From the NCBI GenBank assembly GCA_035649995.1, contig DASRIM010000061.1, positions 1 to 62,771 on the forward strand: 62,771 nt of DNA, given 5' to 3'. Position 1 is the stretch's first letter, and each line of letters begins with the position of its first letter. Positions 1 through 62,771 of this stretch are shown one piece after another. This DNA is from Pyrinomonadaceae bacterium (GTDB taxonomy: Bacteria; Acidobacteriota; Blastocatellia; Pyrinomonadales; Pyrinomonadaceae). The notes under the pieces are model-generated. The model was not told where the DNA came from. It saw only the letters and a list, made by a program, of their open reading frames with translations, and did no database searches. A program made the position numbers and the translations under genes.

Positions 1-347
1 TGAATCACTCCTCCATACGCGCACATCAGCTTGCAGTTGTTGTCGAGCGCCGGCATGTTGCCGATCAGGACCGTGGGCGCGCCCGGCACCCACGGCGCGG
101 GAATCACGGGAATGCAAGGCATCGGAGTCAACGCACCCAAAGCAGCGGCCGTCGCGGACGCCACAGTTGGGTTCGCCAGCGACGAACACATGCCGAACGG
201 CATGATGTTGACGAGCGGTTTGTTGTCCATGATGTTGGCGTCCGGCGTGCTCGTGAGCGTGCGCTTGTCAGGCAGCACGACGAGCGTGCTCGGCGCCGCG
301 CCGAAGCTGCACTGCAACGTCGCGCCCATGCATACTTGAAACGGCAT
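1..347 (-). CDS. DUF4280 PAAR-like T6SS spike-tip protein (3' end cut by window edge)
   Basis: Absent from the ORF track because it runs off the left edge. My reverse-complement translation from the ATG at 345-347 gives MPFQVCMGATLQCSFGAAPSTLVVLPDKRTLTSTPDANIMDNKPLVNIMPFGMCSSLANPTVASATAAALGALTPMPCIPVIPAPWVPGAPTVLIGNMPALDNNCKLMCAYGGVI. This is the Cys/Gly pattern I recognise as DUF4280. It starts 12 nt after the vgrG stop. Confidence 0.8.
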   Translation of the reverse strand, partial: MPFQVCMGATLQCSFGAAPSTLVVLPDKRTLTSTPDANIMDNKPLVNIMPFGMCSSLANPTVASATAAALGALTPMPCIPVIPAPWVPGAPTVLIGNMPALDNNCKLMCAYGGVI

Positions 348-359
348 AATTTCGGACCT

Positions 360-2267
360 CTAGTTAATCTTCACCATTGAGCCCTTGATCGTCGTGATGC
401 CGCCGCTTTCCACAGTGTTCGAGGCTTGTCCTTTATTAGTAATATCCATCTGCGATTCATGCGTCATCGACTGTCCGGACTTGATCGTGACCGAGCCAGT
501 GACGTCGATGGTCAAGTTTCCCGTCACTTTCAATTCATAATTACCACTGATCGTTTGCGTAAAATTTCCCTTGTTCGTGTGCGTCTCGTCGCCCGTTATC
601 GTCAGGCTGCGCGTTCCTTTGACTTCGTAAGTTTCGTTGCCGGTGTCGACCTTAAACGTGCGGTTGCCTTTCGAGACGACGTAAGTGTCGTTGCCTTCCT
701 GGATCGTGGTCGAGCGATCCTGCTTGATGGTGTTGGTTTCGTTGTGCAGCACGCTCTTGGTGCGATCGTTTTCGACGACGATCGTCTGATCTTTCTGGGC
801 GTGGAAGTAGAGTTCCTCGGAGTCTTTCTTGTCCTCGAACCGGATCTCGTTGAAGCCGTTGCCGCCTTTTGAAGAGTTCGTCTTGACCGTGCTCTTCGTC
901 TGCTCGTCAGGAAGCGTGTAAGGAACAGTCTGATCGCTGTTGTAGACGGCGCCAGTGACCAGCGGCTGATCGGGGTCACCTTCTAAATAACTGACTATTA
1001 CTTCCTGACCGATGCGCGGGAGAAAGATTCCGCCCCACTGCTTGCCGGCCCAACCGTAATCCACGCGAATCCAGCACGAACTGTTCTCGTCGTTTGTACC
1101 CAACTGGTCCCAGTGAAACTGGACTTTGACGCGGCCGTACTTATCGGTCCAGATCTCCTCGCCGGCTTTGCCTACGACGACCGCCGTCTGCGTGCCCGAG
1201 ATGCGCGGTTTGGGCGTTACGAGCGGCGGACGAAACGGAACATCCGCCGGAAAGGCGGTGAACGAGTTGGTGTAACTCTCCTGCGTGGCCGCGTGCGAGA
1301 CGGACTGCAACACGTAAGTCTGATTGACGTCGGCGCGATAGTGGTCCTTCAACTCAAACTTGTGCCCCGCGACAAACGCGCGCACGAAGCCGTCGCCGCG
1401 AATGATCTTCTGCGGTTGCTCCAGCGCGTCGAGACGCAGATCCGCGCGCTTCTGTCCGGCGTCTTTCTTCAGAAAACCGCCGGGATACTCGTAAACCTTG
1501 TAAGCCGGCGTATCGCTCTGCGATTGCGACTTCAGGTCCGTGTTCGGCGTCTCGAAGTTGTAGTCGTCGTGAGTGTAGGCACCGCTGACGACCTGCTCTT
1601 CGACCATGCAGCGAATGATCGCGAGGTCCTGCGTGTGGTCGATCAGCGACTGCCGGAAATGGACGGGCGTCGACTCGAGCCCGGGGCACGTCTGATGCCC
1701 GTCGGCGTCGTCGCCGAGCACGAGCGTGTGTTTGTCTGAGCTGTGTTCGAAGTAGTAGAAGATGCCCTCTTCTTCCATCAGGCGCGAGACGAAGTTGAAA
1801 GCGGATTCGTTGTATTGGACGCAATATTCGCGCGTGTCGTAAGTGGCCTTCAGGTCGTTGCGGAAGTCAGTGAAACCGAGATCCGAGAAGACGGCTTCGA
1901 TGATGTCCGGCACGGTCTTGTTTTGAAAGATGCGGCAGTCGCTGGTCTTTGTCAGGAGCCAGAGCCACGGGTGAATATCGGCGAAGTAGCGCGTGAGGCG
2001 CAGGTTCGTTTCCTCCTGCACGAACCGTCCGACGATGCCGTTTAGATAGTGCTCGGTGTCGTTTCCGAGCGTGAGCGTGACGGTGACGGCTTTGCCGACG
2101 ATTGCGGAGAAGTCGATCGCGTTGTCTTCCGAGACCATCTCGAGCGTGAAATGGAAGAGGCCCGAGATCTGTTCTTCGCCGCGGAACGAACGCAGCAAGA
2201 GTTTGTTCGGTCCCAACGGGGTTGTGACCTTCAGTTTGAGATTGTCTTGAATGTAAGCAGAGCTCAT
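360..2267 (-). CDS. vgrG: T6SS spike protein VgrG (TssI), no C-terminal effector extension
   Basis: ORF 360..2405. The internal ATG at 2267 (MSSAYIQDNLKLKVTTPLGPNKLLL) overlaps the tssG stop as ATGA. VgrG hallmarks are present: FHFTLEM, RYFADIHPWLWLL, CVQYNESAFNFVSRLMEEEGIFYYF, VQFHWD and a C-terminal beta-helix repeat run. Confidence 0.93.
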   Translation of the reverse strand: MSSAYIQDNLKLKVTTPLGPNKLLLRSFRGEEQISGLFHFTLEMVSEDNAIDFSAIVGKAVTVTLTLGNDTEHYLNGIVGRFVQEETNLRLTRYFADIHPWLWLLTKTSDCRIFQNKTVPDIIEAVFSDLGFTDFRNDLKATYDTREYCVQYNESAFNFVSRLMEEEGIFYYFEHSSDKHTLVLGDDADGHQTCPGLESTPVHFRQSLIDHTQDLAIIRCMVEEQVVSGAYTHDDYNFETPNTDLKSQSQSDTPAYKVYEYPGGFLKKDAGQKRADLRLDALEQPQKIIRGDGFVRAFVAGHKFELKDHYRADVNQTYVLQSVSHAATQESYTNSFTAFPADVPFRPPLVTPKPRISGTQTAVVVGKAGEEIWTDKYGRVKVQFHWDQLGTNDENSSCWIRVDYGWAGKQWGGIFLPRIGQEVIVSYLEGDPDQPLVTGAVYNSDQTVPYTLPDEQTKSTVKTNSSKGGNGFNEIRFEDKKDSEELYFHAQKDQTIVVENDRTKSVLHNETNTIKQDRSTTIQEGNDTYVVSKGNRTFKVDTGNETYEVKGTRSLTITGDETHTNKGNFTQTISGNYELKVTGNLTIDVTGSVTIKSGQSMTHESQMDITNKGQASNTVESGGITTIKGSMVKIN

Positions 2268-3814
2268 TGTCTGTGATGTAACTGGTTGTAAGCGAGCTCT
2301 TCCGAGTCGTCGCAATTGATATAGGCGTCGATTGTTCGCCTGAGGTTCTGATCGTTGATCATCGCGAACGACAGGTGTTCGCGCCTGATGACGGAGAATT
2401 CGCAATCAGTCAACGCCAGTGCAGTTTCACTGTAAGGCTTGTGTTTGAGCAGCGCGCGCTCACCAAAACAATCACCTTCGCTCAACACGCCGATAACCGT
2501 CTCCTTGCCGTGCTCTTCGGAGCGCGACAGTTGCACCTTGCCGCGCCGGATGATGTACATCGATGTGGCAACTCTGCCTTGCAACGTCACCAGCGTGTTC
2601 TTCTGGACCGTGCGCGTCATGAGTCCGAGCAACGCCGTCTGTTTACTGCGCGGCAGGCGCTGAAGAATGCGGCTCTTGATCGTGCCGGCCTCCGCGCGAA
2701 GCGCATCAGGCGTGATCACGATCGAGGGATTCTCCTGCGCCGGCGGCCAATGGCCGTTGCTCTTGAGTTTTATGTTTCGTGCCGGACCGAGCCATGACGT
2801 CCACGAGAGCGCCGGCTCAGAGTTCAACTCAACAGCCGGAATCTCCTCGGTTCGCAAGACCAGGCGGACGTTGAATTCAAACTCGTCTTTTACGTAGAAA
2901 CGCACGAGGTCGCAGAGCACGCCGAAGCGCCACTCCGTCGGCAGGAAACCCTCGAAGTCGGCCAAACTCAACGGACCAAGTTGAATCTCAAATCGCGCCT
3001 GTTGGTCCCAGACGCGCGTGCCGAGGATCACTGTGTCGTGGCCGAGACGTTGGTTAGTGCCCGACTCGCCGATCGTGGTCCACTGATCTTCCTCGAGATC
3101 GGACCACTTGCCGACAAACTGAGTGGTCTCAACGTCGACTTGAAAATAATCGGTGAGGATCCGCTTCAGTCCAGCCATCGAACGAGGCTGCTGCGCAAGA
3201 ATGCCGGCGTAGTAAAGCAGCGCACGGTCGGGAACCTGCATGCGGCTCTGCAAGCGCGGCGTCCGCATGCCGATCAGTGAATACAGGTAACGCGCGATCT
3301 GATCGTCGCCCGGCGCGACAGAACCAAGACCGACTCGATGATGTTTGCGGATCCGGTAGAGCAGCGAGACTAAACGATGATTGAAAATGTCGAGAAAATC
3401 TTTGAGCGCCTTGTCGTTGTGCGACTCGCGCTGGAGGACCAGTTCGGTGCTGGGAATGTCGAGTGCGCCGAGGCAGCCTGCCAGGCCGAGAAAGTTGACC
3501 GTCATCTCGGCGGGCGCCGTCGGCTGTTCGCGCTGCGGAATGTCCCTCGTGCGTTTGACCTGGGCAATGTCGCTGGCAGGGAAGTCGAGCTTTACTGCCG
3601 ATCGAAAATTGATGATCTCTTTGGCTGGATCCGCGCCCTGGCCCGGCGACGACAATGATTCACCATGTCTCGTGTGAATGATCTCGAGCAGGCGAACGGC
3701 CTGGAAAAAGTCGAAGCGATGACCTTCGGCGAAGAGCCAGTCTTCAACGCCGCCGCTCTTTCCCCAACCGTATTTATTTACAGCAGGACTGTTTCGCCCG
3801 ACATCGGCTCCCAT
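2264..3814 (-). CDS. tssG: T6SS baseplate protein TssG fused to a C-terminal cNMP-binding-like domain
   Basis: The N-terminal ~345 aa look like TssG (FDFFQAVRLLEI, RFEIQLGPLSLADF). Residues ~380-495 show a cNMP-binding beta-roll pattern (MYIIRRGKVQLSR...GVLSEGDCFGERALL...ALALTDCEFSVIRREHL). The frame is continuous, and the gene overlaps tssF by 37 nt and vgrG by ATGA. Confidence 0.85.
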   Translation of the reverse strand: MGADVGRNSPAVNKYGWGKSGGVEDWLFAEGHRFDFFQAVRLLEIIHTRHGESLSSPGQGADPAKEIINFRSAVKLDFPASDIAQVKRTRDIPQREQPTAPAEMTVNFLGLAGCLGALDIPSTELVLQRESHNDKALKDFLDIFNHRLVSLLYRIRKHHRVGLGSVAPGDDQIARYLYSLIGMRTPRLQSRMQVPDRALLYYAGILAQQPRSMAGLKRILTDYFQVDVETTQFVGKWSDLEEDQWTTIGESGTNQRLGHDTVILGTRVWDQQARFEIQLGPLSLADFEGFLPTEWRFGVLCDLVRFYVKDEFEFNVRLVLRTEEIPAVELNSEPALSWTSWLGPARNIKLKSNGHWPPAQENPSIVITPDALRAEAGTIKSRILQRLPRSKQTALLGLMTRTVQKNTLVTLQGRVATSMYIIRRGKVQLSRSEEHGKETVIGVLSEGDCFGERALLKHKPYSETALALTDCEFSVIRREHLSFAMINDQNLRRTIDAYINCDDSEELAYNQLHHRQ

Positions 3815-5643
3815 TTCTTCCAGATCCCTTCGCGCTGTTTGCTCTTAACAATTAACTGCGTGAACGAATTGACCGCGGCGTATGACGCGAGAAAGCGGTT
3901 CAGCACCGCGCCAAACAGAAACCCGCCGCTGCCTTCGTAATAGTCTTCGTCGAGCACGAGCGTCACTTCATTGCCGCGGCAGAAACCACGCCACGGGTCG
4001 TTGCCGATGTGGCGCATGACTTTGCGGCACGACATCTCCTTGATCCCTTCGATCAACTTGTGGTGCGACTCCTTGTGACAGTAGAGACGCAGGATCTCTT
4101 TCAACGCCGGCAAGCTGTCTCTCTCGTCCGACAGCGACAGGTGATTGAGTGACAGATGTGAAACGAGGCGCCACGCGGTTGCGCCGTGCGAAGGCGCCGG
4201 CACCGGATGAGTGGGTTTTCCCAAACACACGATCGGCCGTTCTTTATCGAGGGGCGCGTGCTGTTCCATTTGAAACACAGCGCCGACGGGGAGTTCAGAC
4301 GGGAGATCCCGGTTGGTACATAACGTGTGCGCGTAGACGGTCTGCATCGCAGGCAGACGAGGCTTCAGATCCAGATCGAGAAACGTCAGGACCATCTCCG
4401 TGCCGGGGACGTCCTTGCGTTGCGCCGGCACGCGGCGGCTGTGCCAGAAGGCGCTGTGATTTGAAGTTTCGAGCCGGTGATTGTAGGAGTAGAACGGCTC
4501 GAGCTGCTGCGTCTTGTCCGTGTCGTTTGAAGAAGCCGAGACGGACAGGATCGAGTGAATCTCGGTCGTGCGCTCGCGTCTTTTGTCCGGGATCAGAGGA
4601 TATTCGAGACTGCGGTGATCCAAACGAATCGGTTCGGTCGTCTTCGGAAACAGGTTGATGATCGGCGTGCAGCCGAGGCAGAACGTGTTTTCGTCGATGA
4701 CGAGGTTTTCCGTCGGGCGGCGGTTGAGGAGCAGGAAGACTTCGAACTCGCTCGCTTCGTTGTTCGGCATGAAGTCGAGCAGCGTGTTCGTCTTCTGGCG
4801 GCGTTCGGGATTGCTTTGATCGAAACAAAGATCGAAGAACAGGTACTGTTTTGGAAACGCGAAGTACTCGAGCAGCAGCATGTAGCCCGGATGGACGTTG
4901 GGCGGATGCGGCAGCATGTCGTCGTACGCTTCGAGTCCGACGGGCTGGATGGCGTTCGGCCCGAGGAAAATGGGCGTGCGCGCGCCCGGGATTTGAATAG
5001 CGACGTCGTGGACGTCGCAGAACAGCATCTCGTAAAGCGTCTTGACTGACATCGGATCGCCGTTCAGGTAGAAGCGCAGGCGATCGACGGAGAGTTCGTT
5101 GAGTTTTCCGCCGGGCAGACATTCGACTTTCAGCTTCAGCGCCATCACGGCCTTGCTGTCTGCGTCGATGAAGTTCGAATGGCGTGTGCTTTCGAGAACG
5201 GCGCCGCCGACTTTCAACGGCCACAGCGTAACCGGGTAACAGGTTCGGAAACGACAGAAGACGCCGTTTGCGGCGTCGGCGAAGAGGGAAGTGTGACGAT
5301 CGATCGTGAAGCCGGTCGTCATCTTTCCCTGTTCCGGATCGATGTTGAATTGAGCGATCGCCATCGACGGGATCGGGCTCGTCAGTTGCGGGTACAGAAT
5401 GTTGAGCAGCGCGCTGGTGATGTCGGGAAACTCGCTGTCGATCTCGTGTTGCAAACGTCCGGTCAGGAAGGCGAACGCCTCGATGAGCCGTTCGACGTGC
5501 GGATCGGCGCACTCGTCGCGTCCGAGCTCGAGCCGCTTCGCGACTTTGGGATAGCGTTCCGCAAACACTCCTCCCATGCGGCGCAGGTACGTGAGCTCCG
5601 ACTTGTAGTACTTCAAGAGTTCTTCGTGGCTATTCGCTATCAT
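3778..5643 (-). CDS. tssF: T6SS baseplate protein TssF (ImpG/VasA)
   Basis: 621 aa. The N-terminus LLKYYKSELTYLRRMGGVFAERYPKVAKRLEL...DPHVERLIEAFAFLTGRL is the typical TssF signature. It sits between tssE and tssG. Confidence 0.93.
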   Translation of the reverse strand: MIANSHEELLKYYKSELTYLRRMGGVFAERYPKVAKRLELGRDECADPHVERLIEAFAFLTGRLQHEIDSEFPDITSALLNILYPQLTSPIPSMAIAQFNIDPEQGKMTTGFTIDRHTSLFADAANGVFCRFRTCYPVTLWPLKVGGAVLESTRHSNFIDADSKAVMALKLKVECLPGGKLNELSVDRLRFYLNGDPMSVKTLYEMLFCDVHDVAIQIPGARTPIFLGPNAIQPVGLEAYDDMLPHPPNVHPGYMLLLEYFAFPKQYLFFDLCFDQSNPERRQKTNTLLDFMPNNEASEFEVFLLLNRRPTENLVIDENTFCLGCTPIINLFPKTTEPIRLDHRSLEYPLIPDKRRERTTEIHSILSVSASSNDTDKTQQLEPFYSYNHRLETSNHSAFWHSRRVPAQRKDVPGTEMVLTFLDLDLKPRLPAMQTVYAHTLCTNRDLPSELPVGAVFQMEQHAPLDKERPIVCLGKPTHPVPAPSHGATAWRLVSHLSLNHLSLSDERDSLPALKEILRLYCHKESHHKLIEGIKEMSCRKVMRHIGNDPWRGFCRGNEVTLVLDEDYYEGSGGFLFGAVLNRFLASYAAVNSFTQLIVKSKQREGIWKKWEPMSGETVLL

Positions 5644-5645
5644 GG

Positions 5646-5720
5646 TTTGAAACTCGCTTTATCCGTGTTCCCCATGGGTGTTGCGTTAGCTGATGCTGCG
5701 GACATAGTAGGAACACGGAT
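5646..5720 (-). repeat. T6SS intercistronic element, copy A (tssE-tssF spacer), with an 11-bp inverted repeat
   Basis: The core at 5646-5693 resembles 6217-6266 and contains the identical 15-mer TTTATCCGTGTTCCC (5658-5672). ATCCGTGTTCC (5661-5671) is the exact reverse complement of GGAACACGGAT (5710-5720). The predicted hairpin spans from the tssE stop to 17 nt before the tssF ATG. Confidence 0.6.
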
Positions 5721-6190
5721 TACACGAATTCCGCCGTTCCACTCTTGTTGTTCAGGGTCACGGGAAAGGAGACGGGCTCGGAGTAGAGACCGATTGCCAG
5801 TTCCGCACTGATGTTGAGCCACAACGCCGACTCGGCGCCGAACGCTGGTCCAACTTCGACGCGGACCTGGCGCAGGCGTGGTTCAAATGCCGTAATTGTC
5901 TGGCCGACGATGGAGGCGATCAGCGCGTGATCGTCGGCGTTGTGCGGGGAGAGTGACGAGAAATCCGGAATGCCGTAGTTGACGACAGACCTTTCCTCAT
6001 CGCCGAGCTGGTGCAACGGGATGGAGCAGCGCGTGTTGAGCAGCCGTTCCAGCTCACGCCGCACCGAGGCTCGCAATTGTTTTTGGTTGAGGATGCGCAA
6101 GGGCTGCTCGTCGAGGTGTCCGTCGGAGACGTCCACCAGGCGATCGAAGAGCAGCGCTCGCGCACCCGCTATTGGTTTAGGTTGAGACAT
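5720..6190 (-). CDS. tssE: T6SS baseplate protein TssE (gp25/GPW-like)
   Basis: ORF 5720..6328. The likely start is the ATG at 6190 (MSQPKPIAGARALLFDRLVD...). The motifs LRASVRRELERLLNTR and VVNYGIPDFSSL are typical of TssE. Confidence 0.88.
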   Translation of the reverse strand: MSQPKPIAGARALLFDRLVDVSDGHLDEQPLRILNQKQLRASVRRELERLLNTRCSIPLHQLGDEERSVVNYGIPDFSSLSPHNADDHALIASIVGQTITAFEPRLRQVRVEVGPAFGAESALWLNISAELAIGLYSEPVSFPVTLNNKSGTAEFV

Positions 6191-6266
6191 GGAAACACCA
6201 GAACATAGTGTGCTATTTTGGAATTCGGTTTTATCCGTGTTCCCTATGAGCGCTCGCGTTAGTTGA
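6191..6266 (-). repeat. T6SS intercistronic element, copy B (hcp-tssE spacer)
   Basis: 6217-6266 (TTTGGAATTCGGTTTTATCCGTGTTCCCTATGAGCGCTCGCGTTAGTTGA) aligns with 5646-5693. Shared blocks are TTTATCCGTGTTCCC, ATG and GCGTTAG-yTGA. ACATAGT and a GGAA(A)CAC(C/G)G motif are also shared but in a rearranged order (6191-6209). Confidence 0.6.
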
Positions 6267-6269
6267 ACC

Positions 6270-6755
6270 TTACGCGTTGACGTTCTTGGCCAGGTCCCAC
6301 TTGGTATCGACGTGACCCTGTTCCGCACCCTCGGCTTTCTGAGTGTGGAAGTCCCACGTGATGTGGTTGTAGTTCATGGTTATGGTCTCGACGGGTTTGT
6401 CGCCGCCGCCGCCGCCGATCGACACCGAAGAGAGAACGACGTTCTTCAACGTGTATTTGATTAACGGAATCACCGCGCCCTTGTCGTTACGTCCCACCAC
6501 CACCTCAACGCTCGTGAAGTTATCGCCCTTGCAGCAAGATTCGTTGAGCTTCGGCGACGACTGATCGAGGTACTTGGTGATCGTGAAGTCCTGGTGATTC
6601 GGCTTGCCGGAGGTGCGTTCCGTGTTGCTCACGTCGCCCGTGATCTGCATCGCCACACCATGACTAAACGACAACAGTTCGATTTGAGCTGCGAACTTGT
6701 CCATCGTGCTGGTTCCGGGAATCGCCGGATCCATCTTCATCAACAATACGTCCAT
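6270..6755 (-). CDS. hcp: T6SS tube protein Hcp (TssD)
   Basis: 161 aa, with an Hcp1-family pattern (IELLSFSHGVAMQ, QDFTITKYLDQSSPKL, YTLKNVVLSSVS). There is a strong SD (AAGGAGG) upstream of the ATG. Confidence 0.93.
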   Translation of the reverse strand: MDVLLMKMDPAIPGTSTMDKFAAQIELLSFSHGVAMQITGDVSNTERTSGKPNHQDFTITKYLDQSSPKLNESCCKGDNFTSVEVVVGRNDKGAVIPLIKYTLKNVVLSSVSIGGGGGDKPVETITMNYNHITWDFHTQKAEGAEQGHVDTKWDLAKNVNA

Positions 6756-6771
6756 AAATCCTCCTTAAGGG

Positions 6772-8286
6772 TTACGCAGCCGCGGGTGGCGGCAGTTCGG
6801 CGACGAGACGGATCGAAGCCGTGAGCTCATCGAGTTGGAAGTGCGGGCGCAGGTAGACGACCGCCTTGTAAACGCCAGGCTTGCCCACGACGTCTTCGAC
6901 GTCGATGCGGGCTTCGCGCAGCGGATACGAGGCCTTCGAGCTCTGCGACGCACGGTCGTCGAGCAGGACGTAGTCCGCGATCCACTTGTTCAAGTAGTCG
7001 GAGACGTTCTCCTTCGTCATGAAACTGCCGACCTTGTCGCGCATCATCGCCTTGATGTAGTGCGCGAAGCGGGAAGCGGCCATGACGTACGGCAGTTGGC
7101 TCGACAGACGGGCGTTCGCCGTCGCTTGCGGATCCTGGTAGACCTTCGGCTTCTGCGCAGTCTGTCCGCCGAAGAACGCCGCGTGATCGGTGTTCTTGCG
7201 ATGGACCAGCGTGATGAAACCGAGATCGTTCAGCTCCTTCTCGCGGCGATCGGTGATGGCCACTTCAGTCGGGCACTTCAACACGACGTCGCCTTCATCG
7301 GTCCTGAAGTTGATAGCCGGAAGTCCTTCGACGAGGCCGCCGCCTTCGACTCCGCGAATCGCAGCCGTCCACTTGTACAGCGCAAACGCGTTGGTGATGC
7401 GTTCCGCCAAAGCGTACGCGGCGTTGCCCCAGCAGTAGTCTTTGGGCTGACCGTTGACCTCTTCCTGGAAGTCGACTTCATCGGCAGGCAGGCGGCCGGT
7501 GATCCGTTGCTTCTCGTCTTCGCCCTTCTGATTCGGACGAACGTCCTTGCCGTACGGCGAGCGAAGCAGGAAGTGCGGCAGACAGAGCGCGACGTAACGC
7601 GAGTCTTCGCTGTCGCGGAATGATCTCCACGGCACCAGCTCGGTGCTTTCGAACAACTTCGCGAGATCGCGAGGATTGCCGAGCTCGTCGAAGGAGTCCA
7701 TGTCGAACATCTGCGGAGCTGCTGCCGCGATGAACGGAGCATGCGCGGCCGCGGCCACGTTCGACATTTTCTCCAGCCACTTGATGTCCTGCGGGCTGCG
7801 GCCAAACTCGTAGTCGCCGATCAGCACGCTGTAAGGGCTGCCGCCGAAAGTGCCGTACTCTTCCTCGTAGATCTTCTTGAACTGCGCGCTCTGGTCGAAC
7901 TCGACCGCGCGTTCGAGATCCTTTTGAATCTCGTCTTTCGTGGCGTTCAAAAGACGAAGCTTCAGCATCGTGCCGGTCTCGGCGCGGCTGACGAGGTAGT
8001 GAAGTCCGCGCCACGACGATTCGAGCTTGCAGAACGCGTCGTGATGCATCACTTCGTTGAGCCCTTCGTTGACTTCCTGATCGAGGGCGGCGATGCGCTT
8101 GTTGATTGAGCCCACGAGGTCTGACTCGGTGGTGAGCTCGATCTCTTTCGCCTCGACGGCGGCGATCAGTTCCGACACGGCTTCGATAGCCTGCCGCGCC
8201 TGCGTGTGATCGCGGACGATTTTCGAGTCGAGGGTTTGGTGGAACGTTTCCAGTTTGTCCAGCAGTTCTTTTTCTGAGGTGCTCAT
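6772..8286 (-). CDS. tssC: T6SS contractile sheath large subunit TssC (VipB)
   Basis: 504 aa. It shows TssC motifs (GDYEFG, LLRSPYG, SRFAHYIKAMMRDKVG, YLRPHFQLDELTASIRLV). The start overlaps the tssB stop (TAATG). Confidence 0.95.
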   Translation of the reverse strand: MSTSEKELLDKLETFHQTLDSKIVRDHTQARQAIEAVSELIAAVEAKEIELTTESDLVGSINKRIAALDQEVNEGLNEVMHHDAFCKLESSWRGLHYLVSRAETGTMLKLRLLNATKDEIQKDLERAVEFDQSAQFKKIYEEEYGTFGGSPYSVLIGDYEFGRSPQDIKWLEKMSNVAAAAHAPFIAAAAPQMFDMDSFDELGNPRDLAKLFESTELVPWRSFRDSEDSRYVALCLPHFLLRSPYGKDVRPNQKGEDEKQRITGRLPADEVDFQEEVNGQPKDYCWGNAAYALAERITNAFALYKWTAAIRGVEGGGLVEGLPAINFRTDEGDVVLKCPTEVAITDRREKELNDLGFITLVHRKNTDHAAFFGGQTAQKPKVYQDPQATANARLSSQLPYVMAASRFAHYIKAMMRDKVGSFMTKENVSDYLNKWIADYVLLDDRASQSSKASYPLREARIDVEDVVGKPGVYKAVVYLRPHFQLDELTASIRLVAELPPPAAA

Positions 8287-8807
8287 TATTCTTTACCTCC
8301 TTCGTTCCCCGGTTGCTCGGTCGCCGCCGGTTCCGCAACCATCTTCCTGATCTCCTCGACCTTCGCCTTGAGCTCGTTGCGCTTGGTCTCGTCGGTCAGC
8401 ACTTCGAGAAACTTCTGTTGCAGCTTGACGTTGCCGTCGAGCTTGGCGACGGCGTCGGACAGGCGCGTGCGCTTGTCGTAAGCGGTCTTCTTGTCGATCT
8501 GCTCGAGGACTTGGATCGGGCTGAAGTCGTCGAGTTTTTCGAAAGCCAACGGTTTCGTGTTGATCTCGAGTTTCGGACCGATGGACTTCATGACTTCGTT
8601 GAAATTGTCGCGATCGATCTCGATGTACTTGCGATCGCGAAGGGGGACTCGGTTCGGATCGGATACGTTTCCTGAAAGGTCGGCCAGGATCCCGACGACG
8701 AAAGGAAGTTCCATCTTCACGAAGGAACCACGAGTTTCTACGTCGTACGTGATCTGCACCCGCGGAGGACGTATACGATCCAGTTTGTGTTGTGTGCTTT
8801 CTGGCAT
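8286..8807 (-). CDS. tssB: T6SS contractile sheath small subunit TssB (VipA)
   Basis: 173 aa. PPRVQITYDVETRGSFVKMELPFVVGILADLSG is the classic TssB core. An AAGGAG SD is present. Confidence 0.95.
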   Translation of the reverse strand: MPESTQHKLDRIRPPRVQITYDVETRGSFVKMELPFVVGILADLSGNVSDPNRVPLRDRKYIEIDRDNFNEVMKSIGPKLEINTKPLAFEKLDDFSPIQVLEQIDKKTAYDKRTRLSDAVAKLDGNVKLQQKFLEVLTDETKRNELKAKVEEIRKMVAEPAATEQPGNEGGKE

Positions 8808-8892
8808 CGACTTTACTCCTTTTGGATTGAGAGTTTCGGGTTGAGGTTAGGGTTTATAAAAAATGATTGCGGGGGGTTGCCTTCTGCTTAAC

Positions 8893-10008
8893 TCATGTGG
8901 GCCACCTCTTTCCGGTCAGCCGCAGCAACCTGTCGATCTCGTTCATCTCACCTTCGTTGCGGACGATTTGTTGAAGCAGTTCAGGCAAGCTCATGCTGCC
9001 CCACTCGACGGCTCGTTTGACCAGGTAAGGCGTGGGGCTATGGGGTTCGGTGCGCAGCAGGTAGTCCGCGGCTTCGGACAGCCGGCGATAGGCCTCGGCG
9101 CGGCTGCGGATCGGCCCGCCACTGGACCAGAGTTCGACGTCTGCTTCTCCGTCAGCTTCTCCGGCGTGCGCGGGATCTACTTCTTCGCTGAATATTTCGC
9201 TGTCGTCCTGGCGCGTGTGCAGATCGTGCGAGACGAGCTGTTCGATCGCGCACAGCGCTTCTTTGAACTGCCGCAAGCCGGGCGCGTCTTTGCCGCACTT
9301 CTCGTCGAGTATCTCTTCGACGGCAACGCAGCCATCGATCGCCTGGCCCAGTTCTTCGACCAGTTCGACGTAAAACGCACTGTCGGTTTCAGCTACGGCA
9401 GCGCGGAAAGTGGCGACCGTCGGGTTGATCTTCGCCAGCGCCTCCTGCAAAGCGCGGGGATCTTTCATCGCGAGGTTTTCAAAGTGACAGGCGCTTTCCC
9501 AATCGAGATAGGAGTAGCTCTCGTTGCTGACTTCACCCGGCAGTGTCAACGGAAGCTGTTTCAGCTTGAGCGTCAGTTTTTGTTCGACCCAGTCGATCGG
9601 CGCGACGCGGCCTTCGAGTTCGTCGACTTCGAGACTCGGATACACATGGTCCCAAAACTGTTCGCACAGCCCCGACAGCAGTCGTAGTCCGTTCGTCACT
9701 CCGGCAAAGCCGTAGAGGTGCAGCCATGCTTCGAGCAGCCAACTCGCGATCTGTAGATCCTTTGTGCGGTTCGTGAGAGCCTCGACGCAAATCGCTTCAA
9801 CAGCCGCCCAGTCCGCGCGTTTCAAACTCGACTTGTAGATCCCCTGGCTGAGCGTTGGATCGTCTTCGCGCCGCGCATCTGCGATGCGATCGTAAGTTCC
9901 CTGGTAGCGCAGCGGCTCGCCGGCCGGGTTGGAGCCGGGGATCGGTTGCAGCAGTTCCTGAATATCTATCGTTTGTGATGGCGTCGGCGATTGAGTGACG
10001 GCGTTCAT
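8893..10008 (-). CDS. tssA: T6SS protein TssA (ImpA N-terminal domain)
   Basis: ORF 8893..10149. The likely ATG is at 10008 (MNAVTQSP...), 4 nt after the tssM stop. It shows an ImpA_N pattern (LLQPIPGSNPAGEPLRYQGTYDRIADARREDDP) and a C-terminal PHSPTPYLVKRAVEW motif. Confidence 0.85.
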   Translation of the reverse strand: MNAVTQSPTPSQTIDIQELLQPIPGSNPAGEPLRYQGTYDRIADARREDDPTLSQGIYKSSLKRADWAAVEAICVEALTNRTKDLQIASWLLEAWLHLYGFAGVTNGLRLLSGLCEQFWDHVYPSLEVDELEGRVAPIDWVEQKLTLKLKQLPLTLPGEVSNESYSYLDWESACHFENLAMKDPRALQEALAKINPTVATFRAAVAETDSAFYVELVEELGQAIDGCVAVEEILDEKCGKDAPGLRQFKEALCAIEQLVSHDLHTRQDDSEIFSEEVDPAHAGEADGEADVELWSSGGPIRSRAEAYRRLSEAADYLLRTEPHSPTPYLVKRAVEWGSMSLPELLQQIVRNEGEMNEIDRLLRLTGKRWPT

Positions 10009-10012
10009 GGTT

Positions 10013-13000
10013 TTATTCCTGTTCGGTCGTGTTCCCGAGCACGACGGGCAAGATCGGAACGGGCGGCGCCTTGCGTGGGAAGCAGGGCAGCAGTAACGGT
10101 TCCTGCTTGTTTGCTGTGACCAGACTGAGCCGCATGAAAACTTCGGCATTCGAAGTCTTCAGATCCGGACGCTGCGGTAGTCCCGCCGGATCGGGATCGG
10201 TCCTGATCGTGAACTTGAGTGTGTAAGGATCGGGATCGTAGCCCTGATCGCACTCGGCGGGGGTACCGGTGCGTTTGAGCATGAGACCGTGTCGCAGGAG
10301 CAACGTCATCAGCGACCAGCGATCGTCATACGCAAAGACTGCTACCCGATCCTTAGCTTTGACTGCGTTGGGGGTCGCAGTCGTAACCGGCACCGTCGGC
10401 GAATCCTTGGCCCAGCGCAGAGTCAAGCGCACCGGATCGCCAAAAACCCAACGTCCATTGACAGCGTCGCTGAGATAAGAAAACTTCTGTTTTCCGACTT
10501 CAAAGTTCCAGTCGATAATCTGGTTGGCGGAGATCTCCTCTTCTCGATTGACGCGGAACTGGATGTTGAAATCGAGCATCGGTCCCTGCTTCTTCTCGAG
10601 GAAAGGACCAAAGAACTCGCGCAGCTTCGCAACCTGGGCCAGAAACTCCGTGGCTTTTTCAGGCGACGCGCCGAAGTCAGCACTGCGGACCAGTGCGTCG
10701 TGCGCAGCTTTCTCTTTGCTGTCGAACAAACGGAAGAACTTCAGCAGTTCCGACGGATCGAGATCCGGAAAATCAGGACGCGTTCCCACATCGGTGAATG
10801 GAAAACCGCCGGACAGGTTCTTGTTGAATGCTTCTTCGATCTGGCGATAGTTCTCCAGCGCCGCCAGCGTGTCGTGGACCGCCTTGATGCGCGCGAGCTC
10901 GTTACAGCGGCGATAGAACTGCGCGCGCATCGAGTTGCGGATCCTGAGGAAGTAATCTCGCGACGAGTCGGTGTTTAGTTTGAGAGAGCTGGAACAACTG
11001 TCGATGCTGACCTTGTCCATGTCGATCGCGATGAAGCTCTCGAGCGAGGAGATCGGATTGCCGGGCTGTTTGTTGTCGAACGCGTCGAGATCCGTAAGTA
11101 TCTCGTTCCAGTCAAAACTGGATTGCGCGTAGATATTTTGCTGCGCGGCAAAGGTGAGCAGCGGCACGGCGAGATCGCGCGCAAGAAACGCGATGTTCTT
11201 TCGCTGGACGGCGAGGTAGGTGTTCAGGTCTTCGAGACTCGCAAGATCGTAAGCGGCGTGCGACACCGGCTGGCTGCCGTTCCACCACGCGAAGTCGGAA
11301 TGCTTCATCACGTAGAAACGCTGCGCCATGAAGTCGCGGTAGATCCCTCGCAGCAGGTAATCGACTTGCGTAGACAACACGCCGCGCAACTCGCCGTCGA
11401 TGCCGAGCGGCGTGGAGATTTGCAGGACTCGCGTGAGCGTCGGCTGCGCTTCCTGAAGGTTGCGGATCTCTGCGATCAGACTCGCGCGCAGTGCGGAACC
11501 TTCGGTTGACGGTGCGAGCGCCTGGTATTTGCGGGCCTGACGAAACAGCCGGCTCATGCGCGTCTTGACTCGCGAACGCGCCGCTTGTTTGACTGAGTTG
11601 TCGAGATACTCCGTGCGTTCGTAAGTCTTCGTCGCTACGAATTCTTCGTATTGATCGTAAGCCGCGATCGCCTCGCGCAGCGCGTCCTGGTCCCACACGA
11701 GTACGCGCCGGACGAGGTGCTGGTAGCGAGGTTGTTCAGACTGGAAGGGCAGGTCGTAATCGACCGGTTCTCTCGTCATGAACTCCTGCCGCCGCAGATC
11801 CTGAAGCGCTTTCTTCAACTCGCCGAGCGCGGTTGAAAGCGTCATTCCATGGAACGGCGAGTGCGGATCGAAGACGAACGTCGAGAGCCACGTGTAATCA
11901 GGCCGGTTGAGGAGAGCTTCTGTCTCGGCGATGTCGTCGAGATGATCGTAGGTGACGCCTTTCTGACTGAACGACGCCGCGTAGAAGTCTTCGACCAGGT
12001 CGCCGACGCGGGTGGCGCTCTGTTTATAGAAGGAGGCGGAATCGAGGGGCCGCCCCTGGGCCATGAACACGGCCTTCTTGTAAAGATAATTTTCGCTGTC
12101 CATTTCCTCGGGCAACGGCGTGTGCTCAAGGTAATTGACGAGGTGTCGCAGCGTGGTGAGGGAATCGGGATCGTTGCCGACGAGCCGATTGTAACGCTCG
12201 AGATTGGTACGAAATTCGGCCAACTCTTCAACGTAGAGACTCAACTGAAACGCGGCATTGAACTGCGCTGCTGAATCATCGGCCGTTTCGTCAGCCATCG
12301 CCGGATCTTTCTCTTCGGATGCCGCCTCGGCAACGGCTTTGACCGCGTGGGTCTGGGGAGCATTCAGCAGGCTGTCTCCTCGCTCCTGCATGTCCATTCG
12401 GAGCGATTCGAAGATGACGAACTTGAACGCGGCCGCGATGGAAGTTTCGAGCCGGTGATTGATGCGGCTGAACCACGAGGTCGGGATGAACGGAGAATCG
12501 AACCTGTCGGCGTTCATCCTCGCCATGCCGCTGAACAGCCTTCTTTCACCGCTCTCCAACAACTGGTGTCGACGATCGAGCCAGTTCCGGTCCGGCGATT
12601 TGGCGCCTGAGCGTTTGTACTCGGCACGGTACTTTTCGATCGTCTTCAGATCGTTGCGTTCTTCGATTAAAAACCCGTAGAGCTCGTCTTCCTGACGCGC
12701 CAGGCTGCCGTAAGTCAAAGCGAGTCCGCCGAGGCCGATGACCATGATCAGGATCGACAGCACTTGCGCCGCCAACACAGTGCGATTGCGCGACAGGGCA
12801 ATACGGCGAATGGGTTGGGCCAACGAGGATTCGCTGAAGATCTTTTCCTTGAAAAGGTCGGCCAGGAAGACAGGCTTTCTTTGCACCGGCGCCGTCGTGA
12901 CGACGGCTGCCATGTCCGTCGATCCCGTGAGCTCATTTATCGGCTGCAACTGAAGCAGGTCGTCGTTCTCGACGCCGGGTTCGCCACAGAAATAGACGCC

Positions 13001-14002
13001 GCGAAAGATGTACGACTCGTGGTAAGCGCTCTGCTTGAAGAGACAGTCGAGGTAGACGCCCAGCGCCTCGCGCATCGACTGGACCGTGGGCGGCAACAGA
13101 AACAGATTGTCGGCGTCTTCAATCTCCTCGCGTTCCGCATACATTTCAAACTGAAGCCACATCAACTGCTTGTGAATACTCTCGAACGCCTGCGCCACGA
13201 GCTCCGGCCGGTAAGCCGTTTCGATCGTCGCCGGATTGGACCAACCGAACATCTGCCGGCGCAGGTTTTCCGGAAGCTGTTTGCAGAAGCTCGAGAAGCC
13301 CGTGATCTCGTCACACTTCGTGATGACGATGTAGATTGGCAGCCGCATGCCGAGGATCTTTTGCGCCTGCCAGAGTTTCTTGTAGAGAGAGGTGGCTTTT
13401 TGTTCGAGATCGAACCGCCGCTGATGGTCCAGTTCGCCCTCGGTGACGAGATCGGTGCAGGGAATCGTCAAAACGAGACCGTCGAGCGGCCGCTGCGGCC
13501 GGTGTTTTTGCAGCAAACGGAGGATCGAGTTCCAGCCGCGATGATTGGCGGTGCCGTCGTTGCGCAAAACGAAGTCGCCGGCCACGTCCATCACGACGCC
13601 GTCGTCGAAGAAGTACCAGTTGAGACGCCGTCCGCTTCGATCGACGAGTTCTTTCACTGACTCGTGAAGACCGTTACTCTCGAGCAGCGAGGTTTTCCCC
13701 GACTTCGACTCGCCCGCCAACAGATACCACGGCGCCCGATAGCGATAGTCGCGGCCCGTGACGTAGCTTTTCAGAATGCGGAGGGCGCGCCGGAAAGACG
13801 TGCGGAGCTCGAGGTCCGACGCGTATTGGAGAAACTCGGTGCCCGAAGCTTCTTTCTTGTCAGGCTCGGCTTTCGCGGCGGCCGGATCGGCGGCGAATGA
13901 AATCTTGCGCGAGCGGCGAATTACCAGGTAGAGAAATATCGCCGTGCCTGCCAGCAGCAGGAAAATCGCGATTAGTATCAGTAACACGTTGGGGAACGAC
14001 AT
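10013..14002 (-). CDS. tssM: T6SS membrane complex protein TssM (IcmF-like)
   Basis: The ORF track starts at a TTG (14017). The ATG at 14002 (MSFPNVLLILIAIFLLL) has an AGAAGG SD. It has N-terminal TM helices, a Walker A motif (GESKSGKTS) and a long periplasmic region; about 1329 aa. Confidence 0.92.
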   Translation of the reverse strand: MSFPNVLLILIAIFLLLAGTAIFLYLVIRRSRKISFAADPAAAKAEPDKKEASGTEFLQYASDLELRTSFRRALRILKSYVTGRDYRYRAPWYLLAGESKSGKTSLLESNGLHESVKELVDRSGRRLNWYFFDDGVVMDVAGDFVLRNDGTANHRGWNSILRLLQKHRPQRPLDGLVLTIPCTDLVTEGELDHQRRFDLEQKATSLYKKLWQAQKILGMRLPIYIVITKCDEITGFSSFCKQLPENLRRQMFGWSNPATIETAYRPELVAQAFESIHKQLMWLQFEMYAEREEIEDADNLFLLPPTVQSMREALGVYLDCLFKQSAYHESYIFRGVYFCGEPGVENDDLLQLQPINELTGSTDMAAVVTTAPVQRKPVFLADLFKEKIFSESSLAQPIRRIALSRNRTVLAAQVLSILIMVIGLGGLALTYGSLARQEDELYGFLIEERNDLKTIEKYRAEYKRSGAKSPDRNWLDRRHQLLESGERRLFSGMARMNADRFDSPFIPTSWFSRINHRLETSIAAAFKFVIFESLRMDMQERGDSLLNAPQTHAVKAVAEAASEEKDPAMADETADDSAAQFNAAFQLSLYVEELAEFRTNLERYNRLVGNDPDSLTTLRHLVNYLEHTPLPEEMDSENYLYKKAVFMAQGRPLDSASFYKQSATRVGDLVEDFYAASFSQKGVTYDHLDDIAETEALLNRPDYTWLSTFVFDPHSPFHGMTLSTALGELKKALQDLRRQEFMTREPVDYDLPFQSEQPRYQHLVRRVLVWDQDALREAIAAYDQYEEFVATKTYERTEYLDNSVKQAARSRVKTRMSRLFRQARKYQALAPSTEGSALRASLIAEIRNLQEAQPTLTRVLQISTPLGIDGELRGVLSTQVDYLLRGIYRDFMAQRFYVMKHSDFAWWNGSQPVSHAAYDLASLEDLNTYLAVQRKNIAFLARDLAVPLLTFAAQQNIYAQSSFDWNEILTDLDAFDNKQPGNPISSLESFIAIDMDKVSIDSCSSSLKLNTDSSRDYFLRIRNSMRAQFYRRCNELARIKAVHDTLAALENYRQIEEAFNKNLSGGFPFTDVGTRPDFPDLDPSELLKFFRLFDSKEKAAHDALVRSADFGASPEKATEFLAQVAKLREFFGPFLEKKQGPMLDFNIQFRVNREEEISANQIIDWNFEVGKQKFSYLSDAVNGRWVFGDPVRLTLRWAKDSPTVPVTTATPNAVKAKDRVAVFAYDDRWSLMTLLLRHGLMLKRTGTPAECDQGYDPDPYTLKFTIRTDPDPAGLPQRPDLKTSNAEVFMRLSLVTANKQEPLLLPCFPRKAPPVPILPVVLGNTTEQE

Positions 14003-14020
14003 TGTTACCTTCTGCAACGA

Positions 14021-14956
14021 TCACTTAGTAGCGGGCGCCAGCGAGTCCAGCCGTCTCTCTATCTCGACGATCTCGTTGTTCGCTTGTTCGAGTCGAGACG
14101 TCAGGCTCAACCAGATTCCGTGCGACGCGGCGAGGTAGGTCAAAAACACGAGACCCAGCACCGCGAGCCACACGCGCGGATTTGTAAGTTGCTTTCTCTT
14201 CTCTGTTCTTACGTTTTGAACGTAGCTGTCAGGAAAGGCGACCTTCGATTCGTTAGCGAGGTCCGCCGGTTTGTTGAAAATAAAGTCGAACAGATCGCGG
14301 CGATAGCGACGCAGCTTCCCGTGATCGTTCAGTCCGTGATACTTGCCGCGGAAGCCAAGCGACAACGCGCTGAGATACACGGCCGCAAGACTCTTGTTCG
14401 CCGGATCGCGATGCCGTAACAAACGGTCCAACTTGTCGAAGACCTTCTCGCCGGCGATGTGAGATTGAAACAACGCCGACTCCAGCAGGTTTGAAGTCCA
14501 TGCCCGCCGGCCTTCCCAGTTGAGGTGAATGAAAACGTCGTCGGCGAAAGCGGCCATGACGTACTGTGCTTCGAGATAGTTGTCGGTCGGCTTGCCGGCG
14601 GCGCGAAGGATCTGAATGCCGTTGCGGCGGAACAGTGCGATCATGTTTTGCCAGACCAACAGGGTCAGACTGGTTAACTCGCCGTGCGGTTCGGGAGTCG
14701 AATCCAGCGAACCGCGAACGGCAAGCGACGTGATCTTTTCGCTGCCCGAGAAAGTTTCAAGCAGAACAGTATCGAGGGGCGGAAGTTTCGCTGTGTTTCC
14801 GTTGGCGCCATTACCGTCGAGTGGTTCGGCCGGCGCGAGCTCCGCGGACGACATGCCACCGCTGGTCGCGATCATCTGCTTGAGACGAATGACCTCGGTG
14901 TAGAAGTCGCGAAACTGCGCGAGCAGGAACGATTCGTTTTGTTGCATCGCCGTCAT
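14021..14956 (-). CDS. tssL: T6SS membrane protein TssL (DotU family), no OmpA/PG-binding extension
   Basis: 311 aa. It has a DotU-like core (YVMAAFADDVFIHL..., AAVYLSALSLGFRGKY) and a single C-terminal TM helix (VWLAVLGLVFLTYLAASHGIWL). Confidence 0.85.
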   Translation of the reverse strand: MTAMQQNESFLLAQFRDFYTEVIRLKQMIATSGGMSSAELAPAEPLDGNGANGNTAKLPPLDTVLLETFSGSEKITSLAVRGSLDSTPEPHGELTSLTLLVWQNMIALFRRNGIQILRAAGKPTDNYLEAQYVMAAFADDVFIHLNWEGRRAWTSNLLESALFQSHIAGEKVFDKLDRLLRHRDPANKSLAAVYLSALSLGFRGKYHGLNDHGKLRRYRRDLFDFIFNKPADLANESKVAFPDSYVQNVRTEKRKQLTNPRVWLAVLGLVFLTYLAASHGIWLSLTSRLEQANNEIVEIERRLDSLAPATK

Positions 14957-15081
14957 CGATTTTTAGAGACAGATCCAGCCTGTGCCGCGAGCAGTCGCAG
15001 CCGTTTTGAAAAGTTCAGCTTTCTCGGTTTGGTCTAACGCGGATCGGAAGTAACGCAGCAGTGTGCCGCTCGAGGTCCGTG

Positions 15082-16434
15082 CTAGTTATCCATTACGTAC
15101 AAGACGATCTCGCAGGGGCGCGGGCCCCTGCCATTAATGATCTGCAAGAGTTTCTCGGGCTCGACGAAGTTTTCATCAGCCTTGAGTGAGAAAAGTGCGA
15201 CTCCTTTCGCCGTCACGACGTCGCCGACTCGCTCCGTGTGTTTCCGCACGGCGCCGGTGATTCGATTCGCTCTTAACAACTCCATCCTGCCCTGTGACCC
15301 GATCAAACAGCTTCGACCCCACTCGACAACCTCCTCGTCCGTCATCCCTCGTTCACCTTTGATTCCGAGCGCCAGCGTTTTCTTCATCCACTTGCCTTCG
15401 AAACGAAGCTCGTAGGCGCCCTGATGATATTTGAACGGGAACGATCTGTAAGTCACCGGAATGCCCTGGTCCATTGCGCGATCGATGAACTCCAGGACGG
15501 GGTGAAAAGTGGAGTGGAGGTCGTTGTGGTTGTATGGATTGAAAGCCGGCGGGACCATGTCGAGCCCCAATACCGACAGTTGACCCGCCATCCCGCACAA
15601 CGCGACATAGACCATGTACGGATGAGCGCAGCCCGTTTGAAGCACGGCTTCGAATCGCGGCAGTGCGCCGACGAGACTCAGCATGAGCGTCCGGATCTCC
15701 GCCTCGTTTCCAAAACGGCTCTTGCCGCCCGAGCTTCTCGCATCGTCGGCGAGGTACATCGCGCGCTTGCGGACTCTCTGCGCGACGTCAGAGCACATTT
15801 CACCGAGACGCTGGGCGGCAAGCGAAGATTGGTCGCCGTCATGTGCTTTGACGGGAACCGCCAGGACCGGCGGAATGAACTTCTCGTCGAGCGCGAATGA
15901 AGAGTCGCGATAGATGATCCGCGCGATGGGGAAACTCACGTAATCGCTAGGCAGCTTGTCGCCGGCGCGCAGAGTCAGCCGCGGCTTCAGTCGATGAATC
16001 GTGCGCGCGGATGCCGAGGACACCTGATCCACGACCGGACCGCCTTTGAATGTTTCGTAACGCAGCATTTCGCCGTTTCCGTTTTGCTGCGCGGCGACGG
16101 CGAGTTGGACCAGCACGCCACGAGTTCCGATAGACTCGCCCTGTGAACTGAGATCGATTTCCAGTACGTCGTCGCGCCCTGACTGATGTAGTCCGTGAAC
16201 GACGACAAGTCCGTCCGGCATGACTGCTTCGAGTTCGAGCACGCGCAGCTTTCCAGCCGGCAGAGCGACATTGTCATGCTTGAGACGGCGAACTCCCCAG
16301 CAAAACGGCGCAATCAGCGAGGTCCCGTATTGGACCAGCGCCTCGTGGCGCGACGATAGTTGCTGGAAGTGCTGCGGGGTTAACAGCAGTCCCTCATGCC
16401 ATTGAATTGCGTCGGGTATTTCGTAGGCATTCAT
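15082..16434 (-). CDS. tssK: T6SS baseplate protein TssK (ImpJ/VasE)
   Basis: 450 aa. The N-terminal IQWHEGLLLTPQHFQQLSSRHEAL is the canonical TssK signature. Confidence 0.9.
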   Translation of the reverse strand: MNAYEIPDAIQWHEGLLLTPQHFQQLSSRHEALVQYGTSLIAPFCWGVRRLKHDNVALPAGKLRVLELEAVMPDGLVVVHGLHQSGRDDVLEIDLSSQGESIGTRGVLVQLAVAAQQNGNGEMLRYETFKGGPVVDQVSSASARTIHRLKPRLTLRAGDKLPSDYVSFPIARIIYRDSSFALDEKFIPPVLAVPVKAHDGDQSSLAAQRLGEMCSDVAQRVRKRAMYLADDARSSGGKSRFGNEAEIRTLMLSLVGALPRFEAVLQTGCAHPYMVYVALCGMAGQLSVLGLDMVPPAFNPYNHNDLHSTFHPVLEFIDRAMDQGIPVTYRSFPFKYHQGAYELRFEGKWMKKTLALGIKGERGMTDEEVVEWGRSCLIGSQGRMELLRANRITGAVRKHTERVGDVVTAKGVALFSLKADENFVEPEKLLQIINGRGPRPCEIVLYVMDN

Positions 16435-16450
16435 AGGATTTGATTCTTAG

Positions 16451-16981
16451 CTACTTAGAAGGAGCGCAGGGTTTCGCGGGCTCTTTCAGCAACTGGACGC
16501 AAAGGTTATCTTCGCCAAGCGTGATCAAAATGGCTTTGCGTGGATCGATCGGCGCGCGGTGCGCTCCGGCTTTGAAGTAGTTGGCGAAAATAACTCCGCC
16601 GACGACTTCGAACTTCACCGGTACTCGATCCAGTTTCACCTCTTGTCCGGGAACCCATTCCCATCGGCCCGCGTCCAGTCCCGTCTCCTTCGGATAATCG
16701 AGTTTGACCTGGCCGCGCTTTTCAAACCACTCGCCGGCGGACATCTTCATCAGTTCCTGCAACAGCTTCTTGTCTGAAACAAGGACCAGATCGACGGCGA
16801 CCGGGTTGTTGTTGTTGGCTTTTGGGGAGACATGAACTTTAACGTCGAGCTTGCTCTCGCCTGAGGTGCCCGGGATCTTTTTGGGCACTTTCACTTTCGG
16901 ACATGCGGTTAAGAGTAGCAGGGCAACGATTCCGCCTGACGAAAGCAGAAGCGACCGCCTTAACGAGTGCTGGTTTAGCAT
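16451..16981 (-). CDS. tssJ: T6SS outer-membrane lipoprotein TssJ
   Basis: 176 aa. It has a signal peptide with a lipobox (LLLLTAC). It is small and occupies the first position of the operon, directly before tssK; the sequence is consistent with SciN/VasD. Confidence 0.72.
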   Translation of the reverse strand: MLNQHSLRRSLLLSSGGIVALLLLTACPKVKVPKKIPGTSGESKLDVKVHVSPKANNNNPVAVDLVLVSDKKLLQELMKMSAGEWFEKRGQVKLDYPKETGLDAGRWEWVPGQEVKLDRVPVKFEVVGGVIFANYFKAGAHRAPIDPRKAILITLGEDNLCVQLLKEPAKPCAPSK

Positions 16982-17135
16982 GGCTCGTTTCGAGACCTCA
17001 CACAGATCACTTACGAGAGCTTCTTAAAGGTAACAGGGAAATTACTACAGTCTTAGGTCAGTCAGCTTGCGCCGACGATTGTAGAGGAGCGGAGTTTGGT
17101 CCCGCAGATTGCGGTTCACATCCAGCTAGTCGCGG

Positions 17136-17164
17136 AGTCTACGCTTGGCAGTTACGACTGTCAA
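17136..17164 (-). promoter_or_regulatory. Candidate sigma70-type promoter for the T6SS operon (TTGACA-N17-TAGACT)
   Basis: The minus-strand sense reads gatgTTGACAgtcgtaactgccaagcgTAGACTccg. The -35 is at 17159-17164 and the -10 at 17136-17141, with an exact 17-nt spacer. It lies ~150 nt upstream of the tssJ ATG. This is a pattern match only. Confidence 0.3.
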
Positions 17165-17426
17165 CATCTTTTTGCAATGTTTCCTGCATCGATCCGCAAT
17201 GATTAACCTCCAGCTATTAACGCGAGAGTTCTTTCCAAATTCCACCATTGGAAATTTATTTCCAGTGCCTCAGTTGGTGTAACGGCTACGGAAATCGGTG
17301 TGAAGGTTGTCTGTTCATCTCTTAATTGCCCGCAAAATGGTGGGATTTAGATGAGGCACGGTCATTGCTCTTCGCGCTCGCAAAGGTGCTGAGTCCTTCA
17401 GCGCCGATCAGCGAGGAGTAGTAGCC

Positions 17427-17681
17427 ATGAGACCGACCCGAATCAACGACCCTTATCACAACCCCTTTCACAATCGTTTTCACGTGCCGGTGCATTCGCG
17501 AATGGACGAGATGCAGGCTTACACACACATGGTGTGGCTGAACGACGCGGCGCCGTTGGACCAGCAGTCAGACAACAACCAGCACGCGCCCCGTTGGGGA
17601 CGCGCGCTTGCCGGCGCGTTCGCGCTGGTGCTGGTTGTCGCCTTTTCCGCCGTGTTAGTGGCTAACGCGTTTGGAAATTAG
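17427..17681 (+). CDS. Small His-rich tail-anchored membrane protein (hypothetical)
   Basis: 84 aa. A GAGGAG SD lies ~8 nt upstream. The N-terminal part is His/Pro-rich (DPYHNPFHNRFHVPVHS) and there is a C-terminal TM helix (ALAGAFALVLVVAFSAVLVANAF). It is divergent from tssJ. Confidence 0.4.
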   Translation: MRPTRINDPYHNPFHNRFHVPVHSRMDEMQAYTHMVWLNDAAPLDQQSDNNQHAPRWGRALAGAFALVLVVAFSAVLVANAFGN

Positions 17682-17687
17682 TTTGAG

Positions 17688-19271
17688 TTATTTCAGATCC
17701 GAGGCGCGCCGCTTCTCGATCGACGTGCGCAACTCCTCCGGAGTGGCGGCGCGGCCATGCACTCCGTAGATCTTCTCCACCTCGAGTCCCAACTGCTGCA
17801 ATCTCTCGCTGAAACTGATCGTCGCGTCCTGGGCGATCGGAATCGTCCCATTCGCTGCCGGATTCAGTAGATCCGCCTGAAACAGGATCTTCTCCTTTGG
17901 TAAGTACGCGACGAGGATCTCGTTTGCGTGCGGGTTTGGTCCGACGTCGTAGATCTCGACGACGTGTTTGTCGTCCCGGAACACCCGTTTCTTGTTTTGG
18001 ATCGTCTCGATCGTCAGTTTCTTCTGCTGGCTGAGTTTCGGCAGCAGTGAAGATTGGGTTGCCGATGCTTTTTCGAGGAATGTCTTTGTGTTGGTCGTGG
18101 TGACGATCGTTGCGCCTTCGGCGACGTACTCGCGAAAGCCGCCGGCGTGATCGGAGTGATGATGCGTCAGGACCAGGTACTTGATCGGTTTGTTGGGCAC
18201 CGTCTCCTTGATCTTTTGGAGTGCCTGGACTGAGTTGCTGTTGTAAAGGATCTGTTCGGGCGCTTCGAGCACGAGGATGTGATCGTTGAAGGCGACGAAG
18301 AGAACGTTGTGCGTGCCGCCGGCCAGGCCTTGCAGGAGGTAAACGTCGTCGGCGACTTTGCTCACGGCTGGCGGCGGCGGTGTCGCCGGTGGCGCTGCGA
18401 GTTTCTCGAAATCGGTCGGGCCTGCGAACACGCTCTCGGCGGGCTTCGTGTTGATTTGCAAATCGGTGAACTCGACTTCCTGAACTACACCGCCTGAGTT
18501 GTAGAGCGTGCGGCCGCTTGGGAGTTTCAACTTGCCCAACGTGCGGTAGCCGGAATAGCTCTGCGCTATCTCCGAATCGCCCGTGACTGGATCGGCGTAG
18601 AGATAACCGTACCTGGTGAGCAGGTTCGTTTGGGCGTCGAAGGACAACGCCAACTGTTGATTGTCAGGGCGGATGACGCTGATTACTTTCTGTCGCTTAC
18701 CGTCCAGTTCGTCTTCGCCTACCCAGCGAAGAGTTTGCGCGCGGTCGAGGGCTTCGAGGAGGACGAACGGCGGGAGTCGTCGAATCTGTCCGCGGAAGTT
18801 GTTCACGGATGGATTGACGATGGGAGTCGCTGTTTTGGACCACATGTCGTAGTTGTGGCCTTCTTTGCCGTTGATGATTGTCCTGTTCCAGGTGTTGAAG
18901 CCTGTGTTGGCGGTCCTCAGTTCGTCGAAGACAAGTCCGCGTTCGGTGTCGACGATGAGCGTTTCTTCGGAAGTGCCGGTGGCGAATGGAGGTTCTGCTG
19001 CCGGGCTTTGATAGCGCGCGATGAGCTTGCCTTTCTCCTTCAGCGTGAAATCTTTGATGGAGCGCAGGGCTTCGAGCCCGCCGTGCGCTTCGATTGCGTC
19101 GTCGAGCACGCGGCGCGCTTGTTGATACGAGCGTTGGGAGGCGTTGAGTGACGCGCCATCCTTTCCGATGTCGCCGTCATGTTTCGTGCCGTTTAGTTTC
19201 TGCGCGATTGCCGGCGTCGCAGGAATCATGAGAATGATCGCAGCGACGATCACGAGTAGTCTGTGGTTCAT
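17688..19271 (-). CDS. Exported MBL-fold metallo-hydrolase
   Basis: It carries the HxHxDH motif (LVLTHHHSDHAGG) and a signal peptide (MNHRLLVIVAAIILMIPATPAIAQ). The ATG at 19271 has a GAGGAG SD; the track start at 19286 lies inside that SD. Confidence 0.85.
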   Translation of the reverse strand: MNHRLLVIVAAIILMIPATPAIAQKLNGTKHDGDIGKDGASLNASQRSYQQARRVLDDAIEAHGGLEALRSIKDFTLKEKGKLIARYQSPAAEPPFATGTSEETLIVDTERGLVFDELRTANTGFNTWNRTIINGKEGHNYDMWSKTATPIVNPSVNNFRGQIRRLPPFVLLEALDRAQTLRWVGEDELDGKRQKVISVIRPDNQQLALSFDAQTNLLTRYGYLYADPVTGDSEIAQSYSGYRTLGKLKLPSGRTLYNSGGVVQEVEFTDLQINTKPAESVFAGPTDFEKLAAPPATPPPPAVSKVADDVYLLQGLAGGTHNVLFVAFNDHILVLEAPEQILYNSNSVQALQKIKETVPNKPIKYLVLTHHHSDHAGGFREYVAEGATIVTTTNTKTFLEKASATQSSLLPKLSQQKKLTIETIQNKKRVFRDDKHVVEIYDVGPNPHANEILVAYLPKEKILFQADLLNPAANGTIPIAQDATISFSERLQQLGLEVEKIYGVHGRAATPEELRTSIEKRRASDLK

Positions 19272-19312
19272 AGTGGAGCTCCTCATTCAATCTCGTACAA
19301 AATTCGGTAGGC

Positions 19313-19330
19313 GTTCCAAAATTTTGGAAC
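19313..19330. promoter_or_regulatory. Perfect 18-bp palindrome GTTCCAAAATTTTGGAAC (candidate operator)
   Basis: Read directly from the sequence. It lies 42 nt upstream of the MBL-hydrolase ATG in an AT-rich spacer. Confidence 0.35.
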
Positions 19331-19461
19331 AAGGTGTGGGCTAACTTGTCTGCGGGAAGACTGCTGGTCTAATACTGAAAATACGTGCGAAAGGTTCAGT
19401 GAGAATTGTTAAGTAAAAACTTGTAGATGGTCCAATTTTTCGTGCGCGAACGAACCTCGAG

Positions 19462-20454
19462 TTACGCGGCTTGCTGGTGATCGTCGGGGCTTTTTTCGCC
19501 GCGCTCTTTGGCGTCGGGAGCGCCGGCTTCGGCGGCGGCGTTTTCGATTTCCGAGTTTATTTCACTCCCCACCAGGATGGCGGCGCCAGTGAAGTAGAGC
19601 CAGAGCATCAGGACGATCACTGCGCCGAGAGAACCGTAGGTCGTGCTGTAGGAGTCGAAGAAGTGCAGATAGGCTTTGAAACCGAACGACACCAGAAGCC
19701 ATAACCCCACGCCGATCGCCGATCCCGGCGTCAGCCACTTCCAATCCTGATCCTTTAGATCCGGAGCGAAGTAATAGATCAACGCAAATGACAACACCAT
19801 GAACGCAAACACGAGCGGCCACTGGATCGCTCTCCACGCGATCGGAAAAAACCCGCCGAGCTGATAGTGCGCCGCAAGACCGTCAGCGACCCTACCTCCG
19901 AGCAGCACCAGCAACAGCGCCGTAATCACTAAAACCGACAGTGCCATCGTCAACGTGATCGCCACTAAACGCTGTTTCCACCACGGACGCGTCTCCGTCA
20001 CATCGTACGAAATGTTCAACGCCTGCGTGATCGCACCCATTCCGTTCGAAGCCGCCCACAACGTCGCCAAAAGTCCGAACGAGAGTTTTCCCGCGCCGCT
20101 CGCGCCGGTGATCTCGCCCATCGTCGTGTCGACGAGTTGAAACGCCGCCCCCGGCATGACCTGACTCAGATAGTTGAACAGCGACGTGCGTACTCCCGAA
20201 TCAGACCCGAGGATCAACCCCAGCGCCGCTGTTAAAAAGATCAACAACGGAAAGAGCGCCAACAGGAAGTAATAAGCAAGCTGCGCGGCGCGCCCCAGCA
20301 CGTCATCTTCGTTAGTCTCTGACCAAACACGTTTCGCGAGATCCTTCCAACTGAGTCCGCTGAGTGTCCACATGCTATTCATGACGCACGCTCGATGAGC
20401 AAAGGTGATGCCAGTACCGGCTCGTCGTGAATCGGACAGACCTCTGTGAAACAT
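19462..20454 (-). CDS. YihY/BrkB family membrane protein
   Basis: AAQLAYYFLLALFPLLIFL and multiple TM segments are typical of YihY. The start is uncertain: it could be 20454 or the ATG at 20382 (MNSMWTLSG). Confidence 0.85.
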   Translation of the reverse strand: MFHRGLSDSRRAGTGITFAHRACVMNSMWTLSGLSWKDLAKRVWSETNEDDVLGRAAQLAYYFLLALFPLLIFLTAALGLILGSDSGVRTSLFNYLSQVMPGAAFQLVDTTMGEITGASGAGKLSFGLLATLWAASNGMGAITQALNISYDVTETRPWWKQRLVAITLTMALSVLVITALLLVLLGGRVADGLAAHYQLGGFFPIAWRAIQWPLVFAFMVLSFALIYYFAPDLKDQDWKWLTPGSAIGVGLWLLVSFGFKAYLHFFDSYSTTYGSLGAVIVLMLWLYFTGAAILVGSEINSEIENAAAEAGAPDAKERGEKSPDDHQQAA

Positions 20455-20811
20455 CTGTGTTACACAATAGGCAACATACGGTCACTCAACTCGAACTGCG
20501 TCGCTGACGGTTGCGGCATCAAGCTTGCCACAACAAGGTAGTGGTGACGGAAGAGGGCTTTAGACGGCTGAGAAAGAAACAGAAGGTGAATTTGTTGTAC
20601 TGAATCAAGGCGAACATACCCCAGACGCCAACTCCGCGATCGATTGATGGGCAAGTAGTAGCCAACGCAAGATTTGCCGGATTGGATTCGACCAAATTCT
20701 CGCACCAGCCGGCCAAGAACATCAAAGTCGCAGTTGTGGATTTGCTCCCGCGCAAGTCGTGTGTGTGTGCGGCACCGTCGAACTTAGGAAGATTGCATTG
20801 GAGGAATACCC

Positions 20812-21993
20812 ATGACTTCTCTACCTGATCTCGTCTGCTTTTCCCATCTCCGGTGGGACTTTGTTTACCAGCGTCCTCAACATTTGCTGTCGCGTTGCGC
20901 GAAGAATCGCCGCGTCTTCTTTGTAGAAGAACCTGTCTTCCGCAACAGCTCGATGCGCCTCGAAGTTCGCGAGACGGAGTCCGGTGTGTACGTTGTCGTA
21001 CCGCACCTGCCCGAAGGATTGAGCAGCGAGGTCGCGATTACGGCCGTGTTGAAAGAGATGACCTACCGGTTGTTCCTCGAAAACGCCATCAATGATTACG
21101 TGTTTTGGTATTACACGCCGATGGCGCTTCGCTTTACGACGCACTTCAATCCCATCGCTTCGGTTTACGACTGCATGGACGAGCTGTCGGCGTTTAGAGG
21201 CGCTGATTCGAGTTTGCCGGCCCTCGAGAAAGAGCTGTTCCGGCGTGTGGATCTCGTCTTCACTGGCGGTCAAAGTTTGTACGAAGCCAAACGGAATCAA
21301 CATCGCGCTGTTTACGCGTTTCCGAGCAGCATCGACGCTGCCCATTTTGGCAAAGCCAGGACGGCGACTGTCGATCCTGCCGATCAAGCGGACATTCCGC
21401 ATCCGCGCCTCGGTTTCTTCGGCGTGATCGACGAACGTTTCGATCGCGAACTGCTCGATCAAATTGCGTCACAACGGCCTGACTGGCACTTCGTCATGAT
21501 CGGCCCCGTCGTGAAGATCGATCCCGATACGCTGCCGAAACACGCAAACATTCATTACCTGGGCGGAAAGAAATATGACGAACTGCCGGCGTATCTGGCT
21601 GGTTGGGACATCGCGTTGCTCCTCTTCGCGCGCAACGAGTCGACCCGCTTCATCAGCCCGACGAAGACGCCGGAATACCTTGCGGCTGGAAAGCCGGTCA
21701 TTTCTACGTCGATCCAGGACGTCGTGCGGCCTTATGGCGAGCTCAAGCTCGTGGAGATCGCCGACACTGCGGACGATTTCATTCGTGCGGCGGAAAAGAT
21801 TCTGTCGCGATCAGCGGACGACGAATGGCTCGCGAGAGTCGATGCATTTGTAGCGAATCTCTCGTGGGACAAAACCTGGAGCCAGATGTCGGCGCTGATA
21901 GACAAAGTGGTGGAGCGAAAGCGACCCGTCAAGTCAACCAAACTACCGCTCGGCGCAATTGGAAAACAAACAGGCGCCGCGGCGATCCCATAA
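20812..21993 (+). CDS. Glycosyltransferase (glf-associated family)
   Basis: 393 aa. The N-terminal LVCFSHLRWDFVYQRPQHLLSR is the motif I associate with glycosyltransferases found next to glf. A GGAGGA SD is present. Confidence 0.8.
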   Translation: MTSLPDLVCFSHLRWDFVYQRPQHLLSRCAKNRRVFFVEEPVFRNSSMRLEVRETESGVYVVVPHLPEGLSSEVAITAVLKEMTYRLFLENAINDYVFWYYTPMALRFTTHFNPIASVYDCMDELSAFRGADSSLPALEKELFRRVDLVFTGGQSLYEAKRNQHRAVYAFPSSIDAAHFGKARTATVDPADQADIPHPRLGFFGVIDERFDRELLDQIASQRPDWHFVMIGPVVKIDPDTLPKHANIHYLGGKKYDELPAYLAGWDIALLLFARNESTRFISPTKTPEYLAAGKPVISTSIQDVVRPYGELKLVEIADTADDFIRAAEKILSRSADDEWLARVDAFVANLSWDKTWSQMSALIDKVVERKRPVKSTKLPLGAIGKQTGAAAIP

Positions 21994-22026
21994 ACACTCA
22001 CGCATGAACAAGGAGGGTTCAACGTT

Positions 22027-23259
22027 ATGTTTGATTATTTGATTGTAGGAGCCGGTTTCGCCGGCAGTGTACTTGCCGAACGGCTCGCGGCCGGTTCGGA
22101 TAAAAAAGTTCTCATATGCGATAAGCGTCCGCACATCGGCGGCAACGCGTACGATCATTACAACGAAGCCGGAATTCTGGTACACAAGTATGGTCCGCAC
22201 ATTTTCCATACCAACTCACGAGAAGTTTTCGAGTATCTTTCGCGTTTTACCGAATGGCGTCCTTATCAACATCGCGTGCGCGCCAGCGTAGACGGCCAGA
22301 TCGTTCCGATTCCCATAAATCTCGACACCATCAACAGTCTTTATGGTTTGAATTTGACGTCGTTTGAAGTGGAAGAGTTTTTTAAGAAGGTTGCCGAGCC
22401 GGTTGAGAGGATACGAACGTCGGAAGACGTCGTCGTCAGCAAGGTGGGACGGGAGTTATACGAAAAGTTTTTTCGCAACTACACGCGCAAGCAATGGGGG
22501 CTCGATCCTTCGGAGCTTGACGCCAGCGTGACCTCGCGCGTGCCGACACGCACCAACCGCGACGATCGCTACTTCACAGATACTTACCAGGCGATGCCGC
22601 TGCATGGCTTCACGCGAATGTTCGAGAACATGCTCGATCATCCGAACATCAAGATCATGCTCAACTGCGACTATCGCGAGATAGAGAAAGACATACCGTT
22701 CGGCGAGATGATCTACACCGGACCGGTCGACTCCTACTTCGACTATTGCTACGGCAAACTGCCGTACCGCTCGCTCGAATTCAAGCACGAGACGCACGAC
22801 GCGCCGGTGTTTCAGCCGGCGCCCGTCATCAACTATCCAAACGAGCAACTCTACACGCGCGTGACGGAGTTCAAGTATCTGACGGGACAGGAACACGCGA
22901 AGACGAGCATCGTGTACGAGTTTCCGAAGGCGCAGGGCGATGCTTATTATCCAGTGCCGCGGAAGGAGAACACCGAGTTATACGCGAAGTACAAAGCACT
23001 GGCCGATAGAACGCCGAAGGTACACTTCGTCGGCCGGCTTGCGACTTACAAGTACTACAACATGGATCAGATCGTCGCCCAGGCGCTGACGACGTACGGC
23101 AAGATGGCGGGAATGAAGAGAGTAGAAGCCGTCGTGCATCAGGGCAATGGCAACGGTAACGGCAATGGCAACGGCAACGGCAACGGTCATAACCGGCGCA
23201 CTCACGAGTATCCGATCATCATCAATAAGGAGATCGTGCATGGCGGCGGCCTGAGGTAA
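22027..23259 (+). CDS. glf: UDP-galactopyranose mutase with a low-complexity C-terminal tail
   Basis: MFDYLIVGAGFAGSVLAERL (FAD fold), DKRPHIGGNAYD and KYGPHIFHTN are present. The canonical part ends near aa ~365 and is followed by (GN)7G plus ~25 aa. Confidence 0.93.
   Translation: MFDYLIVGAGFAGSVLAERLAAGSDKKVLICDKRPHIGGNAYDHYNEAGILVHKYGPHIFHTNSREVFEYLSRFTEWRPYQHRVRASVDGQIVPIPINLDTINSLYGLNLTSFEVEEFFKKVAEPVERIRTSEDVVVSKVGRELYEKFFRNYTRKQWGLDPSELDASVTSRVPTRTNRDDRYFTDTYQAMPLHGFTRMFENMLDHPNIKIMLNCDYREIEKDIPFGEMIYTGPVDSYFDYCYGKLPYRSLEFKHETHDAPVFQPAPVINYPNEQLYTRVTEFKYLTGQEHAKTSIVYEFPKAQGDAYYPVPRKENTELYAKYKALADRTPKVHFVGRLATYKYYNMDQIVAQALTTYGKMAGMKRVEAVVHQGNGNGNGNGNGNGNGHNRRTHEYPIIINKEIVHGGGLR
23143..23187 (+). 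repeat. In-frame hexanucleotide microsatellite (GGY AAY)x7 encoding (Gly-Asn)7
   Basis: The sequence reads ggc aat ggc aac ggt aac ggc aat ggc aac ggc aac ggc aac ggt, in the glf reading frame. Confidence 0.95.
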
Positions 23260-23298
23260 AACGCATTTTGAAAAGAACGAACATGGGGGGAAGTTTTC

Positions 23299-23523
23299 AT
23301 GCATCTCAGGGATCGGGGCATTTATTGCCTGCCCAATGGACGTGAACTCGTTGCGGTTCGAGCTGGTGAAAACGGAAGTACTTCGTACAGACTTTGCTGC
23401 ACAACCAACGCCAACGGGGGCGACTATGAATTGAGCGATGATGGCCGCTTATTCTGCGAAGGGAGACTTACGGCCTGGGACATTTCGAATTTGTCCGATA
23501 CAGGGCGCACGATGACTCATTAA
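23299..23523 (+). CDS. Hypothetical small protein
   Basis: 74-aa ORF between glf and the GH2 gene on the same strand, with a purine-rich stretch upstream. I recognise no motif. Confidence 0.35.
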   Translation: MHLRDRGIYCLPNGRELVAVRAGENGSTSYRLCCTTNANGGDYELSDDGRLFCEGRLTAWDISNLSDTGRTMTH

Positions 23524-23527
23524 CGGC

Positions 23528-25315
23528 ATGCTTTTGAGCAAAAAAGAGATTCCCCGATCCGAATACCCCCGTCCACAATTTGTCCGCAGCCTTTGGTTCA
23601 ACCTCAACGGCGAATGGGAATTTGCCTTCGACGATGCTGAGGAAGGGCGCAGTCTGGGCTGGCATGACGGCCGGAAGCTGCCGCTGCGAATCACTGTGCC
23701 TTTTCCTTACCAGGCGCCGCTCTCAGGGATCAACGACAAGTCGATTCACGAAGTCGTTTGGTATGCGCGATCGTTTGAGTTGCCGGAGGAGTTTTACAAA
23801 CGAGACCTGCTCCTGAACTTCGGCGCCGTCGATTACGAGTGCACAGTTTGGGTCAACGGGCATGAAGTCGGGCATCATCGCGGCGGTCACGTGCCGTTCC
23901 AGTTCGATATCGCTCCTTATGTGAGGTCCGGAGAGAACCGGTTGACGCTACGCGTCGAGGATCGACAAGACCCGGAACAACCGCGCGGCAAGCAGTCCTT
24001 CACGGGCGTGCCCGAAGGCATCGATTATTACTGCACGACCGGAATCTGGCAGACAGTGTGGCTCGAGCCCGTTCCGTCGATGCGCATCGAAGAGCTGCGA
24101 ATCATCACGCACGCGAAAAGAAATCTCGTCGAGGTGTTTGTGTTCCTGCACGCGCCTTCTGCTGCGTGGCGCATAGAAGTTGAAGTGCTTGAAGACGGCA
24201 AGCGCGTCGCGATCGAGGAGGATCAAACCGCGGTTGCTACTGGCCGGCTCGCGATCACGATCCCTTACGCGAAACTATGGTCGCCTGAGTCGCCGCATCT
24301 CTACGACCTTCAGGTCCGATTGTACGAAGGCGACAAGTTGCACGACGAAGTCGGTTCCTACGTCGGTCTGCGCGGCATTGAACTGCGCGACGGCAAGTTT
24401 CTGCTCAACGGCAACCCAACTTACCTGAAGATGGTGCTCGATCAAGGCTTCTGGCCTGACGGTTTGCTGACTGCGCCGTCCGACGAAGCGCTACAGGCCG
24501 ACATCGGTTGGATCAAGATGTTTGGGTTCAACGGCGTCAGGAAGCACCAGAAGATCGAAGATCCGCGCTGGATCTATTGGTGCGATCGTCTCGGGCTGCT
24601 CGTTTGGGAAGAAATGCCGAACGCGAGGGGCTGGTCGTCGAAAGCGGAGGAGTTGTTATCGGCGGAGTGGCAGGACGCAGTGCGACGCGACTACAACCAT
24701 CCTTGCATCGTCGCGTGGGTTCCGGTTAACGAGAGCATGGGTTTTCCCGGATTGAGTCAGGAGCACGCGGGACAGTACGCCTTCATCGAGCGCATGGTCC
24801 GTGTCACGCGACGGCTCGACACGACGCGCCCGGTGATCGACAACGACGGTTGGGAGCACACGGACATCACGGACATCTGCGCGATTCATGACTACACGCC
24901 AACCGCGGAGAAGTTGTCGCTGCGTTACAAGGAGATGTTTAGCGGCGGAGATCTGCCGCCGAAGGTATGGATCGACAAACCGCTCTTTGCGCGCGGCTCG
25001 CGATACCGCGGCCAGCCGATCGTGCTTTCTGAAATCGGCGGCTTCCTCACGATCCCGCAGGACATACCACCGGAGAAGCGCGACCTGTTGTACCGGTTCT
25101 ACGACTCATTCAAGACGCCGGAAGAGTTGCAGGAAAAGTATTACGATCTGATGCGCGGGATCGCGTCGTTGAAATTCCTTGCCGGTTTTTGTTATACGCA
25201 ATTGACCGACATCGAGCAGGAGATCAATGGTCTGCTCACGTACGATCGCAAGCCAAAGATCGCCCCTGAGGCAGTTGCCGCCATTCACGCCGAGCTGTTC
25301 CGCGAACGCTCATAA
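23528..25315 (+). CDS. Glycoside hydrolase family 2 (possible beta-galactofuranosidase/galactosidase), cytoplasmic
   Basis: 595 aa. It has a GH2 N-terminal pattern (EYPRPQFVRSLWFNLNGEWEFAFD), an acid/base context (NHPCIVAWVPVNES) and a nucleophile context (IVLSEIGG). No signal peptide is visible. Confidence 0.82.
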   Translation: MLLSKKEIPRSEYPRPQFVRSLWFNLNGEWEFAFDDAEEGRSLGWHDGRKLPLRITVPFPYQAPLSGINDKSIHEVVWYARSFELPEEFYKRDLLLNFGAVDYECTVWVNGHEVGHHRGGHVPFQFDIAPYVRSGENRLTLRVEDRQDPEQPRGKQSFTGVPEGIDYYCTTGIWQTVWLEPVPSMRIEELRIITHAKRNLVEVFVFLHAPSAAWRIEVEVLEDGKRVAIEEDQTAVATGRLAITIPYAKLWSPESPHLYDLQVRLYEGDKLHDEVGSYVGLRGIELRDGKFLLNGNPTYLKMVLDQGFWPDGLLTAPSDEALQADIGWIKMFGFNGVRKHQKIEDPRWIYWCDRLGLLVWEEMPNARGWSSKAEELLSAEWQDAVRRDYNHPCIVAWVPVNESMGFPGLSQEHAGQYAFIERMVRVTRRLDTTRPVIDNDGWEHTDITDICAIHDYTPTAEKLSLRYKEMFSGGDLPPKVWIDKPLFARGSRYRGQPIVLSEIGGFLTIPQDIPPEKRDLLYRFYDSFKTPEELQEKYYDLMRGIASLKFLAGFCYTQLTDIEQEINGLLTYDRKPKIAPEAVAAIHAELFRERS

Positions 25316-25348
25316 CGCATTCATCTGTAAGGTTCTCGTACAAGATTC

Positions 25349-25498
25349 AACCACAAGAGGCACAAAACACAGAAGGCACAAAAGCCACAAAAGGCACAAA
25401 AGAAGTTGGAAGAGGAGAGAGTAAAGCTCTTAAAAGATCTCGTTACTCTCCTTTTTAAAACTCTTGTGCCTTTTGTGTCTTTTGTGCCTCTTGTGGTT
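25349..25498. repeat. Long imperfect hairpin repeat built from GGCACAAAAG-type units, copy 1
   Basis: AACCACAAGAGGCACAAAA (25349-25367) is the exact reverse complement of 25480-25498. The arms continue with (A/G)CACAAAAGG units, and there is an inner hairpin GGAGAGAGTAA/TTACTCTCC. It starts 34 nt after the GH2 stop. Confidence 0.88.
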
Positions 25499-25573
25499 AA
25501 CCTCTCCGCTGTGGCGCGCGAATTGAGTGCGTATTTTGTTGTATACGTCTGAATTCGAGAAGGAGAGCTTGCT

Positions 25574-25873
25574 ATGTCACAAGCAACGTCACATACGACA
25601 ACTAATCACAACGAGATTCGACGATGGGTTGAAGAGCGTGGTGGTCATCCGGCAAGGGTGAAGGGCACCGAGAAGGGCAAAACCGCCGGTGTGCTGCGAA
25701 TCGATTATCCGGGATTCTCCGGCGAGGACCGGCTCGAGGAGATCACCTGGGAAGAGTTCTTCGACGGCTTTGAAGAGAACGAGCTGGCGTTTATCTACCA
25801 GGACAAGACCAGCGACGGCGAGATCAGCCGCTTTTCAAAACTTGTCGATCGCAACGCCGCGAAAGACCATTAA
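25574..25873 (+). CDS. Conserved small hypothetical protein
   Basis: 99 aa with an AAGGAG SD. The pattern IRRWVEERGGHPARV...LRIDYPG...LEEITWEEFFDGFEENELAFIYQ resembles a widespread uncharacterised family. Confidence 0.7.
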   Translation: MSQATSHTTTNHNEIRRWVEERGGHPARVKGTEKGKTAGVLRIDYPGFSGEDRLEEITWEEFFDGFEENELAFIYQDKTSDGEISRFSKLVDRNAAKDH

Positions 25874-25922
25874 CAAACACGCAGCCGTACCGAAGCATGC
25901 GATGGGTTCCAGGGAGGGCTTT

Positions 25923-26444
25923 ATGGAAAGCAGAGCAAAACTGTTCGGGCATGCAATACACCCGATACTGATTGTTTACCCCCTCGGTTTGTTATCGACA
26001 GCCGTAATTTTCGACATCATCTACCTGGTCACTACTGACACGAGGTGGGCGACGGTTTCATTCTGGATGATCGCCGCCGGCGTCATCGGTGGTTTGGCCG
26101 CGGCGCTGTTCGGGTTGATCGACTATCTGAATATTCCGAACGGTACCAGGGCGAAGCGCATCGGCTTGCTCCACGGCGTCACGAACCTTTGCGTGATGAT
26201 GTTGTTCGCCACGAGCCTGTACCTGCGCAGCGGCTTGTTGGAGACGCCGTCGACGTTGGCGCTCGCGCTATCGTTTGTCGGAGTCGGTGCGGCGTTGATC
26301 GGCGGTTGGCTTGGCGGCGAGCTCGTCGAACGACTCGGCGTTGGGGTCGCGGAGAACGCGAACCTGAACGCTCCGAGTTCGCTGACGCAACCGGATCGCA
26401 ATGAGCTCCGCGTTGACAAGAACGTCCGGCATGCAACGAGGTAA
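25923..26444 (+). CDS. DUF2231-type membrane protein
   Basis: The start at the ATG 25923 (MESRAKLFGHAIHPILIVYPLGLL) has a GGAGGG SD. The upstream part of ORF 25689.. overlaps the previous gene and is Arg/Ser-rich. Confidence 0.72.
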   Translation: MESRAKLFGHAIHPILIVYPLGLLSTAVIFDIIYLVTTDTRWATVSFWMIAAGVIGGLAAALFGLIDYLNIPNGTRAKRIGLLHGVTNLCVMMLFATSLYLRSGLLETPSTLALALSFVGVGAALIGGWLGGELVERLGVGVAENANLNAPSSLTQPDRNELRVDKNVRHATR

Positions 26445-27477
26445 ATCGGTGAACCTGAAAAAACTCGAAGACCAGGTCGTCGTGATTACAGGCGCGTCGA
26501 GTGGCATCGGACTGGCCACTGCGCGCATGGCCGCGAAGCGCGGCGCTAAACTCGTACTCGTAGCGCGCTCTGAGCCCGCGCTACAAGAGTTGACCGAGGA
26601 ATTGAAAGCCGCCGGCACTGACGCTATCTACGTCAAAGCTGACGTCGGCGTTGAAACCGACGTGCGAGACGTGCGGAATGCGGCGTTGAACTATTTCGGC
26701 GGGTTTGATACGTGGGTCAACAATGCCGCCGTGTCGATCTACGGCAAGATCACTGACGTGTCGCTCGAAGATCACCGCCGCATGTTCGATACGAACTACT
26801 GGGGCGTCGTTTACGGATCGATCGTCGCCGCCGATCATCTTTCAAACAAAGGCGGCGCGATCGTCAACATCGGCAGCACGGTGTCTGATCGCGCCATCCC
26901 GATACAGGGAATTTATTCCGCTTCCAAGCACGCCATCAAGGGATTCACCGATGCGCTGCGCATGGAACTGGAGCACGACAAGTTGCCCGTGTCGGTCACC
27001 TTGATCAAACCCGCGGCGATCAATACGCCGTACACGCAACACGCTAAAAACTATCTGCCGGTGGAACCGAACGTTCCGCCGCCGGTTTATTCGCCGTCGA
27101 TCGTTGCGGAAGCGATTCTGTATGCGGCGGAGAACCCGGTGCGCGATCTCTTCGTCGGCGGCGGCGCGAAGGCGCTGTCGATGGCCGGGTACTACGCGCC
27201 TAACCTGACCGACAAATACATGGAGTGGCGGATGGTCGACGCGCAACAACGAAGCGAGCCTTCTTTGTTGCAACACAGCGGACTCGACGGTCCGACGGGC
27301 GAGTTGAAGGAGACGGGCGATTACGAGGGGCACGTAGCGAAGACGAGTCTGTACACACAGGCTCGATTGCATCCGCGCCTCGCCGTGGGATCGTTCGCGT
27401 TTCTCGCGACGGCGCTCGGGTATGCGCTTTGGCGCCGCACTTCAACGAACGAAAGCTCGACTCAGAAGGGACTCTGA
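26401..27477 (+). CDS. SDR-family oxidoreductase with a C-terminal membrane-anchor-like tail
   Basis: It has a Rossmann motif (VVVITGASSGIGLATA) and a YxxxK motif (YSASKHAIKG). The start may instead be the ATG at 26431. The stop overlaps the next start (TGATG). Confidence 0.9.
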   Translation: MSSALTRTSGMQRGKSVNLKKLEDQVVVITGASSGIGLATARMAAKRGAKLVLVARSEPALQELTEELKAAGTDAIYVKADVGVETDVRDVRNAALNYFGGFDTWVNNAAVSIYGKITDVSLEDHRRMFDTNYWGVVYGSIVAADHLSNKGGAIVNIGSTVSDRAIPIQGIYSASKHAIKGFTDALRMELEHDKLPVSVTLIKPAAINTPYTQHAKNYLPVEPNVPPPVYSPSIVAEAILYAAENPVRDLFVGGGAKALSMAGYYAPNLTDKYMEWRMVDAQQRSEPSLLQHSGLDGPTGELKETGDYEGHVAKTSLYTQARLHPRLAVGSFAFLATALGYALWRRTSTNESSTQKGL

Positions 27478-28226
27478 TGCGTCATCCACTCGACGTCGAT
27501 CGACTCGCGGCTCGTCATCGTCCACGCGGCCAGCCGGTGATGCACCAAACATGGGGCAAACTGCTCTTCATGCACTGGCGCATCGACGAGAACCTGTTAC
27601 GTCCGCACGTGCCGTATTCGCTGGAGATCGACACTTACGGCGGTTCCGCGTGGATCGCCATAACGCCGTTTACGATGTGGGACGTGCGCGCGTTGCCGCC
27701 GTTCGTTCCACCTGTTCCCGGTTTGAGCTCGATGCACGAGTTGAACGTTCGGACTTACGTTCATTACAACGGCGTGCCGGGAGTTTGGTTCTTCTCGCTC
27801 GACGCGAACAGCAGCGCCGCCGTCCTGGGCGCACGCACCATGTATCACTTGCCGTATCACAACGCGGAGATCAAGCTCACGGAACGCGGCAACAGGATCC
27901 ATTACCGGCTCGACCGGCAGGACGATCCGCCCGCGGCGTTCGATGCCACCTGGACGATCGGCGATCCGCTGCGGCAATCGCAACCGGGCTCCAAAGAGTT
28001 CTTCCTGACCGAGCGGTACATTCTTTACACCGAGCACGACGAGCAACTCTATCGCGCGCGCATCCATCACGAGCCATGGCCGCTGCAAGAAGCTGAACTG
28101 ATCAAGTGGGGATCGACGATGCTCGAAGCGAACAACCTCGTGCAGCCGAAAAACGAACCCATCGTTCACTACGCCGAAGAGATCGACGTGGACATTTGGT
28201 TCCTCGAGAATGTAGAAGAAGACTGA
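27477..28226 (+). CDS. DUF2071 (YqjF-like) protein
   Basis: The start is the ATG at 27477 (MRHPLDVDRL...). WGKLLFMHWRIDENLLRPHVPYSLEIDTYGGSAWIAITPF is typical of DUF2071. Confidence 0.72.
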   Translation: MRHPLDVDRLAARHRPRGQPVMHQTWGKLLFMHWRIDENLLRPHVPYSLEIDTYGGSAWIAITPFTMWDVRALPPFVPPVPGLSSMHELNVRTYVHYNGVPGVWFFSLDANSSAAVLGARTMYHLPYHNAEIKLTERGNRIHYRLDRQDDPPAAFDATWTIGDPLRQSQPGSKEFFLTERYILYTEHDEQLYRARIHHEPWPLQEAELIKWGSTMLEANNLVQPKNEPIVHYAEEIDVDIWFLENVEED

Positions 28227-28445
28227 ACGCTTGTATTGAAAACGATCCTCGTCTCTCACGCGTCATGTAGTAATGCCAAACAACGAAAGTACATGTGTTC
28301 GCTGCCGTACTAATTCGCTCAACGCGTGGGAGTTTAATCACCTAGTAAGAACCGTCTCGACATATGTTTTGGCTAAATGCTGGCATGCTAATTGACGCGG
28401 CTGCAATCGCAGATGAACAAGGGGTCAACAAGGGGTACAGAACTC

Positions 28446-31184
28446 ATGAAGGTAGAAAGCATTCGCTCGCTCTCCGGACCGAATGTCTTTAGTCATCGCC
28501 CGGTGCTCGTCATGCGCCTGGATCTAGGCGAGTTGTTCGAGCGGGAGAGTTGTGAGTTTGAGGGCTTCAACGAGCGGCTCCTCACGCTACTTCCCAACCT
28601 GAAGAGTCATCACTGCGGTCTCGGCCGTCCCGGCGGTTTTGTGACGCGACTCGACGAAGGTACTTACTTCGGTCACATCGTCGAGCATGTCGCGCTCGAG
28701 TTGACTGACCTGTGCGGCGTTGGCGCCACGCACGGCAAGACGCGTCACGATGAGGCGCGCGTCTACAACGTGGCCATCGAATACAAAGCAGAGCGCGCAG
28801 CTACTTACCTTTTGCAGGAAGCAGTGAAACTCGTCGACGCGCTGCTTCACAAACGCGCTTTCGATCTCGCACCTGTGTTGGTGCACGCGAAGCAACTGGT
28901 CGCCGATTGGGAGCCGGGCCCGACGACGCGCGCCATCATCGACGCGGCCGAGCGCCGCGGCATTCCCTGGAGACGCGACGGCGCCGGCAACCGAGTACAA
29001 CTCGGATACGGAAAGCATCTGCACTACGTGCAGGCGGCAATGACGGGAAACACCTCCGCCATCGCGGTCGAGCTTGCGCAGGACAAAGACGAAACAAAAG
29101 AGCGCCTGCGACGCAGCGGCATTCCAGTTCCGCGCGGTATCGTCGTCCATTCACTCGACGAAGCGAACGAAGCTGCCGAGACTTTGGAAAAGCCGGTCGT
29201 CGTGAAGCCGCTGGACGGTCATCAGGGACACGGTGTTTCGCTCGAGGTGTCGACGGCGGACGAGATGAAAGTCGCGTTCGAAGGAGCACGCGAGTTTTCT
29301 TCCGCCGTGCTCATCGAGGAGATGTTTCCCGGACGAAACTACCGCGTCGTAGTGATCGGCGGAAAGATGGTGGCCGCGAGTGAGCGTTTACCGTCGGCTG
29401 TCGTAGGCGACGGCGTCAACACGCTACGCGAGTTGATCGCTATCGAGAACAAGAACCCGCTGCGGGGCGACGGCCACGAGAGGCCGCTGACGAAGATCAA
29501 GGTTGACGCCGATGTGCTCACCCACCTGGCCCACACGGGAATGTCACTCGACACAGTCCCGGCGGCCGGCGAAAAGGTAACGCTGTCAAATAGAACGAAT
29601 TTGTCAACGGGCGCCACCGCCTGCGACGTCACGGACAAGGTTCATCCGTCTATCGCTCGTATGTGTGAGCGAGTTGCACGTCTGATCGGCCTTGACGTGT
29701 GCGGAGTCGATCTGGTGATTCCCGATATAGCTACTCCGATCACCAGCGGCGGAGTGATCGAAGTAAACGCGTCGCCGGGCCTGCGGATGCACCATTTTCC
29801 ATCCGCGGGCCAGCCGCGTGATGTGGGCCAGGCCCTCGTCGATTCGCTTTACCCTCCGGGGGCGCCGAGCCGGATTCCGATCATCTCGATCACCGGCACG
29901 AATGGAAAAACAACTGTCACGCGAATGATCTCGCACGTGCTCAGCAAGGCCGGCGTATGCGTTGGGACGACTACGACTGACGGAATCTACGTCGACGGCG
30001 AGCGCATCGTCGAAGGCGACACGACGGGACCGCAGTCGGCGGCGGTCGTGTTGTCCGATCCGGCGGTCGAAGCGGCGGTTTTGGAGACGGCGCGCGGCGG
30101 CATCGTTCGAAGAGGTTTGGGTTACGACTGGAGCGACATCGGCGTGATGACGAACATCGGCGACGACCACATTGGCCAGGACGGTATCAAAACGATCGAC
30201 GACGTCGTTTTCATCAAGTCGCTGGTCGCCGAGCGTGTTCGCGAAGGTGGGAGTTTGATCCTCAACGCAGATAACGAGTACCTGGTCAAACTCGCGAAGT
30301 CAGAACGCATCACCCGGGTCCCGAAGAACATCGTCTACTTCTCGTTGAATGAACACAACCCCGTCGTGCGAGAACATCTGCGCGGGGGCGGCACGGCTTA
30401 TTTTGCGAACAAACGAGCGTTGATCGAAGCGACTGGCGAGACGCAACGAGTGCTGGCCGAGCTTTCAGGACTTCCGGTGGTGATGAATGGCGCCGCGGAT
30501 TTTCAAATCGCGAACCTGCTTGCGGCGGTGGCGGCGTGCCGCGCGCACGGCGTCTCGCAAGAGGTGCTGTTGAAAGGTTTGGTCAGCTTTTCTAGTTATG
30601 CCAACAATCCCGGACGCGCGAATCTGTACCGCTTGAACGGCGGACACGTGATGGTTGACTACGGTCACAACTCCGATGCGTTTGATGCGATCTGCCGCAT
30701 GGCGTCGGCATGGAAAGACAGGCGCGTAACCGGCGTCATCGGTGTGCCTGGCGATCGTGACGACTCAGTCATCACGCACGCCGCGCAGGTGGCGGCGAAG
30801 GGGTTCAATAAAGTGATCGTGAAAGAGGACCACGATCGACGCGGAAGGGAACCGGGCGCCGTTGCCAGTCTGGTTTGCGACACGGTGCGCTCAGTGTCGC
30901 CGTCGACTGACTGTGAAGTCGTGTTGGACGAGTCGGAGGCGCTTCGCCGCGCGATCGATCAGATGGTGAAGGGCGAAGTCATCGTCGTGTTCTACGAGAA
31001 GTTGCAGCCGATTCAACGGCTGTTGGAAGAGTTTTCGGCGGAGCCTGTACCGGCGTTGCCGCCGTTGCCAGTCGACTCGCCACAAACGTCGCCACGAACC
31101 AAGACGCAGCCGCGGTTCAAACGCTCATTCCCGACACGCTCGGCAATTTTGCGACTGCGGCACCACGCGACGGCCCCACCGTAA
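28446..31184 (+). CDS. cphA: Cyanophycin synthetase
   Basis: MKVESIRSLSGPNVFSHRPVLVMRLDLGE...GTYFGHIVEHVALEL is the N domain. It is followed by ATP-grasp and Mur-ligase-like parts (ISITGTNGKTT). About 45 aa of Pro/Arg-rich C-terminal tail are present. Confidence 0.93.
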   Translation: MKVESIRSLSGPNVFSHRPVLVMRLDLGELFERESCEFEGFNERLLTLLPNLKSHHCGLGRPGGFVTRLDEGTYFGHIVEHVALELTDLCGVGATHGKTRHDEARVYNVAIEYKAERAATYLLQEAVKLVDALLHKRAFDLAPVLVHAKQLVADWEPGPTTRAIIDAAERRGIPWRRDGAGNRVQLGYGKHLHYVQAAMTGNTSAIAVELAQDKDETKERLRRSGIPVPRGIVVHSLDEANEAAETLEKPVVVKPLDGHQGHGVSLEVSTADEMKVAFEGAREFSSAVLIEEMFPGRNYRVVVIGGKMVAASERLPSAVVGDGVNTLRELIAIENKNPLRGDGHERPLTKIKVDADVLTHLAHTGMSLDTVPAAGEKVTLSNRTNLSTGATACDVTDKVHPSIARMCERVARLIGLDVCGVDLVIPDIATPITSGGVIEVNASPGLRMHHFPSAGQPRDVGQALVDSLYPPGAPSRIPIISITGTNGKTTVTRMISHVLSKAGVCVGTTTTDGIYVDGERIVEGDTTGPQSAAVVLSDPAVEAAVLETARGGIVRRGLGYDWSDIGVMTNIGDDHIGQDGIKTIDDVVFIKSLVAERVREGGSLILNADNEYLVKLAKSERITRVPKNIVYFSLNEHNPVVREHLRGGGTAYFANKRALIEATGETQRVLAELSGLPVVMNGAADFQIANLLAAVAACRAHGVSQEVLLKGLVSFSSYANNPGRANLYRLNGGHVMVDYGHNSDAFDAICRMASAWKDRRVTGVIGVPGDRDDSVITHAAQVAAKGFNKVIVKEDHDRRGREPGAVASLVCDTVRSVSPSTDCEVVLDESEALRRAIDQMVKGEVIVVFYEKLQPIQRLLEEFSAEPVPALPPLPVDSPQTSPRTKTQPRFKRSFPTRSAILRLRHHATAPP

Positions 31185-31344
31185 ACCACATAAGGCACAA
31201 AAGACACAAAAGGCACAAAAGAGAGAAGAACCAACAAAGAAAGACAGAGGACATCATGTTGTCCCCTGTCTTCTGCCTTTATGTCTTTCTGCTTTTGTGC
31301 CTTTTGTGTCTTTTGTGCCTTCTGTGGTTCTGCCTTTTGTGGTT
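31184..31344. repeat. Long imperfect hairpin repeat built from GGCACAAAAG-type units, copy 2
   Basis: The 38-nt arms at 31184-31221 and 31292-31329 are reverse complements with one mismatch. Nested inner hairpins are AGAAAGACA/TGTCTTTCT and GACAGAGGAC/GTCCCCTGTC. An additional partial unit lies at 31331-31344. The element fills the whole spacer between two convergent stop codons. Confidence 0.9.
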
Positions 31345-32065
31345 AGAGTTGGGCCTTGTCGAGCACCATGTCCGATAGCCAGTCACGAACGTTTTGCAGG
31401 TGCTCCTCTTCGTGTACCAGCGCGGTCTCAAATTCGGTCTTGATGTCGTTGTAGCCGAGACCGTCCGCCAGCTCGATCAGCAACTCCCAACCGGCATTGT
31501 CCGTCAACTCCGCAGTCATCAGCGCCTGTAGACACTGAGGCATCGAACTCCGCGGATCCGTCAGCACCTGCATGATGCCGAGCGACGCAACTCCCGCAAC
31601 GTCAGCGCCCGGACTTACAACCGTCGGATCGCCGCCAATGTCCGTAATGATGCGGTTCAGCATCAGGAAATGCTCCAGCTCTTCGCTGCCGATGTGTTCG
31701 ATCTCTTGCAGCGTCGGACCCGGAGTCTGCTCGCCCAACGTCTGGCACTTGTTCAGCAGCGCTTCGTAAAGACGCGTCCCCATCCGTTCAAACGCCAGCC
31801 GCTCGCCCAACTTGTCGAGCAGCACAGCCATGCCTGCCTGATCTTCACTTGCTTCTGCTTCCTCTGAAATCGGCATCGCCGGCATCGATCCCAGCGCAAA
31901 ACCTTGCGCAATGTAATCAGTGCGATACTCGGCAATGTCCTCGACGCCGCCTTCAGAGCTCGGCGCCGCACTGTTTGCTCCTTCAATCAACTCCTCCGCT
32001 AATTCCGGCGACGTTTGTATGCCGGTGCGGTTACCCATTGCTGCTTGTGCCCCCGTGCTCTTCAT
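31343..32065 (-). CDS. Ferritin-like (diiron ExxH) domain protein
   Basis: The start at 32065 (MKSTGAQ...) overlaps the upstream stop as ATGA. ExxH motifs are EELEH and EEEH, and LAFERMGTRLYEAL is present. Confidence 0.68.
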   Translation of the reverse strand: MKSTGAQAAMGNRTGIQTSPELAEELIEGANSAAPSSEGGVEDIAEYRTDYIAQGFALGSMPAMPISEEAEASEDQAGMAVLLDKLGERLAFERMGTRLYEALLNKCQTLGEQTPGPTLQEIEHIGSEELEHFLMLNRIITDIGGDPTVVSPGADVAGVASLGIMQVLTDPRSSMPQCLQALMTAELTDNAGWELLIELADGLGYNDIKTEFETALVHEEEHLQNVRDWLSDMVLDKAQL

Positions 32066-33261
32066 GCTTTTGCTCCTTTTGCAAATGCGCTCTTCTTTTC
32101 CACCAGCTCGGTCCCCGGCGTCCACTGGTAACCTGCTGCGACGGTCTCACTAGGACTGCCTTCGGAGTTCATCTGTTCGCGGTAGGCGATCGATAACGGC
32201 GCTCGATCCGGTTCGTCTTCGACGTTGATGAACTGCGTTCCCGCCGCTCGCAGATCTACTTCGTTGTTAAGTGTTTCGCGGACGAACTGGCGATGGCTCT
32301 CGTACTCGATCGGATCCGGCAGCGTGGCCGGCAAGACTTCCGCGGGATCGCGGTTTTCGAAGCGTTGGAACAGATCCATCACCATGTGCAGGTGTCCCAG
32401 CTCGTAATCGCAGAACCGCTCCCAGATCTGCTTCACGCGCGGGTTCGTCTCGTATGCCATGCAACTGAAGTAGTTGTAGACCTCGACGGCTTCGTGCATG
32501 AGCCACTTCTCGAGCGGCGTTTCTTTCGGATCCATCAGCGATTCGTACTGCGTCACGTGCTGCTCTTCGATCGATGCGATCTCGGCGTACAACTGCCGCG
32601 CCAGCGGATCGGCGAACATCGGTCCGATCGTCATGTAGTAATCGTGCGTTTGGTTTTCCCCGGCGGTGATAGTGACAGCGTGAAGTTTGGTGAGTGGGTG
32701 TGCTTTCGTACAGTCGTAATGCTCGCGCAGATTGTCTTCCGGCGCACGATGTTCAACCACTGTCGGGCGGCCGGGCATGATATCGCTGTAGTTCTGCACG
32801 ATTGAGTTTGCGTCGGCGCCGCCTACGCGATCCATCAATGCCGAGAACCTGTACAGATGATCGAAGTCCTCCAACAATCCGAATCGATAGACTTGCGCCA
32901 GGTATTCGTCGGGCTCGTGCTGCGCGACGCTGGCGGTCACTTCAATAGCGACCTGTTCGAAGGCGATGGTCGTCTCCAACGGAGAAAGATCCGGAGGCAG
33001 CAACCAGTTCACCATTGTTTGTTGATGCTGTTCCACGCGTCGTACTTGCGCGAGCGGCAGACGAAAGTCTCCGTTCAGCATGCGAGCCATGCCGTGCGAA
33101 GTACGCAACGCGTTTGCTTCGATTCCGTTCATGAGGATGATGCGAACGCGAGTGAACGCATCGTCGTCGAGTTTGCTTGTTGGTGTTCGTACGAGGTCGC
33201 GCCAGGTGAAGAGTTGCTTATCGAGCGGCGTGCCTTTCTCCTTGAAGATATCGAGACTCAT
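32062..33261 (-). CDS. Ferritin-like/diiron-carboxylate family protein (uncharacterised)
   Basis: The ATG at 33261 (MSLDIFKEK...) has an AAGGAGGGGG SD; the track start at 33282 is a TTG. ExxH motifs are IEEQHV and YELGHLH. Confidence 0.62.
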   Translation of the reverse strand: MSLDIFKEKGTPLDKQLFTWRDLVRTPTSKLDDDAFTRVRIILMNGIEANALRTSHGMARMLNGDFRLPLAQVRRVEQHQQTMVNWLLPPDLSPLETTIAFEQVAIEVTASVAQHEPDEYLAQVYRFGLLEDFDHLYRFSALMDRVGGADANSIVQNYSDIMPGRPTVVEHRAPEDNLREHYDCTKAHPLTKLHAVTITAGENQTHDYYMTIGPMFADPLARQLYAEIASIEEQHVTQYESLMDPKETPLEKWLMHEAVEVYNYFSCMAYETNPRVKQIWERFCDYELGHLHMVMDLFQRFENRDPAEVLPATLPDPIEYESHRQFVRETLNNEVDLRAAGTQFINVEDEPDRAPLSIAYREQMNSEGSPSETVAAGYQWTPGTELVEKKSAFAKGAKA

Positions 33262-33457
33262 ACCCCCTCCTTGTTCGTTCAAGTCCTATAACTGGTGTTC
33301 GGCGCATTTAAGTGCGCGCGAGTTTCAAAGTCGTCGTTAGGCGCTTACGAAATTGTGTTGTGTGCCGGATAAGTTTGAGGCGTGGTTCTTGCTTTACATT
33401 CTGATGTTCAGAGAAAACGTTTGGAAATGCTACGCGACATTCAAGGAGGGATAAAGA

Positions 33458-34120
33458 ATGCAACCAAAGCCTGATCAAAATAAGAAATCCGGAACTCAGG
33501 TTAAAAAGGCGCCCACGGCGCAGCCCGGCCCGGCCGATGTAGGCTCGGCGAACACGCCCAGTCCATCTTCCGGCCAAACAACGTCTGGCCAAACAACGTC
33601 TGGCCAAACAACGTCGGGTCAAACAACGTCGGGTCCAACGGCCGGTCAGCAGACGGGCGGCGGCAACGATCTTCTTCAACATGCTAAACAAACAACTAGT
33701 GAAGTAGTTGATCAAGTGCAGCAACAAGCAGGTTCGCGACTCGACCGGCAAAAGGACGAAGCTGCGAAGGATCTCCAACAACTCGCAGGTGCCCTGCGAC
33801 ATCTCGGCGACGAACTTGGTGGTCAGCAACAGGCCGGCCCAATCGCACAGTACGCGGCCCAGTACGGACGCAAAGCGGCTGACGGCATCGAGCGGTTGAC
33901 CAACTATCTGCGCACGAACGACACGAAGGCGCTCGTATCCGAGATCGAAAGCTTCGGACGACGACAGCCGGCTCTGTTGCTCGGCGGAGCGTTCCTTCTC
34001 GGACTGGCGGGAGCGCGCTTTTTCAAGAGCTCGATGTCGCCAAGCGAACAATACACGGGTCGAGCATTGCCACCCCCACATCAGCCGTCGCACGTGTCCA
34101 CGACTACCGCGGCACTATGA
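33458..34120 (+). CDS. Low-complexity/coiled protein with a C-terminal TM helix (first gene of a stress-type trio)
   Basis: An AAGGAGGG SD is present. It has an (SGQTT)x4 repeat, a helical middle part and a C-terminal PALLLGGAFLLGLAGARFF segment. I prefer it over the antisense ORF 33308..34093. Confidence 0.6.
   Translation: MQPKPDQNKKSGTQVKKAPTAQPGPADVGSANTPSPSSGQTTSGQTTSGQTTSGQTTSGPTAGQQTGGGNDLLQHAKQTTSEVVDQVQQQAGSRLDRQKDEAAKDLQQLAGALRHLGDELGGQQQAGPIAQYAAQYGRKAADGIERLTNYLRTNDTKALVSEIESFGRRQPALLLGGAFLLGLAGARFFKSSMSPSEQYTGRALPPPHQPSHVSTTTAAL
33569..33643 (+). repeat. 15-nt in-frame tandem repeat x4 (+1 degenerate) encoding SGQTT
   Basis: Four units (tcc/tct/tct/tcg-ggc/ggt-caa-aca-acg) span 33569-33628. 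A degenerate fifth unit, tcgggtccaacggcc, follows. Confidence 0.95.
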
Positions 34121-34138
34121 AATTGAGGGAGGTAGATC

Positions 34139-34549
34139 ATGCAACCGCGCATTAACGAACCACGGCGAATGGAAGAGCGTCCGCTCGGTGAACTGTTTGC
34201 TGATCTTGCTAATGAGACCAGTAGCCTCGTCCGAAATGAAGTGGCGCTGGCACAAGTCGAGCTCACGGAAAAGGCTACGAGAGTTGGAAAGAACATTGCT
34301 TCGCTGGTTATCGGCGGCGCCGTGGCGTACGCGGCCCTGCTGGCAGTCTGCGCCGCGGTGATCCTGCTGCTGGCTATGGCAATGCCGGCCTGGCTCTCGG
34401 CTTTGGTCGTCGGGTTGATAGTCGGCTGCGTTGCGTGGCTACTGATTAGCAAGGCTATTACCGCGCTTCGGCAGACAGAGTTGAAGCCGCGCGAGACTAT
34501 AGAGTCGGTGAAGGAGGATGCCCAATGGATCAAAGATCAGATCAGTTAG
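34139..34549 (+). CDS. DUF1469 / putative holin-X family membrane protein
   Basis: 136 aa. PLGELFADLANETSSLVRNEVALAQVELTEKA is followed by two TM helices, which is the typical layout of this family. Confidence 0.72.
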   Translation: MQPRINEPRRMEERPLGELFADLANETSSLVRNEVALAQVELTEKATRVGKNIASLVIGGAVAYAALLAVCAAVILLLAMAMPAWLSALVVGLIVGCVAWLLISKAITALRQTELKPRETIESVKEDAQWIKDQIS

Positions 34550-35631
34550 ATGAAGCAGCCTGGCGCGAGAACCGGAGCACGACCCTGGGCGACGTCGAAG
34601 ACGACGCGGTAATGGCCGCCGAGCGCGGCGAGTATTCCGCCAGCGACGAGACGGAAAGAATCAAAGCGGAGATCGAAGACACGCGCGCCGAAATGGGTCA
34701 GACGATAAACGAAATTCAAGAACGATTGAGCCCCGAACATCTGATGGATCAGGTTAAAGAAACTGTTCGCGAGGCCACTATAGGAAAGGTTGAAAGAGCG
34801 ATGGACAAAGTAGGAGAGACGATCAGCAACGTAACCGAACCTGCGATGGAGGCCATGGGCCGCGCCGGCGAGACGTTGAAGGAAACCGGCTATTCGTTGA
34901 CGAACACTGTGCGCCAGAACCCGATTCCGTGCGCTTTGATCGGCCTTGGTGTTGGCTGGTTCGTAGTGAATCGAATCCGCCACGCTGATGGCGGCACGGT
35001 GGGAACGAGGTCGTATCAATCCGATTACGAATACGGAATGGCGAAGCCGATGTACGGCGGCACGGGACGGCAGTACTCGGGCAGCTCGGACGAATATGCC
35101 GGCATGTCTCGACAGTACGGCTCCTCGAAGCGCGGCATGTTCCGGCAAGTCAAAGACAGTGCGGGTGGTCTAATGCAGGACACTGGTGAGAAGGTGTCGG
35201 AGCTGGGTCACCAGGCGAGTGAAGGAGCGCGTTGGGCCGGTCGCAGTCTGCAACGTCTGATGTATCAGAATCCGCTAGCCGTTGGTGCAGCAGCAGTCGC
35301 TGTCGGCGCGGCGGTCGGGCTCGCGCTGCCGGCGACGCGCGTCGAACACGAGTACATGGGCGATGCGAGCGAGAAGCTGATCGACAAAGCTCAGCAGGCG
35401 GCTCGCGGTGCGATGGACAAAGTGAAGTCAGCTACGCAGGACATGGGCGGCCAGGGGCAATCGGGTCAACAAGCCGGCCGCTTCGGTCAAGCCGGAGAGG
35501 GACCATCGAGCCAGGGCCAATCGAACCCGGGGTCGCTTGAACCGCAAACAGGTCACGGCCAGGCGGGACGCGGTGAAGCCAGTCAGCCGTGGAACCCATC
35601 GCAACCCGGATCAACGGGTGTCCAGAGGTAA
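34525..35631 (+). CDS. DUF3618 domain protein
   Basis: ETERIKAEIEDTRAEMGQTINEIQERLSPEHLMDQVKETV is the DUF3618 signature. The C-terminal half is Gly/Gln-rich. The gene overlaps the previous one by 25 nt. Confidence 0.72.
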   Translation: MDQRSDQLDEAAWRENRSTTLGDVEDDAVMAAERGEYSASDETERIKAEIEDTRAEMGQTINEIQERLSPEHLMDQVKETVREATIGKVERAMDKVGETISNVTEPAMEAMGRAGETLKETGYSLTNTVRQNPIPCALIGLGVGWFVVNRIRHADGGTVGTRSYQSDYEYGMAKPMYGGTGRQYSGSSDEYAGMSRQYGSSKRGMFRQVKDSAGGLMQDTGEKVSELGHQASEGARWAGRSLQRLMYQNPLAVGAAAVAVGAAVGLALPATRVEHEYMGDASEKLIDKAQQAARGAMDKVKSATQDMGGQGQSGQQAGRFGQAGEGPSSQGQSNPGSLEPQTGHGQAGRGEASQPWNPSQPGSTGVQR

Positions 35632-35675
35632 GTCGATGTTTTAACTACGAAGCACAAGTGCAGAGTTCAAACGGT

Positions 35676-35718
35676 GGTGTCCTAATTTGAGGATTTCAAT
35701 TAGGACACCCCTTTTTTT
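35676..35718 (+). terminator. Rho-independent terminator
   Basis: There is a perfect 12-bp stem, GGTGTCCTAATT (35676-35687) with AATTAGGACACC (35698-35709). The loop is 10 nt and is followed by CC TTTTTTT (35712-35718). Confidence 0.85.
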
Positions 35719-35968
35719 AGATTCGCTTACGCCATCACGGCGGGCGGTGTCGCAGCCCGCTGATTTTCTCCAGACGAACTGCGCGCTGACCACGTCGCAG
35801 GCAGAAAATCATTTGGAATTGAGGTGTTAAAGGTGGTATAAGCAAGGCACCGCTTTAGCCCCTACTTGTTGTGCGCAGAGTTGTGCGCTGCGTAAACTCC
35901 CCCATTGTCTCCCATTTCGTGCGGCGCGGTTAATAACGCGATAGTGTCCATTGAAACAGGGGGTTGCG

Positions 35969-37297
35969 ATGTTCAAGTCGCTCACATCTGCCGCCATTGT
36001 CGTTCTGTCCGGCGTTCTCGCGCCGGCGCAAACCACTGTAGCTACAAAACAATCACTTGCCTTAACAAGTCACGTTGACGAAACGCGCTCGGCCAGCCGG
36101 CCAGTTTCGCCTGAAGCCAAGGCCGAGGCGAGGAGACTGTACAAAGAGGGAGTGAAGTATGGTCTCGCCGGTCTTTATTCGCAGGCGGCGGAAACTTTTG
36201 AGCAGGCAGTAAAGCTCGATCCGCAGTTTGCCGATGCTCACTTTGCACTGGGTCACGCGTATTTCGACATGCGTTCGTGGGCAAAAGCCGCAAAGAGCCT
36301 GGAACGCGCGGTCGAACTGAATCCGAAAGATATGGAAGCGAAGGATCGGCTGGCGTTCGCGCGGACGATGCTGCAACCGAACGGCGGCGGCACCAAGCCG
36401 GTCGCTGCCAGAGAGCAGGAGCGAGAATCACCGGTTTCTTCGCCCGTTTCTTCTCCGGCTTCTTCGCAGGTACCGCCGGCTTCGGAGCCTTCTATAACCG
36501 CCAAAACACCGGCGCGCTCAGTGGAAACGATCGAGACCACTGAGAACAAGACCGATCCCGGCGAACTGGCGTTGACGCGGATCTATCGCATTGGACCAAA
36601 CGACGTGTTGGACGTTCGCGTTGCCGACTCTGCGGCGGCGCAATCGACGTTGTTTACCGTCACTTCAACCGGGTTGTTGGAGCATCCACTGCTTGCGGAG
36701 CCGTTACAGGTGAGCGGGTTGACGGTGGAGGAAGTGACTGCGCGAATCGAAAATGATCTAAAACGCCGCGCGCTGGACACTGCGAAGGTGACCGTCGGCG
36801 TTCGCGATTACGCGAGCCACACGATTCTCGTCAGCGGGCTCGTGAAAGATTCGGGCACGAAGATTCTCCGGCGGGAAGCGATTCCGCTTTACGTCGTCGT
36901 TGCGGACGCGCAACCGTTGCCTGAAGCTGCGCGAGTGAGTGTCGTAAGAAACGAATCGAATCAGACGTTTGAAGTCGACCTCACCGAGGCCGGTGCGATG
37001 AATATGCTGGTGAGGCCGGGCGACGTCGTCACGCTTCACGCGAACGCGGCGCAGTTTCTGTATATCGGCGGCGAAGTCAAGTTTCCCGGTGAGAAGACGT
37101 ATCGTCGTGGTCTAACTCTGACACAGGCACTGCTCGCGGCGGGTGGCTTGACGGACAAAGCAAAGGAAGCTCGACTCGCACGCGATGACGGTCGCGGGTT
37201 TCTGGTTGTGACGAAGTTTAAGTTGAAGGACATAGAATCAGGGAAAGTGCCGGATCCGGTGGTAAAACCCGGCGATAGGATCACGGTGGTGGACTAA
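35969..37297 (+). CDS. Polysaccharide export protein (Poly_export + SLBB) with an N-terminal TPR region
   Basis: The ATG at 35969 has a GGGGG SD, and a signal peptide is present. TPR-like AETFEQAVKLDPQFADAHFALGHAY is followed by a Ser/Pro linker and then IYRIGPNDVLDVRV...LQVSGLTVEEVTARIENDL. Confidence 0.8.
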   Translation: MFKSLTSAAIVVLSGVLAPAQTTVATKQSLALTSHVDETRSASRPVSPEAKAEARRLYKEGVKYGLAGLYSQAAETFEQAVKLDPQFADAHFALGHAYFDMRSWAKAAKSLERAVELNPKDMEAKDRLAFARTMLQPNGGGTKPVAAREQERESPVSSPVSSPASSQVPPASEPSITAKTPARSVETIETTENKTDPGELALTRIYRIGPNDVLDVRVADSAAAQSTLFTVTSTGLLEHPLLAEPLQVSGLTVEEVTARIENDLKRRALDTAKVTVGVRDYASHTILVSGLVKDSGTKILRREAIPLYVVVADAQPLPEAARVSVVRNESNQTFEVDLTEAGAMNMLVRPGDVVTLHANAAQFLYIGGEVKFPGEKTYRRGLTLTQALLAAGGLTDKAKEARLARDDGRGFLVVTKFKLKDIESGKVPDPVVKPGDRITVVD

Positions 37298-37301
37298 GAT
37301 C

Positions 37302-38528
37302 ATGGCTGTTCCGAGAAGATTTGTAGTTGCACCGAGCGCGGCGACGCGCGAGCTTTGGCGCGTCGTCGAGAGTGGCGAACTTGACGAGCTCGCGGACGTG
37401 CTGCAGCAGGCGGACGTCAACGCGCGCAACGAACACGGAATGACGGCGTTGATGCGCGCCGCATATCACGGCCGCATTCAGATGGTCCGCGTGCTGCTCG
37501 AGCATGGAGCTGATCCGAACCTCACGCGCAACGACAATTTTACAGCGCTGTCGCTGGCGGCGTTCTTCGGTCATTCCGAGATCGTGGAGATGTTGATGGG
37601 CCGCGGCGCGAGGACGGACGTTGCCACGCGCTACGGCACATCGGCTCACATGTGGGCGAAGGCACGGAGCTTTGGCGACGTCGCGCAGTGTCTCCAAAAG
37701 CGGCGGCAGGAACAAGTCGTTGTGCCGCCGGCAGGACCAACACCAACGTCGCAAGCAGCGTCACAACTAACGTCACAACTAACCTCACAATTAACGTCTC
37801 GGCCAACGTCAAAACCAGCGCCGCTGCCCGAACTTGAACCTGAGCCTAAACCTGGACCTGGACCTGAGCCTGAACTGACTCAGCCGGAGTTAAAGGCGTC
37901 ACAACCCGCGATTCGGATGCTCACGGAACCGCCGGAAATTTGGGACCTCGTTCACGAAGCACCGAGAGATTTCAGCGCCGGTTCGGCATTCGTCGCGCGG
38001 GTTGGGTCGATCACGGCTGGTGTCGCGCTTGGTATCGCAGCATTCGTCGTCCTCGCCGGTAGTATCGCGGGACTTTGGTACTGGAAAGATAAGCTGCCGC
38101 AAGGCGTCACGGAACCGAAAACCGGCGCGGCACAGAACCCTGTCACGACAGGGAATCCTGTCACGGCACCGAAATCTGTTACGACCGACAAACCTGTTAC
38201 GGCACTGCCGCCAGCTACGACCGATGCGGCGTCGATTCCGCCATCGCCAACGCTCAGTGCACCAACCGATCAGCCGATCGATTTCACTTCCACGAGCGTT
38301 CCTGAGCCCGTCGTGCGGCGAAATACCCCTCGACGATGGTCTAAACCACAATCGACGGAGGTTCCAGTCGAACCGACGACTCCAGCAGCGCCCCTCGCGA
38401 CTGCTCCCAAAACTGAATCCGCAAATCCAACTCCGACAGCGAACAAACAGACGGCCCCACCGAGCCAGCAGCTAATCTCAACACCTAAGCCACAACCACC
38501 GAAAGCGAAGGTGATCCAGTGGCCCTAA
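37302..38528 (+). CDS. Ankyrin-repeat protein with a TM helix and a Pro/Thr-rich C-terminal region
   Basis: ANK repeats are visible (GMTALMRAAYHGRIQMVRVLLEHGADPN, FTALSLAAFFGHSEIVEMLMGRGA). The TM helix is ITAGVALGIAAFVVLAGSIAGLWYW. The gene starts 4 nt after the exporter stop. Confidence 0.8.
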   Translation: MAVPRRFVVAPSAATRELWRVVESGELDELADVLQQADVNARNEHGMTALMRAAYHGRIQMVRVLLEHGADPNLTRNDNFTALSLAAFFGHSEIVEMLMGRGARTDVATRYGTSAHMWAKARSFGDVAQCLQKRRQEQVVVPPAGPTPTSQAASQLTSQLTSQLTSRPTSKPAPLPELEPEPKPGPGPEPELTQPELKASQPAIRMLTEPPEIWDLVHEAPRDFSAGSAFVARVGSITAGVALGIAAFVVLAGSIAGLWYWKDKLPQGVTEPKTGAAQNPVTTGNPVTAPKSVTTDKPVTALPPATTDAASIPPSPTLSAPTDQPIDFTSTSVPEPVVRRNTPRRWSKPQSTEVPVEPTTPAAPLATAPKTESANPTPTANKQTAPPSQQLISTPKPQPPKAKVIQWP

Positions 38529-38646
38529 ACGGGTCAATTTCGTAACCTGAATACGAGGCTGCACGCTGCAAAACTTCTTGCAACGGTTCGACTTATTCGA
38601 TTTGTTTCCGGGCGTGTTGAGTTTCTATCACGATGCGCAATGGGTG

Positions 38647-38675
38647 TTGACCAAGTATTGCGAAACTCTTATTCT
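38647..38675 (+). promoter_or_regulatory. Candidate sigma70-type promoter (TTGACC-N17-TATTCT)
   Basis: The -35 is at 38647-38652 and the -10 at 38670-38675. It lies ~140 nt upstream of the PEP-CTERM gene. This is a pattern match only. Confidence 0.3.
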
Positions 38676-38812
38676 TTGGCCCTCTCCTAAAACGAGAAAA
38701 AGGTTTGATATTTCAGCAGGAATTTTTGCCCCTGTTGTGTCGCTCCGCAAATGCCACGTGCGGGTTGCCTTCGCGGGCTTGTTTTTTCAAGGATCTGTAC
38801 AAGGAGGAATGT

Positions 38813-39493
38813 ATGTCCCGATTCCGTAAACTCTTTCTGACGCTAAGCGTCCTCGGTGTGATGGCCTGCATCAACGCCACCGCGAAGGCAGACACGATCA
38901 CCGTTACGGGCGTTGATAGCGGCAACTTCTCGACTGCGACGGTAGTTTGCGAGTTCAATGCGCAGACGAATACCTTCACATTCACCATCACCAACACCTC
39001 AGCTATTACTCAACCCGGTTCGACCTCAACCATCACCGGTATCGGCTTTGACTTGCCGCCACTCGGCAACGCCAGCGCCTCTGGTCTGAATGGTTTTACC
39101 GGTATGCAAGCGCCGAGCTTGAGCTCGAATTTCACGTTCTCTGATGCGGACCTGGGCAATGTGTCCCATGGTTTCAACTCGGTCGTGCTCGACTTTGGAT
39201 TCATCACTGGCAACTCCGGCAATTTTTCCGGCGGTTCGGTGAATGACGGACTGCTACCGGGAGAAAGCGCATCGTTCACAGTTTCGGGTGCGGCTTTCGC
39301 CGGATTCACCGAAGCTCAGATCTGCAACGCGATCTTCGTCAGGTTCCAAAACGTGCCGGAAGCTGGCGGTAGCGGAGGCAGCGACGTCGGCGTGTCGACG
39401 GCAGTTCCGGAGCCGTCAAGCATGCTGCTCCTGGGTACCGCATTGGTCGGTTTAGGCGGAGTGGTTAGACGCCGATTGAAATCACGGTCCTAA
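38813..39493 (+). CDS. PEP-CTERM sorting-domain protein
   Basis: The ATG at 38813 has an AAGGAGG SD. It has a signal peptide and a C-terminal VPEPSSMLLLGTALVGLGGVVRRRLKSRS segment (PEP motif + TM + basic tail). Confidence 0.87.
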   Translation: MSRFRKLFLTLSVLGVMACINATAKADTITVTGVDSGNFSTATVVCEFNAQTNTFTFTITNTSAITQPGSTSTITGIGFDLPPLGNASASGLNGFTGMQAPSLSSNFTFSDADLGNVSHGFNSVVLDFGFITGNSGNFSGGSVNDGLLPGESASFTVSGAAFAGFTEAQICNAIFVRFQNVPEAGGSGGSDVGVSTAVPEPSSMLLLGTALVGLGGVVRRRLKSRS

Positions 39494-39519
39494 GCCTTTC
39501 CAACTTCACACGCACAAAT

Positions 39520-39556
39520 AAGGGCGTCGTCCGTTTGCCCCGGCCGGCGCCCTTTT
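39520..39556. terminator. Possible bidirectional terminator hairpin between convergent genes
   Basis: The stem is AAGGGCG (39520-39526) with CGCCCTT (39548-39554), followed by TT. The loop is long (21 nt) and GC-rich and the T-run is short, so this is weak. Confidence 0.3.
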
Positions 39557-39581
39557 ACTGTGCGGCACTCTTCAGTTCGCA

Positions 39582-40139
39582 CTAGTTCTCCGCACGGTAG
39601 AAGTAATACTCAGCCGTGTACGGAATCTCGCGGATTTCATTCAGCGAACCAGGCTCCGCGGGAGCTAGACCGCCGGCGGTGTTCGTGCGTTGAATGTACT
39701 CGACGTTCGCGAAAATGCCCGCGCCGCTCGTCTCCACCTTCTTGAGCAACAACCACGCGATCGCGCTTGAATCCGGCGTGCAGCCAGTGCCGAGAACACG
39801 CGCGGCTTTCACCTTGCTGCCGCTCTTGCTTTCCCAGTGCGGACCGGCGTAGTGAGTGCCGACTTCACCGAAATAGTTCTCTTCGGCGAACAACGAAGCT
39901 CGCGGTGCATCGAGGACCCACGCCGTTCCGGTCCATCGGTAAATCTGCACGCCCTTCGCGTACACGTGAAAGATCAACTTGAATCCCTCGCCGACGGCGA
40001 TACTGCCGCACTCTGCCGGCAGCTCCGGACCATTGGGATTGCCCGAAGTTGTTGCCGCTGAGTTCGGCTGCACTGTGCCGCCGATAACGAAAGCGAGCAT
40101 GACAAGAAGACGTATAAAACCTTTGACCTTGCTAGACAT
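39582..40139 (-). CDS. DUF3455-like exported protein
   Basis: 185 aa with a signal peptide. The pattern FHVYAKGVQIYRW...GTHYAGPHWESKSGSKV matches my recollection of DUF3455. Confidence 0.7.
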   Translation of the reverse strand: MSSKVKGFIRLLVMLAFVIGGTVQPNSAATTSGNPNGPELPAECGSIAVGEGFKLIFHVYAKGVQIYRWTGTAWVLDAPRASLFAEENYFGEVGTHYAGPHWESKSGSKVKAARVLGTGCTPDSSAIAWLLLKKVETSGAGIFANVEYIQRTNTAGGLAPAEPGSLNEIREIPYTAEYYFYRAEN

Positions 40140-40175
40140 GATGACTTGTTTTCTCCTTCAAATATTCAAAGAAAC

Positions 40176-40916
40176 TTAATTCGTCTTGCCGATGCGCACT
40201 GGCACGATCATCGGCACGTTCTCTCGATAACGGCGGTAATCGTCGCCGAAAGTATCGAGCAGATCCTTTTCCTCAAACTGGATGGCCATGAAGATGTAGA
40301 CCGTCGTCGCGATCGCAAAAACGAGATGCGCGATGGTCATCGTTGGCGTGGCCCAGAACGCCAGCAGCCAACCGAGATAAAGCGGATGGCGCACGTGCCG
40401 ATACAACAGCGGTGTTCCGAATCGCAGTTGCGTGTACTCCTTGCCGCGCAGGTACAGATAGACCTGGCGCAATCCGAAAAGATCGAAATGGTTGATCAGA
40501 AACGTGCTCAGCAGAACGATCGCAAAGCCCAGCGCAAACAGCCCGTACAGGACCATGCGCAGCGTGGGCTGCTCGACGTTCCAGATGACTCCGCCAATCG
40601 GCTGCCACAACCAGAACAGCAGGATCAACGCCAGCGACGAAATCAGAACGTAAGTGCTGCGCTCGGCTTCCTTCGGAATGACGCGCGTCCACATGCGTTT
40701 GAACCAGGGCCGCGCCATCACGCTGTGTTGCACCGCGAAGATGGCGAGCAAGCCGGCATTGATCAGAAGCGCGACACCGAGTGGGGCGGTGCGGCCGGAG
40801 TCGATCGACTTCGGCACGCCGACGTTGCCGAGGAAGCCGATGGCGTAGAGAAACGTCGCGAAGAAGATGAGGTACGACACAACGCCATAGAGAAAAGTAG
40901 TAACCCTATTGAACAT
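40176..40916 (-). CDS. ICMT/PEMT-family membrane methyltransferase
   Basis: It is a multi-TM protein. The C-terminal LLYRHVRHPLYLGWLLAFWATP...EEKDLLDTFGDDYRRYRENVPMIVP is the family signature. An AAGGGAG SD is present. Confidence 0.8.
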   Translation of the reverse strand: MFNRVTTFLYGVVSYLIFFATFLYAIGFLGNVGVPKSIDSGRTAPLGVALLINAGLLAIFAVQHSVMARPWFKRMWTRVIPKEAERSTYVLISSLALILLFWLWQPIGGVIWNVEQPTLRMVLYGLFALGFAIVLLSTFLINHFDLFGLRQVYLYLRGKEYTQLRFGTPLLYRHVRHPLYLGWLLAFWATPTMTIAHLVFAIATTVYIFMAIQFEEKDLLDTFGDDYRRYRENVPMIVPVRIGKTN

Positions 40917-41188
40917 GCAAATCTCCCTTCAGGGGTAATGGAGCAATCATTTTCGTAATCCGCATTCCCGGTGCGCGCGAGGCAGGTGTGACGGCTATTG
41001 GAAATGAATGGTTCATATGATCTCCCGCTTGTTTATGAATCTCTGCCTCGCTTTGTTTTCAAACACCGACTGAGGAAGTTGCTGAAGCGTTGGTGATATT
41101 ACTGGCAAGAAAAGATTTTTATTCGCGGCCCTTTGGGCGGGTTTTTTGCGCGTTTACCAGTTGAGCCTGTATCCAAAAGGGGTACGTC

Positions 41189-44100
41189 ATGCTGTTCCCG
41201 TTCCGTGCAGCGCTGTCCCTGGTAATTCTGAATCTTGGTCTAATCACTTCAGCGTTTGCGCAATCTCAAGCATTAACTTCCACGCCGGCTTCTGTAGCTG
41301 ACGAAGCGCTCGTCCGCGCGTTGACCGAGCAGTATCGTCAGGCCATGGCCGCTGGCGATGTGCAAGCGATGCGCAAGTTTTGGCGGCCAGAGTCGCCGAA
41401 CATGGCGCCTCATCTCAAGTACTACAAGAATGTGTTCTCCCACACGCGCATCGATTTCCTAAGACCGGAAGTGACGCAGGCGGAAGTCACGGGCGACAAG
41501 GCAGTCTCGCAGTTAACGTCCGACGAGCGCCGGCTCGACAAAAAGACGGGCGCGATCATGCTGACCTACGATCCGTTTCGCGGCGCCTGTCATACGTTCG
41601 AATGGACCAGGACAAACCTCGGCTGGCAGCTCGAGCGCGAGTTTCTCTTCCAGGATGAGCTTGCGACACGGCTCGAGGCCGCGAAGTCAGATCGCGAGCG
41701 CGACGAGATCCTCGAAAAAGAGAAACGCTTCGTTAACATCACGCTCGTCGCTGCCCTCGGCACCAAAGCCCTTCGTCACTCAACGCGCACCGACTACGAA
41801 ACGGCGACGCGCTACGTGCAGCTACAACAGTTGATCTCGGAAAGGATCGGCGATCCGGTTGGGCTCGCAGGCGCTTATCTGAATGCGGGCATCGTGAAGC
41901 ACGCTCAGGAAGAGCACGAAGAGGGCCTGCCGTTGACGCTGAAAGCGCTCGCGTTCTACGAAAGCGCGGGAGTGAAACGCGGCATGTCGCTCGCGCTGGA
42001 AAACAGCAGTAACTTTTACCGCGCGATGGGAGATTTCCGCCGCGCGTTCGATGCCGCGCAAAAGTCGCTGCGCCTCGCCGAAGAAGAGCAGCACCGCAGA
42101 AACATGATGATGGCGCTGGCCGAGCTCGGCATCATCTACGGGCACCAGAACAATGCCGAACAGGCGCTGGCCCATTACGAGCGAGCGTTTGCCATCGCTC
42201 AAGACATGGGCGACGCGCTCACGATCGCTACGCTGCGACACGATATTGCGCTTCAGTACAAGCGGTTCGGCCAGTACGAGCGCGCGTTCGGAACGTATGC
42301 CCAGGTTCTGAAAGAACTCGAAGGGTACCGCGACCAGGGTGGAACGGCGATGGTCCGAGACCAGATCGGCAGGGTGCTTACCGATCAGAAGAAGTATGAA
42401 GAAGCATTGAGTTATCACCGCCAGGCTCTCGCCGGTCTCGAAGCCGCTAACAAAAGGGGCGCGACAGTCGTCACGCTGAACAACATGGCGGTCGTTTATC
42501 TGCTACAGGAGAAGTATGAGGATGCCTTGGCGGTGTCGGAGCGAGCTGTCGCGGTGTCGCGAGAAAAGGGAAGAAAAGGCGAGCTCGCTTTTGCACTGAC
42601 GAACCTCGGATACTCGCAGCTCGGGACGAATCGTTTGGCTGAAGCGCGGCAGACGTTTACCGAAGCCGTTTCGCTGGTCGAAAGCATGCGTGCGCAAACG
42701 GCGGGCGGCGTTCAGGAGCAACAGCGTTACTTCGAAGCGGGCCTGCCGGCGCATCACGGGTTGCTCAGCGTGATGGTGAAGCAGAACGACGCGCCGGAAG
42801 CACTCGCGTTCGCCGAGCGCGCGAAAGCCCGCGCGCTGCTCGATATTTTGCAGCAAGGCCGAGTGCGCGTTCTGAAAGCGATGACCGCACAGGAGCAGGA
42901 CGAAGAGCGCCGTTTGAAGTCGGAGCTCACTCAGCTCAACCGGCAACTGTCCCAGCTCACCCAAACAGACAAGGCGGACGCCGATCGTGTCGCTCCGATC
43001 GAGACTCGACTGGAAAAAGCGCGGCTCGATTATGAGGCGTTTCAAAACAAGCTCTACGCCACGCATCCTGAATTAAGAATACAACGCGGTGAGGCGCCGA
43101 TCGTCAATGCGAACGAGCTCGCGGAGTTGCTGCCGGACACGCAGACGGTCCTGCTCGAATACGTCGTCACGGAACACAATACTTACCTGTTTGCTGTTAC
43201 GAAGGAACGCGACAAAGCCGAGGCTGCTGTTCAGGTCTACACGCTGCCGATCAAACGCGAAGAGCTTGCGAAGCAGATCGAATTCTTTCGCAAACAACTC
43301 GCGACGCGCGATCTCGGATTTCGACCCGCCGCCGTTAAGCTCTACGATTTGCTGCTCAAACCCGCGCAGACGCAACTGCGCGGCAAAACGAGTCTGATCA
43401 TCGCGCCGGACAGCAACTTGTGGGACTTACCGTTCCAGGCGCTGGCAAACAATTCCGGCCGTTACTTGATCGAAGATGCTTCGATTTCCTATGCCCCGTC
43501 GCTGACCGTATTGCGCGAGATGACGAAGCGACGAAAAAGCCAGCCGGCGAATCTCGCGCCGGCGACGTTGTTAGCGTTTGGCAATCCCGTGTTTGGCCGT
43601 GAAAGCGGTAATCATGCGGGCCCGACGTTGCGCGGTCGCAACCTCGATCCGCTGCCGGAAGCCGAGCAGGAAGTTAGAGCACTCGGTAAGTTGTACGGCG
43701 CGGCGCGCAGCAAGATCTACATCGGGGCCGATGCGCGTGAAGACCGGCTGAAGAGTGAAGCCGGGCACGCCCGCATTCTTCACTTCACGACGCATGGCAC
43801 GTTGAACAACGCGTCGCCCATGTATTCACACCTGACGCTCGCCGAAGGCGGCGCGAACGACGATGGTCTTCTGGAAGCCTGGGAACTGATGCAACTCGAT
43901 CTGAAAGCAGACCTTGCTGTGCTCTCAGCTTGCGAGACGGCGCGCGGGCGCATCGGCGCAGGCGAAGGAATGATTGGATTTTCGTGGGCCATGTTCATTG
44001 CCGGCGTGCCGTCGATCGTCGTGAGTCAATGGAAAGTCGAATCGGCCGGCACTCGCGATCTGATGGTCAACTTCCACCGCTCGCTGATCGGCGCCGCCAA

Positions 44101-44218
44101 AACACAACCCACCAAAACGGACGCGTTGCGTCAAGCCGCATTGACGTTGATGAAGAACCCCGAAACGCGTCATCCATTCTACTGGGCCGGATTCGTGTTG
44201 GTCGGCGACGGCAATTAA
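41189..44218 (+). CDS. Exported NTF2-like + TPR + CHAT (caspase-like) domain protein
   Basis: 1009 aa. The signal peptide is MLFPFRAALSLVILNLGLITSAFAQ. It has a long TPR array, and the CHAT His/Cys contexts are ILHFTTHG and LAVLSACETARG. Confidence 0.9.
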   Translation: MLFPFRAALSLVILNLGLITSAFAQSQALTSTPASVADEALVRALTEQYRQAMAAGDVQAMRKFWRPESPNMAPHLKYYKNVFSHTRIDFLRPEVTQAEVTGDKAVSQLTSDERRLDKKTGAIMLTYDPFRGACHTFEWTRTNLGWQLEREFLFQDELATRLEAAKSDRERDEILEKEKRFVNITLVAALGTKALRHSTRTDYETATRYVQLQQLISERIGDPVGLAGAYLNAGIVKHAQEEHEEGLPLTLKALAFYESAGVKRGMSLALENSSNFYRAMGDFRRAFDAAQKSLRLAEEEQHRRNMMMALAELGIIYGHQNNAEQALAHYERAFAIAQDMGDALTIATLRHDIALQYKRFGQYERAFGTYAQVLKELEGYRDQGGTAMVRDQIGRVLTDQKKYEEALSYHRQALAGLEAANKRGATVVTLNNMAVVYLLQEKYEDALAVSERAVAVSREKGRKGELAFALTNLGYSQLGTNRLAEARQTFTEAVSLVESMRAQTAGGVQEQQRYFEAGLPAHHGLLSVMVKQNDAPEALAFAERAKARALLDILQQGRVRVLKAMTAQEQDEERRLKSELTQLNRQLSQLTQTDKADADRVAPIETRLEKARLDYEAFQNKLYATHPELRIQRGEAPIVNANELAELLPDTQTVLLEYVVTEHNTYLFAVTKERDKAEAAVQVYTLPIKREELAKQIEFFRKQLATRDLGFRPAAVKLYDLLLKPAQTQLRGKTSLIIAPDSNLWDLPFQALANNSGRYLIEDASISYAPSLTVLREMTKRRKSQPANLAPATLLAFGNPVFGRESGNHAGPTLRGRNLDPLPEAEQEVRALGKLYGAARSKIYIGADAREDRLKSEAGHARILHFTTHGTLNNASPMYSHLTLAEGGANDDGLLEAWELMQLDLKADLAVLSACETARGRIGAGEGMIGFSWAMFIAGVPSIVVSQWKVESAGTRDLMVNFHRSLIGAAKTQPTKTDALRQAALTLMKNPETRHPFYWAGFVLVGDGN

Positions 44219-44249
44219 CAAAAAAGGGAAGGGACCGTTGCCCCTTCCC
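44219..44249 (-). terminator. Intrinsic terminator shared by convergent genes (U-tract on the minus strand)
   Basis: There is a perfect 8-bp stem, GGGAAGGG (44226-44233) with CCCTTCCC (44242-44249), and an 8-nt loop. CAAAAAA (44219-44225) gives TTTTTTG after the hairpin on the minus strand. Confidence 0.75.
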
Positions 44250-44272
44250 AACTTGTTCTTGCGCCACTTCCG

Positions 44273-46177
44273 TTAGTTAACCGTGTGCGGCAGCACTGGC
44301 CCAGTCGCTTTACCGAACAACTGAAGCTTCGAGCGCTGGCAGAACGGAATCTGTGGATTGTTCTGTCCGCAACCCAGCAACCCTGGATCCACCGCTACGA
44401 ACGTTACAGCGTGGAGGTTGGGCAGCGGCACCTGGAACGGAGTCGACTGCGCCGGACACGATCCGTTGGCCCACATCGACGGCACCGTGCCGTGTTGCGT
44501 CCACACGTTCGTCGAATGATCGAGGGTCCAGACGGCCACTGCTCGCTGTTCCGAATTGCAGTTGAAGACTGCGATTTTGCTGAATCCCAGCGGCTCCGGC
44601 GTTGGTGTCGGCGTCGGCTGCGGCTCTGGCTTGGTTCGTCCGCACACTGTCGAAGGTGTGCCCGAAACGCCCCAGATATTCTCCGCCTCGACCGTGAAAC
44701 AGTACCGAGTGTCAGGTTCGAGACTCGTGTAGGTCGCCTGTTCAGTGTCGGCCGGCCTGATCGTGCGTGTCAGGAGGTTCGGCTCACCGAAGTACGTGAA
44801 GAACCGGCGTTCGTCGCTGCTGTTGTCATCCCACGCAACGACCATCGACGTCTCGGTTGTGCTCTGGATTCGCAGGTTCGTCGGCGCGTTAGGCGGTGCG
44901 AGCGGCGGTTGATCACTCGATTTCGCCACCCAGATATGCGTCTCGCCGAAAGCGACGAGATCCGCCATGCCGTCACCAGTCACGTCGCCGACATAACGCG
45001 GCGCCCAACCGGGATCGCTCTCGCTGTATGGATAATCGGCAGCGACCAACTCGCGGAGGACGCCACGTATGCTGTTCGGGAATCCATTTGGACCATTGAG
45101 CGAGCGATACACTGACTCCTGTCCATAGCCGACGATGTCCTTGTAACCGTCGCCGTTGAGATCGGCGATGTAACGCGGATGAAGGTTAACTCTCCAGCCG
45201 TCGTTGTAACCGAAGTCTTCAATGACGAGCTGCGGGGCACTGAAAGCACCGCCGGTCGAAAGCGAGATCCACACGCCGTCGTCGCCGAAACCGATGATGT
45301 CGTCGAAGGTGTCGTTGTTGATGTCAGCCATCATGCGCGGATGGCGCGTGACTTGCCAACCGCCGCCCTGGATGGCGAACTCTGTCAGCACTAACTGCGG
45401 CGAATTGAAACCGTTGCCGTTCGCGAGTGCGATCCACACGCCGTATTCGCCAAAGCCGACGATGTCCTGCATTTTGTCGCCGTTGAGATCGGCGGTGGTG
45501 CGGATGTGTCTCTCGTTTCTCCAGCCCTGGAGATAGCCGAAATCGCCGACGGCGAAGAACGGCGCCGAGAACTCGCCCGATTTCATTGCGATTGAGGCCC
45601 AAACGCCGTGTTCGCCGAAGGCGAGGATGTCTTTTCGCGTGTCGCCATTGATGTCGGCCAACAACCGGACGTGTTTGTCGTTGCGCCAACCCTGATTGTA
45701 GCCAAAATCCGCGACCACGTAGTCGACGGTTCCGAAACCTGATCCGGTCGAGAGTGCGCGGAAGACGCCGTCGTTTCCAAAGCCGACGATGTCGTCCATC
45801 TGATCGCCGTCGACGTCGCCCATAGTGCGCACGTGTAGATCGGCGCGCCAACCGGTCTCGTAACCGAAATCCTTGAGCACGAAATTAGCCGGGCTTGGCG
45901 GCGGCGCTATGGCAAGCCAGGTGCCGTGAATGCCGAAGCCTACGATGTCCTGTTTTTTGTCGCCGTTGACGTCCGCGAGCATGCGCGGGTATTCGGGTCC
46001 CCAACCTTGTCCCATGGTCAGTTCCCGCACCCACACAGTAGGCAAGGAAAAACGTTGTTCCGTTGTCTGTGCGGTTGCTACCTTTTCCGGTTTGCCCAGC
46101 CAGGCGACGCCGGCTAACAACAGCGCGAGAATTACCCAATGAATGCGAATGAATTTTCTGAACTGCGAAATCTTCAT
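44273..46177 (-). CDS. Exported FG-GAP/VCBS-like 7-blade repeat protein + FN3 + Cys-containing C-terminal domain
   Basis: It has seven ~48-aa repeats (DFGY..GWR...H.R..AD.NGD...DIVGFG..GVW) followed by FN3-like PTNLRIQSTTETSMVVAWDD. An AAGGAG SD is present. Confidence 0.8.
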   Translation of the reverse strand: MKISQFRKFIRIHWVILALLLAGVAWLGKPEKVATAQTTEQRFSLPTVWVRELTMGQGWGPEYPRMLADVNGDKKQDIVGFGIHGTWLAIAPPPSPANFVLKDFGYETGWRADLHVRTMGDVDGDQMDDIVGFGNDGVFRALSTGSGFGTVDYVVADFGYNQGWRNDKHVRLLADINGDTRKDILAFGEHGVWASIAMKSGEFSAPFFAVGDFGYLQGWRNERHIRTTADLNGDKMQDIVGFGEYGVWIALANGNGFNSPQLVLTEFAIQGGGWQVTRHPRMMADINNDTFDDIIGFGDDGVWISLSTGGAFSAPQLVIEDFGYNDGWRVNLHPRYIADLNGDGYKDIVGYGQESVYRSLNGPNGFPNSIRGVLRELVAADYPYSESDPGWAPRYVGDVTGDGMADLVAFGETHIWVAKSSDQPPLAPPNAPTNLRIQSTTETSMVVAWDDNSSDERRFFTYFGEPNLLTRTIRPADTEQATYTSLEPDTRYCFTVEAENIWGVSGTPSTVCGRTKPEPQPTPTPTPEPLGFSKIAVFNCNSEQRAVAVWTLDHSTNVWTQHGTVPSMWANGSCPAQSTPFQVPLPNLHAVTFVAVDPGLLGCGQNNPQIPFCQRSKLQLFGKATGPVLPHTVN

Positions 46178-46305
46178 GTGTACTCCTTTTTCACTTCCTC
46201 AGTGAGAATTAATTGTTGAGCAAGCGCGAGCGCCTGCTTGTATTGGATGGAAGTTGATGAAAGGAGACGGATATTACCGCGTAGGGTGTTTTGACCGGGT
46301 GTGTT

Positions 46306-47604
46306 CTAACGTCGCAGCGTCTGGACGTGACGAAGGAGATTGCGAGCGAGGTCGGAGTTGGGGTTTCCTTTTTGGACCAGGCGAAACTCCTGTTCAGCTT
46401 CGCGCAACAGTCCGGCGTCGGCGTAAAGGAGACCGAGTGTGAGATGTGAAGAGCCGTAAGCGCGACGCGCGTTCGCCAGCTCATTCGCCTTCGCTTGATC
46501 GATGACGCGGAAGTTCGCCTGCGGCGCAGGAGGACGCGGCGAGGTCACTGTCTCCGCGTCCTTTGTCGCTTTCACTTGCCACGCATAGACTTTTCCGCGT
46601 GGAAGAGTTGTGGTCCATGTGAGCGTGTTGAGTTGCGGGCTCGACGTCACGAGGTTGAACTTCTCGTCATAAACTTCGACGACGTAGCCAGTCGCGCCCG
46701 GCATCGCGGACCAACGAAACGTTGGTTGAGCTGTCAGCAGTACCGTTCCCAGCGGTTCGACTACTCGGAATTCACTTCCTTCGCTGTCTGATCCCATCAA
46801 CGAGCTGGACGCGCGCGTCAGTCCCTCGAGCTGCGATGATTTTTCGACTCTTCCGGTGCTCAGCGCGTTCTTCAACAGGTTCTGATAAGCGGGCGGAAGA
46901 TTGTCGGCGCCTGAGAGTTTTCCCTGCTGGTCCAATGTCAGGACGCGTGCGCCGTCGTTGAGTTGCGCAACGACAGGCGCGGGCTGCGGTTGCGTTGGCG
47001 CGGAGCCGGGCTGTGACGGCGGCGGCGCGGGCTGCGATGCCGGCGCTGGAGTCTCCGCAATTTGCGGTTCTGGTTGCTGTTGCGTGTTGCGCCAAACGAG
47101 CCATGCGACTGTTGCTAACACGAGCAGAGCGAGTGCGGCTCCGGCAAATGCAGGCGCCGGAGCAACTCGAAAAGGCGCCGTAAGAAATCCGAAAAAGCCG
47201 CGACGACCTTCTTTAACTTCCTCAACAGCGACCGTCGCCGGCCGATACTCGCGATCGATCGACGGAGCGATCTCGTTTCGAAATGCGCGCAGGTCGGCGA
47301 CGGCGAGCACGCACTCGTGACAGTGACTCAGGTGATCCTCGGCCATTTGCAGCGCCTCGCCGGAGAGATCACGATCGACGTAAGCGGCTGCTTCCTGCAT
47401 CGTCAGGTGCGCGGCGCTTTCGCCTGTCTCGTCGAAGACCTGTGACCGCAGCTCGAAGAATGCGCCGTCGCCGTTGTGCGTGCCCTCGATCCTTTGCTCG
47501 CAAACGTCGCAATCACCTAAGTGATCGCTAAGGGAGAGCAGTTCCGCGGCAGGGAGCTGGCGGCGGAAGTAGGCCTCGATCTGTTGTTCAGTCAGATGTT
47601 CCAC
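46306..47604 (-). CDS. Anti-sigma factor (two zf-HC2-like motifs, one TM, extracytoplasmic domain with a TPR-like end)
   Basis: The motifs are HLGDCDVCEQRI and HLSHCHECVLAV. The TM helix is AFAGAALALLVLATVAWLVW and is followed by a Pro-rich linker. It starts with GTG and lies directly downstream of a sigma gene. Confidence 0.7.
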   Translation of the reverse strand: MEHLTEQQIEAYFRRQLPAAELLSLSDHLGDCDVCEQRIEGTHNGDGAFFELRSQVFDETGESAAHLTMQEAAAYVDRDLSGEALQMAEDHLSHCHECVLAVADLRAFRNEIAPSIDREYRPATVAVEEVKEGRRGFFGFLTAPFRVAPAPAFAGAALALLVLATVAWLVWRNTQQQPEPQIAETPAPASQPAPPPSQPGSAPTQPQPAPVVAQLNDGARVLTLDQQGKLSGADNLPPAYQNLLKNALSTGRVEKSSQLEGLTRASSSLMGSDSEGSEFRVVEPLGTVLLTAQPTFRWSAMPGATGYVVEVYDEKFNLVTSSPQLNTLTWTTTLPRGKVYAWQVKATKDAETVTSPRPPAPQANFRVIDQAKANELANARRAYGSSHLTLGLLYADAGLLREAEQEFRLVQKGNPNSDLARNLLRHVQTLRR

Positions 47605-47692
47605 GACAGTTTTTCTTTTAGGCCCGCAACCGGGGTCCCGGCGGGGTCTACTTCTATAAGTTGGCGAAAGTTGTGGCGTATTACTATCGTCA

Positions 47693-48721
47693 TCAAATAA
47701 ACCCTTTCAACCGCCGCGCCAGCCGTTCGCGCCCTGATTTTCGGGCATTTATCACTTGCTGGCGCGTCAAACCCAGCAATTCCGCGATACGTGAATCCTC
47801 CATCGGCAGTTCATTCCAAATCTCGGCGAGGCTTTCGGCTGACATCTCGAGCGCGGCCGCAAGTTGGCGGACAGTTGCGATTCCCATCGCCGGAAAGAGC
47901 GTGATGCAGGCAAACCCGCTCGACTCTTTCAGGTTCAACAACAACGCCGCCCGCTGATTTCGCGGAAGCTGTTCCAACTCCTCCCACAGCCGGCGCAGAA
48001 ACATCTTCTTCTCGATCTTCCACGCCGGATCGGGTTCGACCGTGTCAGGGACCAACGCCACTTCGTCTTCATCGTCGGCGAGCGATTCGATGGGTTGATC
48101 GCTAATCCCCAGCAGTGTGACCACCGCGCTCACCAACTCGTCAAACTCAACCGGGCTGCCCGCGTGGTTGAAAATCGCAGCGATCGTGTCCGCCAAATCC
48201 TTGCCGCTCTTTGATACACGTAACTGCGCCGGCAGTGGATCAGGCAACTGCCGGATCGCGGGTTTATTTTGTTCCTGCCACGCCGCGAAGCCCGCGACGA
48301 GTTGGCCGTCCGGGTTTTGCCACAACGCGAAACCGCGTTGCCGAGTGACGAGGTAGTGAAGCCTGTTCTTGAGCGCGTGCCGTTCCGGAAACTGGCGGCG
48401 CATCCAGCGCGCGCAGGTGCGATGCGCGATCACGGCCGCGATGCCGCGCAGGTCGGCGATCGGGTTTCCGTCGGGCAGTTTGCGAAACTTCTGCAACAGC
48501 GCGAGTAGTTGCAGCAGCACTTCCTGATAGATGTCGTCCGCTTCCGCGCGTTGAGTTTCGCGATAAGAACTGAGACGCAGTTTGAAACGAATGACGCCTT
48601 TGATTACCGGTTCGGCGTGATCGTTGATCAGTTGAAGGAGAATCTCTTCGGCCCGTTGGTCGCTGGTCTCGACTAAGAGAGGTTCGAGCAACGCGTCGAT
48701 CTTTACCGGCGACTCCTTCAT
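47693..48721 (-). CDS. Sigma-70 family (ECF-like) factor with an unusually long inter-domain region
   Basis: 342 aa. It is region-2-like at aa ~55-110 (DDIYQEVLLQLL...AAVIAHRTCARWMRRQ) and region-4-like at the C-terminus (LEQLPRNQRAALLL...IAELLGLTRQQVINARKSGRERLARRL). About 130 aa lie between the two regions. Confidence 0.72.
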   Translation of the reverse strand: MKESPVKIDALLEPLLVETSDQRAEEILLQLINDHAEPVIKGVIRFKLRLSSYRETQRAEADDIYQEVLLQLLALLQKFRKLPDGNPIADLRGIAAVIAHRTCARWMRRQFPERHALKNRLHYLVTRQRGFALWQNPDGQLVAGFAAWQEQNKPAIRQLPDPLPAQLRVSKSGKDLADTIAAIFNHAGSPVEFDELVSAVVTLLGISDQPIESLADDEDEVALVPDTVEPDPAWKIEKKMFLRRLWEELEQLPRNQRAALLLNLKESSGFACITLFPAMGIATVRQLAAALEMSAESLAEIWNELPMEDSRIAELLGLTRQQVINARKSGRERLARRLKGFI

Positions 48722-48760
48722 CAGTTTTAGCGTGCTTTCAGGGTTTGGTTTTGTCAGTCC

Positions 48761-49774
48761 TCAGTAAATGTTACCGCCTGCTTGCGTCGAAGTGACGACG
48801 CCGTTGTTCACGTTCAATGTGTAAGCGACTCCGCCCGTGCCGGTCCAGGTCGAAAAGTTGAACGTTCCTCCTTGCGGGACTTTGTAGACGGCGATGTTCA
48901 GGTAGGTCAACGGCACGCCGCTGGCGACGACCTGGGCCGGACCAGGTGCCTGGAGGAAATAAGCTGCTCCGTTGCCGACCATCGTCGTCGCGCCGTTGGG
49001 CAGGACCAGCAGTGCGGTTTCTTCGTCGACGCCGATGCCGCGCGGCTGCGTGGCCCAACCGTTGTTTACGATGCGAGCGAGGAAGACGAGTGATCTTCCG
49101 AGTCGATCGCGAGTCACGAAATGCGAGTCGTAAAGCTTGTTCGCGCCGAGCGCGGATTGAAACAGATCTCGATCGAGTGTGACGTAGCGATGAAAAGGAT
49201 CGGCAAGGGCCTGCGTTGAAGTTACCGAGCCTCGCTCGCCGGTGTAGATAAACTGGCTGAGCACGGCGAGGCCTGCGCTCGTTCCTCCGACCGGCGCGAG
49301 TTTCGAATTCAGTAGAAAATTAACGCCTGACTCGACGGCGGTTCCGCGCCACAGTGCGACGTAAGTTGACTGATCGCCGCCGGCGATCCACAGCGCTTCC
49401 GCGTTTCGGATCTGATCGCTGACGTACTGCGCGTTGGCGCCGTTCACGTTGCTGATAATGATGGTTTCGACGGAGTCCATCTGCGGGCAGAGCCCCTGGA
49501 TGTAAGGATTGTAGGCGTCGGTGCCGGAGGTCCTTATGACGAGGAAGTCGCCGCCGCCGGCGCGCTGGCACATCCACTCAAACGCCGCATCGACGTCGGT
49601 CCCGCCACCCATCAGCGCGAGCCCCGGACTGAGGGTGGGCGACGGCGGCGCGTCCGCTGGATTGCCGGCGACGAACGACTTGAACCCGGATTTAGGCGGG
49701 GCGGCTAGCGCGGATATTGTGAACAGGCAAATCGCGGCGAGCACGGAGAATACACGTAGAGAATTGGTGAGCAT
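48761..49774 (-). CDS. Secreted peptidase S51 family (cyanophycinase-like)
   Basis: It has a signal peptide (AICLFTISALAAPP) and a nucleophile-elbow context (APVGGTSAGLAV). LWIAGGDQS is also present. An AGGAGG SD lies upstream. Confidence 0.75.
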   Translation of the reverse strand: MLTNSLRVFSVLAAICLFTISALAAPPKSGFKSFVAGNPADAPPSPTLSPGLALMGGGTDVDAAFEWMCQRAGGGDFLVIRTSGTDAYNPYIQGLCPQMDSVETIIISNVNGANAQYVSDQIRNAEALWIAGGDQSTYVALWRGTAVESGVNFLLNSKLAPVGGTSAGLAVLSQFIYTGERGSVTSTQALADPFHRYVTLDRDLFQSALGANKLYDSHFVTRDRLGRSLVFLARIVNNGWATQPRGIGVDEETALLVLPNGATTMVGNGAAYFLQAPGPAQVVASGVPLTYLNIAVYKVPQGGTFNFSTWTGTGGVAYTLNVNNGVVTSTQAGGNIY

Positions 49775-49876
49775 GGTCTGTCCTCCTGTGGAAATGGTTG
49801 AGCAGAGGTAATACTACTCGCATATTGAGATTGAGCGAAGTATTCTATTGCTGCGAAGTTCAGCAACGGTGCGGCT

Positions 49877-51193
49877 ATGAAGTATCTAACAGTCTGTTTA
49901 TTATCGCTCGTCTTACTACTCCCGCCGGTCGCATTCACGCAAACGAAAGAGACGTCGCAGAGCGATACTGTAAAAATCTGCAAGGGACTCGCGATTCCCG
50001 AGGGGTACGTTATCGTCGGGTACGGCGCGTCATCCGCCTGCCCCAACGGCGCGTACTTGCTGAAGAAAGAGGAAGCGCCACAATCACCACAATCGCGGCC
50101 GCGTCGGACGGACGACAGGGCGCTGGATTCAACTCCCGCTAAATCGCCGAGTGGGGAATCAGTCAAAGAACCGAAATTGCGGTCCACATCAGCAGCCGTT
50201 CCGCTCGATGCTCCGGAGCGTCCGTCTGCCGGGCCGGAAAAGACCGAAGAGGTCAGCGAAGGCGATGTGCTGCGCATCGATACCAACCTCGTCACCGTCC
50301 CAGTCAGCGTGATGGACCGTCATGGCAAGTTCATTTCCGACCTGCGGCGCGAACAGTTTCATGTCTTCGAAAACGGAGTCGAACAGAAGATCGTCCACTT
50401 CGAACCCACGGACAATCCCTTCACAGTCGCTTTGCTGTTGGACACGTCAGGATCGACCTTCTTCCACCTGTGGGAGATCAAGGAAGCGGCGATTGCTTTC
50501 GCAAAGCAACTGCGGCCGCAAGACCGTGTGCTCGTAGTGACGTTCGACAGGTTGGTAATGCTGTTGACCGAAGCCACGAACGATCTCAACGTCGTCACGG
50601 AAGTCGTCCAACGCGACGCGATCACCGGTTTCTCCACACGGCTTTACGACGCGGTCGATCTCGTCATCCAGCGGCGTCTGAACAAAATTCCCGGCCGCAA
50701 AGCCATCGTGCTGTTTACTGACGGCGTCGATACGTCGAGCTACGCGGCGACGTACAAGAGCACGCTGCGCGTAGTGGATGAGTTGGACGTGCTGATCTAC
50801 CCGGTCCAGTACGACACGATCGACTTCATCAACGCGACGCTGGATACGAAAGCGTTGAGTGAGCTGAGTGATCGAAACAGAGGGTCGTCTCGATCGGACC
50901 CGGTCCAACGCTTGACCCGCCCCGAATACAAACTCGCGGATCAGTATCTCCAACAACTCGCGGATAAGACCGGCGCCCGTCTTTACCAGGCCAACGACCG
51001 CACACAACTGGCTGCTGCTTTCTCCAAGATCGCCGGCGAGCTGCGCTGCCAGTACAGCATCGGCTACTACCCACCTGAAACGGTCCAAACCGACGAGCGG
51101 CGCGAGATCAAAGTCCGCGTGGACCAGCAGGACACGGCAGTCAGAGCACGCAACAGCTACATCCGCCGCATGTCCGGCAAGCCTGGGCCATAG
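49877..51193 (+). CDS. VWA-domain protein of the TIGR03436 'VWFA-related acidobacterial' type
   Basis: It has a signal peptide. LRIDTNLVTVPVSVMDRHGKFISDLRREQFHVFENGVEQKIVHFE...ALLLDTSGS is the family signature as I recall it. Confidence 0.85.
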   Translation: MKYLTVCLLSLVLLLPPVAFTQTKETSQSDTVKICKGLAIPEGYVIVGYGASSACPNGAYLLKKEEAPQSPQSRPRRTDDRALDSTPAKSPSGESVKEPKLRSTSAAVPLDAPERPSAGPEKTEEVSEGDVLRIDTNLVTVPVSVMDRHGKFISDLRREQFHVFENGVEQKIVHFEPTDNPFTVALLLDTSGSTFFHLWEIKEAAIAFAKQLRPQDRVLVVTFDRLVMLLTEATNDLNVVTEVVQRDAITGFSTRLYDAVDLVIQRRLNKIPGRKAIVLFTDGVDTSSYAATYKSTLRVVDELDVLIYPVQYDTIDFINATLDTKALSELSDRNRGSSRSDPVQRLTRPEYKLADQYLQQLADKTGARLYQANDRTQLAAAFSKIAGELRCQYSIGYYPPETVQTDERREIKVRVDQQDTAVRARNSYIRRMSGKPGP

Positions 51194-51256
51194 TTTTTCT
51201 CAGTTGAATTCCAAATCCGCAACCCAATCCGCGGCGAAATTACGCGTATAACTACA

Positions 51257-51282
51257 GGAACTCCTGTTCCGTTGTGGCGTTA
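51257..51282 (+). promoter_or_regulatory. ECF-type promoter GGAAC-N16-CGTTA upstream of the ECF sigma gene
   Basis: GGAAC lies at 51257-51261, followed by a 16-nt spacer and CGTTA at 51278-51282. This is 45 nt upstream of the sigma ATG. The -35 is part of the palindrome GGAACtcctGTTCC. Confidence 0.5.
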
Positions 51283-51326
51283 TACTGCTGGCCTTTCAAA
51301 ACTGGACACTCCTACTCGCCGGCGGA

Positions 51327-51911
51327 ATGCAGATGGTCAAGAAATCCAAGGCAGTTGAGGTTGAAGAACGGTTCAACGCCGTCGTCGAAGAGTTCGGCAC
51401 GCTACTCCGCCGGGCCATCGTCCGCTTCTGCCCGCACGACAAAGGCTTGCATTTCGACGATATCGAGCAGGAGGCGCGACTTCGCCTCTGGCGCGCGCTT
51501 CAGGCTGAGAGGGAAGTCGCGAACTATGCGTCTTATCTCTATAGGATTGCGGCGACGGCGACGATCGATGCCATGCGCCGGATCCAGGCACGCCACGAAG
51601 AGCAATTGGAAACCTTGATTGAACAAAGGATCGACGAAGGCGAAATCATGATCGCGCCGGCGCCGGTCAAGGATTCGCCTGAACGCCTGGCCGAGTCTCG
51701 CGAGGCGGTCGGTAAGGTTATGTCAGCCGTCGAAAAACTGCCTGACGAACAACGCCGAGCCGTCGGACTGTACCTGCAAGGCATGACCAGTCAGGATGTT
51801 GCGGATCTGATGGGGTGGACCGAACCGAAGTCGCGAAACCTCGTTTACCGTGGTCTAAAAGAGTTGCGCAAGTCACTTCGCGAAGAGGGAATGGACTATG
51901 AGATTGGATAG
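51327..51911 (+). CDS. ECF (group IV) sigma-70 factor
   Basis: 194 aa. It has region 2 (DDIEQEARLRLWRAL...YLYRIAATATIDAMRR) and region 4 (LPDEQRRAVGLYLQGMTSQDVADLMGWTEPKSRNLVYRGLKELR). Confidence 0.9.
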   Translation: MQMVKKSKAVEVEERFNAVVEEFGTLLRRAIVRFCPHDKGLHFDDIEQEARLRLWRALQAEREVANYASYLYRIAATATIDAMRRIQARHEEQLETLIEQRIDEGEIMIAPAPVKDSPERLAESREAVGKVMSAVEKLPDEQRRAVGLYLQGMTSQDVADLMGWTEPKSRNLVYRGLKELRKSLREEGMDYEIG

Positions 51912-52896
51912 CGAAGGGTTGCGAGAGCTTTACCAGACAGGGACAGCTCGCTCAGCTCGTCCGTCAGACGACAATTGCCTGACCGAAGACATGTTGGCCG
52001 GCGCGGCTGCCGGAGAGTTGAACCAGTCAGAACGCGAGAAGGTCGCCGATCATCTCGTGACCTGTTCCGACTGCGCAAAAGAGTATCTGGCCATAAAGTC
52101 GCTCAAATCATGGGCCCATGACGAGCCGGCGAACGACAGCACTCCACTAATTGCGTTGCCGAGTTCTGAAAACGGACGGCGTTACCGGACCAATGTTGAC
52201 GAAACACCCGCTCGTTCTCGAACCGTTTCGTTCTATTTCCCGTACGCGGTTGCCGCTGCGGCAGTGGTCCTGAGTCTGGCGTTGGGAGCGCTGTTGATCT
52301 CGAAATCACGCGAGAACCAGCGTCTGCTCGCCGATGCGAATAATCGACAATCGACAAACAACACCGGCGACAGCAAGACCGCGGAAGAGCTCGCTCAATC
52401 CCGCCGTTTACTTGAAGAAACCACTCGCCGCGCCGAACAAGAAAGTGCGGCGAGACGCGTCGCGGAAGAAGAGCTTGCCAGGCGAGATGCCGCTCAGAAT
52501 CGCAACAACCAACGCTCGCCGGAACGCTCAACCGAACGCTCGACTCCCGACGTTAACGTTCCGATCATCGACCTCAACCCCGAGGACGCCGGACGTGGAG
52601 GTCAGAACCAGACGGCAACCACGATTCAACTCCCTTCGGATACAGACCTCTTCACGTTGATCCTGAACCTGAGCGGCGACGACTCTAGCCAGGCATATTC
52701 ACTCGAAGTAACGGACCGAAACAACAGGACCATCTGGACCAGCCGCAATTTACGCAAGAGCCCTTACAACAATTTCACCGTCGCAATGCGTCGCCGCTTG
52801 TTTCCCGGCGGCGAGTATCGTCTCAAGATCTATGGTTTGCGTGGCGGACGTCGCGAGTTGATCGAGGAGTACGCCATACGCCTGCTGTATCAATAG
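51898..52896 (+). CDS. Anti-sigma factor (zf-HC2, one TM, extracytoplasmic C-terminal domain)
   Basis: It overlaps the sigma gene by 14 nt. The zf-HC2 motif is HLVTCSDCAKEYLAIKS and the TM helix is FYFPYAVAAAAVVLSLALGALLI. Confidence 0.72.
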   Translation: MRLDSEGLRELYQTGTARSARPSDDNCLTEDMLAGAAAGELNQSEREKVADHLVTCSDCAKEYLAIKSLKSWAHDEPANDSTPLIALPSSENGRRYRTNVDETPARSRTVSFYFPYAVAAAAVVLSLALGALLISKSRENQRLLADANNRQSTNNTGDSKTAEELAQSRRLLEETTRRAEQESAARRVAEEELARRDAAQNRNNQRSPERSTERSTPDVNVPIIDLNPEDAGRGGQNQTATTIQLPSDTDLFTLILNLSGDDSSQAYSLEVTDRNNRTIWTSRNLRKSPYNNFTVAMRRRLFPGGEYRLKIYGLRGGRRELIEEYAIRLLYQ

Positions 52897-52907
52897 GAAC
52901 CAAGACC

Positions 52908-55688
52908 ATGAAAAGACCTCATCTCGCCGGCTGGATGATCGCGTCGCTGCTGGTCCTGACGTTCGCCACGCACGCGTTCACACAGGAAACGTCGCAAGCG
53001 CTCACGGCGGCCAAGGCAGCGTTCGCGGAAGCTGAACGAGCACGTTCGCAAAGACCTCCGAAGCGAGAGGAAGCGATTCAAAAGTATGAAGAGGCTGTCG
53101 CCTTCTATCGCACCGCCGGAGAACGCGCGATGGAAGCCACGGCTCTAACAAACATCGGCGTGCTCTATAACCAGTTAGCCGACAGATTGAAAGCACTCGA
53201 ATATCTGAACCAGGCGCTCTCGCTTCACAAGCTCGTCGGCAATCAACGAGAAGAAGCCCGCACCCTTACCTACATGGCTTACGCGTCGACTGCTTTACTC
53301 GAGCGACAGCAGGCACTCGAATACTTCAATCAGTCGCTTCGCATAAGCCAGGCGCTCGGTGATGGCGCGCTCGAAGCCGCTACGCTCGTGGATATCAGCG
53401 GGATTTACAGCGCGCTCGGAGAATCGCAGAAGTCGCTTGATTACATGAACCTTGGGTTGATGAAAAGCAGGGCCGCAGGCAATCGCTCACTGGAAGTCCG
53501 CGCCATAACGAATATCGGCAGTCTCCATCGCCAACTCGGAGATGATTCAAGAGCGTTGGAGTATTACAACGAGGCCTTGCCCATCTACCAGGCGCTTGGT
53601 GAGTGGTATGGCGAAGCACTGACACTTACTAACATCGGTTGGTCTTATAGCCACTCGAAAGAGTGGCAGAAAGCGCTGGACCACTACCACCTCGCACTGG
53701 CGATATTCAAAGGCAAGGACGATCGCCGTTGGACCGAAGGAATGGTGCTCACCAGCATCGGTATCGCACACCACGCGTTAGGAAACACGTCCGAGGCGCT
53801 CGCATACCTCAATGAAGCGCTGCCGATACATAAATCCCTTGGGAATCAGGGCTGGGAAGGTCACACGCTCACCGGGCTGGGCCGCGTGTATGACTCATTG
53901 CGCCAGCCGGAGAAGGCCCTCGATTACTTCCAACAAGGCCTGAAGGTCTACCGGACAATGGTGAACCACGGCGCTCAAGCCAACAACCTTTTGGCAATTG
54001 CGCGTATTGAACGCAAACGCGGCAACCTGAGTGAAGCTCAGCAACTTGCCGAGACGGCCCTCGACATTATCGAATCGCTCCGCGCGAGGGTTGTCAGCCA
54101 GGAGTCGCGCGCTGCTTTCTTCGCGTCCAAACGCGAGCTTTACGAGTTCTATGTAGACCTGTTGATGCAACTGGACCAGAAGACGCCCGCGACCGGCCGC
54201 GATGCCGAGGCGTTGCGGGCAAGCGAACGAGCGCACGCTCGCGGTCTGTTGGATACGTTGACGGAATCACGTGTCGATATTCGACAGGGAGTCGACTCGC
54301 ACCTGCTGGAGCGCGAGCGTGCGTTGCAACGGCAGATCAACGACGAAGAACTGCGGCGGACGCGCCTCCAAAGCGGAAAACACACGCAGGAAGATCTCCA
54401 GGCAATCGAGAAACGCGTAAACCGGTTGCTGGAAGACTACAACACAGTTCAATCGGAAATTCGGCTGCGCAGCCCTCGCTACGCTGCACTGACTCAGCCT
54501 GTGCCTTTGACGCTGAAAGAGATTCAACAGCAAGTGCTTGACGACAAGACGATGCTGCTGGAGTACGCGCTCGGGGAAGAGAAGAGCTATCTCTGGGTCG
54601 TCACGCAGTCGGAACTGAAGAGCTTCGTGCTTCCGAAACGTTCGGTGGTCGAAGCAGCGGCGCGGCGTGTTTACGATCTATTGATCGTCAGCAACAGGAC
54701 GCAGGCCAGACGCCCGGCGGAGCTAGCGCTTGCCGAACTGGGCCGGATGATTTTGGGCCCGGCCGCCGCGCTGTTAAATAAAGAGCGGCTCGTGATCGTT
54801 GCGGACGGCGGTTTGGAGTATGTGCCGTTTGCGGCGCTGCCGGTGTTGTCTGCACCCGCTTACGAGCCATTAATCGCACGCCATGAAATCATCAGTCTGC
54901 CTTCAGCGTCAGTCTTGAACGTGCTCCGCCGTGAGATGCCGAATCGTCAACGTGCTCCGGAAGCACTCGCCGTCCTGGCCGATGCGGTTTTCCAAAGCAA
55001 CGATGCGCGCCTCGCACAGCGGCGCGGCAATGCACACTCCCCGGCAGACAGTCCGGTGCTGACGCAACGGGACCTCATACGTTCAGCCGGCGAAGTCGGG
55101 GTTCTCAACTTCGAGAGACTGCCGTTCAGCAGACGCGAAGCTGATGCGATAGTCGCCAAAGCCGGCGGAGTTCGCATTCTCAAGGCGCTGGATTTCACCG
55201 CCAGCCGCGAAACGGTCTTCAAGTCGAAGTTGGACCAGTACCGGATCGTTCACTTCGCCACGCACGGACTACTCAACAGCCAACGTCCAGCCCTCTCCGG
55301 TATCGTGCTTTCGCTCTACGACGAGCAGGGCCGGCCCATCGACGGTTTCCTGCGCGCGCACGAGATCTACAATCTCAAGTTGAACGCCGACCTGGTGGTC
55401 CTATCCGCGTGCCGCACTGCTCTGGGAAGACAAATCAGAGGCGAAGGACTCGTTGGGCTGACGAGAGGTTTCATGTACGCCGGCGCGCCGAGCGTCGTCG
55501 CCAGCCTTTGGGACGTGAGAGACGAAGCTACGTCAGAGTTAATGAGCCGCTTCTACGAGGGAATGTTCAAGGATGGAAAGCGGCCGGCGGCTGCCTTGAG
55601 GGCGGCGCAGACTTCGCTCTGGAAAGAAAAGCGATGGTCTGCGCCGTATTACTGGGCCGGGTTTGTTCTCCAGGGCGAATGGCGGTGA
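52908..55688 (+). CDS. Exported TPR + CHAT (caspase-like) domain protein
   Basis: 926 aa. It starts 11 nt after the anti-sigma stop. The signal peptide is MKRPHLAGWMIASLLVLTFATHAFTQ, and it has a TPR array. The CHAT contexts are IVHFATHG and LVVLSACRTALG. Confidence 0.9.
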   Translation: MKRPHLAGWMIASLLVLTFATHAFTQETSQALTAAKAAFAEAERARSQRPPKREEAIQKYEEAVAFYRTAGERAMEATALTNIGVLYNQLADRLKALEYLNQALSLHKLVGNQREEARTLTYMAYASTALLERQQALEYFNQSLRISQALGDGALEAATLVDISGIYSALGESQKSLDYMNLGLMKSRAAGNRSLEVRAITNIGSLHRQLGDDSRALEYYNEALPIYQALGEWYGEALTLTNIGWSYSHSKEWQKALDHYHLALAIFKGKDDRRWTEGMVLTSIGIAHHALGNTSEALAYLNEALPIHKSLGNQGWEGHTLTGLGRVYDSLRQPEKALDYFQQGLKVYRTMVNHGAQANNLLAIARIERKRGNLSEAQQLAETALDIIESLRARVVSQESRAAFFASKRELYEFYVDLLMQLDQKTPATGRDAEALRASERAHARGLLDTLTESRVDIRQGVDSHLLERERALQRQINDEELRRTRLQSGKHTQEDLQAIEKRVNRLLEDYNTVQSEIRLRSPRYAALTQPVPLTLKEIQQQVLDDKTMLLEYALGEEKSYLWVVTQSELKSFVLPKRSVVEAAARRVYDLLIVSNRTQARRPAELALAELGRMILGPAAALLNKERLVIVADGGLEYVPFAALPVLSAPAYEPLIARHEIISLPSASVLNVLRREMPNRQRAPEALAVLADAVFQSNDARLAQRRGNAHSPADSPVLTQRDLIRSAGEVGVLNFERLPFSRREADAIVAKAGGVRILKALDFTASRETVFKSKLDQYRIVHFATHGLLNSQRPALSGIVLSLYDEQGRPIDGFLRAHEIYNLKLNADLVVLSACRTALGRQIRGEGLVGLTRGFMYAGAPSVVASLWDVRDEATSELMSRFYEGMFKDGKRPAAALRAAQTSLWKEKRWSAPYYWAGFVLQGEWR

Positions 55689-55692
55689 CTTC

Positions 55693-57000
55693 TTATAACG
55701 CGTTCAAGAAGGCGACGAGGTCGGCCCGTTCCTGATCGGTGAAGACGAACCCGAGATGTCTTTCGTAGTGGAGGACTACGTCGGTGAGCGTCGGCGCGAT
55801 GCCGTTGTGGAAGTACGGCGCACGGGCAGCGAGGGCTCGGATGGTCGGCGTCTTGAACCTGCCGAGATCGTTCCAGAGTCCCGTGATGTTGCCGCGGCCG
55901 GCATCGGTTAGCTGGCGAGTCTCGCCGGTGGTCCTGTTGCGGAACGTGTACAAGGGAAGATCCGGAGTGCGTGCCTCAGCGGACGCAACGCGAACGTCGA
56001 ACAAAAGGTTGTTGATGCTCGTGCCGTTGTTCGCGGAGTTGTGACAGCCGTTGCAGCTTCGGCCGTTGGCATTTGTGGCGTTGAATATCGCCTGGCCGCG
56101 CGCGATCTGTGCTCGTCTCTGGTTCGCGTCGTTGACCCATGCGTCGAAGAGATCGAACCGGCCGGCAGTCTTCTGTATGTTCGACAGTTCCTCTGGACCA
56201 CCTTTGGCGCCGTCGGAGTCGAGCCTGCCAACGCCGGGAACGATCAACTGCGCCGTCGAAAGCGATCGTTCGAAATTAACGATGTCGTCGATGACTTCCG
56301 GCGGCGCCGGCAAGCCTTGTTGAGCGCCGGTAATGTTGCGCTGCGCCTGGTTTCGCAGACCGGCGATCAGATCCAGTCCCACGCTGTTGCCGCCGTCCCA
56401 GTTAACCGTCGAGCTGCCCTGGGCGAAATTTATCGTCGGCATCACGCGCCGCCAGTGTACGAGTCGATCGAGGCTGGCGAACCCATGCGGATCTTCGACG
56501 GCGATCAACTCCCACTCAGAATTTGGACGCGGAGTGCCGCCTCTGCGGAAAACGCCACGGCTCAGCAGCATGCTGTACGCGGCGAGTCGCGCGGCCGGCG
56601 TGGAGACGTCCATGTTCGGATTGTTAGCGTCGAGTGTATTGAAGACCGGATGAGTTCCGCCTGTTTGATCGAAGAGATCTTGTAATGTGCCGGGGTTGAT
56701 GCTCCAGGCGTCTTCCGGGATATGACATGAAGCGCAGCTTCGTCCGTTTGAGCCTTGGGGCTGGAAGTATTCACCGGTGAGATCGACGGATCCCTGCGTG
56801 CTGAAGGTCGCTGCTTTTCCGCCGGGGTTTGGGTGCGGAAGGTTATTCGGGAGCTGATCCGGGTTCATTGAACTTACCTGGGCCACCAGGGCTGAACCGG
56901 AATCGAAAACGAGTGCTGAGGCAATACCGAGTAAGGCAATCGCAGCGAGTAGCACCCGTGTCGCGCGAGTTTTGGAAAGAGCAATTCTTCTTTGGGTCAT
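55693..57000 (-). CDS. Di-haem cytochrome c peroxidase family protein
   Basis: It has two CxxCH motifs (CASCH, CNGCH). FKTPTIRALAARAPYFHNGIAPTLTDVVLHY is typical of CCP/MauG. The ATG at 57000 has an AAGGAG SD. Confidence 0.85.
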   Translation of the reverse strand: MTQRRIALSKTRATRVLLAAIALLGIASALVFDSGSALVAQVSSMNPDQLPNNLPHPNPGGKAATFSTQGSVDLTGEYFQPQGSNGRSCASCHIPEDAWSINPGTLQDLFDQTGGTHPVFNTLDANNPNMDVSTPAARLAAYSMLLSRGVFRRGGTPRPNSEWELIAVEDPHGFASLDRLVHWRRVMPTINFAQGSSTVNWDGGNSVGLDLIAGLRNQAQRNITGAQQGLPAPPEVIDDIVNFERSLSTAQLIVPGVGRLDSDGAKGGPEELSNIQKTAGRFDLFDAWVNDANQRRAQIARGQAIFNATNANGRSCNGCHNSANNGTSINNLLFDVRVASAEARTPDLPLYTFRNRTTGETRQLTDAGRGNITGLWNDLGRFKTPTIRALAARAPYFHNGIAPTLTDVVLHYERHLGFVFTDQERADLVAFLNAL

Positions 57001-57093
57001 ACCTAATCTCCTTATTAACAAACATCGGCTAAGAGGAATGACGCATCCGCGCAAACTTTCCTCTCAGCCGATGAATGTTGTTAAGGAGTTAGG

Positions 57094-58572
57094 TTACTTA
57101 CTCTTCAGAGCGGTCTCCGCTTTCAGGACTGTTTCGATCGCGGATTTGACGCTTTCATAGGAGTTGTCGGAAACGCGCTTGCCGTTGATGAAGATCGACG
57201 GCGTGCCGTTGACGCCAAGCTTGCGTCCATCCATCAGATCGCGTTGGACCTTCTCGGCGAGCTTGCCGCTGTCGAGCGACTTGTCGAACTTCGCGCGGTC
57301 CAGGCCGACCTCGGTCGCGTACTGCCGCAGTTTGTCAACGCTGAGCGCTGACTGATTACGGAAGAGCACGGCGGCGTATTCCCAGTACTTACCCTGCTCG
57401 CGCGCGGCCTCGGCTGCTTCCGCGGCCTTGTACGCGTTGGCGTGCTGAGACAGCGGGAAGTCGCGCACAACGAGCCGCACGCGATCGCTATACTCGCTCA
57501 CGATGCGCTCGAGCACTGGATGTTGACGCGCACAGCCCGGGCATTCGAAATCGGTAAACTCTACGATCGTGACGACGGCGTTCGGATTTCCTTTGACAGG
57601 CTGATCGTCTGTCGCGATCGAAAGGACAGGCGCCACAGGCGCAGTCAGATTGATCTCAACCTTCGACGCGCGGCGCAACAGATCGGCATAGGCAACAGTC
57701 GCTTCGCGCTCTCTGCGGTCTTGTAGATAATGAATTATTTGAGCTTTGGTCTGGGCGAAATCACCGCTGATCCTTTCCTTGTTCTGATCATAAAAGGCCT
57801 GCGCATCGGCCTCAGTCACCTTCGCAACTCTCACTCCTACCTCGCTGTCGAGCAGCGCCCGCGTGGTGACGCTTTTCTTCTGCGCTTCGTGCGCGAGCAG
57901 CGTGTCGTTGACCTTTAGTTCGAGATCCTGCTTACGCAGTGCGTAGACCTGCTCCTGCACGCTGAAGATCAACGGGCGCAAACTGTCTTCGATGTTGCCC
58001 GCCGTGATCTGCTTGTCGTTGACCGTCGCCAAGACCTTCGCGCGATCCGCACTGGTGGCCGGTGGCGCGGTTGGCTTGGCGATGACTTTCACCTGCGCGG
58101 CGGCGCGCAGCCGCTCGGCAAGTTTTCGAGCCTCGTCCTGCTGACGCTGATAGCGGAGATACTCGATGATGTTGTTTTTCTCAGCCGCGAACTCGGCTTT
58201 GATCTGGGCCTTGTTCTGTTCGTAGAAGGCCTGCGCCTCCGCGTCGGTCGGCTGTTGGACCTTGGCGATGACCTCGTCCTTGATGACTTGCGAAGGCGAA
58301 ACGCCGCGCTTCTTCGCTTCGGCTTCGAGCAGGATCGAATCGATCTGTAGATCGAGCTCGCGTGCGCGTGCATCGACGACTTGCTGTTGCAACGCTTTCA
58401 CGCGCGCCTGCGTTTCGGGACTCAGATCCTGTTTCGTGATTTTGACTCCGTTTACCGTGCCGAGTATTTCCGGTAGCGGCTTATCCTCGCACCCGCAGTC
58501 CTGTGCCGACACAGGAAAGGTAGTAACGAACATGAGCAGAAGGGCGAATAAAGTAAGTTTCATAAGTTCCAT
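57094..58572 (-). CDS. Exported DsbA-family thiol:disulfide oxidoreductase with duplicated SurA_N-like chaperone region
   Basis: The Trx motif is FTDFECPGCARQHP. There are two similar N-terminal segments (GTVNGVKITKQDL... and ATVNDKQITAGNIE...), each ending in a QAFY(E/D)QNK context. A signal peptide is present. Confidence 0.82.
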   Translation of the reverse strand: MELMKLTLFALLLMFVTTFPVSAQDCGCEDKPLPEILGTVNGVKITKQDLSPETQARVKALQQQVVDARARELDLQIDSILLEAEAKKRGVSPSQVIKDEVIAKVQQPTDAEAQAFYEQNKAQIKAEFAAEKNNIIEYLRYQRQQDEARKLAERLRAAAQVKVIAKPTAPPATSADRAKVLATVNDKQITAGNIEDSLRPLIFSVQEQVYALRKQDLELKVNDTLLAHEAQKKSVTTRALLDSEVGVRVAKVTEADAQAFYDQNKERISGDFAQTKAQIIHYLQDRREREATVAYADLLRRASKVEINLTAPVAPVLSIATDDQPVKGNPNAVVTIVEFTDFECPGCARQHPVLERIVSEYSDRVRLVVRDFPLSQHANAYKAAEAAEAAREQGKYWEYAAVLFRNQSALSVDKLRQYATEVGLDRAKFDKSLDSGKLAEKVQRDLMDGRKLGVNGTPSIFINGKRVSDNSYESVKSAIETVLKAETALKSK

Positions 58573-58586
58573 TTCATCTGTTGAGA

Positions 58587-60167
58587 TTAGTTGTTGTTGA
58601 CCCAGCCGCTGGAGACGAACTCCCTTTTTGCCGGATCGATCGAGAGGACGTAAGCGCCCATCGCGCCTACGCGACGGTTTGGGCCAAAAGTAATGCTCGG
58701 CGTCACTCCGGTGTCGTACTCGTAGAGTCCTTCAAGCGCCGTGACGAGCTTTTCGCGGCTCAGATCTCGTCCGGCGCGCTTTAACCCTTCGGTGAAGATC
58801 TTCGCGGCCGCGAATGCGTTCAACTGTGACGCGATATGTCCCGGGGGAAACCTGTACTTCTCCTGGAGCGCGCGCAGTTCGGCCAATCCCGCCGGTGTCA
58901 CATCGTTCGGGACTGTCGGGAAGGCCAGGAAAACATGGTCCTTGAAACTCAACGGCACCGTGTTGACCAGGCCTCTGCTCGTAAACGCGCCGAGAAGAAA
59001 AACGTGCGGCGTCCAACTCGCGGCTGCTGCTGCGTTGATGAACGCTGCTTCCTCACCGCTCGCGCCGAGAAAGAACACAGCTTCAGCGCCTTCAGCCTTC
59101 AGAGCACCAGCGATCGCGGTCGCGTCAAAGCGTTCGCTCGAGAACGCCTTCTTTGTGACAGAGGTCCAGCCGTTTTTTCGCGCCTGATCCTCTATCGCCG
59201 CGACGGCCGCAAGCGCCAGTTCCTTGTCCGAGTGGACGATTGCGAGCCGCGACTTTTTCAACTCGGGTTTGTTGGCCGCGAAGTTCAGCAGCGCGCGCGC
59301 CTGCTGGCTCGTGCCAGGCAACAGGTAAAAGAGCGTGCGATATTCCTGAGCACTGGTTTGCGGTAGCAATGTGACCGGACCCATGAAAGGTATTTCGGCC
59401 GACTGCGTCACGGCGGCCAGCTCTTTTTCAGCGCCGGCAGTGAGACCGCTGACGATGGCGAACATCTCGCCATTCTCGATCTGCGTTTTGACGTTAGCTG
59501 CCGTCGCGGCTGCGTCGGCGCCGGCGTCGATGGGTTTCAACTCGATACGTCGATTGTAGATTCCGCCTTTGTCGTTGACGTTTGCGAAGTACGCGGTCAG
59601 CACGTCCTTCATTGCCGTGCCGATCTCCGCAAGCGGACCGGTCTTCGGCAGGATCGTGCCGATCGTGATGGTCTCTTCCGTAAGTCCCGGATCGCGGTCG
59701 GTCTCAATCCGTTTCAGGTACGCGACGAGGTCGGCCAGGTCCTCAGGCGAGATCTGATAGCGCGGCATCGCCACCGCCAATTGGTTTCCGGAGGGATCCG
59801 TGCCGTGGACGAGTGATAGAGCAAACAGCTTTTCATCAAACGGTCCATGCTTGCGGCCGTTCGGATGAGTGTGGCCGTAGGGCTTGAGCATGTTGGCCCA
59901 CTGCAAGTTTCCTGCGGTCACGCCGCCTTCTGTCTTGCCTTCGCCGCGAAGACCGTGACAGCCGGCGCATGTCACCGTCGAGGCGGGCACGTCAAGATCG
60001 CCGATCATCGCTTTGATCTCTTTTCCTGACGCGCTTTCGCCCCGCAGGTAGATCGCCTTTCCGCGCCGCTCGCCGGCCGTCAAGCCGCGATTGGCAAGTT
60101 GAGCGTAGGCTGCGACGCCGCTCAACAGAAGGAAAGCACTGAATAAAACCAGGATGCGGATGTTCAT
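58587..60167 (-). CDS. Fusion of a c-type cytochrome domain and a periplasmic (LivK-like, type I) solute-binding domain
   Basis: It has a signal peptide and a CAGCH haem site with AMPRYQ. This is followed by ITIGTILPKTGPLAEIGTAMKD...YNRRIELKPID, which is PBP-like. The start overlaps the SCO stop (ATGA). Confidence 0.78.
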   Translation of the reverse strand: MNIRILVLFSAFLLLSGVAAYAQLANRGLTAGERRGKAIYLRGESASGKEIKAMIGDLDVPASTVTCAGCHGLRGEGKTEGGVTAGNLQWANMLKPYGHTHPNGRKHGPFDEKLFALSLVHGTDPSGNQLAVAMPRYQISPEDLADLVAYLKRIETDRDPGLTEETITIGTILPKTGPLAEIGTAMKDVLTAYFANVNDKGGIYNRRIELKPIDAGADAAATAANVKTQIENGEMFAIVSGLTAGAEKELAAVTQSAEIPFMGPVTLLPQTSAQEYRTLFYLLPGTSQQARALLNFAANKPELKKSRLAIVHSDKELALAAVAAIEDQARKNGWTSVTKKAFSSERFDATAIAGALKAEGAEAVFFLGASGEEAAFINAAAAASWTPHVFLLGAFTSRGLVNTVPLSFKDHVFLAFPTVPNDVTPAGLAELRALQEKYRFPPGHIASQLNAFAAAKIFTEGLKRAGRDLSREKLVTALEGLYEYDTGVTPSITFGPNRRVGAMGAYVLSIDPAKREFVSSGWVNNN

Positions 60168-60772
60168 TTCGTTTTCGTCGCTTCGCCTTTGTCGTTAACG
60201 ACGCTTTCGACGATCTGCAACAGTTCGGCCACGTTCGCCATTCCGAACGCCTTCTTCCACAATCCGGTCGGTTCGTTGCCGATGATGAAGATGGTCTTGT
60301 GATCGTCTTTGTTCTCGACGTACTGGCCCAACTTGTAGAGCGCCCAATCAAGGTTCTCTTTCTTTCCGGTCAGAAACATCCAGCCTGGGCCGGCGTGAAA
60401 CTTCTTCGCGTACTCCTTCAGCCGCGCAGGCGTGTCGACCGTTGGATCGACCGTGAGCGATACGAAGAAGACGTCTTTGCCGACGCGGTCGCCGAGAGCT
60501 TCCTGGATCTTTTCCATGTTGCGGTTCATCGGCGGGCACACCGACGTGCACGTGGTGAAGAAAGCGTTGACGACGACGGTCTTGCCTTTGAGCACGTCCG
60601 AGTAAAAGCGGACTTTCTTTCCGTCCTGATCAACCAGCTCGACGTCGGTGAAGTACTTCGCCGCGGCACCTGGTTCGGTTGTAGTTGTGCCATGGTTCGT
60701 GTGTTGGTGTTGCGCACTTGCAGGTGCAGTGAACAAAAGAAACACGGATAAAAACATTAATAATTTCGACAT
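60164..60772 (-). CDS. SCO1/SenC family copper chaperone / thiol-disulfide protein
   Basis: The ATG at 60772 gives MSKLLMFLSVFLLFTAPASA. The motifs FFTTCTSVCPPM (CxxxCP) and SLTVDPTVDTPARLKEY are present. Confidence 0.88.
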   Translation of the reverse strand: MSKLLMFLSVFLLFTAPASAQHQHTNHGTTTTEPGAAAKYFTDVELVDQDGKKVRFYSDVLKGKTVVVNAFFTTCTSVCPPMNRNMEKIQEALGDRVGKDVFFVSLTVDPTVDTPARLKEYAKKFHAGPGWMFLTGKKENLDWALYKLGQYVENKDDHKTIFIIGNEPTGLWKKAFGMANVAELLQIVESVVNDKGEATKTK

Positions 60773-60774
60773 AG

Positions 60775-62771
60775 TTAATTTGCCTCCTCGATGAGACGAA
60801 CGATTTCGCTGGTCTTCGCCAGTCCGTACGTACGTGTCCACGAACCATTCGCGTCATTCCCGATGAGTATCGTCGGCGAATGATCTTCACGGCGCGCGGA
60901 AGAAGCGCCGAGCGCGCGCAGCAGTTCGTCAACCTGTTGCTTGTTTCCGGTTACGAACGTCCAACCCGGACCGGCGTGGAATTTCGTGCCCCACGCTTTT
61001 AGACGTTCAGGAGTGTCGGTCGCGGGATCGACGCTGATGGAAATGAAGCGCACGTCACCGGCTTTGTCGCCCAACTCTTTCTGCACGCGTGCGAACGTCG
61101 CGCCGAGCGGCGGACAGATCGTCGTACACGTCGTAAAGATGAAGTTGATCACTACCTTCTGACCTTTAACGAGGTCGGTGTAGAAATTAATCTTCCGTCC
61201 GTTCTGGTCCAACAGTTCGACATCCGGAATATTCATCTTCTGACCGGCAACGGGGACCGTTGTGTCTTCGGCGACATCTTTCTTTTCATTCGGATCGACA
61301 AGACGCAGATCCATGCCGCACTTCGGACATCTGCCCTTCTTCTTCGACGTCACATCCGGGTGCATCGGACATGAATAAGTTTTCAGTTGCGCATGATTGT
61401 GGTGTGTTGCGGCTGCGGCCGGCGCCGGCGTGCCCTTCAGTGTCAGAAACGGCAGTTGCCGGAAACCGACTCCCTGCGATCTGCTCTCGACGAAGACGAA
61501 ATACACACCGGTTTGCGGGACCTTGATGTCGAGCTCATAAACGCCTTCGCCGACTGACCGAGCGAAGTCGCGTTTCTGCCACGTCCCTGACGACAACATC
61601 GTCAACACACGCACGTCATTCAGATCGCTCCTGGCCTTCGCCGTCGCGGTGTCGACAACCTTGAAGCGCAGCTTGAAGTTTTCGCCGACGCGCGCCTCTT
61701 TTTCCTTGTTCAGGTATTCGATCCGGATCGCGATCTTTTTCTCGCGCGGGACGTCCGGGTTCGGCTTCGCCTCGGCAGTGAAACAATGCGTGACACGCGG
61801 CGAGTCGAGCAGAAAAGCGACGTCGTAGATGCCGCTCTTCGGCAGTTTCGTCGTGGTCGTGTAAACGCCCGCAGTCGTTTCGCGCAGCGAACGATCTACG
61901 ACCATCACCGCGCGCGGATTGCGGCGGTAGTTTTGAAAACTGCCCATCGGAGCAGCCATGCCTTCCGAGTAGTAATAGATGACGCGATCCGCAGGGTTCG
62001 CGACGAGCATGGAGTTACCTTCCGGCGCGGGCACCATTACGTCGGCGCTGCTCGCCTCGCCGCGCGCTTCCGTTGGAGCGTTTTGTCCGCCGGGGAACTT
62101 CGCGATGTCCGGCTGATTCGTCAACGTGCTCAGACGGACCATGCTGACTTCAGTCGAACCGGCGGAGCGGAGATACGCAAACGTGTCAGTGAACGCGATC
62201 TGATCGGGAGTTTTGTCCACAGTGATCGTGTGCGCGAGACGATTCGTCGAAGCGTCGAAAACGTAGACGACGTTCTCCTTCGGATTCGCCGCGAAGCCCC
62301 AGCGGCCGCCGGGAGCGAAGCGCACGTTAACGAGACCGGCCTTCGCCTGAATACGGGTCTCGATTTCATGACTGTGCGTGTCTACTACGGTGATCGTTCC
62401 TTCTGTTTCGTTCACCACGTAGACGGCGTTGCCGAGCGCCGAGAAAGCGAGCGACGTGGCCGTGGCGCCGATTTTCAGATCCTTGATCTTTGCGAGCTTC
62501 TGAACGTCGACGACCGTGAGCGTGCCGTCTTCCGAGTTGGTAACGAACGCGAAGCGGCTGTCCTTGCTGAAGTCGATCTCGTGCTGGCCTCTGCCGGTGG
62601 GCACCTGGGCCACGACTTTGAGCGTGGTGGTGTCGATCACGGTGACGCCGCCGGATTCAGCGCCGTCGTTGCCGACCCACAAGTATCTCTCGTCAGGTTG
62701 CAAACGCACGCGCGCCGGGTTCGAGCCGGTGTCGACGTTCGCGATGACTTTCCACGTGTTGGTGTCGACGA
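60775..62771 (-). CDS. Multidomain beta-propeller (YVTN-type) + Ig-like + CPxH...CPxC heavy-metal-binding + SCO1/SenC fusion (5' end off window)
   Basis: The frame stays open to the right edge (VDTNTWKVIANVDTGSNPARVRLQPD...); the track 'M' at 62709 is a GTG. It has propeller repeats, YSCPMHPDVTSKKKGRCPKCGMDL (nt ~61306-61377) and IFTTCTTICPPLG. Confidence 0.85.
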   Translation of the reverse strand, partial: VDTNTWKVIANVDTGSNPARVRLQPDERYLWVGNDGAESGGVTVIDTTTLKVVAQVPTGRGQHEIDFSKDSRFAFVTNSEDGTLTVVDVQKLAKIKDLKIGATATSLAFSALGNAVYVVNETEGTITVVDTHSHEIETRIQAKAGLVNVRFAPGGRWGFAANPKENVVYVFDASTNRLAHTITVDKTPDQIAFTDTFAYLRSAGSTEVSMVRLSTLTNQPDIAKFPGGQNAPTEARGEASSADVMVPAPEGNSMLVANPADRVIYYYSEGMAAPMGSFQNYRRNPRAVMVVDRSLRETTAGVYTTTTKLPKSGIYDVAFLLDSPRVTHCFTAEAKPNPDVPREKKIAIRIEYLNKEKEARVGENFKLRFKVVDTATAKARSDLNDVRVLTMLSSGTWQKRDFARSVGEGVYELDIKVPQTGVYFVFVESRSQGVGFRQLPFLTLKGTPAPAAAATHHNHAQLKTYSCPMHPDVTSKKKGRCPKCGMDLRLVDPNEKKDVAEDTTVPVAGQKMNIPDVELLDQNGRKINFYTDLVKGQKVVINFIFTTCTTICPPLGATFARVQKELGDKAGDVRFISISVDPATDTPERLKAWGTKFHAGPGWTFVTGNKQQVDELLRALGASSARREDHSPTILIGNDANGSWTRTYGLAKTSEIVRLIEEAN

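What the first reader, a model, noticed from the sequence alone, without database searches (positions are those of the whole stretch)
2264..3814. TssG baseplate subunit carries a C-terminal cyclic-nucleotide-binding-like domain
The 516-aa ORF is roughly 170 aa longer than I expect for TssG.

- Residues ~25-345 read as TssG (FDFFQAVRLLEI, RFEIQLGPLSLADF).
- After a ~35-aa linker, residues ~380-495 (nt ~2330-2677) read as a cNMP-binding beta-roll: LLGLMTRTVQKNTLVTLQGRVATSMYIIRRGKVQLSRSEEHGKETVIGVLSEGDCFGERALLKHKPYSETALALTDCEFSVIRREHL.
- The frame is uninterrupted. Its stop overlaps the vgrG ATG (ATGA), so the domain is translated inside the operon.
- I aligned it by eye to the PKA-type phosphate-binding cassette (FGE-AL-x4-P-R-A-A-T). 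The phosphate-contacting Arg position is Tyr here (KPYSETA), so the ligand may not be cAMP/cGMP.
- No fha/ppkA/pppA/tagF-type post-translational regulators are visible in the 17-kb cluster.

A ligand-sensing domain fused to a structural baseplate subunit would be a different way of gating T6SS assembly or firing. I am not aware of this architecture having been described, but I cannot search.
Basis: partly seen in the sequence, partly recalled or inferred. Interest (0 to 1): 0.75.

Follow-up and report, generated by a model that had tools for sequence, protein, structure and literature searches.

The report
T6SS baseplate protein TssG with sensor-like domain
A structural protein of a bacterial toxin-injecting machine (the type VI secretion baseplate subunit TssG) carries a conserved extra domain of the kind that normally senses cyclic nucleotides; this points to a direct small-molecule switch on the machine that I could not find described in the literature, although in this lineage the key ligand-contacting arginine has become a tyrosine.

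Summary
ORF 2264-3814 (-) encodes 516 aa. It has a full-length TssG domain (aa 31-343, Pfam E=7e-98) and a complete cyclic-nucleotide-binding (CNB) fold (Pfam aa 401-482, E=3e-21; whole domain about 372-505). It sits between tssF and vgrG in a T6SS operon, and its stop overlaps the vgrG ATG.

It is not an assembly artefact. The identical protein occurs on 5 independent contigs. At least 217 protein clusters share the architecture. dN/dS of the CNB part is 0.13-0.16.

The fusion family is mostly Acidobacteriota (Pyrinomonadaceae/Blastocatellia). It also occurs in Tectimicrobiota, a Thiotrichales bacterium and an alphaproteobacterial MAG. It splits into two types:
- Arg-type, with a canonical phosphate-binding cassette.
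- Tyr-type (this window), where the cassette Arg is an invariant Tyr (KPYSETA).

The most likely function is a ligand-responsive regulatory module on the baseplate wedge. In the window's clade the ligand is probably not cAMP/cGMP. A ligand-independent interaction domain is the main rival.

Close relatives carry VWA-PP2C-Ser/Thr kinase genes just beyond the window edge. No publication describing the architecture was found. Databases name these proteins only TssG/ImpH.

The parts
2264..3814 (-). tssG-CNB fusion gene (516 aa)
   Evidence: identical protein on 5 independent contigs
2786..3724 (-). TssG domain, aa 31-343
   Evidence: Pfam PF06996 E=7e-98 and TIGR03347 E=2e-95, full model length
2702..2785 (-). 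Linker, aa 344-371. Low-confidence segment followed by a conserved short strand (IVITP, aa 364-368).
   Evidence: AF2 pLDDT below 50 at aa 343-359, strand at 364-367; I365, I367, P369 and L372 nearly invariant
2300..2701 (-). Complete CNB-fold domain, aa 372-505: N-terminal helices, 8-stranded beta-roll, PBC helix and alphaB/alphaC helices
   Evidence: Pfam PF00027 E=3e-21; PDB phmmer E=4e-19; AF2 secondary structure; Foldseek; dN/dS 0.13-0.16
2417..2467 (-). Phosphate-binding-cassette equivalent, aa 450-466 (FGERALLKHKPYSETAL). The Tyr461 codon TAC is at 2432-2434.
2264..2267 (-). ATGA overlap of the tssG-CNB stop with the vgrG start
360..2267 (-). vgrG (635 aa)
   Evidence: Phage_GPD, Phage_base_V and Gp5 domains
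3..347 (-). DUF4280 (PAAR-like) gene, which runs off the window start
   Evidence: PF14107 E=1.7e-34
3778..5643 (-). tssF; its 3' end overlaps the tssG start by 37 nt
   Evidence: PF05947 E=2e-205
5720..6328 (-). tssE (gp25-like). This is the longest ORF; the real start is probably further downstream.
   Evidence: PF04965; 156 aa in L088
6270..8807 (-). hcp (6270-6755), tssC (6772-8286), tssB (8286-8807)
8893..16434 (-). tssA (8893-10149, longest ORF), tssM (10013-14017), tssL (14021-14956), tssK (15082-16434)
16451..16981 (-). Putative TssJ-like lipoprotein (signal peptide plus lipobox LLTAC). First gene of the cluster.
   Evidence: translation; no Pfam hit, so the assignment rests on position and lipobox only

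Best explanation
The gene encodes a genuine, selectively maintained fusion. It joins the T6SS baseplate wedge subunit TssG to a C-terminal, structurally complete CNB-fold domain through a linker of about 28 aa.

**Shown**
- The architecture.
- Its operon position.
- Its conservation.
- The two cassette types (Arg and Tyr).

**Inferred mechanism**
- Each of the six wedges of the baseplate carries one CNB module, next to the TssG C-terminal domain whose loops hold the two TssK trimers.
- Occupancy of the CNB pocket repositions the PBC helix and the flanking helices, as in other CNB proteins.
- That movement exposes or occludes TssG surfaces needed for TssF/TssK binding, wedge polymerisation or docking.
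- Baseplate assembly or firing would then be coupled post-translationally to an intracellular small molecule.

**Ligand**
- In the Arg-type relatives the ligand is most likely cAMP or cGMP.
- In the window's Tyr-type clade (FGE...KPYSETA) the charge-neutralising Arg is replaced by an invariant Tyr. The ligand is therefore probably something else: a nucleoside or nucleotide lacking the cyclic phosphate, another metabolite, or a peptide.
- This control may act alongside a Ser/Thr kinase/phosphatase pair encoded further downstream in relatives.
For: **The architecture is real**
- Domain hits.
- Identical ORF on 5 contigs.
- At least 217 of 220 listed homologues carry both domains.
- The one apparent split (P0083) lies in a frameshift-ridden long-read contig where tssC, hcp and tssM are also broken.

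**It is maintained by selection**
- dN/dS of the CNB part is 0.13-0.16 at dS of about 0.5, against 0.07-0.08 for TssG. GC3 matches (0.74 versus 0.71).
- Pocket residues are highly conserved in the Tyr-type: G451 and E452 100%, K459 95%, P460 89%, Y461 100%, S462 89%, T464-L466 at least 96%.

**A sensor origin is plausible**
- 96 of 224 fusion CNB domains keep the canonical Arg and the FGE...R[ST]AT cassette.
- Some versions have tandem CNB domains as in PKA-R.
- In a TssG tree the Tectimicrobiota, Thiotrichales and alphaproteobacterial fusions sit beside fusion-less TssGs. This suggests repeated gain or retention.

**The position is sensitive**
[quoted passage not shown] The C-domain loops bind the TssK trimers (PMC6300606).

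**Arg loss means a different ligand or none**
- Family 2B encapsulin CNB domains (Arg to Trp) do not bind cAMP (PMC11550324).
- Trypanosomatid PKA-R (Arg to Thr/Asn) binds nucleosides (PMC10959531).
Against: - No binding or functional data exist.
- No cyclase or phosphodiesterase gene is linked to the cluster in the window or in any inspected relative.
- The cassette Arg, the defining residue of cNMP receptors, is absent here.
- The CNB part of the window clade is only about 30% identical to the Arg-type CNBs, although the TssG parts are 55-63% identical. Function may therefore have shifted.
- The full-length AF2 model is poor (mean pLDDT 54.8) and gives no information on how the CNB domain sits relative to TssG.
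- The Venteria copy is an orphan gene with no T6SS genes within 10 kb.
- All carriers are MAGs or other uncultured-organism assemblies.
Confidence: 0.5

Rival explanations
1. Ligand-independent CNB-homology domain. In the Tyr-type clade the fold has been kept as a structural or protein-protein interaction module on the baseplate periphery. It could be an extra contact to TssK, TssL/M, TssA or an effector/adaptor, or an 'intrinsic ligand' arrangement as in KCNH channels. There would be no small-molecule sensing.
For: - The cassette Arg is lost and replaced by an invariant Tyr.
- Precedent: family 2B encapsulins carry a CNB fold with Arg to Trp on a phage-derived structural protein. It does not bind cAMP and no ligand is known. 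That family is the second-best NCBIfam hit of this protein.
- No linked cyclase.
- The CNB part has diverged strongly from the Arg-type.
- A kinase/phosphatase pair in relatives could supply the regulation.
Against: - The ribose-contacting Gly-Glu of the cassette is 100% conserved, and the whole cassette is more conserved in the Tyr-type than in the Arg-type. This is expected for a working pocket rather than a relic.
- The Arg-type sister group keeps a canonical cassette.
- dN/dS is well below 1, although that also fits a structural role.
Confidence: 0.3
2. Canonical cyclic-nucleotide receptor despite the Tyr. The domain still binds cAMP or cGMP. The Tyr461/Ser462 hydroxyls and Lys459 would replace the Arg contacts, and the domain would couple T6SS activity to cNMP levels exactly like the Arg-type relatives.
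For: - All other cassette hallmarks are present: FGE, Ala454, Ser462 at the CRP Ser83 position, Thr464-Ala465.
- Close evolutionary link to Arg-type fusions in the same acidobacterial clade.
Against: Per the papers read:
- Mutation of the Arg in CRP causes dramatic loss of cAMP binding.
- CNB-like domains lacking this Arg are reported as not responsive to cAMP.
- In trypanosomatid PKA-R the Arg had to be restored to obtain a cNMP response.

The switch is fixed (119 of 119 in the Tyr-type) and comes with other clade-specific conserved positions. This suggests a changed specificity.
Confidence: 0.12
3. Artefact: two genes (tssG plus a small CNB gene) joined by a sequencing or assembly frameshift, or a chimeric contig.
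For: One relative (P0083/L081) shows tssG and a separate 91-aa CNB ORF.
Against: - That contig has frameshifts in tssC, hcp and tssM as well.
- The window protein is reproduced exactly on 5 independent contigs.
- More than 200 clusters down to about 40% identity, from several phyla, keep one frame.
- The linker is itself conserved.
Confidence: 0.01

Closest known systems
Canonical TssG (ImpH; e.g. EAEC Sci-1 TssG in the TssK-TssF-TssG wedge cryo-EM structure, PMC6300606)
   Same: - Full-length match to PF06996/TIGR03347.
- Located between tssF and vgrG, with a tssF overlap.
- The rest of the cluster is a standard tssJKLM-A-BC-hcp-EFG-vgrG T6SS.
   Different: Carries about 170 extra C-terminal residues forming a CNB fold. 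Canonical TssG ends about 15-30 aa after the family model.
CNB domains of CRP/GlxR, PKA-R and PKG (PF00027)
   Same: - Beta-roll plus PBC helix plus B/C helices.
- FGE motif, and Ser/Thr-Ala after the Arg position.
- Best sequence and structure hits.
   Different: - The cassette Arg is Tyr.
- No DNA-binding, kinase-docking or channel partner domain. The output partner is a phage-tail-like structural protein.
- alphaC is short (about 12 residues in the AF2 model). From general knowledge of CRP, whose C-helix is much longer, a CRP-like coiled-coil dimer is unlikely.
Family 2B encapsulin shell proteins (EshA/Sg Enc) with an inserted CNB-fold domain (PMC11550324)
   Same: - A CNB fold grafted onto a phage-derived structural or self-assembling protein.
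- The cassette Arg is replaced by an aromatic residue (Trp there, Tyr here).
- Ligand unknown.
- Second-best NCBIfam hit.
   Different: - Insertion in an HK97-fold shell protein, not a C-terminal fusion to a baseplate protein.
- Has an additional metal-binding subdomain.
- The TssG family also contains members with a canonical Arg.
Trypanosomatid PKA regulatory subunit (nucleoside-binding CNB; PMC10959531)
   Same: CNB domain in which loss of the cassette Arg goes with a switch from cNMP to another purine ligand. T. cruzi PKA-R appears among the Foldseek hits.
   Different: There the switch also needs Ala202 to Glu. Here the equivalent Ala454 is retained (92%), so the trypanosome solution is not copied.
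Known post-translational T6SS control: PpkA/PppA/Fha threonine-phosphorylation pathway, and TagF (PMC10482370, PMC5995506)
   Same: It would act at the level of assembly or firing rather than transcription. Relatives of this cluster also encode a PP2C and a Ser/Thr kinase downstream.
   Different: - The sensing element is part of a core structural subunit rather than an accessory protein.
- No Fha or TagF is seen.

Membership tests
TssG / ImpH (PF06996, TIGR03347) | Full-length profile match above the curated cutoff | tested here: met
   328 bits against cutoff 24.6; 319 bits against 143.3; model positions 2-304 of 304
TssG / ImpH (PF06996, TIGR03347) | Encoded in a T6SS core cluster directly after tssF | tested here: met
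   tssJ-like, K, L, M, A, B, C, hcp, E, F, G, vgrG, DUF4280 on one strand
TssG / ImpH (PF06996, TIGR03347) | Forms the (TssF)2-TssG core and binds two TssK trimers through C-domain loops | not testable with these tools
   The AF2 monomer model of the TssG part has low confidence. No complex prediction or experiment was available.
CNB domain fold (PF00027, cNMP_binding) | Profile match above the gathering score | tested here: met
   75.6 bits against 27.5, E=3e-21
CNB domain fold (PF00027, cNMP_binding) | Eight-stranded beta-roll with PBC helix and flanking A/B/C helices | tested here: met
   AF2 secondary structure with pLDDT of about 80-90; Foldseek probability 1.0 to CRP/PKG/PKA CNB domains
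Functional cyclic-nucleotide receptor | Cassette Gly-Glu that contacts the ribose 2'-OH | tested here: met
   G451 and E452, 100% conserved
Functional cyclic-nucleotide receptor | Cassette Arg that neutralises the cyclic phosphate (CRP R82, RIalpha R209) | tested here: not met
   Tyr461 in the window and in 119 of 119 Tyr-type domains. The feature is met in 96 Arg-type relatives.
Functional cyclic-nucleotide receptor | Measured cAMP/cGMP binding | not testable with these tools
   Requires DSF/ITC on purified protein
Threonine-phosphorylation / TagF control of T6SS | fha, ppkA, pppA or tagF genes in the cluster | tested here: inconclusive
   None in the 62.8-kb window. The cluster is truncated after vgrG-DUF4280, and relatives carry VWA-PP2C-Pkinase downstream. 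No FHA or TagF was seen anywhere.

The most novel reading that the evidence does not exclude
T6SS baseplates in this lineage are directly ligand-gated. A small molecule binds the CNB module on each TssG and switches wedge assembly or firing. The family has evolved two ligand classes: cAMP/cGMP in Arg-type members, and a new non-cyclic-phosphate ligand in the Tyr-type members such as this window. This would be the first case found (in the literature searched here) of a contractile injection system whose structural baseplate subunit is itself the receptor for an intracellular signal.
Probability: 0.35. Interest if true: 0.85.

Novelty: new variant of a known kind. Interest (0 to 1): 0.62.

Why it matters
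What triggers T6SS baseplate assembly and firing is still called "an uncharacterized signal" in a 2023 review (PMC10482370). The post-translational control I found described uses accessory proteins (PpkA/PppA/Fha, TagF).

A sensor-type domain built into a core baseplate subunit offers a concrete, testable route from metabolite or second-messenger levels to the firing machinery. The domain is conserved in hundreds of soil Acidobacteriota sequences and present in at least three further lineages.

The natural Arg/Tyr pair gives a ready-made specificity experiment. The Tyr-type cassette may also reveal a new CNB ligand. This is relevant to other Arg-less CNB domains with no known ligand, such as those of family 2B encapsulins.

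Tried and rejected
1. **Natural split of tssG and CNB (P0083, P0076).** Rejected. L081 is a long-read contig with frameshifts in several T6SS genes.
2. **MBL-fold protein 17688-19286 as a class II cNMP phosphodiesterase.** Rejected. It has an N-terminal signal peptide and only generic Lactamase_B hits.
3. **Linked cyclase or phosphodiesterase.** None found in the window or in the 10-kb flanks of six relatives.
4. **Apparent in-frame TssF-TssG fusions.** Stop-free frames of 880-1160 aa occur in L004, L008, L013, L019, L025, L027, L048 and L067. For the two tested (L013, L004) the upstream part has no TssF match in that frame, so these look like long stop-free frames of GC-rich DNA.
5. **Antisense ORFs.** 2375-2797, 2981-3280 and 3377-3658 (+) have no family hits.
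6. **Full-length AF2 model.** Too poor in the TssG part (mean pLDDT 54.8) to say how the CNB domain docks.
7. **CNB-only search of the 1.84-billion representative library.** Beyond TssG fusions and their fragments, hits are generic multi-CNB proteins at about 30% identity. No clear donor family was identified.
8. **Literature.** Searches on TssG/T6SS with cyclic nucleotide-binding/cNMP found no description. The 'TssG + cAMP' search was swamped by Campylobacter.


Full report
**Observation.** The minus-strand ORF 2264-3814 starts with ATG and encodes 516 aa without interruption.
- Pfam finds T6SS_TssG over aa 31-343 (entire 304-position model, E=7e-98) and cNMP_binding over aa 401-482 (E=3e-21, 75.6 bits against a gathering score of 27.5).
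- NCBIfam agrees: TIGR03347 TssG 2e-95, followed by weak CNB-containing families led by family 2B encapsulin, 3e-10.
- The stop codon overlaps the vgrG start (caATGAgc, 2264-2267).
- The 5' end overlaps tssF by 37 nt, the same arrangement as in relatives.

**Context.**
- The gene lies in a complete-looking T6SS operon on the minus strand: a lipoprotein with lipobox LLTAC (TssJ-like, 16451-16981), then tssK, tssL, tssM, tssA, tssB, tssC, hcp, tssE, tssF, tssG-CNB, vgrG and a DUF4280 PAAR-like gene. The last runs off the window start.
- The remaining 45 kb encodes unrelated functions: glycosyl transferases, cyanophycin synthetase, CHAT-TPR proteins, an ECF sigma/anti-sigma pair, cytochromes and others.
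- The window contains no cyclase, phosphodiesterase, FHA, kinase, PP2C or TagF.
- Antisense ORFs across the gene have no family hits.

**Is the fusion real?**
- The identical 516-aa product is called on five independent contigs from at least three samples. A 99% variant is on another contig.
- Two database searches returned 220 distinct 90%-identity clusters. Of these, 217 have the CNB domain behind TssG.
- The only close relative that seemed to lack it (P0083) sits on a long-read contig where tssC, hcp and tssM are also broken. There the CNB domain follows in the next small ORF, so this is a sequencing artefact.
- Codon analysis against the closest relatives with DNA (dS about 0.5) gives dN/dS 0.13-0.16 for the CNB part and 0.07-0.08 for the TssG part. 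GC3 is equal (0.74 versus 0.71).
- The domain is therefore old in this gene and under purifying selection.

**Fold.**
- phmmer against PDB sequences hits PKG, PKA-R, CRP, Epac and related proteins (best E=4e-19).
- The AF2 model is poor for the TssG half, as expected for a subunit that folds with TssF. It is confident (pLDDT about 80-90) for aa ~380-500.
- That part shows two N-terminal helices, eight strands, a PBC helix (452-457) and alphaB/alphaC helices (478-500).
- Foldseek against the PDB returns only CNB domains at the top. These include CRP-family regulators, PKG, PfPKA-R, Bd1971 and T. cruzi PKA-R, with probability 1.0 and TM up to 0.8 on isolated CNB targets.

**The cassette.**
- HMMER aligns FGERALLKHKPYSETA to FGERALLYDEPRSATI (PfPKG) and FGELALLKNKPRAATI (PfPKA-R). 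hmmalign puts G451/E452/Y461/S462 on CRP G71/E72/R82/S83.
- Across 224 CNB domains of the fusion family this column is Tyr in 119, Arg in 96 and another residue in 9.
- The window belongs to a Tyr-type clade whose cassette is very strongly conserved: K459 95%, P460 89%, Y461 100%, S462 89%, T464-L466 at least 96%, G451/E452 100%.
- The Arg-type members have a textbook cassette, for example FGE..L..GKxR[ST]ATV.
- Literature read here:
  - The encapsulin paper reports that Arg-less CNB domains do not respond to cAMP and that family 2B encapsulin domains (Arg to Trp) do not bind it (PMC11550324).
  - Trypanosomatid PKA-R, with the Arg replaced, binds purine nucleosides instead (PMC10959531).
- The trypanosome switch also uses an Ala-to-Glu change that is absent here (A454 is retained).

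**Spread.**
- Among the 80 best TssG loci from GTDB species representatives, 11 carry the fusion:
  - eight Acidobacteriota (Pyrinomonadaceae/Blastocatellia and unclassified), one of them with two tandem CNB domains;
  - one Candidatus Entotheonellaceae (Tectimicrobiota);
  - Candidatus Venteria ishoeyi (Thiotrichales);
  - one alphaproteobacterial MAG, a weaker match.
  Lineages were confirmed.
- In a neighbour-joining tree of the TssG domain the acidobacterial fusions form one clade. The three others sit next to fusion-less TssGs; for example, the alphaproteobacterial fusion is 59% identical to a fusion-less alphaproteobacterial TssG.
- That pattern suggests more than one gain, or repeated loss. 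The tree is unsupported, so this remains open.
- Tectimicrobiota and acidobacterial Arg-type clusters share the window's gene order.
- The Venteria gene is an orphan beside relA/spoT.

**Other regulators.**
- The window ends inside DUF4280.
- In a relative whose TssG-CNB is 89% identical (L086), and in one at 67% (L087), the genes after vgrG-DUF4280 are SPOR, eCIS_core (PF13699), a few unknowns, then a VWA protein, a PP2C phosphatase, a Ser/Thr kinase and a WD40 protein.
- An Arg-type relative has clpV about 6 kb after vgrG.
Such genes may lie just outside the window.

**Mechanism (inferred).**
- In the EAEC wedge structure, the TssG C-terminal domain forms the triangular core with two TssF. 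Its two loops each hold a TssK trimer.
- A T25 domain fused to the C-terminus of that domain abolished two-hybrid interactions with TssF and TssK, which the authors attributed to steric hindrance (PMC6300606).
- A natural CNB domain tethered by about 28 residues to this same end is well placed to modulate those contacts, depending on the conformation of its PBC and helical elements.
- alphaC is short and little follows it. The output is therefore more likely through the N-terminal helices and linker, or through intermolecular contacts, than through CRP-like dimerisation.
- I rate a ligand-responsive regulatory role at about 0.5, a ligand-independent interaction domain at about 0.3, canonical cNMP binding despite the Tyr at about 0.12, and artefact at about 0.01.

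**Novelty.**
- Full-text searches combining TssG/T6SS with cyclic-nucleotide-binding or cNMP terms found no description.
- A 2023 review of T6SS regulation mentions second messengers only at the transcriptional level. It calls the baseplate trigger uncharacterised.
- Databases annotate these proteins as TssG/ImpH. The Venteria copy has a UniRef name beginning 'cAMP-activ...'.
- The architecture is thus visible in precomputed domain tables but, as far as I could search, not recognised or studied.
- I classify it as a new variant of a known kind: a T6SS core subunit with an appended sensor-type domain.

Noticed in passing
L006:10031-12187 (719 aa; same length as P0127); also P0345, P0349, P0351, P0353, P0360 (713-791 aa): Some acidobacterial TssG fusions carry two tandem CNB domains, as in PKA regulatory subunits. 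The N-terminal helix motif (FKSARLPLFF.LP..QLAELIGLMK) is repeated three times, which suggests recent internal duplication.
   Followed up: partly
L082:10001-11443 (Candidatus Venteria ishoeyi, FMSV02000557.1): The Arg-type TssG-CNB gene is an orphan. It lies directly downstream of relA/spoT, and no other T6SS gene lies within 10 kb on either side.
   Followed up: no
L086:9023-11804 and L087:17214-21503: A conserved VWA - PP2C_2 - Ser/Thr kinase - WD40 gene set lies 6-8 kb downstream of vgrG in relatives of the window's clade. It is a possible PpkA/PppA-like control module and would lie beyond the window's start.
   Followed up: partly
L081, L084, L085, L086, L087, downstream of vgrG: DUF4280 (PAAR-like), a SPOR-domain protein and an eCIS_core (PF13699) protein recur after vgrG in these clusters. 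They are a candidate effector or accessory module. L083 has an SLT lytic transglycosylase at the SPOR position.
   Followed up: no
L081 (ENA ERZ25039547 contig_72290, 1.06 Mb): This long-read MAG contig has frameshifts in tssM, tssC, hcp and tssG. They produce false 'split' genes and domain-less TssG entries (P0083) in protein databases.
   Followed up: yes
P0145, P0156, P0157, P0167, P0185 and others (600-980 aa, 3-4 CNB domains): About 9% (42 of 468) of non-TssG CNB domains among the best library hits also have Tyr at the cassette Arg position (motifs such as KPY/RPY). Most are in large multi-CNB proteins. The Tyr-type cassette may therefore define a wider, uncharacterised ligand class.
   Followed up: partly
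window 41189-44218 (+), 52908-55688 (+), 51327-52896 (+), 46306-47604 (-): Two large TPR-CHAT (caspase-like) proteins lie here with an ECF sigma factor and two zf-HC2 anti-sigma-like proteins. A VWA protein is at 49877-51193.
   Followed up: no
window 28392-31184 (+): Cyanophycin synthetase-like gene (Cyanophycin_syn N-domain plus ATP-grasp plus Mur ligase domains), about 11 kb from the T6SS cluster.
   Followed up: no
window 14021-14956 (-): In the TssL protein the DotU domain begins only at aa 115, leaving an N-terminal extension of about 110 aa with no Pfam match. In some systems the TssL N-terminus is the target of PpkA phosphorylation (from memory, not checked here).
   Followed up: no

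Follow-up and report, generated by a model that had tools for sequence, protein, structure and literature searches.

A conserved ECF sigma factor, anti-sigma factor and secreted TPR-CHAT cassette in Acidobacteriota, probably a two-polypeptide counterpart of DdvS/DdvA

Introduction

The ECF sigma factor DdvS of Myxococcus xanthus has as its partner DdvA, an anti-sigma factor fused to a periplasmic TPR-CHAT region (PMC11506125; PMC6061681). Cleavage of the anti-sigma factor by DdvA has been proposed, not demonstrated. The CHAT site of DdvA is incomplete and in a resting state, and the domain was not seen to cleave itself; according to the authors, the fused type occurs only in Myxococcota and in a single Comamonas (PMC11506125). 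In the type III-E craspase system, the TPR-CHAT protease Csx29 was shown experimentally to cut Csx30, the inhibitor of the ECF-like factor CASP-sigma (PMC10028731). The cleavage specificity of CHAT proteases varies, with Arg recognized by separase and Met or Leu by craspases (PMC11506125). The statement in a first-pass annotation of the present locus that no characterized ECF system uses a CHAT protease was therefore wrong, since both DdvS/DdvA (PMC11506125) and Csx29/Csx30/CASP-sigma (PMC10028731) are published. The main text of the ECF classification paper does not mention CHAT.

Here, we describe a three-gene cassette from a soil Acidobacteria genome (Pyrinomonadaceae, Acidobacteriota), contained in a stretch of 62,771 nucleotides that was analyzed as a whole (the window). 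The cassette probably works by the mechanism that has been proposed for DdvS/DdvA, but with two polypeptides in place of one. In our preferred reading, to which we assign a probability of roughly 0.4, the TPR-CHAT protein would be the dedicated partner of the anti-sigma factor and a signal-gated site-1 protease, with RseP-type release of the sigma factor to follow. The use of a CHAT protease with an ECF sigma factor is already known from DdvS/DdvA and the craspase; what is new is the split, secreted form, the Ig-like domain, the synteny and the link to a di-haem gene.

Results

Organization of the locus

Three coupled plus-strand genes encode the sigma factor, the anti-sigma factor and the CHAT protein (Table 1), with the boundaries given by the first-pass annotation. 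The 14-nt overlap between the first two genes and the 11-nt gap between the anti-sigma stop and the CHAT gene were likewise reproduced. The 14-nt overlap is present in every orthologous locus, and the sigma gene is predicted to be translationally coupled to the anti-sigma gene. The VWA gene preceding the cassette ends in a terminator-like hairpin, which is predicted to separate the cassette from upstream transcription. We infer that the three genes form a self-contained envelope signalling cassette.

The neighbours of the cassette include VWA, di-haem cytochrome, DsbA-like and binding-protein genes. A reading of the region as a defence island was rejected, as no CBASS/CRISPR or other defence genes lie nearby and PADLOC returned a generic TPR match only.

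Table 1. Features of the cassette and its surroundings, numbered from the first nucleotide of the window; residue numbers refer to the encoded protein
Feature	Position	Strand	Details
Secreted TPR-CHAT paralogue with extra N-terminal segment	41189..44218	+	
Terminator-like hairpin, then T-run, at end of upstream VWA gene	51172..51188	+	
ECF-type promoter-like box	51257..51282	+	GGAAC-N16-CGTTA, continuing as GCGTTATACT; sequence
ECF (group IV) sigma factor ORF	51327..51911	+	194 aa; Sigma70_r2 and Sigma70_r4_2, TIGR02937
Single-pass class I (zinc) anti-sigma ORF	51898..52896	+	332 aa; zf-HC2, AlphaFold, hydropathy
Cytoplasmic anti-sigma domain	residues ~5-73		
Anti-sigma TM helix	residues ~114-136		hydropathy (one hydrophobic segment, 117-135)
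Anti-sigma segments after the TM helix	helix 160-203; disordered linker 204-222		juxtamembrane RENQRL motif; C-terminal Ig-like domain
Periplasmic Ig-like beta-sandwich	52564..52890 (residues 223-331)	+	AlphaFold
Invariant Arg233, in loop after NVPIIDL strand	52594-52596	+	alignment
Secreted TPR-CHAT caspase-fold protein ORF	52908..55688	+	926 aa; Pfam CHAT, AlphaFold
Signal peptide of CHAT protein	residues ~1-25		
TPR array, ~9 pairs	residues 53-393		AlphaFold model; followed by helical linker to CHAT
CHAT domain	54729-55679 (residues 608-924)	+	Pfam PF12770, E 1e-68
Dyad His, H786 (or equally invariant H782)	55263-55265 (H786)	+	alignment
Dyad Cys, C835	55410-55412	+	alignment
Periplasmic di-haem cytochrome c, bacterial peroxidase/MauG/MbnH superfamily	55693..57000	-	435 aa; CASCH and CNGCH
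Conserved element 5' of di-haem gene	57035..57066	-	TGAGAGGAAA-N13-(T)GCGTCATTGC

The sigma factor and its promoter

The sigma factor carries Sigma70_r2 (residues 20-87) and Sigma70_r4_2 (residues 131-180) in Pfam and matches TIGR02937 with 67 bits (cut-off 42.9). No NCBIfam equivalog model reaches its cut-off, and the closest solved structures in the PDB are of the AlgU/RpoE/SigW type. The open reading frame of 194 aa stands as first annotated, but the likely start is the second ATG; translation probably begins at 51333, giving 192 aa and matching the length of the orthologues. The orthologues are 54-87% identical, and the matches listed include at least 120 metagenome clusters with a sigma identity of at least 81%.

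The GGAAC-N16-CGTTA box was found upstream of the sigma gene, as had been claimed. It is the only match in the window; as 12% of shuffled sequences contain one or more matches, the box taken alone does not exceed chance. A box of the form GGA(A/T)C-N14-16-(G)CGTTA(T/A)A recurs 5' of orthologous sigma genes, within intergenic DNA that is otherwise unalignable. It is present in L014, L016, L017, L031, and L033; L015, L021, and L030 carry a degenerate version. The sigma promoter may be autoregulated, with this box as the candidate site, although the spacer varies from 14 to 16 nt among orthologues. Defining a regulon by a genome-wide motif search, as the first-pass annotation had suggested, proved uninformative and was abandoned: GGAWC-N14-16-GCGTTA has 20 matches versus ~16 expected by chance.

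The anti-sigma factor

The anti-sigma factor contains zf-HC2 at residues 30-60 (Pfam, 23.3 bits, cut-off 22.2) and one transmembrane helix, both as first described; its outside part comprises ~196 aa, where ~170 had been estimated. In the AlphaFold model (pLDDT 78.8), the periplasmic part is composed of a coiled coil, a disordered linker and an Ig-like domain. The latter is modelled with pLDDT >90, save for the loop at 231-240 that carries Arg233, which is of lower confidence.

The outside domain has no match in Pfam, including DUF928, even at E values up to 10, and a comparison of the Ig-like domain with the PDB gave nothing beyond generic Ig-fold matches. The C-terminal Ig-like anti-sigma domain predicted here is new and lies outside any Pfam family. 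Its family comprises ~965 representative clusters (50% identity), in which the domain is always C-terminal. The zinc ligands, H52, C56, and C59 of the H-x3-C-x2-C motif and C27 upstream of it, do not vary among 48 orthologues. Across 46 diverse anti-sigma factors, H52, C56, C59, and R233 are the only four invariant residues, and R233 is also kept in remote relatives.

The TPR-CHAT protein

The third protein gives many TPR matches in Pfam, and its AlphaFold model (pLDDT 80) shows ~9 TPR helix pairs. The best fold matches of the model are separase, DdvA (8rw5, 8rot), and Csx29. H782, H786, and C835 are shared by all of 40 homologues, and the orthologues retain the signal peptide, ending ..AFA/Q. 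These results bear out the earlier description of a signal peptide, ~9 or more TPRs and an intact His/Cys dyad. The conserved signal peptides support the proposal that the protein is exported to the side of the membrane on which the anti-sigma sensor domain lies. The TPR-CHAT protein is a predicted separase/craspase/DdvA-type protease with an intact His/Cys dyad. Proteins of the TPR-CHAT type abound, and many of them are orphans.

Comparison with described systems

The cassette shares with DdvS/DdvA an ECF sigma factor with a single-pass zinc (CHCC-type) anti-sigma factor, a periplasmic separase/craspase-type TPR-CHAT region that has a His/Cys dyad, a flexible linker in the periplasm, and the proposed order of a site-1 cut by CHAT and then RseP. 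The best fold matches of its CHAT model include chains of DdvA. It differs in phylum (Acidobacteriota as opposed to Myxococcota) and in that its TPR-CHAT is a separate secreted protein, while the anti-sigma factor has an Ig-like outside domain of its own. It is not a DdvA-type single polypeptide: 11 nt separate the two genes, and the CHAT protein carries a signal peptide of its own. In a PDB sequence search with E values up to 0.01, neither the cassette proteins nor the genome's fused form matched DdvA, DdvS, or Csx29, and the likeness to DdvA and Csx29 is at the level of fold only.

With the craspase (Csx29/Csx30/CASP-sigma), the cassette shares a TPR-CHAT protein of similar fold and a sigma inhibitor. 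In contrast, the craspase is cytoplasmic and is activated by RNA-guided Cas7-11, and Csx30 is neither a zinc-finger nor a transmembrane anti-sigma factor. The NCBIfam model of Csx29 does not match the cassette CHAT protein. The RseA/DegS/RseP and RsiW/PrsW/RasP systems have in common with the cassette a sigma factor that, by its closest solved structures, is of the RpoE/SigW type, a single-pass anti-sigma factor, and a site-2 protease homologue. Here, however, the candidate site-1 enzyme is neither PrsW nor a serine protease with a PDZ domain, but a caspase-fold Cys protease whose sensor is a TPR array.

Conservation and related CHAT sets

The CHAT gene, whose synteny in relatives the first-pass annotation had left to be checked, is syntenic. 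It adjoins the anti-sigma gene in 17/18 loci of relatives and lies within 5 kb in the remaining one, and the synteny reaches down to 26% anti-sigma identity while the flanking genes differ. The order sigma, anti-sigma, TPR-CHAT is identical in all 11 close or medium loci, where the flanks are unrelated. Among six remote family members (26-34% identical), a full TPR-CHAT gene is adjacent in five and 4.8 kb away in one; in two of the six, it is convergent and not co-transcribed. The order was also seen in a seventh, partial remote locus (L019). At the level of gene order, the trio is conserved as one unit while its flanks change. The cassette is nonetheless patchy, as any relative of the anti-sigma factor was found in only 7/151 family genomes and 0/4 congeners.

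The same genome holds a second split periplasmic set (C115), a cytoplasmic set (C19), and two fused DdvA-like forms, anti-sigma-TM-TPR-CHAT proteins at C519 and C335. A sigma gene lies at most 5 kb upstream on the same strand for 6/9 evaluable CHAT genes, whereas ~0.02 sigma neighbours per CHAT gene are expected (54 sigma-family ORFs in 5.69 Mb); the two fused forms are among the six. A profile of the Ig-like domain also matches the C115 set (E 3e-8), whose CHAT domain shares 58% identity with the cassette's. Compartments match within each set: the present cassette and C115 both have a transmembrane helix and a signal peptide, and C19 has neither. The genome further encodes an RseP-like M50 protease.

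Between the CHAT domains of the cassette and of the secreted paralogue in the window (Table 1), identity is only 35%. The paralogue had been placed beside the other sigma/anti-sigma pair, but it shares no operon with it: the gene is convergent with the minus-strand string and is split from the other anti-sigma gene by a 634-aa FG-GAP/fn3 gene.

These data bear on whether the TPR-CHAT protein is a regulator or an output. The sigma and anti-sigma factors could sense their signal otherwise, with the TPR-CHAT protein as a co-expressed effector acting on other periplasmic or foreign proteins, as the placement of the genes in one operon downstream of an apparently autoregulated promoter and the abundance of orphan TPR-CHAT proteins would allow. 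We consider this unlikely, given that the genes have stayed neighbours in two remote loci where inversion has made them convergent, that fused anti-sigma-CHAT proteins exist, and that both partners lose their export signals together in the cytoplasmic variant. The fused forms, in this genome and in DdvA, argue for direct interaction between the anti-sigma factor and the TPR-CHAT protein (a Rosetta-stone argument), and therefore favour a sensor or site-1 protease over a mere output.

Direct interaction does not have to entail cleavage. The TPR-CHAT protein could sense together with the anti-sigma factor or shield it by binding the Ig-like domain or the Arg loop, in the manner of RseB on RseA, or the domain could be a securin-like pseudosubstrate that tethers the protease at the membrane, with another site-1 protease or conformational signalling releasing the sigma factor. 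TPR arrays typically bind extended peptides, and the synteny, the fusions and the compartment evidence fit such a partner equally well. The resting, incomplete CHAT site of DdvA, for which autoproteolysis was not seen, also points in this direction (PMC11506125). Against it stands the invariance of the catalytic His and Cys in 40 homologues, which would be unexpected for pure binding, and we regard a non-cleaving partner as possible but doubtful.

The linked di-haem gene

A di-haem cytochrome gene is convergent on the CHAT gene, with a gap of 4 nt. Its best NCBIfam score is to TIGR04039 (MbnH-family; 5e-17, 62 bits), and because this lies far below the cut-off of 363 it is assigned to the superfamily only. 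It also matches MauG and di-haem peroxidases in the PDB. Like MauG, MbnH, and BthA, the protein has two CxxCH motifs and the C-terminal signature of the family; it differs in that the cassette neighbourhood contains no known substrate-type partner (preMADH, MbnP).

The gene is linked to the cassette in 7/7 close loci with enough flank, in two orientations. The adjacent orthologues are 79-91% identical, divergent from sigma in L014 and convergent after CHAT in L016, L021, L030, L031, and L033. The element 5' of the gene is present in all seven loci, and the DNA further upstream is unrelated. Within it, GGA lies 17 nt before GCGT, as opposed to 18-20 nt in the sigma box; as the spacing differs, we do not claim the di-haem gene as a member of the sigma regulon. 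More distant triads lack the gene in their surroundings. A similar di-haem gene lies beside the C19 cassette.

A redox switch was also considered, in which the zinc finger would release the sigma factor upon thiol oxidation, like RsrA, with the di-haem gene as the real target and CHAT incidental. The invariant C27, H52, C56, and C59 would suit such a switch, as would the di-haem linkage in both orientations and beside C19. It is nevertheless very improbable: the linkage does not extend to the more distant triads, the spacing of the di-haem element departs from that of the sigma box, and the universal CHAT partner and the conserved periplasmic domain would be left unexplained.

Discussion

In our preferred reading, the TPR-CHAT protein would act on the outside domain of the anti-sigma factor as a dedicated, signal-gated site-1 protease. 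A ligand would be read by the TPR superhelix, leading to activation of the CHAT domain, which would cut the anti-sigma factor outside the membrane; candidate sites are the Arg233 loop and the disordered linker at 204-222. The invariant Arg is no proof of a scissile site and could be a binding contact, because CHAT specificity varies. The RseP-type site-2 protease of the genome would then cut the membrane helix, and the freed sigma factor would act at the GGAAC-N16-CGTTA box to drive transcription of its own operon. The linked MauG/peroxidase-like gene may be another target.

A broader and rather unlikely extension is that the Ig-like domain and its loop Arg constitute a dedicated module by which separase-like TPR-CHAT proteases of the periplasm dock or recognize a degron. 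Domain and protease would make up a widespread class of site-1 systems for the intramembrane proteolysis of anti-sigma factors, in interchangeable split, fused, and cytoplasmic formats. Here, the module would also be wired to a MauG-type di-haem enzyme, either as signal generator, by oxidizing a periplasmic protein, or as response.

To our knowledge, neither the signal of the anti-sigma factor nor the initiating protease is known for most ECF sigma factors. If the secreted TPR-CHAT protein is the site-1 protease, the DdvA hypothesis would gain a system with two proteins that can be purified and mutated separately, and caspase-fold proteases would become a general means of signalling across the envelope in settings other than phage defence. 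The Ig-like domain, with its single invariant Arg, offers both a mutational target and a search profile for ~1000 'hypothetical' anti-sigma factors.

Gene organization of the cassette

The ECF sigma, anti-sigma and TPR-CHAT genes form a plus-strand trio with a 14-nt overlap between the first two and an 11-nt gap before the third, and have the layout and coordinates of the first-pass annotation. NCBIfam assigns the sigma factor only to the general ECF superfamily level. Its true start is probably the second ATG, at 51333, since the orthologues are 192 aa long and align from residue 3.

The GGAAC-N16-CGTTA box proposed upstream of the sigma gene is present and is the only exact match in the window, a count that 12% of shuffles reach. 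Searching the genome for further sites, suggested earlier as a route to the regulon, did not yield one, as the relaxed motif occurred at chance level. Support for a promoter function is comparative: a GGA(T/A)C-N14-16-GCGTTA(T/A)A box recurs 5' of orthologous sigma genes in otherwise unalignable intergenic DNA. The box is missing from the three most distant loci. At four relatives' loci (L015, L017, L031 and L033), the sigma leader is ~100 nt long, and a conserved hairpin, GGCGGTGAG...CTCCCGCC, separates the CGTTATACT box from the start of the sigma gene; the leader in the window is shorter and has no such hairpin.

Table. Features of the cassette and sigma/CHAT sets of the same genome (C19, C66, C115, C335 and C519 are other contigs)
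Feature	Position	Strand	Description
Terminator-like hairpin	51172-51188		End of upstream VWA gene
Promoter-like box GGAAC-N16-CGTTA	51257-51282		Motif match
Sigma gene	51327-51911	+	ORF; Pfam Sigma70_r2 and r4_2
Anti-sigma gene	51898-52896	+	ORF; Pfam zf-HC2
Helical cytoplasmic domain	Anti-sigma residues 5-73		AlphaFold model
Disordered stretch	Anti-sigma residues 76-109		AlphaFold model
Single long helix including membrane segment	Anti-sigma residues 114-154		AlphaFold model
Second long helix	Anti-sigma residues 160-203		AlphaFold model
Disordered linker	Anti-sigma residues 204-222		AlphaFold model
Ig-like beta sandwich	Anti-sigma residues 223-331		AlphaFold model; confidence above 90
TPR-CHAT gene	52908-55688	+	ORF; Pfam CHAT (E 1e-68) and many TPR families
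Di-haem cytochrome gene	55693-57000	-	Convergent on CHAT gene, 4-nt gap
Cassette locus			Split, periplasmic format
Second split periplasmic set	C115		Sigma 200 aa, anti-sigma 334 aa, secreted CHAT 1128 aa
Cytoplasmic triad	C19:7907-13929		Sigma, 203-aa zf-HC2 protein without membrane segment, TPR-CHAT without signal peptide
Fused sets	C519:11173-16350; C335:52-5104		ECF-like sigma, then one fused protein of 1183 or 1217 aa
Kinase-containing set	C66:12387-17997		Sigma, membrane Ser/Thr kinase (626 aa), 121-aa gene, secreted TPR-CHAT with N-terminal beta domain

Domains of the anti-sigma factor and the TPR-CHAT protein

The AlphaFold model of the anti-sigma factor, built from 48 sequences (pLDDT 78.8), contains one membrane helix, which together with the Pfam zf-HC2 match agrees with the initial reading of the protein. 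For the Ig-like domain, a Pfam search gave no covering family, and Foldseek matched only generic folds of the Ig, cupredoxin and phage-baseplate kinds. Residues 216-332, searched against 1.84 billion representatives, retrieved 965 clusters at E ≤1e-3 (233 at E ≤1e-10), with the domain C-terminal in all cases and host proteins of 240-360 aa. Among 46 sampled members, 30 have a zf-HC2 match, mean column identity is 28%, and only the zinc ligands H52, C56 and C59 and one arginine, R233, are invariant. R233 lies where the domain begins, in the motif PQ-x-NVPI-x-DL-x-P-x(3-4)-R-G/S, and its loop is modeled with lower confidence (~62). Conservation extends to a juxtamembrane motif, RENQRL(V)A.

The TPR-CHAT protein bears out the features first attributed to it: its signal peptide, ending ..AFA|Q, is kept in orthologues, H782, H786 and C835 are invariant among 40 homologues, and the structural model (pLDDT 80, pTM 0.73) shows ~9 TPR pairs, a helical linker and a CHAT fold. 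Some orthologues carry an extra N-terminal beta domain. By structure, the protein is closest to human separase, DdvA (8rw5, 8rot) and Csx29; a sequence search of the PDB matched none of them.

The cassette is conserved but patchily distributed

All anti-sigma relatives in named genomes belong to Pyrinomonadaceae MAGs (Acidobacteriota). The cassette is common in soil data yet phylogenetically patchy: metagenome homologues form >120 clusters for the anti-sigma factor and likewise >120 for the sigma factor (≥81% identity), whereas only 7 genomes in an even sample of 151 Pyrinomonadaceae, and none of the 4 congeners, encode an anti-sigma relative. The window's own assembly comprises 5.69 Mb in 556 contigs (58% G+C).

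At relatives' loci L014-L022 and L030-L033, with anti-sigma identities of 40-72%, the gene order, including the CHAT gene and the 14-nt sigma overlap, is kept in every readable context while the flanks differ; the CHAT gene is syntenic in relatives. In the most distant of these cassettes (L018:8102-14721 and L020:8072-14837), two TPR-CHAT genes lie in tandem. Of the two copies, the second is more closely related to the window's protein; in L020 the first apparently consists of separate TPR and CHAT genes.

We also examined six remote anti-sigma relatives from other genera (26-34% identity), extending their loci to 6-20 kb. Three show the co-directional trio, and a seventh locus, partial at a contig edge, shows the anti-sigma gene followed by CHAT. 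In two, the TPR-CHAT gene is convergent on the anti-sigma gene; in one, a propeller protein is third in order and the TPR-CHAT gene lies 4.8 kb off. Adjacency therefore outlasts changes in operon structure, which points to a functional link that goes further than co-transcription.

Split and fused sigma/CHAT formats coexist in one genome

The genome holds 13 CHAT matches and 54 sigma-70-family ORFs (iterated local profile). A sigma gene lies ≤5 kb upstream on the same strand for 6 of the 9 CHAT genes with an on-contig upstream region, against a chance expectation of ~0.024 per gene (binomial P ~1e-8). For the cassette's CHAT domain, identity is 58% with the C115 domain and 30-36% with the remaining ones. 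The Ig-like profile finds exactly two proteins in the genome, the anti-sigma factors of the cassette and of C115 (E 3e-8), the latter having lost its zinc ligands. Like DdvA, the fused proteins of C519 and C335 have a cytoplasmic N-domain and a single membrane helix, and then TPRs and CHAT; downstream of each lies a 308-aa gene, and the two genes are homologous. The C66 set may be a kinase-linked variant.

For two reasons, direct interaction between the protease and the anti-sigma factor is much more likely than a protease that is purely an output: the two share a compartment in every split set, and fused forms exist.

Elsewhere in the window, a minus-strand string at 44273-49774 encodes an S51 peptidase-like protein, a divergent 342-aa sigma-like protein (Pfam matches only at E ~0.004-0.03), a 432-aa zf-HC2 anti-sigma factor and a 634-aa FG-GAP/fn3 protein, and is convergent on an orphan TPR-CHAT gene (41189-44218). 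Also encoded are a secreted protein with a PEP-CTERM tail (38705-39493) and an ankyrin-repeat protein (37302-38528) that has a membrane segment and a long tail rich in Pro and Thr.

A di-haem cytochrome gene is linked to the cassette

The product of the convergent di-haem gene is membrane-anchored or secreted, with haem motifs CASCH and CNGCH, and belongs to the peroxidase/MauG/MbnH superfamily. It is the most conserved member of the set (79-91% identity across six other loci), lying directly after CHAT in five and, in L014, upstream of and divergent from the sigma gene. This linkage outlasts rearrangement and so suggests a function shared with the cassette. No di-haem gene was found in the neighborhoods examined around more distant triads. 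In the C19 set, a similar gene (586-aa membrane-anchored peroxidase/MauG-like protein) lies directly upstream of the sigma gene. The conserved element upstream of the di-haem gene, TGAGAGGAAA-N13-GCGTCATTGC, differs in spacing from the sigma-gene box, and we therefore do not claim the gene for the sigma regulon. Two further minus-strand genes lie upstream of it (57094-60167). The product of one, 492 aa long, joins a SurA_N-like part to a DsbA-like thioredoxin domain; in that of the other, 526 aa long, cytochrome c and a Peripla_BP_6 binding protein are fused. The adjacency of these genes to the cassette is not kept in relatives.

Relation to known systems and proposed mechanism

In Myxococcus xanthus, the ECF sigma factor DdvS is paired with DdvA, a transmembrane CHCC-zinc anti-sigma factor whose periplasmic part is TPR-CHAT (PMC11506125). 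Its authors propose signal-induced cutting of a flexible linker by CHAT, followed by RseP; the RseP step was demonstrated for truncated DdvA, and CHAT proteolysis was not observed (PMC11506125). Csx29, a TPR-CHAT protease of Type III-E systems, cleaves Csx30, the inhibitor of the ECF-like CASP-sigma (PMC10028731). The earlier statement that no characterized ECF system uses a CHAT protease is thus outdated. The fused type has been reported only from Myxococcota and one Comamonas (PMC11506125), and a literature search combining CHAT domain, sigma factor and Acidobacteria found no paper. The cassette differs from DdvA in that its anti-sigma factor and TPR-CHAT protein are separate genes, and in that it has no neighbouring defence island as its target (PADLOC gave only a generic TPR match). 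It plausibly works like DdvA all the same.

We consider the TPR-CHAT protein and the outside domain of the anti-sigma factor to be direct functional partners, with a probability of about 0.8. More tentative, at somewhat under even odds, is the full chain of a split DdvA: the secreted TPR-CHAT protein would sense a ligand and, as candidate protease, cut the outside part of the anti-sigma factor; RseP (an RseP-type M50 protease is encoded in the genome) and cytoplasmic proteases would complete its breakdown, and the freed sigma factor would switch on its own operon. Rival readings have TPR-CHAT acting as a non-cleaving partner or purely as an output, or take the system for a redox switch.

The cassette is a conserved unit, the split form of an already known design. 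What is new is a delimited anti-sigma sensor domain with a single invariant arginine, the co-variation of compartment and fusion state inside one genome, and a MauG-like gene linked to the cassette.
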